Shown in pieces: positions 1-64,000 of a stretch of 64,000 nt of DNA. How positions within the stretch are numbered: the stretch's first letter is position 1; each line of letters begins with the position of its first letter. Source of the DNA: Octopus sinensis (lineage: Eukaryota); NCBI RefSeq assembly GCF_006345805.1, contig NC_043007.1, forward strand, positions 34,596,001 to 34,660,000, written 5' to 3'. The translations under genes were made by a program, and so were the position numbers. The notes beneath the pieces were generated by a model. It was given only the letters and a program-made list of their open reading frames with translations, had not been told where the DNA came from and ran no database searches.

Positions 1-445
1 TTTGCTATCAGAAGCCGTTAAAGGGTGGGTTAGGAATGCCTTGGCTGTTGATGCGCAAACATGCGCTGAGGTTGAGGCATCTTTGGCTCTACCTGGATGG
101 TGAAAGGTTGAGTTAGAGAAAAGGTGTCTGTCAGAATGCGAGTTTCGAAAAAGATGGAAGCGTGTGGCACGATTGTTGGGCGTGAAAGACACTACATGAA
201 CACGCTATGAGTCAGCTACCAAGGTTTCAGTGGAAAAATAGGGCTCGTGGGGTCGGCAATCCTGTTTTTTCTGCATCATGCGTCCTTTTCGTGTTTTTTT
301 TTTTTTTGTTAATGTGTATCATTCGATTTTCGATTTCATTGTAATTTTTAACCATCATTTAATGTTTTATATCATAGTTTTAACATGACCCCAATCATGT
401 TGTACAGTTCCCCTCTATGTTGGCCCCTTGTGGGTAATAAAGAAA
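1..445 (+). mobile_element. 3' remnant of a Tx1/L1-clade LINE (end of ORF2 with internal deletion, 3' UTR and tail)
   Basis: 1-108 translates CYQKPLKGGLGMPWLLMRKHALRLRHLW, homologous to ORF2 at about 6975 and 12180. It then jumps to the ORF2 C-terminus (ELEKR..FRKRWKRV) and ends in cccctctatgttggccccttgtgggtaataaagaaa. Confidence 0.85.
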
Positions 446-2111
446 TCAGAACCTGATCTTAAGCTGTCGCTTATTCATCGATACTTCAGAAAACTGTTTA
501 TTGTGAGTTGCTTATTTGTTGATTGTTGAATTTATTGTTGTGGAACGTTTTGGTGTACGGCTTTTGGTTGTTGTCTGTGTTGAGACGGACAGGGAGAAAA
601 TGGACTGCCCCTCCCTAACGGGAGGGATGGCCAGACAAAGGTTGTTTGAAAGTTTGTCAGAACTGTCGACGTCCGAAGAGGAGCTGGAAAGGGTAGTGAA
701 GAAAATGGATGAAAGACTAGGTAATACATATGCAGGAGTGACGAAGAAGAAGTCGGGAGAAAAGGAGATAAACTTGGTCAAGCTGCCAGGCTTCCAGGAA
801 TTTATGGAAAAGGAAGACGGTGAAGTCGAACTGTCACCACCAACAAAACGTGGTGAGTGGTTCGATCGCAGGACCGTCAAGTATCGAGTGTATGCAAACG
901 GAAAGAAAAGAATAGAAATAGTAAGCATGGAAATTATTGAAGAAGCGCTAAAACAAACAGAGGAAGAAATTGTATATTTGACAAGAGGCATGGAATACGG
1001 TACGGTAACGGTTCAATTTAGGAGCGAGAGCGTCGCAAGAAAAATGGCAGCTAAAACAGTGAAAACGGATAAGGTATACCTGCTACCTTCGTACTTGAAC
1101 AGGAAAACCACGCGAATCAGGGTGGAGGGAATACCCCCACACCTAGAAGGCCAATATATAGCAGCAGCTGTAATTAAAGGTAATGAAGAAGAGGTGGATA
1201 TCCTCCATGCCACCATAAAATATGAAGGCTGGAGGGGTGCTACCCTGGATATGAACGTACAGGCGGAGACCGAAACGCTGGAAAGGTTAACGGAAAGCAT
1301 AAGGATGGGAAACATCATCATGAGAGTGTGGGTGGAGGGCAGAGCCCCGCGCTGTTATAAGTGTGGCCTGAGAGGCCACATAAGAGACAACTGCCCTCCC
1401 CTACCAAAGGAAAGTGTGACGGAACCCCAAAGAGAGGAAGAGACTAAGGAGGAAGAACGGAACCAAACAGAAAAGGTAACAACAGAAGAAGAGGAGTCCA
1501 GCAAGAGTGGGAAGAAGGAAGGAAAAAAAGAAAGAGAAAATTAAACAGTACGGAACCCCAATCCACCCCAACACCACCCGCACCATCTGAGTCCCACCCT
1601 TCCCCTGCAGACAGTGAACCCACTCGCTCCCCACCAACAAGAAAACAGAAAAAAGATACACACAGCCAAGACACTAAAAAATAACCCAGGCCCAACGTTT
1701 TATGCATTGCAGGGAAGGAGAAGATAAAAAAGACAATGATAGACTACCAATGGTGTGGTAAGGGACGGAGTAGATACGCAGTAATTGCAAAGGAACAAGT
1801 AGACGAGTTTATAGAAAGGTGCGAAAGTGGGGACTGGGAAATATGTAAAGTGAAAATGGTTGAAGAGATGATGATGGAATTGGAAGAGGAGTTCGAGAGA
1901 AGGATAGAGATGGAGGTATATTATATTGGGACTGAGCATGGGGTATTTGTTTGGGATTGACGACTGAAGGACAGGTAAGTGATGCTAGCGGATGGGGCCG
2001 TTAGCATCGCTTTCATCTATCATTTTCATAATCCATTTATCCATATCTATGTATCTGTGACGTTTTGTGTCCCCAATGTTTGTGCTGTCCTTTCTGTGTA
2101 GCCCTTATGGT
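446..2111 (+). mobile_element. ORF1-only (HAL1-like) non-autonomous Tx1-type element, family A copy 1
   Basis: Homologous along its length to 18532-20190. ORF1 is followed by a short UTR and tail with no EN/RT. The tail is cut at gcccttatggt. Confidence 0.8.
600..1960 (+). pseudogene. Family A ORF1 (gag-like: putative RRM region, one CCHC knuckle, acidic/Pro linker, C-terminal domain)
   Basis: TYAGV motif and CYKCGLRGHIRDNC knuckle. ORFs 516-1544 and 1736-1960 join into one frame after one indel near 1497 and one stop, by comparison with copy 2. Confidence 0.8.
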
Positions 2112-2859
2112 CCCGTGTTGGTCATTAGTGACTGGCCCGGCTTATTCCCTTGTTTGCTGGTGATAGGTAGTGAGTGGTTCCCGCCTGGGGACGTTAATAT
2201 AGAGTTTGTGACTCTCTGTGACTCTTTTATAGAGCCAGGGGGTAGGTATCTGATTTGTCGTCTGGAATTTAGGTGAGACTGGGGGTCCTGGTTGATTCCC
2301 GCGTGGGGGTTGCCGGATCCTTTTGAGCCAGTGTGGAGGGGCCTGTGAGTTAGGAACCCGGGCGGCGGTGTTATTGAATAGAGCCCTTCACGGGCTGTGG
2401 ATGGGCGATTGGCCGGCTCTTATAATCAGGCGGTTGCCTGGTTGCAGGATCTCCATCTTTTTTGGGGAGCCATAGGGATGGGCGCCCTCTGATATTGATG
2501 GTCTAGCCGGTTGTAGTGAATGGGAAATTTGTCTGTATCCTCCATATTTGCCCTCATTGTAGATTTAACGCCTCACACGCCGGTTGAGGTTTCCTTAATA
2601 GGACTACTGTCATAGGGTAGCTCGTTCTTGAGCACTGCTTTAGGTCTGGGGTGGATACACTCACAGGCCCCGTTTAGTCTAGACGTGTCCCCTGGGATAT
2701 TCCTAGGGGAAATAGTTCTCGGGTGGGGCCGCTTGCTGTTTGTCTTCGGATTCGAGTGGGTGGCCGTAGGGTCTTTAGGGTTAGGTTGGTAGTTTAGCTT
2801 GCCTCTCTCGATGAGGCTGGTAATGCGCCTCCTTTAAGTTTTACTTTATCGCTTCGGTC

Positions 2860-4514
2860 ATGGTCCCCAGGAAAATGCCGCCAAGAATAGTGATGAACAA
2901 AAACATTTTTTCAGCTGAAAAAATGTTCGATGAAAAAATGTCCAACGGAGGTTTACCCCCAAAAGAAAATGTAGTAGATTCGTCTACCAAATTGAAAATT
3001 GTCGAAGGCTCGCCTGTTGAAAAAACTAAAGATGCCGAAGTTTCGCCTGCGGGAAAAGCTGAAGCTGACGAAGGTTCGCCTGCTGGAAAAACAGCTAATG
3101 TTGCTGAAGCGGAAAAAAGTATAAAAACAGGTAAAGTTGCTGAAAGTTCACCTTCTGATGGAGCAACCAAAGGAATTGAAGGTTCGTCTTCCAAAGGAAA
3201 AGAGAAGACATACAATTTCGCAGCTGCTGCAGGAAGGAAAATGGAAGAGATCAAGATGGAGGAAGTAGATTATGAGAATTACCAGAAAATGTTCACAAAG
3301 GAGGGGAACAATGTGAAAGCAACCCTCCCACAAATAATAAGAGAAGAAACGCTAAAAAGAGTCGTAATTTACAAGTCTTACTTAACAAAAGAGAAAAAAA
3401 TCGAGAAAATATCAAAGGACCAAGCAGAAGTGTCTGCAGTCGGTATGGACCGACATAGATTATGTAACTTGGGGGGGAAAAAAGTACGCCACTATCGAGG
3501 TGTACTTTAGAGACGAGGAAATGGCAAAGAAACATTCCTTGACCCCAATCAAAACAAGCGAGGTAATTCTTCTACCCTCCTATTTGGGGAGGTGAACAGC
3601 CAAAATAAGGGTCGAGGAAGTACCACCAGAAATTGAGGTGAAGTGGTTGCTCCCAGCATTATTAATGGGGCTGGAGAAGAAGATAAGAGTGGTGAATATC
3701 ACGAAGATAAAAAGAGAAAATTGGAGAGACCAGACTCTGCATGTAATAATACAGGCAACCCCAGAAACGATGGAAGAAGTCCCAGAGAACATCCAATTCG
3801 ACGAGGAAATCAACTTGCGGGTGGTAGTGGAAGGGCGAAAGCCTCGATACTACGAATGTGGCGAAAAGGGACACATTCGTATGGAATGCCCTACCCGGAA
3901 AAAAGTGGAAGAAGAAAAAACGACAGAAGAAGAGGAGAAGATGGAAGAAAAGCCAAAGGAGGACGAAAATGCCTACACAACGGTGAGGCCAAAGAAAAAC
4001 CCAAAGAGGAAAAACATTGATACTAACCCACCCAACCCAGACACACAAAAAGAAATCAAACATACAGGGGGGGAAATCTACCCCACCCCCACATAAAGAG
4101 AAAAAAGAGAAGACCCCCAACCCAACACAAGACACCCCCACTCTCCAGCAACTCCCTCCCCTCCCAAACTCCTCCCCAGGTTCCCCCATATCATACTCCC
4201 CGATCTCCTCCCCATCACCACCACAAAGCCCCCAAAAAGGGGGAAAAATAATAGAGTTCGAGACAGTATACATTTCTATAAACAATGCAAACGACAGACT
4301 AACTAAATATCTGGACAATGTCCCAACGGCACACAAGATCAACACACATAGGGTACTCCCCAAGAATGTCGAGGTTTTCAAGATTGACAGAATGAACTAT
4401 AATATAATAAGAGAGGAGTACCCGAAGGACATTAAGGGTCCGCGACTCGACTTACACGAGTCATTATTCAAAGCGGACTTCCCCCTCACGACCACCAGAG
4501 CAGGAAAAAACTGA
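2860..4514 (+). pseudogene. Family B ORF1, frameshifted
   Basis: YNFAAAAG motif, LLPSYLGR.TAKIRVE and VVVEGRKPR(Y)YECGEKGHIRMEC match the family A and C ORF1s. Pro-rich linker and C-terminal domain follow. Confidence 0.8.
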
Positions 4515-4525
4515 TAAGGTAAGTA

Positions 4526-7500
4526 ATGTCTCGCATTTGTGTAGGGTGTTTAAATGTGCGTGGCCTGATGACGAGCTGGAAGCAAGGGCGCCTCCTAAAT
4601 GACATCAGGTCACGGGATTTAGATGTTGCTGCCACAGAAACCCGGTTAAAGGGGCCAAGAGATCTGCTCCCGTTGTTCGACGGCTACGAGGGAATTATCT
4701 CTCCGAACCCGGCGGGCAGCGGAAGCGGGGTGTTGGTCCTGGTTAAAAAGAAACGGGTTCCTGGGAAAAAGTTGATTTTTGCAGATCCAGAAGGTGGGCT
4801 GGTTGTCGTTGAGTTGACGTTCAGCAGTCGTAAGACAATCAGGCTGGTTGCGGTTTACGCACCCTCCGGTAACGGGAAAAGTGATTATTTTCGGAATCTG
4901 GAAAAGTTTCTGAGTACATCGAACCCTGTAGTAATGTTAGGTGACTTCAACACAATCTGCGATGCGCGGGTAGACTGTGAAGGCTCGCAAACGAATAGGA
5001 AAGGAAACGCTGGCTTCCTGGATCTACTAAGACGTTTTGAGCTGGTAGATCCATATAGACTGGAACATCCGGACGCTCCATCGTGGACATGGTCAAACAG
5101 CGACGGATCGTCAAGGTCATACATAGACAGGATATTAATTAGGAAGGTAGATAAGAACCTAGTTAAGAGTCCACAACTCCACAGTCAGCTACAGTGACCA
5201 CAAGATGGTCACCTGTAGGCTAGACGTAGATAAGATAGAGGTCCTGGTTACTGGAAACTTAATACGTCCCTTTTGGCGATTAAGGAGTACAGGGACAGGA
5301 TTAGGTTAATGATCCAGAGGGCCATGACCGGCTCCATTTTTAACAACAAATAGTGGTATGCCCTCAAGCGAGCCATAAAATATGAGTCCATTAGGTATAG
5401 TACAAATCTTGTAGCTAGAGAGGCTAGGAAGGCAACTACACTAGTTAAGGACTTAGAGGAAGCAATGCGAACTGGCAATGCAGACCAGGTGACGGTCAAG
5501 AGACTGGTTCTTAACCAGCACCTCGAAGCCAAACACATGGGTAGCATTGTCAGGGCTAGACAACGTACAATGGGGAGCGAAGGAATCAAGGCTGCAGGAT
5601 GGGCCCGAGTCGTGGAAGCCCAACGTGGCAACGATGCTACAATTCTCTGGCGAACCAACAGGGTAAGTTGACAGACGAGCCCGAGGAGATGTGTCAAGCT
5701 TTTCAGGACCACTTCGCACAGCTTTTTGTGGGGAGCGGCGGACCGGATAGGGGGAGGGCCTTACGGACCTCCTCGACGGGCTGCCGCGCCTCTCGGAGCG
5801 GGACGCGAAGTGTAGTGAGGAGCCGATCACACCTGAGGAGGTAATGGAAGCCATGGCGGACTGCGGTGCGGGTAAGGCGCCGGGACTGGATGGTCTACCC
5901 TACGAGCTTTATAAAAGTATGCCGGACTTGTTCGGGGACTTACTGACGAACTTCTACGCAAACTGGCAGCAGAATGGGTTTATTCCCAGATTTGTGCGCC
6001 GGGGAGTGGTGACGCTAATCAGGAAGGACCAGAGCAAGGGGGATGTAATAGATAATTTCAGGCCCATCACTCTGCTTAACGCAGAGCTGAAGATTTTGGC
6101 CAAAGTGTTATCGAACAGATTGGCGCGTGTCCCGAATGGACTGATTGGGAAAGCGCAAACGTGCGCCGTACCAGGCAGAGCCATTCAAGATAATCTCCAT
6201 CTTATTAGATACACGCTAGAGGGAATAAATAATGATCCCGGCAAGGGAGGGGCAGTGGTCCATTTAGACCAGTCAAAAGCTTTCGATAGGGTCGACCATC
6301 ACTACCTGGTGTCCGTTCTGGCTCAGTTCGGCCTTGGCTTCCTCAGGTGGATCATAGAAATGTATGACAACGTCGACTCGGTAGTTCGGGTGAACGGCTT
6401 TCTTTCTAAGCCGTTCAAAGTCAAACGCTCGGTCCGCCAGGGATGTCCGCTCTCCCCGCTTTTGTATGTAGTGGCTCTTGAGCCGCTGCTGCGAAAACTG
6501 AGCGGCATCCCGAGGCAACCAGGACGTGATATGTCGGTTTCGGCGTACGCGGATGACATCACTATCATCGTGACTGAAGTGGACCACCTACGGAAAGTAG
6601 GCAAGGCCATAGAGGTTTACGAGACGGTGAAAAGTCGGTCGGCTTGCAACTCGGCACCTGGAGAGGCAAGTCGATGCCTCCAGACAGCGTCGTGGGACGT
6701 TGGACGGAGGGCCCGATTAAGTTGCTCGGGGTTTGGTTCGGTCCAGACTTCCAAATAGAGAACTGGAGCGAGGTATCGAGCAAGGTGGCTGCAATAGTCA
6801 AGGTTTGGTCTTGGCGGTGGTTATCCTTGAAAGGTAGGACGGAGGTAGCCAATGTGTTTATCGCATCGGTGATCACCTACCGCCTTGCCCGGATTCGTGG
6901 TTGAGCAAGTTGGAGAGACAGCTCTTTCGCTTCTTGTGGAAGGGCTCGAAACAGCTTGTGAGACGCTCTGTCTGTTGTCAAAAACCGTTACAGGGTGGAC
7001 TAGGGATGCCGTGGCTAATGATGCGCAGAAATGCGCTGAGGCTAAGGCACCATCTGGGTAGTGAACGGGTGTGGTCTCCGCTGGCGAAACAGATGTTCCC
7101 TAGGTTCACCAGTTTCGGTGGCCGGGAGGACTGGTATAATCGCAGATCGAAGTTGGGTACGTGGTATACGGAGTGTCGCAAGGCACTCCGACTATTCCGT
7201 CGCTCGGGTAATGCCTGCGGCAGTGGTTCTACCGCTGTGTTTTATAGAGGCCGGTAACGATGATACGCTAGGGAAACCCTAGGTTTTGACGATAATCAGC
7301 TGGCCAGTCTATTCCAACGTACATTCGGGCCGAAGACCCTGGATAATTTCCAGAAGTCTTTGGCTTGGCAGTGCTACCGAGGAGCCTTACCTGTTCGGGA
7401 CAAGCTTGCAAAGCACGGTTGCCAAGTCAGCCCGACCTGTGGAAGATGTGGGCGAGAACGGGAAACCGTCTCGCACGCGATCGTGCAGTGTCCGGAGGTG

Positions 7501-7828
7501 GCAGATACGTGGGCTTGTGCCGAACAATTGATGTCAGAGTACAGCTATCAGCCGAATCTATTGTAAAAATCAGCCCACCAGATTTCTTAACGAAAGAAGA
7601 TACGTTTTGTTTTCTCGCCGTGGTTTCAACTGCGAAACAGGTAGTATGGAAGACAAGGATGAAAGGATAATAACAGGCGACTTCATCTCTGGTTCAGGTC
7701 TGGTGGAATATTTTTAATTTCACCTGAAAAGACATATAGAACTGGAGAGAAGGAGCCTCAGTAAGAAAGTGTTTGATGAAAGATGGAAAAATGTCGTGAG
7801 TAAAAGGTCCCTCATAAATACGAGATAG
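4526..7828 (+). pseudogene. Family B ORF2: APE endonuclease, reverse transcriptase, C-terminal CCHC; frameshifted
   Basis: LNVRG, GDFN, SYIDR, SDH, PGYWKLN, KAPGLDG, FRPITLLN, LDQSKAFDRV, QGCPLSP, YADD, CGRC..ETVSHAIVQC. Confidence 0.93.
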
Positions 7829-8047
7829 GACGGAGAAAAAAAAAAGAAAAAAAAGCATAAGACCAAGTGTTGTGGCGGGGTTCGTGGGATCCGTAGACCC
7901 GCCCCACTCCATTTGTAAAAATTGTCCAATGTATATGTACTATCATTCGAAACCGTATAACTATCATCCAAATTTTTATCGATCCCAAAATGCATCATAA
8001 TTGTAAAATCATTCGTGATTGTTCTGTCCCCCTCTATGTTCGCCTTT

Positions 8048-11000
8048 CTCATTATTGCTTTCTTTTTTCGTCTGCGTTGTGAGAAAATTGCTGCCTTCAT
8101 TTAAGAGAGTTCGGATTTGTGCTACTATTGTTTGTGCTAACTGTTTTGAACAGTGCCCGTTGTAAAACGGTAATTTTCGCCCTACGGGGCAGAAAATTTT
8201 GTATTACTTGCATTTTATTACCTTCGAGGTGAGGATTTCGACTTGACGTCGAAGAAGGATTTTCCCGTGATGGGAAAAAGTGAAAATATGGAAAGGAAGT
8301 ACCCAAACAGTCATTCTCGGCCGCGGTGGGCGGCGCCATGATGGATGTCGAGTTTAAATGAACAATTGTACGAATTCAGGAACCTGGTAAAAGTGGAAGG
8401 AGGCGAGATAAAGCTTGTACCGCCGCAGGCAAAGGTACAAGAGATTAAGGAGAGAATAGTTATTTACAAGGTATACAGCTTCAAAGAGAAGAAGATAATG
8501 GATGTAAAGAATGAAATGGTAGAAAAGTGCCTGTCCCCGGTGTGGGACAAAATCCGTCATGTCGTTAGAGGTGCACGCAGTGCTACAGTCGAGGCACATT
8601 TCGACACAGCCGAGGTAGCGAGAGAGGTGTCGTCGTTGACCCTAAAAAACGACGACATCATGCTGCTACCCTCGTACATGGGGAAGCGTACAGCGAAGTT
8701 ACTGGTAGAAGACATACCCAGAGGGTACGACATCATGTGGGTAGCAGCGGCGGTCCTGCACAACATTGAACGAGAGATATCGATACTGCAGATGAGAAGG
8801 AAAGAGGTGGTGCGGTGGAAGGGTCAGACCCTGGAACTCCTCGTGCAGGCGGAGAACAAAATTCTAGAAAACCTGCCCGATAGAATCTTCAATGAAGACG
8901 GGACGTCAATGAGAGTTTCAGTGGAGGGACGTAGACCCAGATGTTTCAAGTGTGGAGAGAAGGGTCACGTCCGATCAAATTGTATAAAAAGAAGAGAGAA
9001 CAGAGAAGCGCCTCCTCCAAGTGTACCCAACGCGAAAGGGGAGGAAAAAAAGAAAAACAACAAACGACCAAGACAAGTACGGAAGCGAAAATAGACAAAT
9101 AGAACTGATGGAATACACTCAAGTCACGCACAAGAAAAAAAGAGAATACCCTGGACTCCCCTCCCCAAACAAGGAAAAAAACAACTAACACAGCAGACAC
9201 ACACATTAAGCAAATTCCCCAACCCTACCCCCATGGCACTGTTTTCATTGGAAAACAGTTTGCCAAGCCCCTCCCCATAAAACAAGATTCTAAAAATGTT
9301 TATTGAAAAATGAAAAAATAATAGCGTTTGATGAAAAAAACGAAAAAGTTTACAAATGCTGCAAACTGTCGAGGTTTATGCTGTACAGCAGAACCTCAGA
9401 TGGAAAAGCAATTGCGCGCTTCGCGAAGGTAGGCGAGAACGAATGGAAGGAGGAGGTTCTTCAGGAACACCTGAGGAACCGCCTAATAAGAGATGTAACC
9501 AAGGAAGTAATAGAGGGCAAACTAACAAAACCCCGGCAACCACACCAACCCAGAGCCCAGTGGCAACGCCGGTCAAAGGCCCTGCAGTAGAGGAAGAAAG
9601 GGAAGCAGGCAAAATCAGACCGCCGTGCTCCCTTTCACAACCGTGAGTATATTTATTTTCCTCCTTCGCCCACAATGGCCAAGCTGGGCTGTATAAACAT
9701 ACGTGGAATGGGGTCGAAACGGAAACAAATTTGTTTCCTGAACGACCTCACGACACACGGTATAGATGTTGCTATCGTAACCGAGTCCAAGATGAGCGAG
9801 ACCCAAGCGTTCTCACCTCTTCTAATGGTTTCGAGAAATTTATTTCTCCTAGCCGAGGAAGAGGAAGAGGCGTGGCAGTCTTCATCAGGAAGAGCTTGGA
9901 CCTGCAGGTAAGTACTGTCTTTCTGGACCCAGAAGGCAGGCTGGTTGTCCTGGATGTGACTCACGCAAGTAAACAGTCCTTCAGGTTGGTAGCTGTCTAC
10001 GCCCCGAACGAGGGTAGACAGTCGGGTTTCTTTCGGAACCTGGAGCCCTTTCTGGCGACGTCGAAAACAGTAATCCTAGTAGGGGACTTTAACACTGTCC
10101 TTGAAGCGCACATCGACAGTGTTGGCTCAACCAATAGGAAGGGGACCCTAGCCTCAAGGGTCTACTAGAGAGCTTTGACCTAGTGGACCGTTACCGACTG
10201 GATGAGCCGAGCGTTCCACAGTGGACGTGGAGTAGTAACAACGACGGCTCACACAGATCGTATCTAGATAGGATATTTATTAAGAAAAGAGATAAGGATA
10301 CGTTTAGTTGTCCACAATTCACATTGTACCTTACTCGGATCACAAGTTTGTGACGTGTGAGGTGCAATTAGACAAGTGTCATAGACAGGGACCCGGGTAC
10401 TGGAAGCTGAACAAGGCTATTTTGAATTGTGAAGACTTCCGTACCCGGATTAAGGAGTTAGTTCAGAGGGCATTGTGCGGCACCATCATTAACAACAGAT
10501 GGTGGCACGCCCTCAAAAGAGCCATTCGTTTAGAGTCCGTTAGATTTAGCAATCAGCTAAGGATAGATAGGGCTAGTCTAGAGGGCGATTTAGTTAAGAA
10601 TCTAGACGAGGCAATGGAAGCTGGCTCTGCATCCGGAGTACTGGCGGCAAGGACGGTATTGTACCGTCACCTTAACTCCAAACACGAAGGTTGCAGAGTC
10701 AGAGCTAAGCTGCGCGCCGGGAAACGAGAAGGTGTTAACGTGGCCGGATGGGCCCGTCGTGTGGAGAGTAAGAGAGGCAACAGAGCCTCAATAAAATCTT
10801 GACTGACGAACAGGGACAAAAGATCTATGGACAGGAGGAGATGCAAAAGTTTCTTCACCAGCACTTCACGCGCGTGTTCGGGGGTGGTGGCCCGCTGGAC
10901 CGGGGGAGTGCCTTAAGGGACTTCCTGGCCGACGGGCCGCGGCTCGCGGGGCGTGAGGCGAGGGGGAGTGCTGTGAGGGAGCGATCACTCCCGCGGAAAT

Positions 11001-13305
11001 AAAGGAAGTGCTGGCCGGGTGCGCCGGGGAGAAGTCGCCGGGGCTGGATGGTCTGCCCTACGAGTTTTACCAAAGTATGCCGGACTTGTTGGGGAATACT
11101 GGCAGGCGTCTACACGAACTGGCAGCAGAATGGGAGAATTCCCAGTTCTGTAAGCGGGGAGTGGTGACGCTAATCCAGAAAGACCCGAGCAAGGGGGATA
11201 TAATTAGTAACTACAGGCCCATAACTCTACTTAATGTAGAGTTAAAGATTTTGGCCAAGGTGTTAGCAAAAAGGTTGACGGTTGTCGTGGAGAAACTTGT
11301 AGGGAGAGCACAGACATGTGCAATTCCAGGCAGGTCGATCCAGGACAACCTTCACCTTATACGCTACACCCTAGATAGGGTGGGTAAAGTAACCGGCAAA
11401 GGCGGGGGGTAATGGTCCACTTGGACCAAAGTAAAGCCTTCGATAGGGTAGACCATGGGTATCTGGCGACGGTCCTCGAAGCGACCGGACTGGGTCCCGA
11501 ATTCCGCGGGTGGATCTCCGCTATGTATAGCAGGCATCAAGTCCACCGTCCAGATAAACGGTTACCTAACGGAACCGTTTTCGATCAAGTGTTCAGTACG
11601 TCAGGGGTGCCCCTTGTCACCACTTTTGTACGTATTGGCTCTTGAGCCACTACTGCGAAGGTTGGAAAGGCTGGGGAGTAACTCAGATGAAATCGGAGGT
11701 GGGAGGTCGGTCACTGCCTATGCGGATGACATCACCCTCATCGTGTCCAAAGAGGCCCAACTACCTTGTGTAGAGGAGGCTATCAGAGGATACGAGGCGG
11801 TGGCAGGAGCAAAGGTTAACAGGGACAAATCGGTCGGCTTGCGCCTCGGCACCTGGAGGAACAAGCCGATATCGTCCAGTGTTGTGGGATACTGGACGGA
11901 TGGCCCTGTTAAGTTGCTGGGAGTTTGGTTTGGACCGGACTCCCAAACGGAGAAGAACTGGAGCGAGGTGACGGGCAAGGTGGAGGCCATAGTACGGACC
12001 TGGTCCGGAAGGTCTCTGTCCTTGAAAGGAAAGGCGGAGGTGGTGCAGATGTTATTGCATCTGTAATCACCTATCGCCTGACCGTCGTCCCTTGCCCCGA
12101 CTCATGGCTTAACAAGTTGGAACGAGTCCTCTTTCGCTTTTTGTGGAAAGGAGGAAAGCCACTTGTGAGACGCTCCGTGTGCTGTCAAGAACCGTTAAAG
12201 GGTGGGTTAGGGATGCCTGGTTGATGATGCGCAGACATGCGTTGAGACTAAGACATCTCTGGCACCACCTGGAAGGTGATAAGGTGTGGAGTCCGCTGGC
12301 AGAGGGATTTTTCCCGAGACCGGCCTCCTTAGTTAATTTTAAACCCGGTTACATCAGAAGATGGAATCTGACTCCATGGCAAAAGGAGTGCCGACAGGCA
12401 CTCACGCTGATCCACAAGACGGGCAAGGCCGGCTGCGGAAATACCACCTCGGTATTTTATAGAGGGCTGGTAGAAGGTAAAAACGATGACGTCCTAGGAG
12501 GGGCTCTGGGTTTGATGAAGACCAGCTTGCCAATCTGTTTAAGAAAACGTTCAGGTCGGGGTATTTGGATAATTTCCAAAGATCCCTGGCCTGGCAGTGC
12601 TACAGGAATGCTTTACCTGTTCGCGAGAAGTTATCGCGGCACGGAGTTCCAGTGCCACCGACATGTCCAAGATGCGGGTTGGACGATGAAACCGTCCAGC
12701 ACGCTTTTGTTCACTGTCGGAAGTTGAACGACTTGATAAGTTACGCAGAACACGTGTTATCGCATCTGGGACGAGTACAGCTGTCGGCTGAGTCTATGAT
12801 GAAGATGATACCGCCAACTGGACTCTCGAAGGAAGGTGAGGCATGTTTTCACTGCACGGTTGCAGTAGTAAAGGAATGCATGTGGAGAACGAGAATGGAA
12901 GGAGCCGCGACAGGGTCCTTTATCTCCGTAGGCTTGCTCACCTACTTCAGATATCATCTGAGAAGCAAGATGGGACTGGAGAGGAGGACCTTGCCGCGGG
13001 GAGTGTATGAGAAAAGATGGAAGGAAGTGGAAAGAAAGGTGGGTGTGAGAAACCCAGCTTGACCATGGAGGAGAGAGAGGAAGTGGAAGCTGCAGGGCCT
13101 CATCAACTGCCGGGGTGTAAAAGCTCCAGTAAAACCACAAAAGTCATCTACAAGTGTTTGTTATACTAGTTATGCAAAAAACTATTACTTTATAACGAAT
13201 CCAAACGAAACTTTTAATCGAATCTCTTAAATGTTTTGTGTATGTATGTCCTGTATTCGTACCTTCTATGTATTGATTTTTATAATCGTAATTAATAAAG
13301 AGATA
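8048..13305 (+). mobile_element. Two-ORF Tx1/L1-clade LINE, family C copy 1
   Basis: ORF1 about 8270-9530 (CFKCGEKGHVRSNC). ORF2 9675-13062 with GDFN, SYLDR, SDH, YADD and CPRC..HAFVHC. Tail ends aataaagagata. Confidence 0.92.
9675..13062 (+). pseudogene. Family C copy 1 ORF2 (APE-RT-CCHC), many single-base indels
   Basis: Collinear ORF fragments 9675-13062 carry all APE and RT motifs. Confidence 0.92.
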
Positions 13306-16300
13306 ACTATTGTTTGTGCTAACTGTTTTGAACAGTGCCGTTGTAAAACGGTAATTTTCGCCCTACGGGGCAGAAAATTTTGTATTACTTGCATTTTATA
13401 CCTTCGAGGTGATGGATTTCGACTTGACGTCGAAGAAGGATTTTCCCGTGATGGGAAAAAGTGAAAATATGGAAAAGGAAGTACCCAAACAGTCATCTCG
13501 GCCGCGGTGGGCGGCGCCATGATGGATGTCGAGTTTAAATTGAACAATTGTACGAATTCAGGAACCTGGTAAAAGTGGAAGGAGGCGAGATAAAGCTTGT
13601 ACCGCCGCAGGCAAAGGTACAAGAGATTAAGGAGAGAATAGTTATTTACAAGGTATACAGCTTCAAAGAGAAGAAGATAATGGATGTAAAGAATGAAATG
13701 GTAGAAAAGTGCCTGTCCCCGGGTGGGACAAAATCCGTCATGTCGTTAGAGGTGCACGCAGTGCTACAGTCGAGGCACATTTCGACACAGCCGGTGGTAG
13801 CGAGAGAGGTGTCGTCGTTGACCCTAAAAAACGACGACATCATGCTGCTACCCTCGTACATGGGGAAGCGTACAGCGAAGTTGCTGGTAGAAGACATACC
13901 CAGAGGGTACGACATCATGTGGGTAGCAGCGGCGTTCCTGCACAATATTGAACGAGAGATATCGATACTGCAGATGAGAAGGAAAGAGGTGGTGCGGTGG
14001 AAGGGTCAGACCCTGGAACTCCTCGTGCAGGCGGAGAACAAAATTTTAGAAAACCTGCCCGATAGAATCTTCAATGAAGACGGGACGTCAATGAGAGTTT
14101 CAGTGGAGGGACGTAGACCCAGATGTTTCAAGTGTGGAGAGAAGGGTCACGTCCGATCAAATTGTATAAAAAAGAAGAGAACAGAAGAAGCGCCTCCTCA
14201 AAGTGTCCCCAACACTGAAGGGGAGGAAACAGGAAAAGACAACAAAAAAGACGAAGACAAGTACGGAAACAAAAACGGACCATACAGAACAATGGACTAC
14301 ACACAAGTCACTCATAAAGAAAAAAAGATAATACCCAGGACTCCCCTCCCCAAACAAAGAAAAAAACAGCAAACACAGCAGACACACACACCAAGCAAAT
14401 CCCCCAACCCTACCCCCATGGCACTGTTTTCATTGGAAAACAGTTTGCCAAGCCCCTCCCCATAAAACAAGACATAAAAAAGTGTTTACAGAAGAACGAG
14501 AGGATCATAGCTTTCGACGAGAAAAACGAAAGAGTGTATAAGTGTTGTAAATTTTCAAGATTTGTATTGTATAGTAGAGCCACAGATGTGAAAGCAACCG
14601 CTCGCTTCGCGAAGGTAGGGGAGGACGAGTGGAAGGAGGAGGTTCTTCAGGAACATCTGAGGAACCGTCTAATAAGAGACGTGACCAAAGAGGTAATGGA
14701 GGGCAAACTGAAATAACCCCGGCAACCACACCCACCCAGAGCCCAGTGGCAACGCCGGTCAAGAGCCTGCAGCAGGGGAAGAAGGGGAAGCAGGCAGATT
14801 TAAACTGTCATGCTCCCTTTCCAACCGTGAGTACATTTATTTTTCTCTCTAACCTACAATGGCTAAGCTGGGTTGTATAAATGTACGTGGAATGGGGTCG
14901 AAACGGAAACAAATTTGTTTCCTGAACGACCTCACGACACATGGTGTAGATATAGCCATTGCAACCGAGTCCAAGATGAGCGAGACCCAAGCGTTCTCGC
15001 CTCTTCTAAATGGTTTCGAGAAATTTATTTCTCCTAGCCGAGGAAGAGGCAGAGGCGTGGCAGTCTTCATCAGGAAGAGCTTGGACTTGCAGGTAAGTAC
15101 TGTCTTTCTGGACCCAGAAGGCAGGCTGGTTGTCCTGGATGTGACTCACGTAAGTAAACAGTCCTTCAGGTTGGTAGCTGTCTACGCCCCGAACGAGGGT
15201 AGACAGACGGGTTTTTTCGGAACCTGGAGCCCTTTTTAGCGACGTCGAAAACAGTAATCCTAGTAGGGGACTTTAACACTGTCCTTGAAGCGCAGATCGA
15301 CAATGTTGGCTCAACCAATAGGAAGGGGAACCCTAGCCTCAAGGGTCTACTAGAGAGCTTTGATCTAGTGGACCGTTACCGACTGGATGAGCCGAGCGTT
15401 CCACAGTGGACGTGGAGTAACAACGACGGCTCACACAGATCGTATCTAGATAGGATATTTATCAAGAAAAGAGATAAGGATACGTTAGTTGTCCACAATT
15501 TCATATTGTACCCTACTCGGATCACAAATTTGTGACGTGTAGGATGCAATTAGACAAGTGTCATAGACAGGGACCCGGGTACTGGAAGCTGAACAAGGCT
15601 ATTTTGAATTGTGAAGACTTCCGTGCCCGGATTAAGGTGTTAGTTCAGAGGGCATTGTGTGGCACCATCATTAACAATAGATGGTGGCACGCCCTCAAAA
15701 GAGCCATTCGTTCAGAGTCCGTTAGATTTAGCAATCAGCTAAGGATAGATAGGGCTAGTCTAGAGGGCGATTTAGTTAAGAATCTAGACGAGGCAATGGA
15801 AGCTGGCTCTGCATCCGGAGTGATGGCGGCAAGGACGGTATTGTACCGTCACCTTAACTCCAAACACGAAGGTTGCAGAGTCAGAGCTAAGCTACGCGCT
15901 GGGAAACGAGAAGGTATTAACGTGGCCGGATGGGCCCGTCGTGTGGAGAGTCAGAGAGGCAACAGAGCCTCAATCAAATCTTTGACTGACGAACAGGGAC
16001 AAAAGATCTATGGACAGGAGGAGATGCAAAAGTTTCTTCACCAGCATTTCGCCCGCGTGTTCGGGGGTGGTGGTTCGCTGGATCGGGGAGAGCCTTAAGG
16101 ACTTCCTAGCCGGCGGACCGCGGCTCGCGGGGCGTGAGGTGGAGTGCTGTGAAGGAGCGATCACTCCCGCGGAGATAAGGAGATACTGGCCGGATGCGCG
16201 GGGAGAAGTCGCCGGGGTGGATGGTCTGCCCTACGAGTTTTACCAAAGTATGCCGGACTTGTTCGGGGGAATACTGGCGGGCGTCTACACGAACTGGCAG

Positions 16301-18476
16301 CAGAATGGGAGAATTCCCAGTTCTGTAAGCGGGGAGTGGTGACGCTAATCCAGAAAGACCCGAGCAAGGGGGATAACATTAGTAACTACAGGCCCATAAC
16401 TCTACTTAATGTAGAGTTAAAGATTTTGGCCAAGGTGTTGGCAAAAAGGTTGACGGTTGTCGTGGAGAAACTTGTAGGGAGAGCACAGACATGTGCAATT
16501 CCAGGCAGGTCGATCCAGGACAACCTTCACCTTATACGCTACACCTTAGATAGGGTGGGTAAATTAGCCGGCAAAGGCGGGGTAATGGTCCATTTAGACC
16601 AAAGTAAAGCCTTCGATAGGGTAGACCATGGGTACCTGGCGACGGTCCTCGAAGCGGCTGGGCTGGGCCCTGAATTTCGCGGGTGGATCTCCGCTATGTA
16701 TAGCGGCATCAAGTCCACCGTCCAGATAAACGGTTACCTAACGGAACCGTTTTCGATCGAGTGTTCAGTGCGTCAGGGGTGCCCCTTGTCACCACTTTTG
16801 TACGTATTGGCTCTTGAGCCACTGCTGCGAAAGTTGGAGAGGCTGGGAGTAGTAACTCGGATGAAATCGGAGGTGGGAGGACGGTTACTGCTTATGCGGA
16901 TGACGTCACCTCATCGTGTCCAAAGAGGCCCAACTACCCTGTAGAGGAGGCTATCAGAGGATACGAGGCGGTGAGCAAAGCAAGGACAAATCGGTTGGCT
17001 TGCGCCTCGGCACCTGGAGGAGCAAGTCGATATCGTCCAGTGTCGTGGGACACTGGACGGATGGCCCTGTTAAGTTGCTGGGAGTTTGGTTTGGGCCAGA
17101 CTCCCAAACGGAGAAGAACTGGAGTGAGGTGACAAGCAAGGTGGAAGCCATAGTACGGACCTGGTCCGGAAGGTTTCTGTCCTTGAAAGGAAAGGCGGAG
17201 GTGGTGCAGATGTTCATTGCATCTGTAATCACCTACCGCTGACCGTTGTCCCTTGCCCCGATTCATGGCTTAACAAGTTGGAGCGAATCCTTTTCCGCTT
17301 TTTTGTGGAAAGGAGGAAGGCACTTGTGAGGCGCTCCGTTTGCTGCCAAGAACCGTTAAGGGTGGGTTAGGGATGCCTTGGTTGATGATGCGCAGACATG
17401 CGTTGAGGCTAAGGCATCTCTGGCACCACCTGGAAGGTGATAAGGTGTGGAGTCCGCTGGCAGGGGGATTTTTCCCGAGACCGGCCTCCTTAGTGAATTT
17501 TAAACCCGGTTACATCAAAAGATGGAAACTGACTCCATGGCAAAAGGAGTGCCGACAGGCACTCACGCTGATCCACAAGGCGGGCAAGGCCGGCTGCGGA
17601 AATACCACCTCGGTATTTTATAGAGGGCTGGTAGAGGCAAAAAACGACGACGTCCTAGGAGGGGCTCTGGGGTTCGACGAAGACCAGCTTACCAACCTGT
17701 TTAAAAAAACTTTCAGGTCGGGGTATTTGGATAATTTCCAAAGATCCCTGGCCTGGCAGTGCTATAGGAATGCTTTACCTGTTCGCGAGAAGTTATCGCG
17801 GCACGGAGTTTCAGTGCCACCGACGTGTCCAAGGTGCGAGTTGGACGATGAAACCGTCCAGCACGCTTTTGTTCACTGTCGGAAGTTGTCCGACTTGATA
17901 AGTTACGCAGAACACGTGTTATCGCATCTGGGACGAGTACAGCTGTCGGCTGAGTCTATGATTAAGATGATACCGCCAACTGGACTCTCGAAGGAAGGTG
18001 AGGCATGTTTTCACTGCACGGTTTCAGTAGTAAAAGAATGCATGTGGAGAACAAGAATGGAAGGAGCCGCGATAGGATCCTTTGTCTCCGGCCCCGGCTT
18101 GCTCACTTACTTCAGATATCATCTGAAGAGCAAAATGGGGCTGGAAAAGAGGATCTTACCGCGGGGTGTGTATGAGAAAAGATGGAAGGAAGTAGAAAAA
18201 AAGGTGGGTGTCAGAAACCCAGCTTGACCATGGAGGAAGGAGAGGAAATAAAAGCTGCAGGGCCTCATAAATTGCCGGGGTGTAAAAACTCCAGTGAGAT
18301 TATAAGTTCATGTATTGTTGTTTGTTCTACTGGTCATGTAAAGGACATTTATGTTATAATGAATAATCCAAATGTAAATGGAAAAATTTTTAATCGAATC
18401 TCTTAAATGTTTTTTGTATGTATGTCCTGTATTTGTCCTTCTGTGTAATCGATTTTTATAATCATAATAAAGAAAT
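13306..18476 (+). mobile_element. Two-ORF Tx1/L1-clade LINE, family C copy 2 (lacks the first ~75 bp of copy 1)
   Basis: Direct repeat of 8124-13305. ORF1 about 13451-14716, ORF2 14859-18227, tail aataaagaaa ending at 18475. Confidence 0.92.
14859..18227 (+). pseudogene. Family C copy 2 ORF2 (APE-RT-CCHC), frameshifted
   Basis: Same motifs as copy 1; most indels lie at different positions. Confidence 0.92.
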
Positions 18477-18531
18477 ACCCCTCTATGTAGCCTTTTACAG
18501 GTAATAAAAATACATCGCATATCAGTTTTGT

Positions 18532-20190
18532 CCTTATTTAAGCCTAGTATTCCTCATTACTAAATCAGTGGCGAAGTCGTGAGTTAATTTTTCCTAAATT
18601 TGGTACTGCGTTACACTTTACAACTGTTTATCTGTTAATTTTGTTAAACGTTTTGTTGCTCGGTTTTTTGTTGCACGGTTGTCTGTCTGTGTTGAGACAG
18701 ACAAGGAAGAAGTGGACGGCCCCTCCCTAATGGGAGAGATGGCCAGACGAAATATATTCGAGAGTGTGTCAGATTTGTCGACTTCTGAAGAAGAGCTTGA
18801 GAAGGCAATAAAAAAGATGGACAAACAATTAGGAAACACTTACGCAGGAGTGACAAAAAAATCGGAGGAAAAAGAAACAGACTTGGCCAAATTGCCAAGC
18901 TACCAGGAATTCATTAAAAAGGACGGCGGTGAAGTGGAGTTGTCACCGCCACCAAAACGAAGAGAGTGGTATGAACGAAGGACCATCACGTACCGGGTTT
19001 ATGCCAATGGAAAACAGAAAATTGAAGTAGTCAGTATGGAATTAATAGAAGAAGCACTGAAAAGAACGGAGGAAGATATAATATTCTTGGCAAGAGACAT
19101 ATATTCCGGTACTGTGGTAGTCCAATTCAGGAACGAAAGTGTGGCAAGGAAAATGGCAGCGAGAGCGGTGAAGACAGAAAAGGTGTTCCTTCTGCCCTCA
19201 TATCCGAATAGAAAAACTACTCGGATCAGGGTGGAGGGAATACTCCCAAAGGTTGACGAAGAATGGATAGTGGCAGCCATAATCAGTGGATGTGAGGAAG
19301 AAGTAGACATCCTCCATGCTACTGTGAAGGATGAAGGTTGGAGGGGTGCAGTTCTAGAATTAAATGTGCAAGCGGAGGCTGAAACATTGGAAAAATTGAC
19401 GGAGAACATCAGAATGGGAGGTGTTATGATTTGAGTGTGGGTGGAGGGCAGAGCTCCACGCTGTTACAAGTGTGGGCTGAGAGGTCACATAAGAGCTAAC
19501 TGTCCTCCCCCATCAAAGGAAATTGATACGGAACCACAAAGAGATGTAGTGGCCGAAGAAGAGGAGCAGAAACCAACGGAGAAAGACACAACGGAAGAGG
19601 AGGAGGTTTAAAAGGAATGGGAAGAAGGCAGAAAAAGGAGGAAGAGAAGAAGGAGAAAATTAAATCGTGCTGAACCCTAATCCACCCCAACACCACCCGC
19701 ACCCTCTGAAACCCACCCGCTCCCCACCAACAAGAAAACAAAAAAAAAAGCAAACAGACAAGATACCACAAAAAAACTCTAGGCCCAATTTTTTTAGGTA
19801 TTTCAAGGAGAAATGACAAAAGAAATAATGAATGACTACCAATGGTGTGAAAAGGGCAGTAGTAGATATGCGGTAATTTCGGAAGAACGTATAGAAGAAT
19901 TCGTGGTAAAATGCGAAGACAAAAACTATGAAGTGTATAGATTGGAAATAAATGACGAGACAATAACGGAAATGGAAAAGAAATTCGAGAGGAAAATAGA
20001 GAGAAAGGTGTATTACATCGAGGATAAAGTATGAAGGACAGGTAAGTGATGCTAGCGGATGGGGCCGTTAGTATCACTTTCATCTATCATTTTTCATATT
20101 TCATTTTCCATATTTATGTAATTGTGATGTTATTTGTCCCCAATGTTTGTATTGTCCCCTCTGTGTAGCCCTTTATGGGTAATAAAGAAA
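18532..20190 (+). mobile_element. ORF1-only non-autonomous Tx1-type element, family A copy 2, with 15-bp TSD
   Basis: gcatatcagttttgt at 18517-18531 and 20191-20205. ORF1 about 18730-20034 with in-frame stops. Complete tail gccctttatgggtaataaagaaa. Confidence 0.88.
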
Positions 20191-20319
20191 GCATATCAGT
20201 TTTGTGTTAGGGTCGTCGTTTAGAGATAGATTCTCTCTTTTTGTTGGGTGCTAACCATGGTAATTTTCATTGGATATGATTATAGAGAACCCACTTTTCA
20301 TCACTGTTCAAGAACCTAA

Positions 20320-20539
20320 CCCTTTAGTGTTCAGATTACTCTGTTAAAGGTAATACTTTTCCACTCAAATTGTTTTGAATTAATCATGCATTATCTTATA
20401 GCTTTGAGGTTTCAATGATGAGATTGTTTATATTTAGAATGACATTGTCGGGTAGGTGTGAGAGGCTAGATATTGCCAGTTTGAATATAAAACATGTAGA
20501 ATATCTGGGCCAGATATGGCCAGTTTAAACACTAAAGGG
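20320..20539. mobile_element. piggyBac-type MITE
   Basis: TIR ccctttagtgtt / aacactaaaggg, flanked by ctaa and ttaa. Confidence 0.75.
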
Positions 20540-20744
20540 TTAAAGGAGTAACAAATGACGAGCAGAAGAGTAACTGATTAAAATGAGAAGCTATCAGATG
20601 ACGAGGGATCCATTGACCAAGTTTAGACGCTTTTCCTAGTTCATGATGTTTTGTATCAAAATACGACTTGAATTGAACTCCTCTGCGAATTCCTTTGGAG
20701 TTTCCGTGACTAGTTTTCAGGAGTTCAATATTGACAGAACTTGA

Positions 20745-21114
20745 AGATCCTTCCCAAAGGTGTAATACGGATTACTTTTTTTTTTTTTGGCTCCGATTGG
20801 TGGTTGCAGGAATACCTGCAGGCCGCAAAAGAGTTGAGGGAGTAATGTAAAACGTTTATCACCTCCATATGTATAAAATTTGTTTCTTTTGTGATGGACT
20901 TCTAGTCCAATTTTTTGTATATATTTGTAAGATGTTTAATACCTCTCACTATATATTTTTAACGAACAATGTTTTAGAGAGGCAGGGGCTCGGCGGGCGC
21001 TTTCTGTATTCTCCCATCTTTATCATCTAGTATTATTATCATTCGCCTCATGTCTTGTCCAGCCCGCAAAGCTACATATCTCTGTGCTGCCTTTATAGCA
21101 AATGATATAAAAAA
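20745..21114 (+). mobile_element. Unclassified retroposed insert with A-tail and 18-bp TSD
   Basis: aatattgacagaacttga at 20727-20744 and 21115-21132. Removing the insert restores mariner collinearity. Confidence 0.7.
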
Positions 21115-21477
21115 AATATTGACAGAACTTGATCGTCCAGATCGAAAGTAACCAGCTAAAGAGAAATTTCCCGAGCAAAAGTGACCAGACCATAGTTGGT
21201 ATACTCGGACACTTAAAATTATTTCTATAGACTGAACGAAAATGTCTTGCTACTTCCATTATTGAAGAGCCTCTTCTGAATTCATACAGCATGCAGTGTC
21301 TGATGAGTGATCTAAATTTTATGTTTATTTTATAGTGCCTTGAAAAAGAATTCTCAAAACGGTCATGTCAAAAATGCAACATCACCAGGCACTGTCATGC
21401 TTTTAGTTGTCAGGAGGAAAGTAGAAAAAGTGTGACGTCAATTTGACGTCACTCGTCCACCTTCGTTTCTTTCCGTA

Positions 21478-21600
21478 GAATTTATCAAAACGCGTGTAAA
21501 TTTATCAAATTAAAAAACGCAAAATTTATCAAAAACGCGTGTAAATTTATCAAATTAAAAAACGCAAAATTAATATCAAATTAAAAAACGCAAAATTAAT
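21478..21600. repeat. AT-rich minisatellite
   Basis: Repeated aatttatcaaa / ttaaaaaacgca / acgcgtgta units. Confidence 0.8.
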
Positions 21601-21749
21601 ATATTTTTTGAAATTGCAAATTATTTAGAATGTAAAAATATAATTTTCAACAGAGAATTTATCAAAATATAAAACAAATGAAGCTTAAATTTAAGTTTTA
21701 AAATAAGTGTGATACTTATGCTCTGTAGATATTTATACTCTCTAAGGTC

Positions 21750-22590
21750 TCAAACACATGGATATAGCAGTCGAATTTGCTCCAATAACTTTCCGAATAT
21801 TTCGTCCTTAAATTCATAACGCCACATGAATTCGATGAGATGGGCTTGAAGTAAATTTCGGGCTGTTCCATTTTCTCTTTTGTTCACATGCTTCCATAAA
21901 CATTCTATATGGTTGGTCGTGGCAAATGTTACCGGATCAACAAAATTTATTGAATGATTCACGGTCAAATGCTTGTATCCTAGCTGATTGAGCGTATTAT
22001 ACGAACGCCAAAGGTCGGAAATTATGGTTGTACCAGGCAATATACACTCTTGTATAATTTGTAAAAGGGTGTCCGATCTTCTACTGCCACTAAAAAACAT
22101 CTTCTGGTATCTCTTTCTAAAGCGCCGAAAACCCACTGCGTTTTAACCCGATGGCCAACATTATATTTTCTTCTAACAAACGCGCTTTCGTCTATCTGCA
22201 ATTCGGTTTGGCCCTCCGAGCTTAATGTTTTGTACAACATAATATTCTGCACATATATCACGGCAAAAATTCCTCCAATCTGTTACGGCTACATTTGCTA
22301 TATGACATTCCTGTCCTATTCCCTTTGCTAAATCTTTTGCCCAATAATATAATATATCAATTTTCTAATTGAAACCGTTTTTCTACAAGGCCTTCCACAT
22401 GACCATATCACTTCATCCGACAAATTTTTTTTTCGCCAGTTCCCTCATGCTAGCTCCACACGATATACATTTTCTGGGTATTCAAAAGTCCATGTCTCTT
22501 AAGCCAATTAATGATATCTGCTGTTGTAGCCGTGGCAATATCAATATCGCGGTGATTAATTCCTTTTAGACTTGGATATGCAGAAGCCAT
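21750..22590 (-). pseudogene. Merlin (IS1016/IS1595-like DDE) transposase 2, frameshifted
   Basis: ATG at 22590, CISC..WSC..C Zn ribbon, QIDES, RKYNVG, WVFGALER, IISDLWRSY, VNHSINFVDP, TTNHIECLW. Confidence 0.88.
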
Positions 22591-22617
22591 ATTGAAATTT
22601 TTTCGCACGTGTTGATA

Positions 22618-23433
22618 TCAAAGTGAAGAACTTTCAAAGTGAAGAATTTTCAAACTTTGAATTACAATCTCTCTATCGTCTGTGTGCACCGACGCGTTTG
22701 TCGGATCAACAAAGTTTTCACTGTGGTTGATGCGGAAGTGGGTATAGCCGAGATTTCCAAGAGAGTTATACGCAGCCCAAGAATCGCTATATACTACGGA
22801 CCCTTGGCGTATATATCGGGTAATTAAGGGGATCAGTGTGGCGGCATCTCGCCTTTCCTCTTCACCACACTCAGATGAAAGAGGTATCAAAACTTTTTTT
22901 TTGCCTATTTGCTCTATCCCACCGAAAAGCCAGATAGTTTTTGTGAGTCTTCCACGATTGTTTTTTCTTCTTACAATAACTGTTTCATCGATCTCCACTT
23001 CAAATCCTGGTCCACCGATTTGGTCCTGGTAATTCTGACAAACCTCGGAGCAGAAGGATCGCCAATCAATTGAGGTCGGATACGAAATGTTCAAATTTTC
23101 CACGACTAATGCGTGCGACCAACAGTCTGTGAGGAAGTAATTCACAAATAAGATTTTACAGGGTGGTAGCTGACTCAGCTCCAAAAATGTGTTGCTGTAT
23201 AGGGACATTGAATATCCACATTGCGTTGGCCTTTGCCTTCGACGGCGAACAGTCCTTCCACATCGGAAGATGTTTGTATTTTCGCGCAATGTACATGGTA
23301 AATTGCATCTAGGGCAGTCAACTGTGCTGGGATTGATATTATGTTTTCGAAAGAAATCTAATGCTTCAATGTCATTAGTAAATCGGCGAATCCCATCCTG
23401 TAATGTTAATTCACATGAATTGCAAAGTGCCAT
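22618..23433 (-). pseudogene. Merlin transposase 1, C-terminally truncated
   Basis: CPRC..FRC..C, EIDET, RRKNNRGR, WLFGGIE, YSDSWAAY, INHSENFVDP. Homology stops at VHT, before the catalytic Glu. Confidence 0.88.
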
Positions 23434-23647
23434 TCTCTATCATACAACTTAATGCTTGTGTATCTACGACTGAAATGAATAAGAACTTGTTGGTACCAAG
23501 GAGTGGGAAATCCTCCACACCAGAAGATGGGATGAGTAAACACTGGTCAATGAAAGGTCAGTCTTTTGTCTAAGAACAGTTGTTTACAAGACGATTGTTG
23601 GTACCAAGTTCTATTCAAGTCCAGGCCCCTAAAGACAGTTGGTTCCT

Positions 23648-23997
23648 CTGAACGAATATGAAAAAAAAAATGCCCGCACGCGAAAGGGGGGTGGGGGAGA
23701 GGCCTCGGAAAATTCACATATCCGAAAGCGATATAAATTTTCCGAGGCCTCTTCCCCACCCCTCTTTCGCGAGTGCGCATTTTTTTGTCATATTCGTTTA
23801 GAGCAAGTTATTTTACACATATTACACAATTTTTTTTTTGTTTTGGTGCCCGGGTCAGCCCCTCAGACGCTTTCGGAAATTTCCGATGTGAATTTTCCGA
23901 GGCCTCTCCCCCACCCTACCCCACCCCTTTCGCGCATTTTTTTTTTCATATTCGTTCAGCGTAAGTTGTTTTACACCTATTACACACTTTTTTTTTG
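23648..23997. repeat. Foldback inverted repeat with duplicated right arm
   Basis: 23648-23722 pairs with 23730-23801 and again with 23885-23959. Confidence 0.85.
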
Positions 23998-24367
23998 ATT
24001 CTTTGAATGGTGTAACGCTTTAGTTTAACCCAGTTTTTCCCTCTTTCGAAGTGACTAAATAAGAAAATGGTTTAGTAACTTACATTTAAGATTTGAAACT
24101 TGCAGAGTTAGAAAAAAAATCAGTTAAGTACTGAAGTGGACAGAATCAACACTACGGTTTTCTTATATAAGATAAAAAGGGTTTTTTTTTTTTTTTTAAA
24201 AAAAAAAGACATGAAGAAATGGTATACACCATACTTCCAAAAAGATTTAACGGTCATGAAGGGATTGTTCTTTATAAACCTACTCAATTACCGCAGATGT
24301 GAGGAAGGGGAAATAAAATTAAATTACAATTAGATATTTTAATGCAGTATCATCCACAATATAGACC

Positions 24368-24952
24368 AAGCGTGGTTGTGTGGTAGGAAGCTCGCTTCCC
24401 AACCACATGGTGCTGCGTTCAGTTCCACTGCGTGACATCTTACGCAAGTGTTTTGTGCTATAGCCTCGGGCTGACCAAAACCCTGTGAGTGGATTAGGCT
24501 TTAGGAAACCGAAAGAAGCCTTTCGTATGTGTGTGTATCTTTGTCGCCCCTCCTCTTGACAACAGGTGCTGGGATGTTCATGTCCCCACAACCGAGCGGT
24601 TCGACAAAGAGACCGATAGAATAAATACCCATTTCTTTACTGACAAGGGGCTACACATAGAAGGGACAAACGGATTAAGTCGATTACATCGACCCCAGTG
24701 CGTAACTGGTACTTGATTTATCGACCTCGAAAGGATGAAAGGCAAAGTCGACCACGGCGGAATTTAAACTCAGAACGTAGCGGCAGACGAAATATGGCTA
24801 CGCATTTCGCCCGGCGTGCGAACGTTTCTGCCAGCTCGCCGCCTTAATAGAATAAATACCAGGTTCAAACAAATACTGGATTCGATTCATTCGATAAAAT
24901 ATTCAAGACGGTTACCCCAGTATAGCTGCAGTCTGACAAACAAGTAAAAGAT
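24368..24952 (+). mobile_element. tRNA-derived SINE family 2 containing a minus-strand family 1 SINE (24632-24845)
   Basis: Homologous to 39078-39473. The inner SINE is flanked by 14-bp TSD atagaataaatacc (24616-24629, 24847-24860). Confidence 0.85.
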
Positions 24953-25445
24953 GAAAACCTTTTTTTTTTTGTTATAGCATCCTTAGGTGAAAGCAAAGCT
25001 GTGTTTTTAAGTTCGGTTCCGAGTCAGGTTATTCTAGATACCCCACCATTGCATTTCACCGACATTTCTATAAATTATATAAAGCAAAGTTTTTTGGGCT
25101 TTTTTGGCTACGAGCGAATAAATTATATTTCTCCAAATACTTCGGTTTTTTTTTTTTTTTTTAAACTTAGGAAGGGTACAGTTATGTAGTTTGAACTGAC
25201 AGTTTTCTACATTTCCAGTGTCGTTGCTTTGATATCCATTTATTTATATGAATATTTATTTACTTTTGGAGAAAGATTTCACCAAATATGCTGCTTACGT
25301 CTGCTTTTCGTTTTCTACTTAGAGGCAAAATTTTGACAGCGAATAAAAACGCAAAATGTATTTAATTCGTCTGGGGAACGAGAAATGTCAAAACTTGCAA
25401 AATATTGTAAATGCAACATTTCCATATATAAATGTGTGTGTGTGT

Positions 25446-25772
25446 GAAGGCGCATGGCTCAGTGGTTAGAGCGTCGAGCTTACAATCGTGAGCTCGAATC
25501 CCGGACCGGGCTGCGTGTTGTGTTCTTGAGCAAGACACTTTATTTCACGTTGCTCCAGTTCACTCAGCTGTAGAAATGAGTTACGACGTCACACGTGCCA
25601 AACTGTATCGGCCCCTTTGCCTTTCCCTTGGATAACACTGTTGGCGTGGAGAGAGGAGGCTGGTATGCATGGGCGATTGCTGGTCTTCCATAAACAACCT
25701 TGCCCGGACTTGTGCCTGGAGGGTAACTTTCTAGGTGCAATCCATGGTCAGTGTCGTGACCGAAGTGGGGTC
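25446..25772 (+). mobile_element. tRNA-derived SINE family 3
   Basis: A box tggctcagtggttagagc, B-box remnant tcgaatccc, central gttcttgagcaagacactt. Second copy at 60385-60720. Confidence 0.8.
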
Positions 25773-25796
25773 TTAGAATATATATATATATATATA

Positions 25797-26013
25797 TTTC
25801 TTTATTGCCCACAAGGGGCTAAACAGAAGGGGACAAACAAGGACAGACAAAGGGATTAAGTCGATTACATCGACACCAATGCGTAGCTGGTACTTTATCG
25901 ACCCCGAAAGGATGAAAGGCAAAAATCGACCTCGGCGGAATTTGAACTCAGAACGTAATGACAGACGAAATACTGCTAAGCATTTCGCCCGGTGCGCTAA
26001 CGTGTCTGCCAGC
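25797..26013 (-). mobile_element. tRNA-derived SINE family 1 (Tx1-like tail)
   Basis: Same sequence as copies at 30683, 32938, 33488, 36961, 48305 and 55400. B box gagttcaaattcc. Confidence 0.88.
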
Positions 26014-26640
26014 TAGGTATGACCAAGGGTGTGTAGTTAAGAAGTTTAAGTAGCATCAATGTGATAGTGGGCTCGATTCTATTGCTTGATACACTGAACA
26101 TGGGTCTTCTACTCTAAATAGAATTTGGCAATAGAAAACTGCAACAAAGCCCGTTATTTGTGAGTATGTATGTATGTTGGAGGTGGGGTCCCGTATTTAT
26201 TAAAACTGGTGTTATGTTGAGCCAATTTATGCACTGTAACTTAATGTTTCGACTGTAATAAGTACTTTGATTGATAAGCCCTAAATGCTGCAAAAGGTCA
26301 GGGTCTAAAATGGCTGCAGTACAATGATTAAAACCAGCCAAAATAAAATTTAACTGAAACGGGTAAAAGTATCGGGTTTATTTTCATATAAAATACCAGA
26401 GAAATAATAGGTCTGAAATTGCATAATTTTCAGAAAAAGAACAATTTAGAGTAATTTTACTTTACTGAACATAAAAATAAAATATAAAAGTTATGTCAAT
26501 TAACTTTATGTAATTAAGCGAGAATTCTTGATTGAGCTATGTCTAAGGCAATTCAGTTTGAAAAAGACTAACTTGAATCAAAATTCTCTAAAAATAAAAA
26601 AAAATGATGATCCATTAAAAACAAATTAGGTGTGTGTGTG

Positions 26641-27561
26641 TTAAGAGTCGACAACAGTGTTTCTTGGTAGCAAAACTGATAGGAACCTGTAAGGAAAAGA
26701 TATAACAATTTGTATGACACTCATAATTAAGCGACAAATCCATAATCCCCTTAAAATCCAACAGGTCGGTTGAAATATTCTTATAGCATCAATAAGCTGC
26801 ACGGTATTAAATAACAAGACAAAATAAATGTTGAGCAAGAAAGGTACATACAATGTGATGATGCTGAAAACCCAGTTAACAAATGTCAGAATGAATATAG
26901 TTCCTGGTGCAAACAATGTCGTTGTCATCGAACAATTTCGACCAAATTGCTCTGGTGGCATTATATCGTCGAAGGTGAAGGCCACCGATAGGAGAGTCAC
27001 AATAAAATAAGCTCTCTCCCTTGAAGTTGAATGGGAAAATAACGCGTTGATCGCTTCACTCGGTAACGCTCGTAAGCGTTCGCGTTCATCAGTATTCAGG
27101 TTAGGACTATCACTAATTAAACAGTCTGCCATTGCGTTGGTTATTAAGGATGATCCAGCTTTATTTTTAACCGTTGGTTCCATACAAATTTCAATTTGGT
27201 CTGCTTGTGTTTCATCCATTAAATCATCTTCATTCTTTTTTGAAGATATCAGTGAACGGACGAAAGTAATGGGAGATAGTAACAATGATGTCCGTTCGAG
27301 TTTTTTCGATGGCTTTCTCACAACATTTTCAAAATTTTCTTCTGTTTCTTGTTTGGTGTTACTTTTTCCAATACGTTTCTGCTTCATTTTGAATAAAAAT
27401 AAGTGTTCATTGAAAATTTCATGTAATTTATAAGTTATAGATTTCACAAAACCTCGGAAATTTGGTAAGACACTATGGAAACTTTCTTTTATTCCATTCA
27501 GCTGAACCTGACACTTCTCCAGTGTGTTGTCATTATGTCTTTCTATTTCGAAGTGAACCAT
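26641..27561 (-). CDS. 306-aa orphan ORF with hydrophobic C-terminal third (possible membrane protein)
   Basis: Uninterrupted 921-nt ORF in AT-rich, non-repetitive DNA. Strong acceptor ttttctaacag ends at 27601. No family recognised. Confidence 0.55.
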   Translation of the reverse strand: MVHFEIERHNDNTLEKCQVQLNGIKESFHSVLPNFRGFVKSITYKLHEIFNEHLFLFKMKQKRIGKSNTKQETEENFENVVRKPSKKLERTSLLLSPITFVRSLISSKKNEDDLMDETQADQIEICMEPTVKNKAGSSLITNAMADCLISDSPNLNTDERERLRALPSEAINALFSHSTSRERAYFIVTLLSVAFTFDDIMPPEQFGRNCSMTTTLFAPGTIFILTFVNWVFSIITLYVPFLLNIYFVLLFNTVQLIDAIRIFQPTCWILRGLWICRLIMSVIQIVISFPYRFLSVLLPRNTVVDS

Positions 27562-27961
27562 TTATTATATTCTTTCAAAATATTCAACCAAAGCTGTCAC
27601 CTGTTAGAAAATCCAACAAAAAATGAAATTACCAGTTTATTTCACCAATTTACTATTGATATACAAAAAAAAAAAAAAAAAAAAAAAGCAATGGAACATT
27701 ACATTATCAACTGAAGGGGTACAAATACTCTTGAATTAGTATTACCTTTTTAAAGAGGGTCGCCGAAAATGCGCTGGAGCGAACGGAACTCGCGATCCAG
27801 ATACCAGTACTGATTGCAACTGTTTAATTTCATGCCATATATCTGTTAAAATGATCGTTACAAGTACTGATATTTGCTTCTATACAAAGACGATCGGACA
27901 AATAATTTTTAACAGACACTAACTGCTTTCAAAACAAATCGAGCATTTAATAAGAGCAATA

Positions 27962-28377
27962 TGATCTTTTCTGTTTGAACGGCAGTTTTTAACATAAATT
28001 CTAGGTAACTAAAAAATTTTAAACTTCGTTTACTGGTAGAATGTGTTTATAAAACATCTTTTTTCTCTTGGTTTTATTGAGAAAATGCTATAGTTGTAAG
28101 ATATTTGTTGTGTTTTTCCTTCAATTTCTGCAATTTCAATTAATCACTGACGTCCATTGAGGTAAAAAACATTCTGTGCCGTATGAATATGTCCCTCGTT
28201 TAAGAAACAGATTGGGTTTATTTACATTTGTGAAGAAAAAAAGATACCCTTCCCCCACCCCTAACCCTAACCCTAAAAGAGATTGAAATGCAATAGATCG
28301 ATATTAGGGTCATAATTATGGGTGACAATTTCATATGACACCGCTAGGAAAAACTGCCGTTCAAAGCGAAAAGATCC
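27962..28377. mobile_element. Merlin-type MITE copy 1
   Basis: ~29-bp TIR (g)gatcttttcggtttgaacggcagttttt, 8-bp TSD gagcaata. Confidence 0.85.
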
Positions 28378-28385
28378 GAGCAATA

Positions 28386-28834
28386 TTGACCCATCAGGGT
28401 GGAATTCAAAGAATTGCCACCAGTAGTGGATTTAGTAGAAATCGAACCACTAATGAAATATTACTAAAAAGTAAATAAGTATGTCAAATCGACAGGGAAA
28501 AAGAAAAGAAAAAAGAAAAAGGAATAAGAAAGAGTAAGCGTTTTGTTATGTTTAATAATATCGGAAAATAGAAGAACAGTTTTAAAGAACATATAACGGT
28601 TCAAATAATTGTAATGGTAGACGATAATTAAGTGTTAGTTAAATACATGATAAAAACGGACAGTTTAAAAAGATTAATGGTAATGCGTGTGATGAGGGGC
28701 GCATGCAGTCATTCATAACCCCATTGTTGTATAATCATCTCATCATATTCGTTCTATGTATTGTCCCCCCTGTGGTGTCCTGTCTGTCCCTGTTTGTCCC
28801 CCTCTATGTTGGGCCCTTGTGGCTAATAAAGAAA
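28386..28834 (+). mobile_element. 5'-truncated Tx1-type LINE (3' UTR and tail only)
   Basis: Ends tgtttgtccccctctatgttgggcccttgtggctaataaagaaa. Confidence 0.7.
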
Positions 28835-28950
28835 CCGATCGTTACAAGTATTGATATTCGCTTCTATACAAAGACGATCGGACAAATAATTTTTAACAGA
28901 CACTTACTGATTTCAAAACAAATTGAGCATTTAATAAGACAAACACACAT

Positions 28951-29710
28951 TCACAATTATACAATTATATATATTTCTTTACTACCCACAAGGGGCTAAA
29001 CATAGAGGGGACAAACAAGGACAGACAAACGGATTAAGTCGATTACATCGACCCCAGTGCGAAACAGGTACTTTATTTATCGACACCGAAAGGATGAAAG
29101 GCAAAGTCAACCTCGGCGGAATTTGAACCCAGAACTCACAATTATACAATTATATATATTTCTTTACTACCCACAAGGGGCTAAACATAGAGGGGACAAA
29201 CAAGGACAGACAAACGGATTAAGTCGATTACATCGACCCCAGTGCGAAACTGGTACTTTATTTATCGACACCGAAAGGATGAAAGGCAAAGTCGACCTCG
29301 GCGGAATTTGAACTCAGAACTCACAATTATACAATTATATATATTTCTTTACTACCCACAAGGGGCTAAACATAGAGGGGACAAACAAGGACAGACAAAG
29401 GGATTAAGGCGATTACATCGACCCCAGTGCGAAACTGGTACTTTATTTATCGACACCGAAAGGATGAAAGGCAAAGTCAACCTCGGCGGAATTTGAACTC
29501 AGAACTCACAATTATACAATTATATATATTTCTTTACTACCCACAAGGGGCTAAACATAGAGGGGACAAACAAGGACAGACAAAGGGATTAAGTCGATTA
29601 CATCGACCCCAGTGCGAAACTGGTACTTTATTTATCGACACCGAAAGGATGAAAGGCAAAGTCGACCTCGGCGGAATTTGAACTCAGAACTCACAATTAT
29701 ACAATTATAT
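28951..29710 (-). repeat. Four tandem 185-bp units of 5'-truncated SINE family 1 plus 20-bp flank
   Basis: Units start at 28951, 29136, 29321 and 29506. tcacaattatacaattatat occurs a fifth time at 29691. Confidence 0.92.
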
Positions 29711-30029
29711 AGTATATGAATATGTGACGGAGATGTGCGTGCATTGCAAATGTTTTAATCTGAGATCGTGTTGAAACTAAAGTGATTGCAGCGTCGAAGA
29801 CTCTAAGTCAGTCATTTAGAAGCACATAAAGACCCTTGACTTGACCTAAACATTTATTTTTAATATGGTGTCGATATTTTCGTCGCTCGAAACTGCGATC
29901 TGTTCAATAAAAAATCAAAATTGTGTGACATAATTTTTTGTCAACATGATGCTCCAGTTTCTATTACATTGTGTGGTATCTTAGGTAACTGTCATTTTCT
30001 ATTACAATGTGTGGTATCTTAGGTAACTG

Positions 30030-30447
30030 GGATCTTTTCGGTTTGAACGGCAGTTTTTTCTAGCGGTGTCATGCGAAATTGTCACCCATAAATAATTATG
30101 ACCCTAGTATCGATCTATTGCATTTCAATCTGTTTTAGGGTTAGGGTTAGTTGTGGGGGGAAAGGGTATCTTTTTTTCTTCACAAATCTAAATAAACCCA
30201 ATCTGTTTCTTAAACGAGGGACATATTCATACGGCACAGAATGTTTTTTTACCTCAATGGACGTCATTGATTGGTTGAAATTGCAGAAAAAAAAAACAAA
30301 ACAAATATCTTACAAACTATAGAATTTTCTCAATAAAGCCAAGAGAAAAGGATGTTTTATAAACACATTCTACCAGTATACGAAGTTTAAAATTTTTTAG
30401 TTACCTAGAAATTATGTTAAAAACTGCCGTTCAAACCGAAAAGATCC
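30030..30447. mobile_element. Merlin-type MITE copy 2 (opposite orientation)
   Basis: Same TIRs. Lies between units of a ~38-bp tandem repeat; no 8-bp TSD seen. Confidence 0.85.
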
Positions 30448-30682
30448 CAGTTTCTATTACATTGTGTGGTATCTTAAGTAATTGGTCGACGCATACATTG
30501 TGTGTGAAACTGAGTGGATGGAGATGGCGTGGAAGCGTGTCGGATGGGTTGTACTCGTAATTCCAAGGTTCGACTTTTTGTCACACACCACGTCTTATTT
30601 ATTCCGCCTGAAAAATGCATTGCAGTTGAAAGTGACTGTAGCTTTCTCAGCCATGTCTGTTCAATGAACCAGGTATTTCTTA

Positions 30683-30913
30683 TTTCTTTACTACCCACAA
30701 GGGGCTAAACACAGAGGGGACAAACAAGGACAGACAAACGGATTAAGTCGATTACATCGACCCCAGTGCGTAACTGGTACTTAATTTATCGACCTCGAAA
30801 GGATGAAAGGCAAAGTCGACCTCGGCGGAATTTGAACTCAGAACGTAGCGGCAGACGAATTACCGTTAAGGATTTCGCCCGGCGTGCTAACGTTTCTGCC
30901 AGCTCGCCGCCTT
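30683..30913 (-). mobile_element. Full-length SINE family 1 with TSD
   Basis: Head ggcggcgagctggcagaaacgttagc. TSD gaaccaggtatttct at 30666 and 30916. Confidence 0.9.
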
Positions 30914-31009
30914 CAGAACCAGGTATTTCTATTAATAGAAGAGCTCAACAAATGTCTGCGCTACATCTCCCAAGAACTGGCAGCCAGACAAAATTTCAAA
31001 CAGAAATCT

Positions 31010-31284
31010 GGTACTACTTAAGAAGAGTGGTCCCGGTGCGCGCACTCACGTACTCGCGCATCCGCGCTAGCTAGTCGTGACTAGTCGATCCTTACTTTGT
31101 GTTTTTGTGTTTTATTTACTTTGTTTTAAAAAAATTATTTACTTTGTGTAAAAAAAATTATTTATTTTGTGTTTTATTTACTTTGCTAGGTAGTCGTTAT
31201 AGGATCGACTAGTCACGACTAGCTAGCGCGGATGCGCGAGTATCGCGAGTGCGCGCACTGGGACCAGTCTTCTTAAGTAGTACC
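31010..31284. mobile_element. MITE with ~85-bp TIRs and GG..CC termini
   Basis: ggtactacttaagaagagtggtccc..ctagtcgatcct mirrored at 31201-31284, with a T-rich repetitive spacer. Confidence 0.85.
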
Positions 31285-31406
31285 TCAAATGTGCATGTGT
31301 GTGTGTTATTGAAGCCGATAATGGGCTTCGTTGCAGCTCATCAGTTTTCGCAATATACAAATATTCAAACACAATGCTTGAATCGCAAATATTTAGAAAA
31401 AGTCTG

Positions 31407-31822
31407 GGATCTTTTCGGTTTGAACGGTAGTTTTTTAAAATAATTTCCATGTAACTAAACACCTTTAAACTTCGTCTACTGGTAGAATGTGTTTATAAAA
31501 CATCTTTTTCTCTTAGCTTTATTGAGAAAATTCTATAGTTTGTAAGATATTTGTTGTTTTTTTTCTTCAATTTCTGCATTTTCAACCAATCAATGACGTC
31601 TATTTGAGGTGAAAACATTCTGTGCCGTATGAATATGTCCCTCGTTTAAGAAACAGATTGGGTTTATTTACATTTCTGAAGAAAAAAGATACTCTTCCCC
31701 CCACCCTAACCCTAACCCTAAAACAGATTGAAATGCAATAGTCGATACTAGGGTCAGAATTAAGGGTGACAATTTCATATGACACCGCTAGAAAAAAACT
31801 GCCGTTCAAACCGAAAAGATCC
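31407..31822. mobile_element. Merlin-type MITE copy 3
   Basis: TIRs as above. Perfect 8-bp TSD aaagtctg (31399-31406, 31823-31830). Confidence 0.9.
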
Positions 31823-31956
31823 AAAGTCTGAAAATGGATCGAAGTGAATCTTTAGCTACGAACGAATATACTCTACTTCATGTATTGAATACTCATTTGA
31901 TATCTATATATTCAGTTCAAACATGTATTTATATTTATATAAGAGATATGTCTTTC

Positions 31957-32089
31957 TGACTCGAATTCTATAGCATACTGCTCGATGAATTCCGTGAGCA
32001 GTCGTAGTCTCGTCAGCTGTCAGCTGCGTGCAAGTTCTCTTGATGTATCGAAGTGGAAAGAGAAAGCTAATGGGTTCTTTTTGTGTGCG

Positions 32090-32133
<44 letters not shown>

Positions 32134-32461
32134 GGTGTGTGTGCGTGCAGGTAAGAACAAATATGCAAGGCTTTTTTTCTTCAAATTTAAAATGCGACGT
32201 TGTTGGCGTAATTTCGTTATATCTACATTCCACAACACATAAATACAGAACAAGCACACACACAGGAACAAGCATGCACACACACATGACTAAGTATGCA
32301 CACACACATGACCAAGTACGCAATACACACAAGAACAGACGTGCAACACATGAACTTTCTCTTTCCACTTCGATACGTCAACAGAACTAGCACGCAGCTG
32401 AGTTGACAAGACCACGTGCTCACGGGAATTACCAAGTAGTAAGTTTATAGAATTCGAGTCA
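31957..32461. mobile_element. Old foldback/MITE with ~115-bp imperfect inverted arms
   Basis: tgactcgaattctata..tcgaagtggaaagagaaag versus ctttctctttccacttcga..tatagaattcgagtca. Confidence 0.75.
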
Positions 32462-32724
32462 AAACGAAAGAATACCTTTGTGTATATGGTGCAAGTATGA
32501 CTGTATTGTTAAGAAGCTCGCTTTACAACCGACCGCGTGGTTTTGTGTTTAGATCCATTGCGTAACACCTGCGTGTCTTCTGTAATAGTCCCAGACCGAC
32601 TTCAGGTTTGCGAGTGAATTTATAAGAAGGATTCTGATGAAACTACAGGAGTAGTTGAAAGCGCTAATATGAAGTACTAATATGATATGTAAATAAATAT
32701 ATATTTATATATATATATTAAGAG

Positions 32725-33149
32725 TATCTTAAGTAATTGGTCGACGCATACATTGTGTGTGAAACTGAGTGGATGGAGATGGCGTGGAAGCGTGTCGGAT
32801 GGGTTGTACTCGTAATTCCAAGGTTCGACTTTTTGTCACACACCACGTCTTATTTATTCCGCCTGAAAAATGCATTGCAGTTGAAAGTGACTGTAGCTTT
32901 CTCAGCCATGTCTGTTCAATGAACCAGGTATTTCTTATTTCTTTACTACCCACAAGGTGCTAAACACAGAGAGGACAAACAAGGACAGACAAACGGATTA
33001 AGTCGATTACATCGACCCCAGTGCGTAACCGGTACTTAATTTATCGACCCCGAAAGGATGAAAGGCAAAGTTGACCTCGGAACGTAACGACAGACGAAAT
33101 ACGGCTACGCATTTTGCTCGGCGTGCTAACGATTCTGCCAGCTCGCCGC
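32725..33149. repeat. Local duplication of 30469-30910 (unique DNA plus SINE)
   Basis: About 215 bp of unique sequence identical by eye; the ORF track gives identical peptides. Confidence 0.9.
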
Positions 33150-33304
33150 ATATATATATATATATATATACACATATATATATACACTTAGTTCGTGTGT
33201 GAGAGAGAGAGAGACAGAGAGAGAGAGAGAAGGTGGAGACAGTAAGGTAGGTAGGTATGTAAGGAAGTAGGTAGGAACGTAGGTATGTAGGTAGATTGAT
33301 GGTT

Positions 33305-35170
<1,866 letters not shown>

Positions 35171-36146
35171 TATACATTTTTATTTATACTTTGATATTCA
35201 AAAGAAAATAACAATAGATAATAAGCAGCATTGCTTTTTTTAAAATTAATAAAAGTTAATTAATTACACTGGACAATCGTAAACAATTGCCATTGTTTAG
35301 ATACAATCTCACCTCACCGTAGACAGAAGTGAGATTCGGCTGAACTTGTTTCAGTCATCGTTGTATTTTCGTCAGCGACCGACTACTCTTGTTTCTCTCT
35401 GTCCACAATAATATATTATTATATGAAGTCCACTTCATTTCATGACTATATAATATCGGGTATTGCGTCAGTAATTCAAAAGAATGCGTCATTTATGCAA
35501 ATCGATGTATTCGATTTGGTAAAGTGGATAATAATAATGTTTATAAATAAAATGTTGTTCTAGACAAAAACAGAGGGAAAGTTAGTTGCCGGTGAAATGG
35601 CAACGATGTGTGAAAAAGTTCGGTCTAACCTTTTTCTTTTCACGGTCAGACAGTATTTGAATAATGAGTCATGTTTGTGAATAAAGACTCTAATTCCTGA
35701 TAGAAGCAGCATCAGTTTAAAATATCCAGTATTACTGTTCAGTATGTCAAAATTTCAGAAATAGACACGGCTAACACGTCGCAATTACTTCCACACACGC
35801 CAGCTAAATTTAATTCGATCTTAGTCGAAAGACACCTGTTGTTATGTCTTGTTATTTGTGTGACATTTCTGGGGGGTTTTTCCGTCCTTGTTTTCGTATA
35901 TATTCGCTGCTTTCTTCCAAGGAATGTAATGCTCTTAGCTTATTTTCCCTTGGGGCTGGCCAGATTGGAGCAATCTCGAGTATAACCAGCCGAAATTGCA
36001 AAGATAATCTGAAAAACTCGACTGAGGATAGAAAACTCTGAATGATCCGTCTTTGTTTTCCTTGTATCGTCTGTCTGGATTTTTTGTTTTCCCTTTTTTT
36101 GTTTCATCCAACTGTCTGGATGTTTTGCGTTCTTGTCCCATTTTTG

Positions 36147-36191
<45 letters not shown>

Positions 36192-36866
36192 TACATACAT
36201 ACATACATACATACATACATACATACATACATACATACATACATACAAATACACACACACAAACACACAAACAAACATAGGCATACGTACCCATAAGTAC
36301 GAACGGTTAATAATGTCGAACGAAGGAAAGTTGTACGAGGAATGAACGTTGTACTGTATGTAATATCAATAAATGTTTATATCTCGATTCGAGCTTCTCG
36401 CTTGAAGATCGCCGTGGCGTAAAACTCGAGTTACAAGATAAACATTAATTTCAATAAATTATGTGTATGTGTGAGAGTGTGTGTGTGTGTGAATATGTAT
36501 ATAAATATGTAGTGTACTAGTTCAAGATAATAAATAAAGCCTCATACATAATAAAAGAACTGAACGCTGCTATTTGTTTTATTTGTTTTAAAATAAACAG
36601 AACATTACATATTCAATATGTATCTCTGAAATGGAACTTAGTCAAGTATGAAGGACTTGGTCATATAACGATATGGTCAACGAACTCCTCCGTTTGGCAA
36701 GAAATAGATTGTAGGTTATATCTGTAGCCTGACATTTTTAGATCTTCAGAAAATAATTTTATAAATACATACATAAAAACATGCATACATACATATGTAC
36801 ACACACATACATATTAAAATATACATATGGAGACACACACGCGCACATGTATATATACTTGTATAC

Positions 36867-36961
<95 letters not shown>

Positions 36962-37184
36962 TTCTTTACTACCCACAGGGGGCTAAACACAGAGGGGACA
37001 AACAAGGACAGACAAACGGATTAAGTCGATTACATCGACTCCAGTGCGTAACTAGTACTAAATTTATCGACCCCGAAAGGATGAAAGGCAAAGTCGACCT
37101 CATACATATATATAATAATTTTTTGCGTAATGAGATAAAAAAAAACCAAAGCTGTGTAGATATTAGAACATTTATAGATAGAAG

Positions 37185-37236
37185 GTCTTACAGCTGTTTC
37201 CAGGATATTTATTAATTATATCCCTTCATCGGAGAC
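37185..37236 (-). ncRNA. Degenerate minimal type I hammerhead ribozyme (Penelope-type)
   Basis: gtct-cCgatga-agggatat..atatcctg-gaaa-cagctg-ta-agac. Palindromic stem III; core U4 changed to C. Confidence 0.55.
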
Positions 37237-37404
37237 GGTGTGAGATGATGGTTAAGTAATAGTTAATTTAGATAGGATACAAAATAGAGAGTGAGGTGGA
37301 GGAAAGAAAATAGATGTGAGATATGTAGGGATATCGAAGTTGTAGATCCATTTTTAGGTAGAATGGTTTATAGGTAAGATTCCAATACCCTTATGAGTAA
37401 GATC

Positions 37405-37492
<88 letters not shown>

Positions 37493-37539
37493 TTGCATAC
37501 ATATACGCACACATGCATATATATATATCTATCTATCTA

Positions 37540-37940
37540 TACTCTTTACTCTTTTACTTGTTTCAGTCATTTGACTGCGGCCATGCTGGAGCCCCACCTT
37601 TAGTCGAGCAAATTGACCCCGGGTCTTATTCTTTGTAAGCCCAGTACTTATTCTATCGGTCTCTTTGTCGAACCGCTAAGTGACGGGGACGTAAACACAC
37701 CAGCATCGGTTGTCAAGCAATGCTAGGGGGGCAAACACAGGCACACAAACATATACACACACACTTATATATATATATACATATATACGACAGGCTTCTT
37801 TCAGTTTCCGTCTACCAAATCCATTCACAAGGCATTGGTCGGCCCGGGGCTATAGGAGAAGACACTTGCCCAAGATGCCACGCAGTGGGACTGAACCCGG
37901 AACCATGTGGTTGGTTAGCAAGCTACTTACCACACAGCCA
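37540..37940 (-). mobile_element. SINE family 2
   Basis: Homologous to 39078-39473, tail (gtaaaaga)n. Further copies at 45520-45900, 52271-52496 and 62145-62672. Confidence 0.88.
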
Positions 37941-38410
37941 CTATATATATATATGTATATATATATATGTATATACTCAAATATGTACATAATTATATAC
38001 ACATGCATACGCACACATATACATACTTCATGCGTTGGATACGAGGACGAGTATTCCAGTTGATGCGGTCAATGGAACAGCCTGCTCGTGAAATTAACGA
38101 GCAAGTGAGTACTCCACAGACGCATGTACCCTTAACAAGGTTCTCAAGAGGACTCAGCGTGACTCAACGTGACATGGCTGAGCCTTTGAAATGCAAGCGC
38201 TACTCATCTTTACCTGCTGACTTGACTGGAGCAACGCGAGATAACGAGTTTCGTATAAGGACACAGCGTGTTGATCGGAATTGAACTCACAACCTCACGA
38301 TCGGGAGCTAAGTTCCCTAGCCACAAACCCACGAGGGCGACGCACAGTACTGGTATGTTGGTTAAATTTATTGTAAAGTTCTCATGGACTGGGACTGTTA
38401 TATATCTTTT

Positions 38411-38593
38411 ATGAAAGGCAAAGTCGACCTCGGCGGAGTTCAAATTCCGCCGAGGTCTACTTTGCCTTTCATCCTTTCGGGGTCGATAAATAAAGTACCA
38501 GTTTCGCATTGGGGGTCGATGTAATCGACTTAATCCGTTTGTCTGTCCTTGTTTGTCCCCTCTGTGTTTAGCCCCTTGTGGGCAATAAAGAAA
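38411..38593 (+). mobile_element. SINE family 1 with fold-back 5' end
   Basis: 38411-38437 is the reverse complement of 38446-38472. TSD atatatctttt. Confidence 0.8.
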
Positions 38594-39024
38594 TATATAT
38601 ATCTTTTATTTCTTTCAGTCATTTGACTGCGGCCATGCTGCAGCACTATATTGACGGATTTATTCTAACAAATCAATTGCAGTGCTCTTTTTTTTTAAAG
38701 TCTAGAACTTCTTTTCGTGATCTCTTTACGGAAATGCAAAGCAAATGACGCCGGTTGCCAAGTAGTTGTGGTGACGTACACAAGCACACAAACACACACA
38801 TATTCGTTGCTATTATGAAAAAAGGTCTAAGTCCGAAACGTTGTTTTTTCAGAAAACTAAAAAATAATTTCACCATTCCATAGCAAAACCGTTGTACTAC
38901 ACTTTGACAAGTTTTTATATCTATGATCTAAAGTAGCTAGAGATCCGGCTATTGCAAGCAAAAATAAATATTGAAAAAACGTATTTGGCCAAATTTGGAC
39001 ATACGATAGATTAACATAATACCA

Positions 39025-39075
<51 letters not shown>

Positions 39076-39077
39076 AT

Positions 39078-39473
39078 AGGCGCAGGAATGGGTGTGTGGT
39101 AAGTAGCTTGCTTACCAACCACATAGTTCCGGGTTCAGTCCCACTGCGTGACACCTTGGGCAACTGTCTTCTTCAATAGCTTCGGACCGACAAAGCCTTG
39201 TGAGTGAATTTGATAGACGGAAACTGAAAGAAGCCCGTCGTATATACGTATATATATATATATATATAATATGTGTGTGTGTGTGTGTGTGTTTGTGTGA
39301 CCGTGTTTGTCCCCCAACATCGCTTGACAAACGATGCTGGTGTGTTTACGTTCTCGTAACTTAGCGGTTCGGCAAAAAAGACCGATAGAACAAGTACTAG
39401 GCTTACAAAGAATAGGTCGATTTGCTCGACCAAAGGCGGTGCTCCAGCATGGCCGCAGTCAAATGACTGAAAC
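39078..39473 (+). mobile_element. SINE family 2, full length
   Basis: tRNA-like head (tgggtgtgtggtaag; gggttcagtccc), ccttgggcaa core-like motif, internal (TA)n/(TG)n. Confidence 0.88.
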
Positions 39474-40029
39474 AATATATATATATATATATATATATAT
39501 TAATGGGAGATATGAGCTGTTCGTTAAAAATGTTAAGAATTCAAATATTTGTATTACATTTGTTTGCTTGGGTCTAGGGTTAGTCAAAGAATCTTTGGGT
39601 GTGTCCTGGATAAAGGCTTGACTACCTGTTCATTATTTTTAGTCTATGCCTACGTGGACACGTCTGTGTGTTGTCTGTGTATGTAGCGGTGAGGAGTTAA
39701 TCTATAAACAAAAGAGAAATGAATGTTTAGAAGCGTTGTCCAAAACTACCAGCTGTTTATTGATACCACTGTATGTAAGGAAATGACAGCTGTTTTTGAG
39801 AAGACTAAGACGAAGAACAGAACGATTACTGGCTGGTTGTTTTGATGACAAAGTCAGTTGAGAAATGTTTAGCTGCTTATAAATTTCAATAAATTGTCAG
39901 TTTTAATCTGGGGAAGTCGTTAAACAGTTGACTGGGTTTTGTTAAAGATGCGTGATTGTTTTTCTAGACTTTTGCTTTTTTTTTTTTTGATAAATCGCAG
40001 TAGTAGTAAGAGTATTAATTGTTGTAGTT

Positions 40030-40084
<55 letters not shown>

Positions 40085-40505
40085 CAGAAACAAGTGTTAA
40101 TAGTAGTAGTAGTCGTTGTTGTTGTTGTTGGTGGTGGTGGTAGTATTAGTGACAGTGATTTTGGTGATGGTGTTGGTTGTGGTAGTAGTGGTGGTGATGG
40201 TAGTAGTAGTAGCAGTGGTGGTGGTAGTAATCGTAGAGGTAGGAGTAGTAGCAATAGCAGTGGAGGAGTGGTGGTGGAGGTGGTGGTGGTAGTGCTAGTA
40301 GTAGTACTAGTAGTAATATTAGGAAGAGGAGGAGGAGGATGAGGGCTGGAGTTGGAGGAGAAGTATCTATGGTGAAAGTAAAAGTACTGGTAACAGAATA
40401 GCAATAGTAGCGACAACAGTGCTGTGAACATTGCCACTACTATAATCACCACCACCACCACATCTACTACAACCACCACTATCACTATCATCACACTGGA
40501 CAATG

Positions 40506-40820
40506 TTGTTGCTGTTGTTTTATTCCTTCTCGAGTCACGCCTGGCTCATAAGGGCCGGTTTCCCGGTTTCCTTGGCGTATAGGTTCCTCACCTGGACGGG
40601 ACGCCAGTCCGTCGCAGGTGAGCTGCGAGAAGCAGGAGGAAAGAGTGAGAGAAAGTTGTGGCGAAAGAGTCAGAAGAAGTTTGCCATTACCTTCTGCCGG
40701 AGCCGCGTGGAGCTTAGGTGTTTCGCTCGTAAACACACACACCGCCCGGTCTAAGATTCGAATCCGCGATCCCTCGACCGCGAGTCCGCTGCTCTAACCA
40801 CTAGGCCATGTGCTTTCTCT
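40506..40820 (-). mobile_element. tRNA(Arg)-like SINE family 4
   Basis: Head tggcctagtggttagagcagcggactcgcggtc..ggattcgaatc, (CAA)n tail, 13-bp TSD acactggacaatg (40493, 40821). Confidence 0.8.
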
Positions 40821-41920
40821 ACACTGGACAATGGCACACCTGATATACAGAAAATAGGACGGTCATGACTGGAACGTCTTTGATCATAAACAAGAGCGAA
40901 AACAAATGAAGAATGTTGTTTTCGTTATATTTTAACGCTGTCAAAGTCGCATGGCGTGGGCCACGAGGACAACGCTACCATAAAGATCACAGCCAGTACT
41001 CACTATTACTAGCAGCACCACTGCCAACTCTACAACCACTACCAAAAATGCCACCACTACTACGACCAATGCCACCACTGATAACATAATTCCCACCACT
41101 AATCCGGCATTGTTGCTACAATCATCATCATCACCATCACCTTCAGCACCTCAACTACCAGAACATCTCTGAGCAATGAAGGGAGTTTGTCATAGCAGAA
41201 TTTGTAGCAATAACAGTAGTCATGTTGATATTGTTAGTGAGTACTTACACCCCGTCGATACTTTCTGCTTTCTTTATTCTCTCACACTGTTTTTTTCTCT
41301 TATACTCATATACACAAATACATATTATACGCGTGCGTATAGATGTGAATACGATTTGTTTGATCAACAACACTCTCTCTTTCCTCTTCTCTCTTTTTCT
41401 ATCTCTGTCTCTCTTCCTCTTTCTTTTTCTCTACCTGTCTCTTTTTCTGCCTATTTCTTCATCCGACTTGCTCTGAATGCACAATAGACTTCCGGGACGG
41501 ACGTACAAACAGCGAAAATTGCATATAAAGATACACACACACACACACACACATACAGATAGACAATGCTCCAGCACGCCCGCAGTCCTACAATAGAAAA
41601 CATTAAAAGAGTACCAGAAAGATCACATATTTATATGTATATTGAGAAAGACAGAGACAAAATAGTTACACACGCACATATAAATATACATATATATATA
41701 TATATATATATACATACATACATACACACACACACATACATACATACACACACACATACATACATACATACATACACACACACACGCACACACACACACA
41801 TATATATATATATAATACACATACGCATACATACAAACACATGCACACGTCTTTTGACTAATACTTCAGATTAAAGCTAAATTATTTCTACATATATAGT
41901 ACGGCATAAAAGCACATCTT

Positions 41921-41982
<62 letters not shown>

Positions 41983-42849
41983 AATCTATTTGTCTGTCTA
42001 TATCTCTCTCTTAGTCTCCCTATCTATCTATCTCTTCCTCTGTATATGTGTGTGTATGTGTATTGTGTGTATAGGTAAATAGGAACGTATGTATGTATCA
42101 ATGAATGAATGTATGTATGTATGTGTGCGTGCGTGTCTATGTGACTTAGTGAAATTCACCACAAGCTATCTGTCAACTTACAGGAAGAAGGAAAAATAAT
42201 CGTGAAAATATAAACTGAAAAATAAATATTTATAGAATGAGTTGCGACTTGTATGACAAGGTCATATGAAAGACAGATATGATATGTCTGTTGAAGACAA
42301 CCAAAAAAAATTCCAATATTTACCAATTGATCATAAAATATTCTTGGTTCTAGCCGAACAATCTGCCTCTCAGAAGCCCGCTCGTTCTCCTAGAAATATC
42401 AGTTAAGTTTCTTTTGCAAGCCACTCCTATAGAAAGTAGGAAGGGCACATTGTGTAATGCAGCTTTTGCTAACCTTCCTACACAGGGTTGCTAGAAATAT
42501 CAGCCAAACTTCCTGCAAATCACTCTCGAATGTCTTCTAAAACGCCAGAAACTGAAAGCTCGAATGCCTTAAAATTCAGCTCTTACAATACCAGATACTG
42601 CAATAACTTAGAATTTAAAGGGACCACACCTCCTCGATATTGTCCCGAAGACGTTGAGAGACCTACATGCATAAGCTCGGGAAGTGGGAGTGCAAGCACA
42701 TTCCTAAAATGTTTTAGGGGCAATAAAAATGCTTTGAACAAACTCAGGAAAAAATTCATCGCCAAAAGGAACGAGAGTAGGGATTGATTTAAAACATTAC
42801 TTTTTCATTATTGGCCTTATCCGATTTGATTGATGTACAAATATGATAA

Positions 42850-42861
42850 TAGTAATTATTA

Positions 42862-42939
<78 letters not shown>

Positions 42940-43021
42940 TATCATTATTATTATCATTATCATCATCATCATCATTATTATTATTATTATTATCATTATT
43001 ATTATCATTATCATCATCATT

Positions 43022-43056
<35 letters not shown>

Positions 43057-43077
43057 TATTATTATTATTATTATTAT
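42850..43077. repeat. (ATT)n/(ATC)n microsatellite
   Basis: Direct inspection. Confidence 0.95.
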
Positions 43078-43439
43078 TTGCTTGAGAAAGCAGTGCATGC
43101 CATCAAAGTGACACTGGGGTGAAATATACGAAGCCCAGTATACCCATCATGACTACCCGTCAGATAAGAGTACACCAGACACACGAATCACAACCATATG
43201 TGCGCGACATAGTGAACTCATATCAAGATAAACAGGGCTGGACCTTGCAGGTGGGTCCCAGTTAGAACTTTCTCCAAGTCGAGTAGCCCTTCCCCTTTTA
43301 AAAGGTCTTTGAGTAAGGGTTATTTAAGAATATTGAACGAAACACCCACATTTCCAGAGGTGAATTATTCAAACTTCAAAAAATTCCTCTCATATATGTA
43401 ACATGTGACAATTATTCAGTAGCCATGATAAAACTCCGA

Positions 43440-44800
43440 GTGTCGGATATTGGGGCGGAACCCCACACCGGCATCTCTTCAGTTATTGGGCCATCAAAAA
43501 ATGCTGTGAAAATGACCGTTAAACACAGGGAAATTACTGTGTGATTGACCGTTATTAAGACAAAACAGCTATTAGAATGACCGCTAAGTAAAGGGAGGGA
43601 GTAAAGCTAAGGGAGTAAAAATGTTCATAGCAATCACGTAAGCGCTCATGTCCATGCATACACATGCATGCTCGCACACCCACGTACATGTGCCTATATG
43701 TATATACTCATCCATCCTCACTTGAAATACACACACATTCGCCAAAAAAAAAATATATATATACACGCATACACGTTCGCACACACACACGCGCGCACAA
43801 AAATGGTTCACACACACGTCTATATACGCACATGCACAAGAAAAAACAGAGCTAAAGGCAAAATACAGAAAAAGGTGTAACAATGTGTAAAAATTAGGCA
43901 ATAAGAATAAAAAGTAAAGGAGTAAATATGCTCATGGCGAACGCGTATGCGCGCATGTCCATACATACACATGCGCGCACGCATACATATGTGCTCGTTC
44001 ACACTCGCTTGAAACGCACACATGTGCACCCACACATTCGCCAAAAATAATTTATGCATACACGCACACACGCTCATACATACATGCGCACAAAAAATGT
44101 TCATATACACGTCTATATACGCACATACTCGCATGCACGCACACACACACGTCTATATATGCACATACCCGTACACACGCACACATCCACCCGTGCGCAC
44201 AAAAGATCCATCTACGCGTCTATGTACGTACACGAAAAATGCAGGGTGGAAGGTAAAATACAGAAAAAATGTGTAAAAAATATATGAACAATACAACTAT
44301 AAAACAATATCTCTATAAATATCTAAAAAATATATTAAAAAAATATATAAGAAATATAAATAAAAAGTATAGAGAAATAAAAAGCTTGTACGTGGACACA
44401 ATATAAAAAAACGCAAGTCCTATATGTAATCTCGGGGGATGAGGACCAAAAGCGTAACAAATATTTAGCCACGTATAGACATGATCCGAAAAGTTCAGTT
44501 CTTGAATTTAGACATGTGGCGATGTCTAAGCTGCTTTTCCAGATGAGCCATCTTTTCATATCACAAAGACCACCCTTTCCACTGCCGTTGGTGTAGGGCC
44601 TACACTTGGCTGAGATCTTTCAATGGATGTTGTAACTGACAACTTTATCTTTTAAGGACCATATATGACTGGATAATTTGATCGTTTTCCTTTTATCCCA
44701 GTGCCTGAAGCTCAAGGTGTAATTATTGAACCCCCACGTACATGTGCCTATATGTATATACTCATCCACCCTCACTTGAAACACACACATATGCTCACCC
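43440..44800 (-). mobile_element. Penelope-like element 3' remnant with tandem pseudo-LTR-like repeats
   Basis: 44455-44730 translates FNNYTLSFR..LSSHIWSLKD..YNI..CRPYTNGS..LC..LNSRTELFGSC, typical of the end of a Penelope-like GIY-YIG domain. ~320-bp repeats at 43585-44285; 44733-44800 repeats 43677-43745. Confidence 0.65.
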
Positions 44801-44812
44801 AAATATATATAT

Positions 44813-44857
<45 letters not shown>

Positions 44858-45139
44858 AATAAAATACATAGAAATACATTTATTCATTTATTATAGACTT
44901 ACAACTGTTTGAGATGTTCGTTTTGTTGTGTTCATGGTTCAGTGTTATCAATTTATCGATTGACTGACTGAAAATATAGGAGTCACTAATCTAAGTTATC
45001 TTCATTGGAGCCAAAACAATCCATCTGCCACAGAAAAAGAACAAAATAGAGGAAATGTTCTCAATGTGGTATTATTACAGAACTAGGTCATCTATCTTAA
45101 GTCATCAATCTTATTGTTGGTTCGTACCAGGGGTGAACA

Positions 45140-45224
<85 letters not shown>

Positions 45225-45389
45225 CATATATAATATATATAAAAATACAAAATGGGACAAGAACGCAGAACATTGAAATAGACGATACAAAAAACGGATG
45301 GGTCATTCGAAGCCTCTAATCTTCAGTCAAGAACCGGATCATCCTCGCAATTTCGGCTGATTAATCTTCATTTCTTGATTGCTTCGATC

Positions 45390-45440
<51 letters not shown>

Positions 45441-45694
45441 TGTGTGTGTGTGTGTGTGCGTGTGTATGTGTGTGTGTGTGTGTGCGTGTACGTCTGTGTG
45501 TGTGTTTATTTCTTTTAGTTTTTCTTTTATTTGTTTCAGTCATTTGACTGCGGCCATGCTGGAGCACCGCCTTTAGTCGAGTAAATCGACCCCAGGACTT
45601 ATTCTTTGTAAGCCTAGTACTTATTCTATCGGGGACGTAAACACACCAGCATCGGTTGTCAAGCGATGTTGTGGGGACAAACACAGACACACAA

Positions 45695-45737
<43 letters not shown>

Positions 45738-46045
45738 CTAAGGGCTTCTTTCAGTTCCGTCTACCAAATTCACTCATAATGCTTTGGTTGGCCCGAGGCT
45801 ATAGTAGAAGACACTTATCCAAGGTGCCATGCAGTGGGGCTGAACCCGAAACCATGTGGTTGGTAAGCAAGCTACTTACCATACAGCCACTCCCGCGCCT
45901 ATATATATATATATATATAATATATATATATACTTTATTTAAAGCAGCAGAAAATTCAATAAATAAAGCATATTACTCTACCACTGGTATTTGAGTACTC
46001 TTTTTTTCCACCTTGTTTCACATTTATGTGTTTACTACGGTATAT

Positions 46046-46126
<81 letters not shown>

Positions 46127-46160
46127 TGTGTGTGCGCGCGTATGCATGTATGTATGTATG

Positions 46161-46194
<34 letters not shown>

Positions 46195-47061
46195 TGTATG
46201 TATGTATGTATGTATGTGCGCGCTTCCTGTGAATGAGTTTGCTTGCTGCCTCGTAAGCGGTGGCTTTCTGTGTCATTTGCTTGTAGTCTTCTTTTTCTAC
46301 ATTATTATTTTTCGAATTGTTTTGTTGAGTGAAAGTCTGCTCAAATTTCCTTCCTGTACTGTTCATAAATTATAGGCTCTGTTTTTAACCTGAACCCTGT
46401 AAACTAAATCTCAATTATATAGCAATACCTTATCGAAATATCGAGGAAATTATAATGTAGAAATTCAAAACGTTTACTAAAACGGATGAGCGAGCGGCCA
46501 TACCTTTTGATAAGGACAACTACAAAACCACCAACAAAACTATGATAATATAGGCTGGGAATTGATACGGTCGCTAGAATCCCTTGTGCTATCGGTTCTT
46601 TCTGACACTCGGCGCTCTGAGTTCGAATCCCGCTGAAGTCAGCTTTGCCTTTCATCGCTAAAATGAAATGCTTGTGAACTGACGGATGAGTAAGAAAGTT
46701 AAACTGGATGTATTGCAGTATTTGTTCCGCTTCTTTAAGTTCTGAGTTGAAATCCTCCGCGGTCTGCTTTTGTGATAGACTTGATCTGCCACCCGTTTTA
46801 ACGCCTCCACTTAGCACGCTGGGTACCTTTAATGGAGTCTACTGTGTTGCAAGCATTCGAGTCAGATGTCCCGATTATGGATATTTTCCTCCCTTCTTCG
46901 TTTCCACTAGCCGGTGACTCTGAGAAGAGTAAAATACATGAGCGCTGTCTTTTCCTCCGTGATTAAAATATCTTCTCCATTGTAGGCACAAGGCCAGAAA
47001 TTTTGATGGAACATCCTTGTCAATTAAATCGACCCCAATGCTCAGCTGGTGCTTATTTTAC

Positions 47062-48137
47062 CAAAAATATTAACAATGCATGGAATCTTCCTCTCTAAGA
47101 GTGACACTGATAGGCTGTACTTGCCCAGAAGAAAGGGTGGGAGAGACTTGATCAGTTGCCAGGGTTGTATCGAAACAGAGGAAAACAGATTAGTGGGGTA
47201 TATAAAAAATACGGTGGAACCATTGTTGAAACATGTGAAGAAGTTCGACGTCATTAAAATTGATTATTGTATAAGAAAAGAAAAACTTAAAGAGGAAAAG
47301 AACACACAAAAAGAAACAGCATGAAAGGAGAAAAATGTACCGTTAGTTTGCAAGAAATACGAACGCCAAGACAGATGCAAAAGACCGGTGGCTATGGACG
47401 AGGAGAAGTGATCTGAAGATATATGTGCAGCACAAGAACAAGCATTAAGGACTAACTATGTGAAGTGCAGAATCGACAACACTATCAACATCGACAAATG
47501 CAGAATGTGTGCTGAGAGGGGTGAAACGTTATGGCACATAATTAGTGAATGCTCGAAATTGGCACAAAGCGAATACAAAAGACATGACAATGTGACAAGA
47601 ATAATCTACTGGGAGTTCTGTGGAAACCACGGCCTACAAATAGCAAAGACGTGGTACGAGCAAACTCCAGAAGGAGTCACCGAGAACGAAAATTGCAAAC
47701 TCCTGTGGGATGCAATGATTCAGTGCGATTACTTGATCAGACATCGGAAATCGGACATTGTTGTGGTGAATAAATGATAATCGACATAGCACGTCCCGGT
47801 CACAACAGGATCGAAGAGAAAGAACAAAAACTGAACAACTATGATGATTTGAAGTGAGAAATACGAAGGCTGTAGTCAATGAAGAGAGTAGACATGATAC
47901 CAAAAGTAATTGATGCACTCAACTACAAACATGGCTCAAAAAGATTGGTATATATATAAAAGAACACCTACAAAAATCAGCATTGCTTGGAACAGCAAGA
48001 ATTCTTCGTCGGGTTCTTGTAGCATGACCAGTAAACAAGTGTCACCTTAGTCTGTTGGCTGTAGACAGCTGACACTTTCCATCATACCCAGCAAAATAAG
48101 CGGCGAGTTTCCATCAACTAATAATAATAATAATAAT
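47062..48137 (+). mobile_element. 5'-truncated R4/Dong-clade LINE (CCHC plus restriction-like endonuclease)
   Basis: RLYLPRRKGGR, AAQEQALRT, CRMC..ETLWHIISEC, RHD, LLWD, DIVV, IIDIA. Ends in (TAA)n. Confidence 0.88.
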
Positions 48138-48500
48138 CCTTTCAACAATAGACACAAGGCCTAAAATTTGCGGGGAGGGGGATTAACCGATTACAGCGAC
48201 CCCAGTGCGTAACTGGTACCTATTTCATCGACCCCGAAAGGATGAAAGGCAAAGGCAACCTCGGTGGAAATTGAACCTCAGAATGTAGCAGCAGACGAAA
48301 TACCTATTTCTTTACTACCCACAAGGGGCTAAACACAGAGGGGACAAACAAGGACAGACAAACGGATTAAGTCGATTACATCGACCCCAGTGCGTAACTG
48401 GTACTTATTTCATCGACCCCGAAAGGATGAAAGGCAGAGTCGACCTCGGTGGAATTTGAACTCGGAACGTAGCGTGCTAACGATTCTGCCAGCTCGCCAC
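48138..48500 (-). mobile_element. Dimeric SINE family 1 (first monomer Tx1-like tail, second monomer alternative tail)
   Basis: Two tandem bodies; junction gacgaaatacctatttcttta. Confidence 0.8.
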
Positions 48501-49125
48501 TGTTCACTTCTAGCGATGGTTCAGGGTGATGTGTTCATTAATAATAAAAAGCATAAAATGTTATAAATAACTTCACTGTCCCAGAAGAACTTCAAACAAA
48601 GATTAAAAAGAGAGCATATAGTAGTATATTTTTGTTTGAATAAAACAGTTAAATCTATATGAAATTATGTTTTGTAGGAGTGTGTCTACATGTGTTTAAC
48701 AAGACAAACCTCCCTTTAGAGATGCTTTAAAATATTAAATGAAAAAACAAGCAAGGGAGATTACTTCCAAATCTATAATCCAAATTTTAAAGAAAAAAAA
48801 ACATAAAAAGAGGTGAGTCCAATATGAATGTCTTGTCTTTTAAAGCCAGCTGGTGAAAGTACTTGACACGTTATCTTTTCAGATCTCATCAGTCAAACAT
48901 GTTCTACCCGTGGTTATGTGGTAAGAAGGTTGCTTGTTTGCTTATCAACCACATGGTTCCAGGTTCTATCTCACCCTATGTTGCCTTGGGTAAAAAATCT
49001 GCTATTATAGTCCGAGGCTAACAAAAGACACGTGTATGGCTTCGGTAGACGGAAATTGAAAGAAGCTCGTGTTATATATAAGTATTCATATATATACATA
49101 CACACACACAAATGAGTGTGTTTTC

Positions 49126-49203
<78 letters not shown>

Positions 49204-49641
49204 ATGTGCGTGTGTGTGTGACGGAGCTTCTTTCAGTCCTTGACTACCAAATCCAATCCCAAGTCTTTGGTCGGCCCGGAGCATTTGCCTAAGATGCCAC
49301 ACAGTGAAACTGAACTCGGAACCACATGGCTGGGAAGGTAAATCTCTCGCTACGCAACCACACACACACGCACATACACGCACTCCCCCATATATACGTA
49401 TATATACATACACACAAACACACACACACATAAACACAAACACACTCACATACACACATACACACAAACACACACACAAACACACACACACACACACGCA
49501 CACACACACACACACATACACACAAACACACACACACTCACACACACACACATACACACACAAACACACACACACAAACATACACACACACACAAACACA
49601 CACACACTCACACACACACATACACACACACACACACACAC

Positions 49642-49678
<37 letters not shown>

Positions 49679-49948
49679 CACACATATATATATATAGAAT
49701 GCGTTCAGTTGACAATATTTACCGATTTTCTGCCCTCAGGGCATGAAACATCATTCATTGCCTTTAGCTTTCTTCTTGTTGTTGCCGTTGCTGCTGTTGT
49801 TCATGATGTGTTTTTCGTCTTCTATGAAATATAAAAATATAAAGAATACAAAAAGCAAAAATTCTTGGATGTAGTTCATGTACTGTCTACAACTGTCTGC
49901 TGCTGCTGCTGCTGCTACTGCTTCTTCTGTTCTAGCGGTTATTGACAC

Positions 49949-49949
<1 letters not shown>

Positions 49950-49996
<47 letters not shown>

Positions 49997-50170
49997 CGAC
50001 GACGACGACGATGATGACGATGATGATGATATTAATGATGATGATGATGATGACGACAATGATGATGATGTGGATGTTGATGATGTTGATGATGATGATG
50101 ACGATGATGTTGATGATGACGATGATGATGATGTTGATGATGACGATGATGGTGATGATGATGATGATGT

Positions 50171-50205
<35 letters not shown>

Positions 50206-50273
50206 GTGATGATGGTGATGATCATGATGGTGATGATGATGATGTTGATGATGATGATGATGATGATGATGAT
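49950..50273. repeat. (GAT)n microsatellite
   Basis: Direct inspection. Confidence 0.95.
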
Positions 50274-50667
50274 ACCTTTGTTATTGTTTAGCCGTAGATC
50301 ATCCATAGTTATAAAAAGCTTTCATCCATGTGACCATCCCGACTTTTATTCAGACATATCTAGGACTTCATTGTCACATGTGTCCTTCTGTTTAAGGTAA
50401 CTTCATTGCTATCTGAAGGAAATTTGATTGCTATTTCTTGCAAGATAAAAAATCCCTTACAAAAGCTCTTCTCATTAGCCTAGTTTTATTATCGTTACCA
50501 TGGTTTTTACAGTTAATGCTTTTATTTTTGTTGAATTTGTTTTGTTTTTGTTTTTGTTTTTTTTCTTCTTTTCACTTTGCCAGACAGACTGTGATTTGAG
50601 GGAAATTTAGCTGTTATTTCTAGCCGATCCATTGACCATATACATGCGCAAAATGTTGTTGTTGGTT

Positions 50668-50730
<63 letters not shown>

Positions 50731-51209
50731 GTGTTGATGTTCTAAGTATTGTTAATATTGTCACTTCTGTTTGTATGACATTTGTTGCTGTTGCTGCTGA
50801 TGATGATGGCATTTTGTGCAATTACTTCCGATGGTGACGTGGTGATGTTCAAACTGGGCTCCAGACACTATTACATGACCTAGCAATGACAGACCATTAA
50901 GAGAGCTTCTATGTGGCATTTCGATCTGTTAGAAATAACAGCCAAATATCCTTCATTAGAAGGGAAGGTCACGTTGTATAACGTAGTTCTATGGACCTTT
51001 ACATAAACAACAACATAACAACAACAAAAATACAGATGGTTGCCGGAATACCTTTGTTGAAAGTTCTGTTCAATCAGAATTGATCGAGACTACAACAACA
51101 GCAACAACAAAAGACACCACAAAAAAACAACAAAAGACACCACAAAAAAAAACAACAACAAAAACTACATGTATTAGCAACAAGGACAATAACAAATGCA
51201 ACGAAGTAC

Positions 51210-51328
51210 CGCTTGAAGCATTCCTTATTGAATTGTAATGTGATGTCATAGAGTCTCTGAGACGTTGCGACTGATCAAAGAACACGTTTTTCTCTTTGCT
51301 ACTGTCTTGCGACGACATCGCGGAGAAA
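51210..51328 (-). CDS. Possible host exon (MSSQDSSKEKNVFFDQSQRLRDSMTSHYNSIRNASS)
   Basis: Acceptor tttattctgtag, ATG at 51318, weak donor gtactt. Unique CpG-containing island among simple repeats. Confidence 0.25.
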
Positions 51329-51585
51329 CTACAGAATAAATGTAGGCGGGAGATGAGAGTAAATTTGAAGAGTGAGACGACGAGGCGAGAGGATTGAGGA
51401 AATAAAAGAGAAAATATGAAGGAGAGAGGAGGAGGGGGAGGGGGGAGGAGGAAGAGGGAGGGAGGGGAAAGGTAAAGAAAGCATTCGAAAATTGAAGAAG
51501 GCATATTCAGAAATTCAGAAGAAACAGTTATTGGTCATCTGCCTGCACATAGAGTGAAAGAGATTGAGAAAGCCACACACACACA

Positions 51586-51654
<69 letters not shown>

Positions 51655-52496
51655 ATGCACGTACAAACACACACTTACATTCACACATACGCGCACACAC
51701 ACACATATGTATGGACACAGGGTGGCCGTAAAACTTGAATACATGGAAAAAAATGTATATTTTCAATAATTTTATTCGACTACATAAATGCATATCACCA
51801 TTCCGCTCGTCTACTGAGTAGTACTGATTCAATACTTTCTTCTTTAGACAAACTCATTGGGTCTACGGAAGAAAGACAAGAATATTAGTCATATACCGTA
51901 AATTTTCGAGTATAATCCGCATTTTTCTCCAAAATTTAAAGGTCAAAATCCCTAGTGCGTACTATATACGAGGTTAAAAATAAAAATTATTTTCTAAGCA
52001 ATGTCCGAGTCTCTATTTGCTGTCTGGCTATGTTTATTCAGACGCGACCCCTTTGTCCGGCATTCGCCATGATAGATCGCTAGCTTCTAAACCTTTTTTT
52101 TTATTTTCTCACCCTGTTTATTTCTGTGTTCCTTTCTGTCGAAGAGCGTAGCCTCGAAACATAAAAGACTTTCTCACTTCCCGAGCGTTAAGCCAATACA
52201 TCTGTTTGTTGTTTACACATTCGTTTTCGTCCTTTGTTTTTTCTTTTTTTTTTGTAAATTCTCACTATGTAGGCGCAGGAGTGGCTGTGTGGTAAGTAGC
52301 TTGCTAACTAACCACATGGTTCCGGGTTCAGTCCCACTGCGTGGAATCTTGGGCAAGTGTCTTCTGCTACAGCCCCGGGCCGACCAATGCCTTGTGAGAG
52401 TGTGTGTGTATACGGAAACTGAAAGAAGCCTGTCGTATATATGTACATATGTATGTGTATGTGTGTGTGTGTGTTTGTCCACCTAGCATTGCTTGA

Positions 52497-52596
52497 NNNN
52501 NNNNNNNNNNNNNNNNNNNNNNNNNNNNNNNNNNNNNNNNNNNNNNNNNNNNNNNNNNNNNNNNNNNNNNNNNNNNNNNNNNNNNNNNNNNNNNNN
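52497..52596. other. Assembly gap (100 N)
   Basis: Run of N interrupting a SINE. Confidence 1.
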
Positions 52597-52662
52597 CGTC
52601 TTGCTTGTTCGATGTTTCCTGCTCCAACTTAATCAATGAATCAAGCCTGTAATATATTCTGA

Positions 52663-53048
52663 GTCGGCGACCAGGCAGAATCGTTAGCACGCCGGGCGAA
52701 ATGCTTAGCGGTATTTCGTCCGCCGTTACGTTGTGAGTTCAAATTCCGCAGAGGTCGACTTGGCCTTTCATCCTTTCGGAGTCGATAAATTAAGTACCAG
52801 TTACGCACTGGGGTCGATGTAATCGATTTAATACCTATGTATGTCCTTGTTTGTCCCCTTTGTGTTTAGCCCCTTGTGGGTAATAAAGAAATAGGTATTT
52901 CGTCTGCTGTTACGTTCTGAGTTCAAATTCCGCCGAGGTCGACTTTGCCGCTCATCCTCTCAGGGTCGATTAAATAAGTACCAGTCAATCACTGTCCTTG
53001 TTTGGCCCCCTATGTTTAGCACCCTGTAGGCAATAAAGAAAGAAATAT
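52663..53048 (+). mobile_element. Dimeric SINE family 1
   Basis: Head, body, tail gccccttgtgggtaataaagaaata, then ggtatttcgtc and a second body and tail. Confidence 0.85.
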
Positions 53049-53974
53049 CTTCTGAATCGGATGAGCGAGTCATGTCTGCCATATAATTTTCTCTCATGAA
53101 CTGGAGCAATGAGTTACGCCTGTCATATCCTTTCTTTATCACATCTTCTGAACTGGAGCGATTAATCATGTCTACTGTATATTTTTCATATTTATCCTTC
53201 TTAACTGAAGCTATCACTCATATCTGTCATTCGCCCTTCTGATCTGGCGTGATCAGTCAATTCAAAAAGCAGTGAAAAAAAAAAAGAAAAAGAAAATAAG
53301 CAAACAAACTTATCACGTAGTACAAGCAATGTTTTTATATGACGCTCGGAGATGGAAGAGAGTTGTTGTTTTACGTTCCAACTATAGCTCTTTGTCATAA
53401 ACAGGAAAAACAGGGAAGTCCAGAGGGAAAGAAGGAAGGAGGAAAAATCGCCAACAATCCACGTGCGTTCACATTTCTGAAGAGACCGGAAGTAGAAGGA
53501 GGAAGACAAAGTGCTTTTCGGGACAGGGGAGTGTGAAGATGGTCGGTATGTGTCCGTGTGTGTGTGGCGGGGAAGGGGTTGCGCGTGTATGTATGGTAGC
53601 GTGCTTGAAACGTAAAACAACAACTCTCTTCCTTCTCCAAGCGTCGTATTAATGCATTGCTCAAGCCACATCCTAACGTTTGTTTGTTTGTTTGTTTTTT
53701 CTTTTTTCTCTGTTCTTTTTTTTATTGACTATTCACTGCACGCTCACACGGACACCCCGGCCTTCAGGCTGTTTTGGAGTACCTGATTCATGGATCTCTC
53801 TCTACCATTGGATTACGTTCTTCATTCACTCGGAGTACGCCATTTCTGCATCTTTAATTATAGTTATATATATAACTTAGATAACTTACGTATGTTTCAA
53901 CCAAAGATTAGTGTAGGCCAAATCTAACTTAATAGCGCCACCTGATAGGATTAGCTAAATCTTTTTTATATCAA

Positions 53975-54292
53975 GTTTTATGATATCATGGTCCATTCAA
54001 GTTGTGAGTTCTTGTTGAGTGAGTTGTATCCAGGTATAGGTGGCTTATCTGGTATTTCTTGAAGAAGTTTGTCCAAATTCCGTTTAAAGGTGATGGGATC
54101 CTTTTCCTCTTTGATCTGTTTCGGGACGTTAAATAGGGCAGGGCGTGTCGAGGAAAAGAAATTGTGTTGCAGTGTATTTATGTGTTGTGATCCTGAATTG
54201 GATCCTAACATTGGATGAATTTTGAAGCTAATGTTGAGGTCGTTTCGGCAATGCTGGTGGTATATTCTCCACATCGTGCAAATTATGTATCG

Positions 54293-54295
<3 letters not shown>
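53975..54295 (-). mobile_element. CR1-group LINE 3' fragment
   Basis: ERYIICTMWRI..LFN.PK.I..FKRNLDKLLQEIPDKP resembles the C-terminus of CR1/L2-group ORF2. Confidence 0.65.
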
Positions 54296-54336
<41 letters not shown>

Positions 54337-54485
54337 AGTAGATAAATGAATTATCTTATTACGGATAATTCGAAAGATAACCGATACCTGGGTGGCAAAC
54401 TCACAACATCATTATCGCTATGGGCTCCTCGTGAGCAGTCATCTAAAAACTTGTTGTGCATTTTGTTGGCGAAAGAAGTTCCTGG

Positions 54486-54571
54486 ATTTTCCTGAAGAGA
54501 AAGCTGCATAATGGACTCCTTATTCATTCGGAATTAGGGATTTTGCAGACTTCGAAACATATGTCGAAAAT
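54486..54571 (+). ncRNA. Type I hammerhead ribozyme with intact core and palindromic stem III
   Basis: attttc-CTGAAGA-g..ctgca..tgcag..c-GAAA-catatg-TC-gaaaat. Stem I 6 bp; cleavage predicted after C54565. Confidence 0.7.
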
Positions 54572-54625
54572 GAAATAAAGGAAGTTTGTTAAATCTTCGT
54601 TCAGCTCCATTCTTCCTATACTTTT

Positions 54626-54700
<75 letters not shown>

Positions 54701-55249
54701 ACCCCCCTCACCTGAAGCGATGTGTTATGCCTGTCGTATCTCTTTTGTACCGATTCGATTTAGGAGGTCGAAACGCGTCTAAAGTTCTCGTCAATCACTG
54801 CTGGAGTGATCTTCGCCTCCGTTCGATATATATATATATATATCGTGTTTTTGAAATAATATGTCGGAGGAGAAATTTTCTCTCACACAAAATCTACACC
54901 ACCATTCCATTCAGTGGTATATTTTCATTAGACATGATACACATAATTATTTCAATTTAATGATGTTTCAGTTTTGTATGCCAATTTATAACAGCCCAGC
55001 AAGCTTTCCGCAACATCATTAAATGTATTATTCACTATTTCCTATATATTGGAGTGACAAATTTCGTTTCGGCCAATGACAAGTCATAACCATGGCACAA
55101 GTATGCCAAAACGTGTCTGGCATTCTCGTGAAACACTTGCTGGTACGTCTAACACGTGTCTTCTTTTTTTTTTTACCCAGCATACCAGTGGAGAGGTTTT
55201 CTCTGAGACAGAAGCCACAGTATCATGCTTCTTAATATATACGTATATA

Positions 55250-55633
55250 TTTCTTTACTGTCCATAAAGGGCTAAACATAGAGGGGACAAATAAGGACAA
55301 AGGGATTAAGTCGATTACATCGACCCCAGTACGAAACTGGTACTTTATTTATCGACCCCGGCGGAATTTGAACTCACAACGTAACGACAGACGAAATACC
55401 TATTTCTTTACTACCCACAAGGGGCTAAACACAAAGAGGACAAACAAGGACAGACAAACGGATTAAGTCGATTATATCGACCCCAGTGCGTAACTGGTAC
55501 TTTATTTATCGACCCCGAAAGGATGAAAGGCAAAGTCGACCTCGGCGGAATTTGAACTCAGAACGTAACGGTAGACGAAATACGGCTACGCATTTCGCCC
55601 GGCGTGCTAACGTTTCTGCCAGCGCGCCGCCTT
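55250..55633 (-). mobile_element. Dimeric SINE family 1
   Basis: Same junction as at 48300 and 52890. Confidence 0.85.
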
Positions 55634-56481
55634 CTCAATATATACGTATATTCGTTAAGTATATTACACATACGACTATATTAATTTAATGTTGTTCTAA
55701 TTGTGTACACCCAGTTTATTACAGCCTGACATGCTTTCCACAATATCATTGAACACATTACTCACTGTTTCCTTATATATCGCAGGGGGACAAGTTTCGT
55801 TTAAGTATATGACAAGCTGGTACACAATATTGCTAAGTTCTCAAGAACGCCAAAACGCGCTTGACGCTCTCATACGTCACTGTTGCCGTTAAAGAATTTG
55901 AACCTGGAGATCTCCATTTCCAGCGACTTCGAGAGCCACCTCCCAGCGGTGTCGGGCGTCAACGAAAAGCCCTCGACTACAACAAGACGACCGAAGTTTT
56001 TTTTTCCAAGGGCTGGGGTCTCCCGCCCCTAAGCCTTAGACAATCACCTAATCACCCTTACCTGTCTTGTAGCTTAACAACAACAACAACAACAACAAGA
56101 GCAACAGCAACCCCTTCATCAAGAAAAACATTAACAACATTATCCCCAACACGACCACTGCTACTACCATCAGCACCACCATAATCAATACCAACACCAG
56201 CACCACTACCATGACCGTCGCTATACCATGTAGCAACACCAACAACAAGGACGACAAACCCTTCTTCAGCAGAAACATCAATACCACCAACATCAACTCC
56301 ACCATTACCGTCAGCACCAATAGCATCATCATCATCACAGCTATTACGTCACTGTTGGGACGGTGTTCTCTTCACTCCGACGGGATTTCCCCCTCAGACA
56401 AAGACCACAGCATCATGACTTCTAACGGTATTTTTTTAACTTTCTTTTTTTCTAGTTTCAGCTCAGAGCCGCGGCCATATG

Positions 56482-56985
56482 TTAGTTAGTTAGTTAGTTA
56501 AGTTTTTGGCTCAAAAGCAAAAAGCAAGGCCATGTAGGGGGTCATGGAGTTAAGTACAGGGTGGTGTTCATGTAAAGAGTTCAGGCCACTTGAGGTCAAG
56601 GGAGACTTTGAACAAAGCGGTCGTCGGCATCTTCACCATCTCGTCTGGCAGCTCATCTCCTTCGATTGAGATGAAATCGTCGCAAGTAGAGCTTTTCGGA
56701 ATGACCCCGCAGCCGACGCTCTGGAGCAGGAGTGAAGAACAGCTCTTTCGAGAGGTTACACTTTCCGCTTATGATGTTGTGAGCGAGAATGAGATCACCA
56801 CGGCGGCGGCGTTTTTCTAGAGAATAAAGGTCGAGCGTCTTCAGCCTTTCTTCATAAGACAAATTCTTGAGACCATGAACCATGCGGGTAGCCAGCTTCT
56901 GGACTCTTTCGAGATGCTGTATGTCTTTGAGGAGATAAGGAGAAGAGGCTTGAATCCCGTACTCCAATATGGGTCTCACATATGA
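56482..56985 (-). mobile_element. CR1 LINE 3' fragment
   Basis: YVRPILEY..LERVQKLATRMV..LSYEERL..L.SLEKRRRRGDLI; (CTAA)n tail. Confidence 0.9.
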
Positions 56986-57429
56986 AGTATGATACACAGA
57001 TAGCTAATTCAATTCACTGCTGTTTCAAGTTCATAGCGCCCTCCCCCAACTTACCACCACAAACGTAGACCTCTTTGTGAAGCAAATTCAAAACAACTGC
57101 GTTTCACAAATAAAACTTAACCCAATTAACCTATTATTTTATCAACAGAAGAGTCCAGAGTAATCCATAGGCAGGAGAGGTGCAGCCGGAGTGTAGAAAG
57201 TCCAAAAGAGAATCCGTAAAGGGTGGAAAGGTAGAAAGTCCAGTGGAAGAGTTCGTGGGTGATGAGAGGAGACAGGATCAACTGGTGCGACCACGTGAGC
57301 GTGTGATATATGGGGAGAATTCACAAAAGAAAACAACAAAAGACGAAGACAGGTGGGGTAGAAAACAAACAGATGTATTAATATAACGCTCGGGAATTGA
57401 AAAAGTCTATAACGTTTCGGTATTTCATC

Positions 57430-57575
57430 TAGCTCAAATTCCACCTAGGTCGACTTTGCCTTTCATCCTTTCAGGATTGATAAATTAAGTACCAGCTGCG
57501 TACTGAGGTTGGTCTAATCGACTGGCCTCCTCTCCAAAAACTTCGGGCCTGGTGCCTAGATTAGAAAAGAAAAGA
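57430..57575 (+). mobile_element. SINE family 1 body with alternative tail
   Basis: gtcgactttgcctttcatcc body followed by ..gggcctggtgcctagattagaaaag. Confidence 0.7.
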
Positions 57576-57844
57576 ATATTGTGAAGTATATTTGCTACTT
57601 AAATGTGGCTAACCATTAAGGGTGGATGCTACTGTAGCTTGTAGCCCCAGGAGGGCATCTTCTCCAGATGGCTATTAATACACTTTCTGTGCCCTATCAG
57701 TATTTGCAAAGGGAAACCATTCTTCCAATCTCCAGCCTGACGTGATACACACGGCCCTGAGTTTCTGGGTATTGACCCGTCATTAGCGTGTGACAATGAC
57801 CGGTTGTCGATGTGAAGTGGTTCCCAATGCAAATATATATATAT

Positions 57845-57910
<66 letters not shown>

Positions 57911-58823
57911 TAATCAAAATACAAACATGATACCAAGGATTCAGCGGTACATATTTTCGGGCTTTATAGACGGATCTATAACAATGCATAATGTATGTCT
58001 GTGGCCTTCTTCAGCCGCGCACAAACAACTTCCACAAGGACATGTATTACATCAAAAATTCTTGGTTGGGGATGCAAATCCTCTCATTCGCGTACGACAT
58101 AATGCGGCAACAGCATAAAAATGAAGCGTCCATCTCGTTCTTCTCTCAATGTATATATATATATATATATCCTTTTTCCAGTGACAAAAAGTCACTGATC
58201 TCGAAAAAAGTGTAAACAAGCAATAACAAATCTCTGAGCGAGGTATAAACAGTAGCTGCACGACATCGTGAAGTATATTTGCACTTAAATGTGGCTAACC
58301 CTTAAGAGTGGATGCTACTGTAGCTTGTAACCCCTGTTTATACCTCGCTCAGAGATTTATCATTGAAAAGAATATTTTTCTTCATTTGTTTTACAAATTT
58401 CTTCGATCGACCAATCTTTCCTTCCATATCCTTCAACATCTACTAGTCACGTCTTTCACGCCACTCCTGAAATGTTCGTGTCTTTATCTGAATCAACTTA
58501 ACAACTCTCCTTTTATATTCGGTCAGTTAGCGATGTGGCTTCCGGTTTAATTTAATTTCCGTCCATTGATTTCTTCAAAATCATTGTTAAACTCTTCAGA
58601 CGTCTCTGCCTTTGTTTTCTTTCTATTCGTCTGTCGCTCCCCCTATCTATATATTTCTTTCTTTCTTTCTTTCTTTCTCTCTCTCTCTTTTCACTTTCTC
58701 GTTCTCTCTTTGTCTCTTCCTCTATCCTCAATGTTTCTTTGCTTCTATTTGGTTTTCTCTCTCTCTCTCTTTCTTTCTTTTCTCTCTCACTCTCACTCTG
58801 TCTTTTCTCACTCTCTATCTCTT

Positions 58824-58872
<49 letters not shown>

Positions 58873-59934
58873 AACATACTTGCTGCCTGTCTGACTACCA
58901 CCTCCACATTGACCTTGATCTAACACCAACAACAATGTCAGCGATAACAACAAAAACAACAAAGTTAAAAGCGAATTCTACTACTACTACTACTACTACT
59001 ACTACTATACTACTACTACTACTACTACTAGCTACAAGAAAAGAAACAACAAAACGGAAACTACGATATCAGCGCTTGATACCAGATCGACAACAACAAC
59101 AACAACAATATCGGTAACACGAACAGTAAATAACTATGGCAACGTCTACAAAACTGTTTGCAACAACACAACAACAACAAAGCAACAACAGTAACAACAA
59201 CCACTACTAGAATTGCAACAATAACAATGCCAAATAGAACAACAATAACAATAGCAATCAGAAGAGCAAAAATAACAATAGGTACTACAGCAACAACAAC
59301 AACAACAACAAAACAACAACAATCAATCAAAACAGAAGCAAGAGCGACTACAGCAGCAGCAGCAGCAGCAGCGCAGCAATAATCACGGCTACAAAGGTGA
59401 TAAGATCAACAACGAACACAACAGTAGCAATGCTGACGACAACAACGACGTTAATAAGAGCGAGAGCAACAGAGAGAAAGTGAAAGTAGAAAAATAAAAA
59501 TGGCGTCAACAACAAAGACAGGAACAGTAAAAGCAACAACAACAGTAACAACAACAACAACGAAAGCAACAGCAACAAGTAAATCAACTATGAACTATAT
59601 CCGCAGCCACAACAACAACAACAACAACAACAATAATAAAAGCCGCAGCAAAAACATTGTTCATAATTAAAAGGAAGAATTATAGCAACAACAACAACAA
59701 CAACACCAACAACAATCGCAACAATCAACAAGAACAACAGTATTGCTCTCATTAACTTTGATCATTCAGAAGATAACCCATTGGTGTTAATTAAAACACA
59801 CAACATTAATGTAGACATACACGCACACGCACACACACACACACACATACGCATACACACACACATGCACAAACACATATACACACACACACGCACTCAC
59901 GCATACACAAACAGTACTACTCCTATGCACTAAT

Positions 59935-59971
<37 letters not shown>

Positions 59972-60056
59972 TACAAACTCACACTTAACAAAGAATATTA
60001 AACTTATGTTTGTATACGCAGATATATACATATATATATATGTTTACGTGTGTGAG

Positions 60057-60091
<35 letters not shown>

Positions 60092-60384
60092 GTAAACATA
60101 TACACATTTACAAATATGCATATTAATCACACGCACGCACTTAAATTCACACACTTGCATAAAGAACCACCCTCAGATACAGACTCACATACACACGCAT
60201 ACACACACACACACACACATACACAGAGGCCTTACAGACATAATGCAAAGACGCATTCGGTGCCCACTTATACACACACATACACACACGCACACACACA
60301 CACATACACACGTATGCAGAACTTTAAGCGTACTCGATGGCTGCGATGCCATCGCCAGGTTATTGTTCTTTTAAACAAAAGGGT

Positions 60385-60720
60385 GAAGGCGCATGGCTCA
60401 GTGATTTGAGCGTCGGGCTCAGACTCATGTGATAGTGTGTCTGAATCCTGAACTGGACTGTGTGTTATGTTCTTGAGCAAGACACTTTATTTCACGTTGC
60501 TCCAGTTCACTCAGCTGTAGAAATGAGTTGCGACATCACAGGTGCCGAGTTGTACTGGCCTTTGCCTTTCCCTTGGATAACACTGGTGGTGTGGAGAGGG
60601 GAGGCCGGTATGCATGGGCGATTGCTGGTCTTCCATAAACGACCTTGCCCGGACTTGTGCTGCGGAGGGGAACTTTCGAGGCGCAATCCCATGGTCATTC
60701 ATGACCGAAGTGGTCTTTAC
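60385..60720 (+). mobile_element. SINE family 3
   Basis: Homologous to 25446-25772. Confidence 0.8.
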
Positions 60721-61200
60721 CTTTTACAAATACGAGCAACACAGATGTGGATTTTCAGTCCATATAGAAATCTATACTCGATTGTTCTATGATGGGAACC
60801 TCTTGCAACAGGTGGGCAGAAAGCTTACCACCCACGTTGACATCTACCTTCGTTCCCACAGTGTTTTTGTCTTTCTCGGCCAGCAATGGTAAGTAACACA
60901 ATAGAAATGCTAAAATGTAAGCATTGCTTGAGTCTGAAGGATTTGTACAGTGAAAAAAAAGACTTTGTACAGGGCTGGTTCCACTCTCTAAATAACGTAT
61001 GCAGTTGTTCAAGAAGAACTAGTGACATCATTGGATGCAGACGAAACTTATTCTTTAAAACCTGGTACTTACTCTGTCGGTCTCTTTCACCGAACTGCTA
61101 AGTTACAGGGATGTAATTAAACCAGCACACCGGTTGTCATGGGGTGGCCTTGATGGTGACCTTAGGTGCAAATACAAGCACAAAGATTCACACACACACA

Positions 61201-63791
61201 TCTCGCTTGTATAAAATAGACCTGTGTGTGTATGTTTGATTTTCACGTGAAAACGGCGGCGCGTCAATATTCTGAGCTCGGATACATAATAGGGTCTTCA
61301 GTTTATATTTTTTATTAAAAATAAATAATATTGCTTTATATATATGATTCACTTCTTTAAAAAGGTTTCTCAATGTCAACTTCCGATATTGACGTAGCAA
61401 CGGCGAAGTTTTCCGTTTCCATTTGCGAAACCTCTCACTCTCCATTTTAATGCTTTCATTTTAAGTTTTCATTCGCTGTTTGCAAACAACTACGATAAAT
61501 TACCGAAAAATATATTTTCAAAGTTCAAAAATTACGCTTGAACCCAAATACTTCGTTAATTTCCGTAAAAAGCTTTTATTTATTTACTTTTTGCGCGCCG
61601 CGTTCAGCTCTATGTATTTGTAGTCAGTCACATACGCACACGTGTGTTTCTGCATGTATGTTTGTATACATATATGTAAGCTGTATTTGTGAATGAACAT
61701 GAACCTAAACTTCTTCCAGAACAACGGTGATAAAATTATTTTGGAAAAAAGCGGAGGAATATTCTTTCTTGATGCTCCTGGTGGTACTGGTAAAACATTT
61801 GTCACAACATTGCTTCTCTCCAAGGTAAGGCAACAAAAAAGAATTGCAGTTGCTATAGCCTCGTCTGGCATTGCTGCCACCATTTTCCCAGGAGGACGAA
61901 CAATTCATTCTGCTTTTGAATTACCACTAAACCTGGTCACAAATGACAGTCCAATTTGTAACGTAAACAAAGGTTCAGCAGAAGTGTTGCGCCAATGCCG
62001 CCTGATCATTTGGGATGAATGCACCACGTGACATAGAGATGAAATGGAAGCTCTTGGTAAGACCTTACGGGATATAAGAGGCAACAATAAATCTATGGTA
62101 AAAGTTACATTGGTTTCATCAGGAGACTTCAGACAGACATTACCAGTGGCTGTGTGGTAAATAGCTTGGATACCCACCACATGGTTTGGGTTCATTCCCA
62201 CTGCATGGCACCTTGGGCAAATGTCTTCTACTATAGTCTCGGGCCGACCAAAGCCTTGTGAGTGGATTTGGTAGATAGAAACTGAAAGAAGCTGTCATAT
62301 AGTGTATATATATAATATATATATATTATATATATATATATATAATATATATATTTGTGTGTGTGTGTGTGTGTGTGTATGTTTGTTGGTGTGTGTGTGT
62401 GTGTGTGTGGTGTGTGTTGTGTGTGTGGTGTGTGTGTGTGTTGTGTGTTGGTCTGTTGTTTGTCCCCCCAACATCGCTTGACAACCGATGCTGGTGTATT
62501 TTCGTCCCTGTAACTTAGCGGTTCGGCAAAAGGGACAGATAGAATAAGTACTAGGCTTACAAAGAATAAGTCCTGAGGTCGATTTGCTTGACTAAAAGGC
62601 GGTGCTTCAGCATGGCCGCAGTCAAATAATTGAAACAAGTAAAAGAGTAAAAGAGTAAAAGAGTAAGAGAGTCATTCCGAGACGAACAAGATCTGATGAA
62701 ATAAAAGCATGCTTTAAGTCTTCAAATCTATAGAATAAAGTACAGAAATGTTCCTTCAATACAATACTAACGTTAGAGCTTTATTACATGGAGACCAATG
62801 TGCAGAACAGTTTTCAAAATGGCTCCTCCAATCAGGAAATGGGAAAGTGCCATTTGATGGGAATGGTGATATCAATTTGGCTCATATTGCAATTATGGTG
62901 AATTCCCCAGCTGAATTGAAGCACAGTGTATTTCCAGACTTAAGTAATAATCATGGTTCACATAAATGGTTATGTGAAAAAGCAATTCTTGCTCAAAAGA
63001 AAATGAGACAGTAGCAAGGATTAACCATGAATTAATGAATAAGATTCCAACAGTCATTAAGGAGTACAAATCAGTTGATTCAGTCCTTGATGAAAATCAA
63101 GCCGTCCATTACACAACAGAGTTCCTTAATTCTCTTGAGCCAACTGAAGGTAGGAGTCCTAATAATGCTTCTAAGAAATTTAGATCTTCCTAAATTATGC
63201 AATGGGACAAGGTTGATTGTGAAGACATTATCACTTAATGTGATACAAGCTACCATCATCACTGGATGTGCCTCTGGGGAAGAGGTTTCCATTCCAAGAA
63301 TTCTAATCAAGCCAACAGACATGCCATTTGAGTTCAAACGAACACAATTCCCAGTGCGATTTTGCTCCGCAATGTCTATTAATAAAGCTTTGAAATCTAC
63401 TGGCTTTCATTGAACTGAGCCTCGCTTTTCTCATGGTCAACTTTCTGTTGGTTGCTCCGGGGTTGGTAGTTTTGCAAGACTTATTTCTCTATGTTCCAAA
63501 TCAGAAAACAAAGAATGTTGTTTACCCAGAAGCTCTTATGTAATTTTCTTCAATATATGTGATAGAATTCATCTCCCTTCATAAAAGTGGTAAACTTTTA
63601 TTTTCGTTTATTTGTAAAATTATTTTATTTTTCATTTTTTTTATACTTGTATTATGAATTCAGAATTGATTTCCGAATTGAAGTATAAATTGAGTTTAGA
63701 ATAACAAATGTCTATACAACTTATTTTGCTTTCTTCTTGCAAAATATAAGGAATAATTTCAGCCCGAGCAACACGCTGTATGCCTCTGCTA

Positions 63792-63792
<1 letters not shown>
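61201..63792 (+). mobile_element. Internally deleted Helitron with decayed Pif1-family helicase, interrupted by a SINE (62145-62672)
   Basis: LDAPGGTGKT, ASSGIAAT, GRTIHS, IIWDE, GDFRQTLP, MLLRNL..LCNGTRL, QFPV..AMSINKA, FSHGQL, NVVY.EAL. A|TC start and CTAG|T end. Confidence 0.88.
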
Positions 63793-63865
<73 letters not shown>

Positions 63866-63916
63866 TATATATATAGATATATACATATATATTATATATA
63901 TATATATGATATATAC

Positions 63917-63963
<47 letters not shown>

Positions 63964-64000
63964 TATATACATATATATATATATTATATATATAATAGAT

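What the first reader, a model, noticed from the sequence alone, without database searches (positions are those of the whole stretch)
407..445. One 3' stem-loop module shared by Tx1-type LINEs, ORF1-only elements and the dominant SINE, with covarying stem
Seen: the LINE tail cccctctatgttggccccttgtgggtaataaagaaa (410-445) nearly matches the SINE family 1 tail (38557-38593 cccctctgtgtttagccccttgtgggcaataaagaaa; also 52855-52891). The tails have a 4-bp stem and 5-nt loop just before AATAAA: gccc-cttgt-gggt (423), gccc-tttat-gggt (20168), gcct-tttac-aggt (18490), ggcc-cttgt-ggct (28812) and gatt-tttat-aatc (family C, 13275 and 18451). The stem sequence changes completely while pairing and a YTTRY loop persist. 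Known: stringent LINEs such as eel UnaL2 recognise a 3' stem-loop that partner SINEs borrow, whereas mammalian L1 needs only poly(A). Inference: this is a stringent Tx1/L1-clade system with two classes of passenger, and it names the likely motor of a very abundant SINE. I do not know of a description of this pairing but cannot check the literature.
Basis: partly seen in the sequence, partly recalled or inferred. Interest (0 to 1): 0.82.

Follow-up and report, generated by a model that had tools for sequence, protein, structure and literature searches.

The report
Octopus LINEs and SINE share hairpin
In this probably octopus genome, a group of L1-like jumping genes, their one-protein relatives and a very abundant short repeat all end in the same predicted small RNA hairpin instead of a poly(A) tail, which the copying enzyme likely recognises, a mode reported for a few plant L1s but not found by our searches for animal ones.

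Summary
Confirmed and extended. The tail is the LINEs' own 3' end. With queries lacking the tail, 27 of 30 family-B and 30 of 30 family-H copies end in it; 0 of 251 tails carry poly(A). LINEs, two ORF1-only families and the SINE share one insertion signature (TSD medians 14-17.5 bp, starting about 12 nt from the hexamer). A lone 4-bp stem is easy by chance, but 18 of 21 ORF2 lineages keep it through changed sequence (0 of 1500 tree simulations), as do 13 of 21 held-out copies (shuffle mean 4.9). Older SINE subfamilies keep the same loop in a different stem. Corrections: the loop is not strictly YTTRY, the SINE mostly has AGTAAA, the 18490 tail is probably LINE B's own displaced end, two families have only 3 pairs, and no single motor family can be named. 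Stringent recognition is inferred, not shown; Tx1 membership lacks a reference tree. Tail-sharing pairs are well known, but reported L1-clade cases are green plants and algae. Repbase/Dfam were unchecked. The scan noted a similar pair in a diatom, none on this DNA.

The parts
1..446 (+). 3' end of a 5'-truncated, internally deleted L1/Tx1-type LINE (family A)
   Evidence: 30 of 30 genomic copies end at the same place; match to intact copy L242
409..446 (+). Shared 3' module: pyrimidine/TGT tract, apical stem 423-426 with 432-435, loop 427-431, AATAAAGAAAT end
447..2110 (+). ORF1-only element D1 (ORF1 507-1544, zinc knuckle); tail cut off in the 3' arm; 5' bound approximate
2111..8046 (+). LINE family B (broken ORF1 and APE-RT-zf ORF2); ends inside its tail; 5' bound approximate
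8047..13302 (+). LINE family C copy 1, with AU-rich stem GATT/AATC
13303..18477 (+). LINE family C copy 2, head-to-tail after copy 1; stem at 18451-18463
18478..18512 (+). 36-bp tail fragment, probably the displaced 3' end of LINE B (C1+C2 inserted into it)
   Evidence: inference from a 15-16 nt duplication with B's end
18532..20190 (+). ORF1-only element D2, flanked by a 15-bp TSD (18517-18531 and 20191-20205)
28382..28836 (+). 5'-truncated copy of ORF1-only family F; tail closest to the SINE tail
30681..30905 (-). Full-length tRNA-type SINE with the young tail and a 15-bp TSD (reference copy used here)
38436..38595 (+).
52735..52893 (+).
28967..29685 (-). Four tandem 5'-truncated SINE units with the young tail
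48130..48276 (-). SINE copy with the older tail type (same loop in an AGGC-type stem), lying in the (TAA)n end of an R4/Dong-like LINE

Best explanation
A radiation of L1-superfamily LINEs (probably Tx1), two ORF1-only families and a tRNA-type SINE all end in one poly(A)-less 3' module, a predicted small hairpin that the LINE ORF2 protein likely binds to start reverse transcription at a fixed point. Shown: common tail, common TSD signature, no poly(A), and stem changes that keep pairing. Predicted: in most families the 4-bp stem sits on an internal loop and a basal helix in which UCU.UGU pairs with the AAUAAAGA end. Inferred: ORF2 reads the shape and the conserved flanks rather than the stem sequence, nicks the target, and primes about 12 nt past the start of the hexamer, probably helped by 2-5 nt of pairing between read-through RNA and the target. 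That would explain the family-specific targets and the head-to-tail arrays. The passengers took the tail from this LINE radiation, and the SINE likely replaced its tail at least once (older stems AGGC/GCCT and TGGC/GCCA, younger GCCC/GGGY).
For: Native end: 30 of 30 A, C, D and F copies stop at the tail (these queries contained the tail). With tail-free queries: 27 of 30 B, 30 of 30 H, 21 of 29 E-lineage loci. No A-run of 8 or more in 0 of 111 LINE, 28 D, 41 F and 71 SINE tails. Filtered exact TSDs: LINE 11 of 111 (most loci too short to reach the 5' end), D 8 of 28, F 14 of 41, SINE 12 of 71; medians 15, 15.5, 17.5, 14; start offset mode 12 (F 11-17). SINE TSDs 15 of 29 against 1.3% in mismatched pairs. 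Covariation: 18 of 21 ORF2-lineage representatives keep a 4-pair stem with 7 distinct inner types; 0 of 1500 HKY simulations on the ORF2 tree reach this at matched divergence under the same register rule. Held-out E lineage 13 of 21 against shuffle mean 4.9, 0 of 2000, with new pair types. A stem-aware model trained on GC-rich tails finds 5 held-out C/E tails full length at E 0.01-0.1, against partial hits at E 0.13-1 for the sequence-only model. Older SINEs (16.6% diverged vs 4.8%) keep the CTTGT loop in a different stem. Two hairpin-less B tails are single copies. Intact 1126-1140 aa ORF2 frames exist. In 400 kb of evenly spaced samples, 33 of 36 tail hits are SINEs and the other 3 have LINE-like T-rich 3' UTRs (one, L210, with an ORF2 end); the R4/Dong-like LINE has a different end.
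Against: No functional test. The hairpin is weak: family C folds at about -1 to -5 kcal/mol and z-scores are modest. RNAalifold on a plain MAFFT alignment predicts 0 pairs, so the signal depends on letting loop length and register vary. Family H, young and with at least 150 copies, has only 3 pairs, lacks the basal helix in its predicted fold and ends in (ATT)n. One E subfamily also has 3 pairs, and 8 of 21 held-out copies fail the 4-pair rule. A family-C variant with a broken outer pair occurs in 3 unique tails. The basal helix is nearly invariant, so covariation says nothing about it. The stem-aware model missed the J, K and M tails and the older SINE tails, and scored one tail (L260) worse. 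The simulation assumes even rates and no indels, and I chose the representatives. No LINE carrying the older SINE tails was found in 1.6 Mb of held loci.
Confidence: 0.72

Rival explanations
1. The hairpin is real but serves RNA 3'-end formation, stability or pausing. ORF2 is relaxed or guided by 3' microhomology, and the passengers got the tail by template switching.
For: AATAAA is invariant in the LINEs and is the canonical poly(A) signal (established knowledge). The stem tolerates 3-pair forms in active families. Family-specific bases follow the tail.
Against: No copy is polyadenylated (0 of 251). The SINE, presumably Pol III, keeps the stem while 61% lose AATAAA. Older SINEs keep loop and pairing with a different stem. 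The insertion point is fixed relative to the module.
Confidence: 0.15
2. The SINE is driven by another LINE clade or an unsampled lineage; the resemblance reflects an old tail capture.
For: No ORF2-bearing family matches the whole SINE tail; the best match is ORF1-only F (median score 78 against 60 for family A). Only best-scoring copies of chosen families were sampled. No LINE with the older SINE tails was found.
Against: Same TSD length and start offset as the LINEs. The young SINE age (4.8%) lies within the range of sampled families (2-9%, biased to best hits). The R4/Dong-like end is unrelated. CR1, L2 and RTE ends were not examined directly.
Confidence: 0.07
3. Tail sharing and apparent compensation come from recombination or conversion within mixed tandem arrays and from mutational perfecting of short inverted repeats, with no selection on structure.
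For: Mixed head-to-tail arrays are common (window 1-20190; hits about 5.3-5.7 kb apart). Some AT-rich stems are near-palindromes.
Against: Conversion would make stems alike, not different yet paired. Stem types follow the ORF2 tree. Dispersed SINE subfamilies show the same pattern.
Confidence: 0.05
4. The tails at LINE ends are SINE fragments or a target sequence into which the LINEs inserted.
For: The 36-bp free tail at 18478 and frequent tail-to-head junctions look like this at first sight.
Against: Each family has its own tail variant in nearly every copy, flanks diverge after it, and TSDs begin after the tail. The free fragment is explained as B's displaced end.
Confidence: 0.01

Closest known systems
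Maize/sorghum LINE1-1_ZM with ZmSINE2/ZmSINE3, and Chlamydomonas L1-1_CR with SINEX-3_CR (Ohshima 2012, PMC3472496, part 1 of 3 read; review PMC3747384, passages)
   Same: L1-clade LINE shares about 45-80 nt of 3' end with tRNA SINEs; in the maize case a hairpin with compensatory changes, variable stem and conserved loop and flank; stringency inferred from sequence.
   Different: Those are green plants and algae, the only three L1-tail SINEs in that survey; the Chlamydomonas pair ends in poly(A). Here: an animal, no poly(A), different loop, many LINE families plus ORF1-only passengers, and an estimated 230,000 SINE copies.
Crocodilian SINEU with Tx1-Mar (Kojima 2015, PMC4494074; passages and section 16 read)
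   Same: A Tx1-clade LINE proposed as motor of a SINE; target-specific Tx1 families.
   Different: SINEU has snRNA heads and poly(A) tails, no LINE sharing the SINEU-1 3' terminus was found, and the link rests on shared targets. Here the link is a shared structured tail.
Eel UnaL2/UnaSINE1 and zebrafish ZfL2-1/ZfL2-2 (Hayashi 2014, PMC4176376, passages)
   Same: Stringent type: 3' stem-loop bound by ORF2, shared with partner SINEs; short repeat rather than poly(A).
   Different: L2 clade, shown by assay, and each LINE reads its cognate tail strictly. Here binding is untested and cross-family use is open.
HAL1, HeT-A, Ag-Sponge (ORF1-only non-autonomous LINEs; as described in PMC5786205, passages)
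   Same: One ORF1-like protein, no ORF2, dependent on an autonomous relative.
   Different: D and F have a zinc-knuckle ORF1 only 29-40% identical to any sampled LINE ORF1 and share the structured, poly(A)-less tail.
Octopus SINEs OK/OR1/OR2 and 'Twinkle'; MetaSINEs (names of OK and Twinkle recalled; MetaSINE paper PMC4824008, passages)
   Same: Abundant tRNA-derived octopus SINEs; the body resembles the Meta domain from recall.
   Different: Identity could not be tested: the original papers and Repbase are not held, and the MetaSINE text lists no octopus member and names no partner LINE.

Membership tests
L1 superfamily (L1/Tx1) | ORF2 with APE endonuclease, RT and C-terminal zinc finger, closest to L1 ORF2p | tested here: met
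   PF03372, PF00078, PF13966; human L1 ORF2p E 6e-69 against R2 E 4e-23
Tx1 clade | RT groups with Xenopus Tx1 in a phylogeny | not tested
   No named Tx1 reference among the hits. Indirect only: L1-Tx1 is the sole L1-type group among the recently active LINEs in the O. vulgaris annotation.
Tx1 clade | ORF1 with a CCHC zinc knuckle (feature recalled) | tested here: met
   PF00098 in 3 of 5 ORF1 pieces scanned, 2 above the cut-off
Tx1 clade | Target-sequence preference in many families (PMC4494074) | tested here: met
   Identical targets in L244/L245/L247 and in L253/L254; 30 of 30 H copies followed by (ATT)n; families A and F dispersed
Stringent-type LINE/SINE pair | SINE shares the LINE's 3' tail | tested here: met
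Stringent-type LINE/SINE pair | Tail forms a stem-loop with compensatory changes | tested here: met
   caveats
Stringent-type LINE/SINE pair | Tail is required for retrotransposition and bound by ORF2 | not testable with these tools
   needs a cell assay or binding test
Relaxed, poly(A)-reading L1 | Copies end in poly(A) | tested here: not met
   0 of 251 tails with an A-run of 8 or more
HAL1-like ORF1-only elements | ORF1 without ORF2, transposed as a unit with TSDs | tested here: met
   D: 13 loci of about 1.6 kb without ORF2, TSD in 8 of 28. F: ORF1-type frame running into the tail; full-length F bounds less well defined.
tRNA-derived SINE | A and B box head, no ORF, about 230 bp, TSDs | tested here: inconclusive
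   Box-like motifs read by eye in the majority sequence; length and TSDs met; ARAGORN finds no tRNA gene in the window; source tRNA not identified
MetaSINE superfamily | 66-bp Meta domain after the tRNA head | tested here: inconclusive
   Resemblance recalled; the paper's sequences are in figures and the supplement search found none (one file not searched)

The most novel reading that the evidence does not exclude
An animal L1-clade lineage that does not use poly(A) at all: one ORF2 type reads a hairpin by shape, so many LINE families, long-lived ORF1-only lineages and about half a million SINE copies share it, and the SINE has renewed its tail to track successive motor lineages. It would be the animal data point for the idea that stringent recognition is ancestral in the L1 clade, with a natural allelic series of stems for mapping how L1-type ORF2 selects RNA.
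Probability: 0.45. Interest if true: 0.75.

Novelty: new variant of a known kind. Interest (0 to 1): 0.6.

Why it matters
L1-clade LINEs are the main exception to SINE/LINE tail sharing: a 2012 survey found only three such SINEs, all in green plants or algae, and proposed that stringent recognition was ancestral. A poly(A)-less animal L1/Tx1 system with intact ORF2s and about ten natural stem variants makes that proposal, and the question of how L1-type ORF2 picks its RNA, directly testable. It also points to the likely motor clade for a SINE covering at least 3.4% of sampled DNA in a group where SINE bursts have been tied to genome reshuffling (PMC12988792, passages).

Tried and rejected
Tail as SINE fragment or target: rejected. 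R4/Dong-like LINE as donor of the older SINE tail: rejected, its end differs. LINE carrying the older tails: none among 65 hits in 1.6 Mb of held loci; the sample is biased to known families. RNAalifold on a plain alignment: no consensus pairs. Single-sequence folding z-scores: weak. Pair counts on the GC-rich subset: 96% paired, 3 of 500 shuffles, but that control ignores relatedness and 2 of its 5 measures were not exceeded. Hairpin-less B tails as counter-examples: single copies. Histone-type stem-loop: set aside because loop length and stem vary (features recalled). Public runs: no RNA holder listed; contigs of 4 runs cover family C but cannot show RNA ends. Tx1 placement by named homologues: none named. 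Rfam on 7 loci gave only U1. Rows dropped: of 234 ORF2 ends, 53 had no hexamer in range and 51 from an out-of-frame query were mis-anchored; 111 unique tails remained; type K was left out of the simulation because its ORF2 end was poorly placed. 16 of 30 D hits share flanks and are not independent insertions. The window's F 'TSD' is a longer duplication and was filtered. A planned selection of representatives by motif was not run; they were chosen by clustering instead. Albertin 2015 is not held; Ohshima and Okada 1994 was seen only in reference lists.

Full report
Setting. The window lies in G000:C11 of a 2.72-Gb genome. The closest named ORF2 homologue is from Argonauta hians at 63%, so the host is probably an octopod (inference). 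Bases 1-20190 are a head-to-tail array on the + strand: the end of a family-A LINE, ORF1-only D1, LINE B, two family-C LINEs, a 36-bp tail fragment and ORF1-only D2. ORF2 has APE, RT and zf-RVT domains, and its best solved relative is human L1 ORF2p (E 6e-69; R2 4e-23). Three of five ORF1 pieces hit the CCHC knuckle. Tx1 is the likely clade, but no named Tx1 reference was available for a tree.

Observation. All cited tails are present. On its own the 4-bp stem is unremarkable: 13-65% of shuffles give one and z-scores are weak. The case rests on the pattern across families.

The tail is the LINE's own end. The 30 fetched copies each of A, C, D and F all stop at it, though those queries contained the tail. 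Tail-free queries give 27 of 30 (B), 30 of 30 (H) and 21 of 29 (E lineage). Full-length copies have 16-18 bp TSDs that enclose the tail (L241, L242, L244, L245, L253). The free fragment at 18478 repeats the last 15-16 nt of B and completes a B-type tail, so C1+C2 probably inserted into B's tail. Sixteen of the 30 D hits share both flanks and count as few events.

Passengers. D is about 1.6 kb with no ORF2 in 13 loci. The element at 28382-28836 belongs to a second ORF1-type family, F. D and F ORF1s are only 29-40% identical to sampled LINE ORF1s and to each other, so they are old lineages, not recent deletions. In 399,900 bases from 40 evenly chosen places there are 34 SINE hits with the young tail and 37 whose match stops after the body, mostly with an older tail; this extrapolates to about 230,000 and 250,000 copies. 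Body divergence is 4.8% (23 copies) and 16.6% (24 copies).

One insertion signature. None of 251 unique tails (111 LINE, 28 D, 41 F, 71 SINE) has an A-run of 8 or more. After filtering long duplications and SINE dimers, exact TSDs were found in 11 of 111, 8 of 28, 14 of 41 and 12 of 71, with medians 15, 15.5, 17.5 and 14 bp. They start mostly 12 nt from the hexamer (F 11-17). Most LINE loci were too short to reach the 5' end. With one mismatch allowed, 15 of 29 full-length young SINEs and 4 of 27 older ones have TSDs, against 1.3% in control pairs.

Covariation. On a tree of ORF2 ends (108 of 111 tails) stem types follow lineages: GCCC/GGGY, GCCT/AGGT, AGCC/GGCT, ACCT/AGGT, GATT/AATC, GATC/GATC, AATT/AATT. 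Eighteen of 21 representatives keep four pairs, one of them only in an odd register. None of 1500 simulations on that tree reaches this at matched divergence under the same flexible rule; at half the rate 0.5-0.7% reach 18 but none with as many stem types. E-lineage copies fetched afterwards gave 13 of 21 against a shuffle mean of 4.9 (0 of 2000) and added TCCT/AGGA and CCTT/AAGG. The older SINEs keep the CTTGT loop within AGGC/GCCT, GGGC/GCCT or TGGC/GCCA. A covariance model with the stem recovered five held-out C/E tails full length (E 0.01-0.1), where the sequence-only model gave partial hits (E 0.13-1). It missed types J, K, M and the older SINE tails and did worse on L260.

Against. RNAalifold on a plain alignment finds no pairs. 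Family H, at least 150 young copies, has three pairs and ends in (ATT)n. One E subfamily has three pairs. The loop is 4-6 nt and not strictly YTTRY. Folding often extends the stem into a basal helix that uses the AAUAAAGA end, but those bases hardly vary, so this part is prediction only. The simulation ignores indels and rate bursts.

Mechanism. Most likely (0.72) ORF2 binds the module and starts target-primed reverse transcription at a fixed point just past it, without poly(A). Family-specific bases after the tail often match the start of the TSD, which suggests short RNA-target pairing; this would explain fixed targets in some subfamilies, arrays with about 5.3-5.7 kb spacing and SINE dimers (14 of 71). 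These steps are inferred. The motor can be named only as this radiation: the SINE tail is closest to ORF1-only F (median score 78; D 66; A 60), matches the E lineage upstream and families A/G in the stem. The R4/Dong-like LINE has another end; CR1, L2 and RTE ends were not examined directly, although the 3 non-SINE tail hits in the 400-kb sample look like 3' UTRs of this group.

Known relatives. Ohshima 2012 (PMC3472496, part 1 of 3 read) found three SINEs with L1-clade tails, in maize/sorghum and Chlamydomonas, with a covarying hairpin in the maize case; the 2013 review (passages) repeats this. Kojima 2015 (passages and section 16) links poly(A)-tailed SINEU to Tx1-Mar by shared targets. Hayashi 2014 (passages) gives the assay-proven L2 model. 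Kojima 2018 (passages) lists ORF1-only types and has no occurrence of octopus or Tx1. Mollusc SINE papers (passages) name CR1, CR1-Zenon, L2 and Nimb partners. The O. vulgaris annotation (part 1 of 3, passages and a supplement search) lists L1-Tx1 and mostly unclassified SINEs and has no occurrence of 'partner'. Passages of PMC9115989 and PMC12988792 do not mention Tx1. Nine searches found no description of this pairing. Albertin 2015, Ohshima and Okada 1994, Repbase, Dfam and SINEBase could not be read and may hold one. Earlier scan notes: nothing on this DNA; two analogous cases in other genomes, not tested here.

Verdict. Real, and a new variant of a known kind: a poly(A)-less, tail-sharing L1/Tx1 system in an animal with three classes of user. 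Interest 0.6; 0.75 if shape-based recognition and tail tracking are shown.

Noticed in passing
L255:7647-7822 (G000:C15, about 29,053,150-29,053,320): A family-J/C-like LINE tail is followed within 12 nt by a complete U1 snRNA gene (Rfam RF00003, 125 bits), i.e. an insertion at the U1 start; one case only.
   Followed up: partly
L244, L245, L247; L253, L254; L256 with L112-L117; L344/L350/L351: Several subfamilies sit repeatedly in the same sequence of other repeats; some flanks carry hammerhead-like motifs (recalled from Penelope elements). Suggests target-specific Tx1-type families.
   Followed up: partly
G000:C5:65.68 Mb and genome-wide (L313-L342): Family H: very young (many copies 97-99% aa identity), at least 150 copies, several with 1105-1150 aa ORF2 frames, always followed by (ATT)n; probably active and microsatellite-associated.
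   Followed up: partly
window 1-20190; G000:C9:70.50-70.52 Mb, C3:72.50-72.53 Mb, C10162: Mixed head-to-tail arrays of these LINEs and ORF1-only elements with about 5.3-5.7 kb spacing are common genome-wide.
   Followed up: partly
window 52893-52985, 55244-55400, 48180-48304; L215, L218, L229: 14 of 71 young SINEs are followed at once by a SINE starting near position 42, a recurrent dimer junction.
   Followed up: partly
L154, L156-L158, L161 and 11 more D hits: D copies sharing both flanks: one insertion carried along by a host repeat, or a fixed target.
   Followed up: no
L249:739-2232; L246 (second long frame): A further ORF1 type (58-66% between the two, 29-40% to others) beside the LINEs; possibly a third ORF1-only family.
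   Followed up: no
window 46900-48130 (+): 3' part of an abundant R4/Dong-like LINE ending in (TAA)n, with SINEs inserted in that end on the opposite strand.
   Followed up: partly
window 21750-23436 (-) and 63039-63413 (+): Broken frames that look like an ISXO2/Merlin-type transposase and a PIF1/Helitron-type helicase (by eye, not scanned).
   Followed up: no
L218:3344-3379 (+): A non-SINE tail with yet another stem, GTCC/GGAC, in the random sample; family unknown.
   Followed up: no
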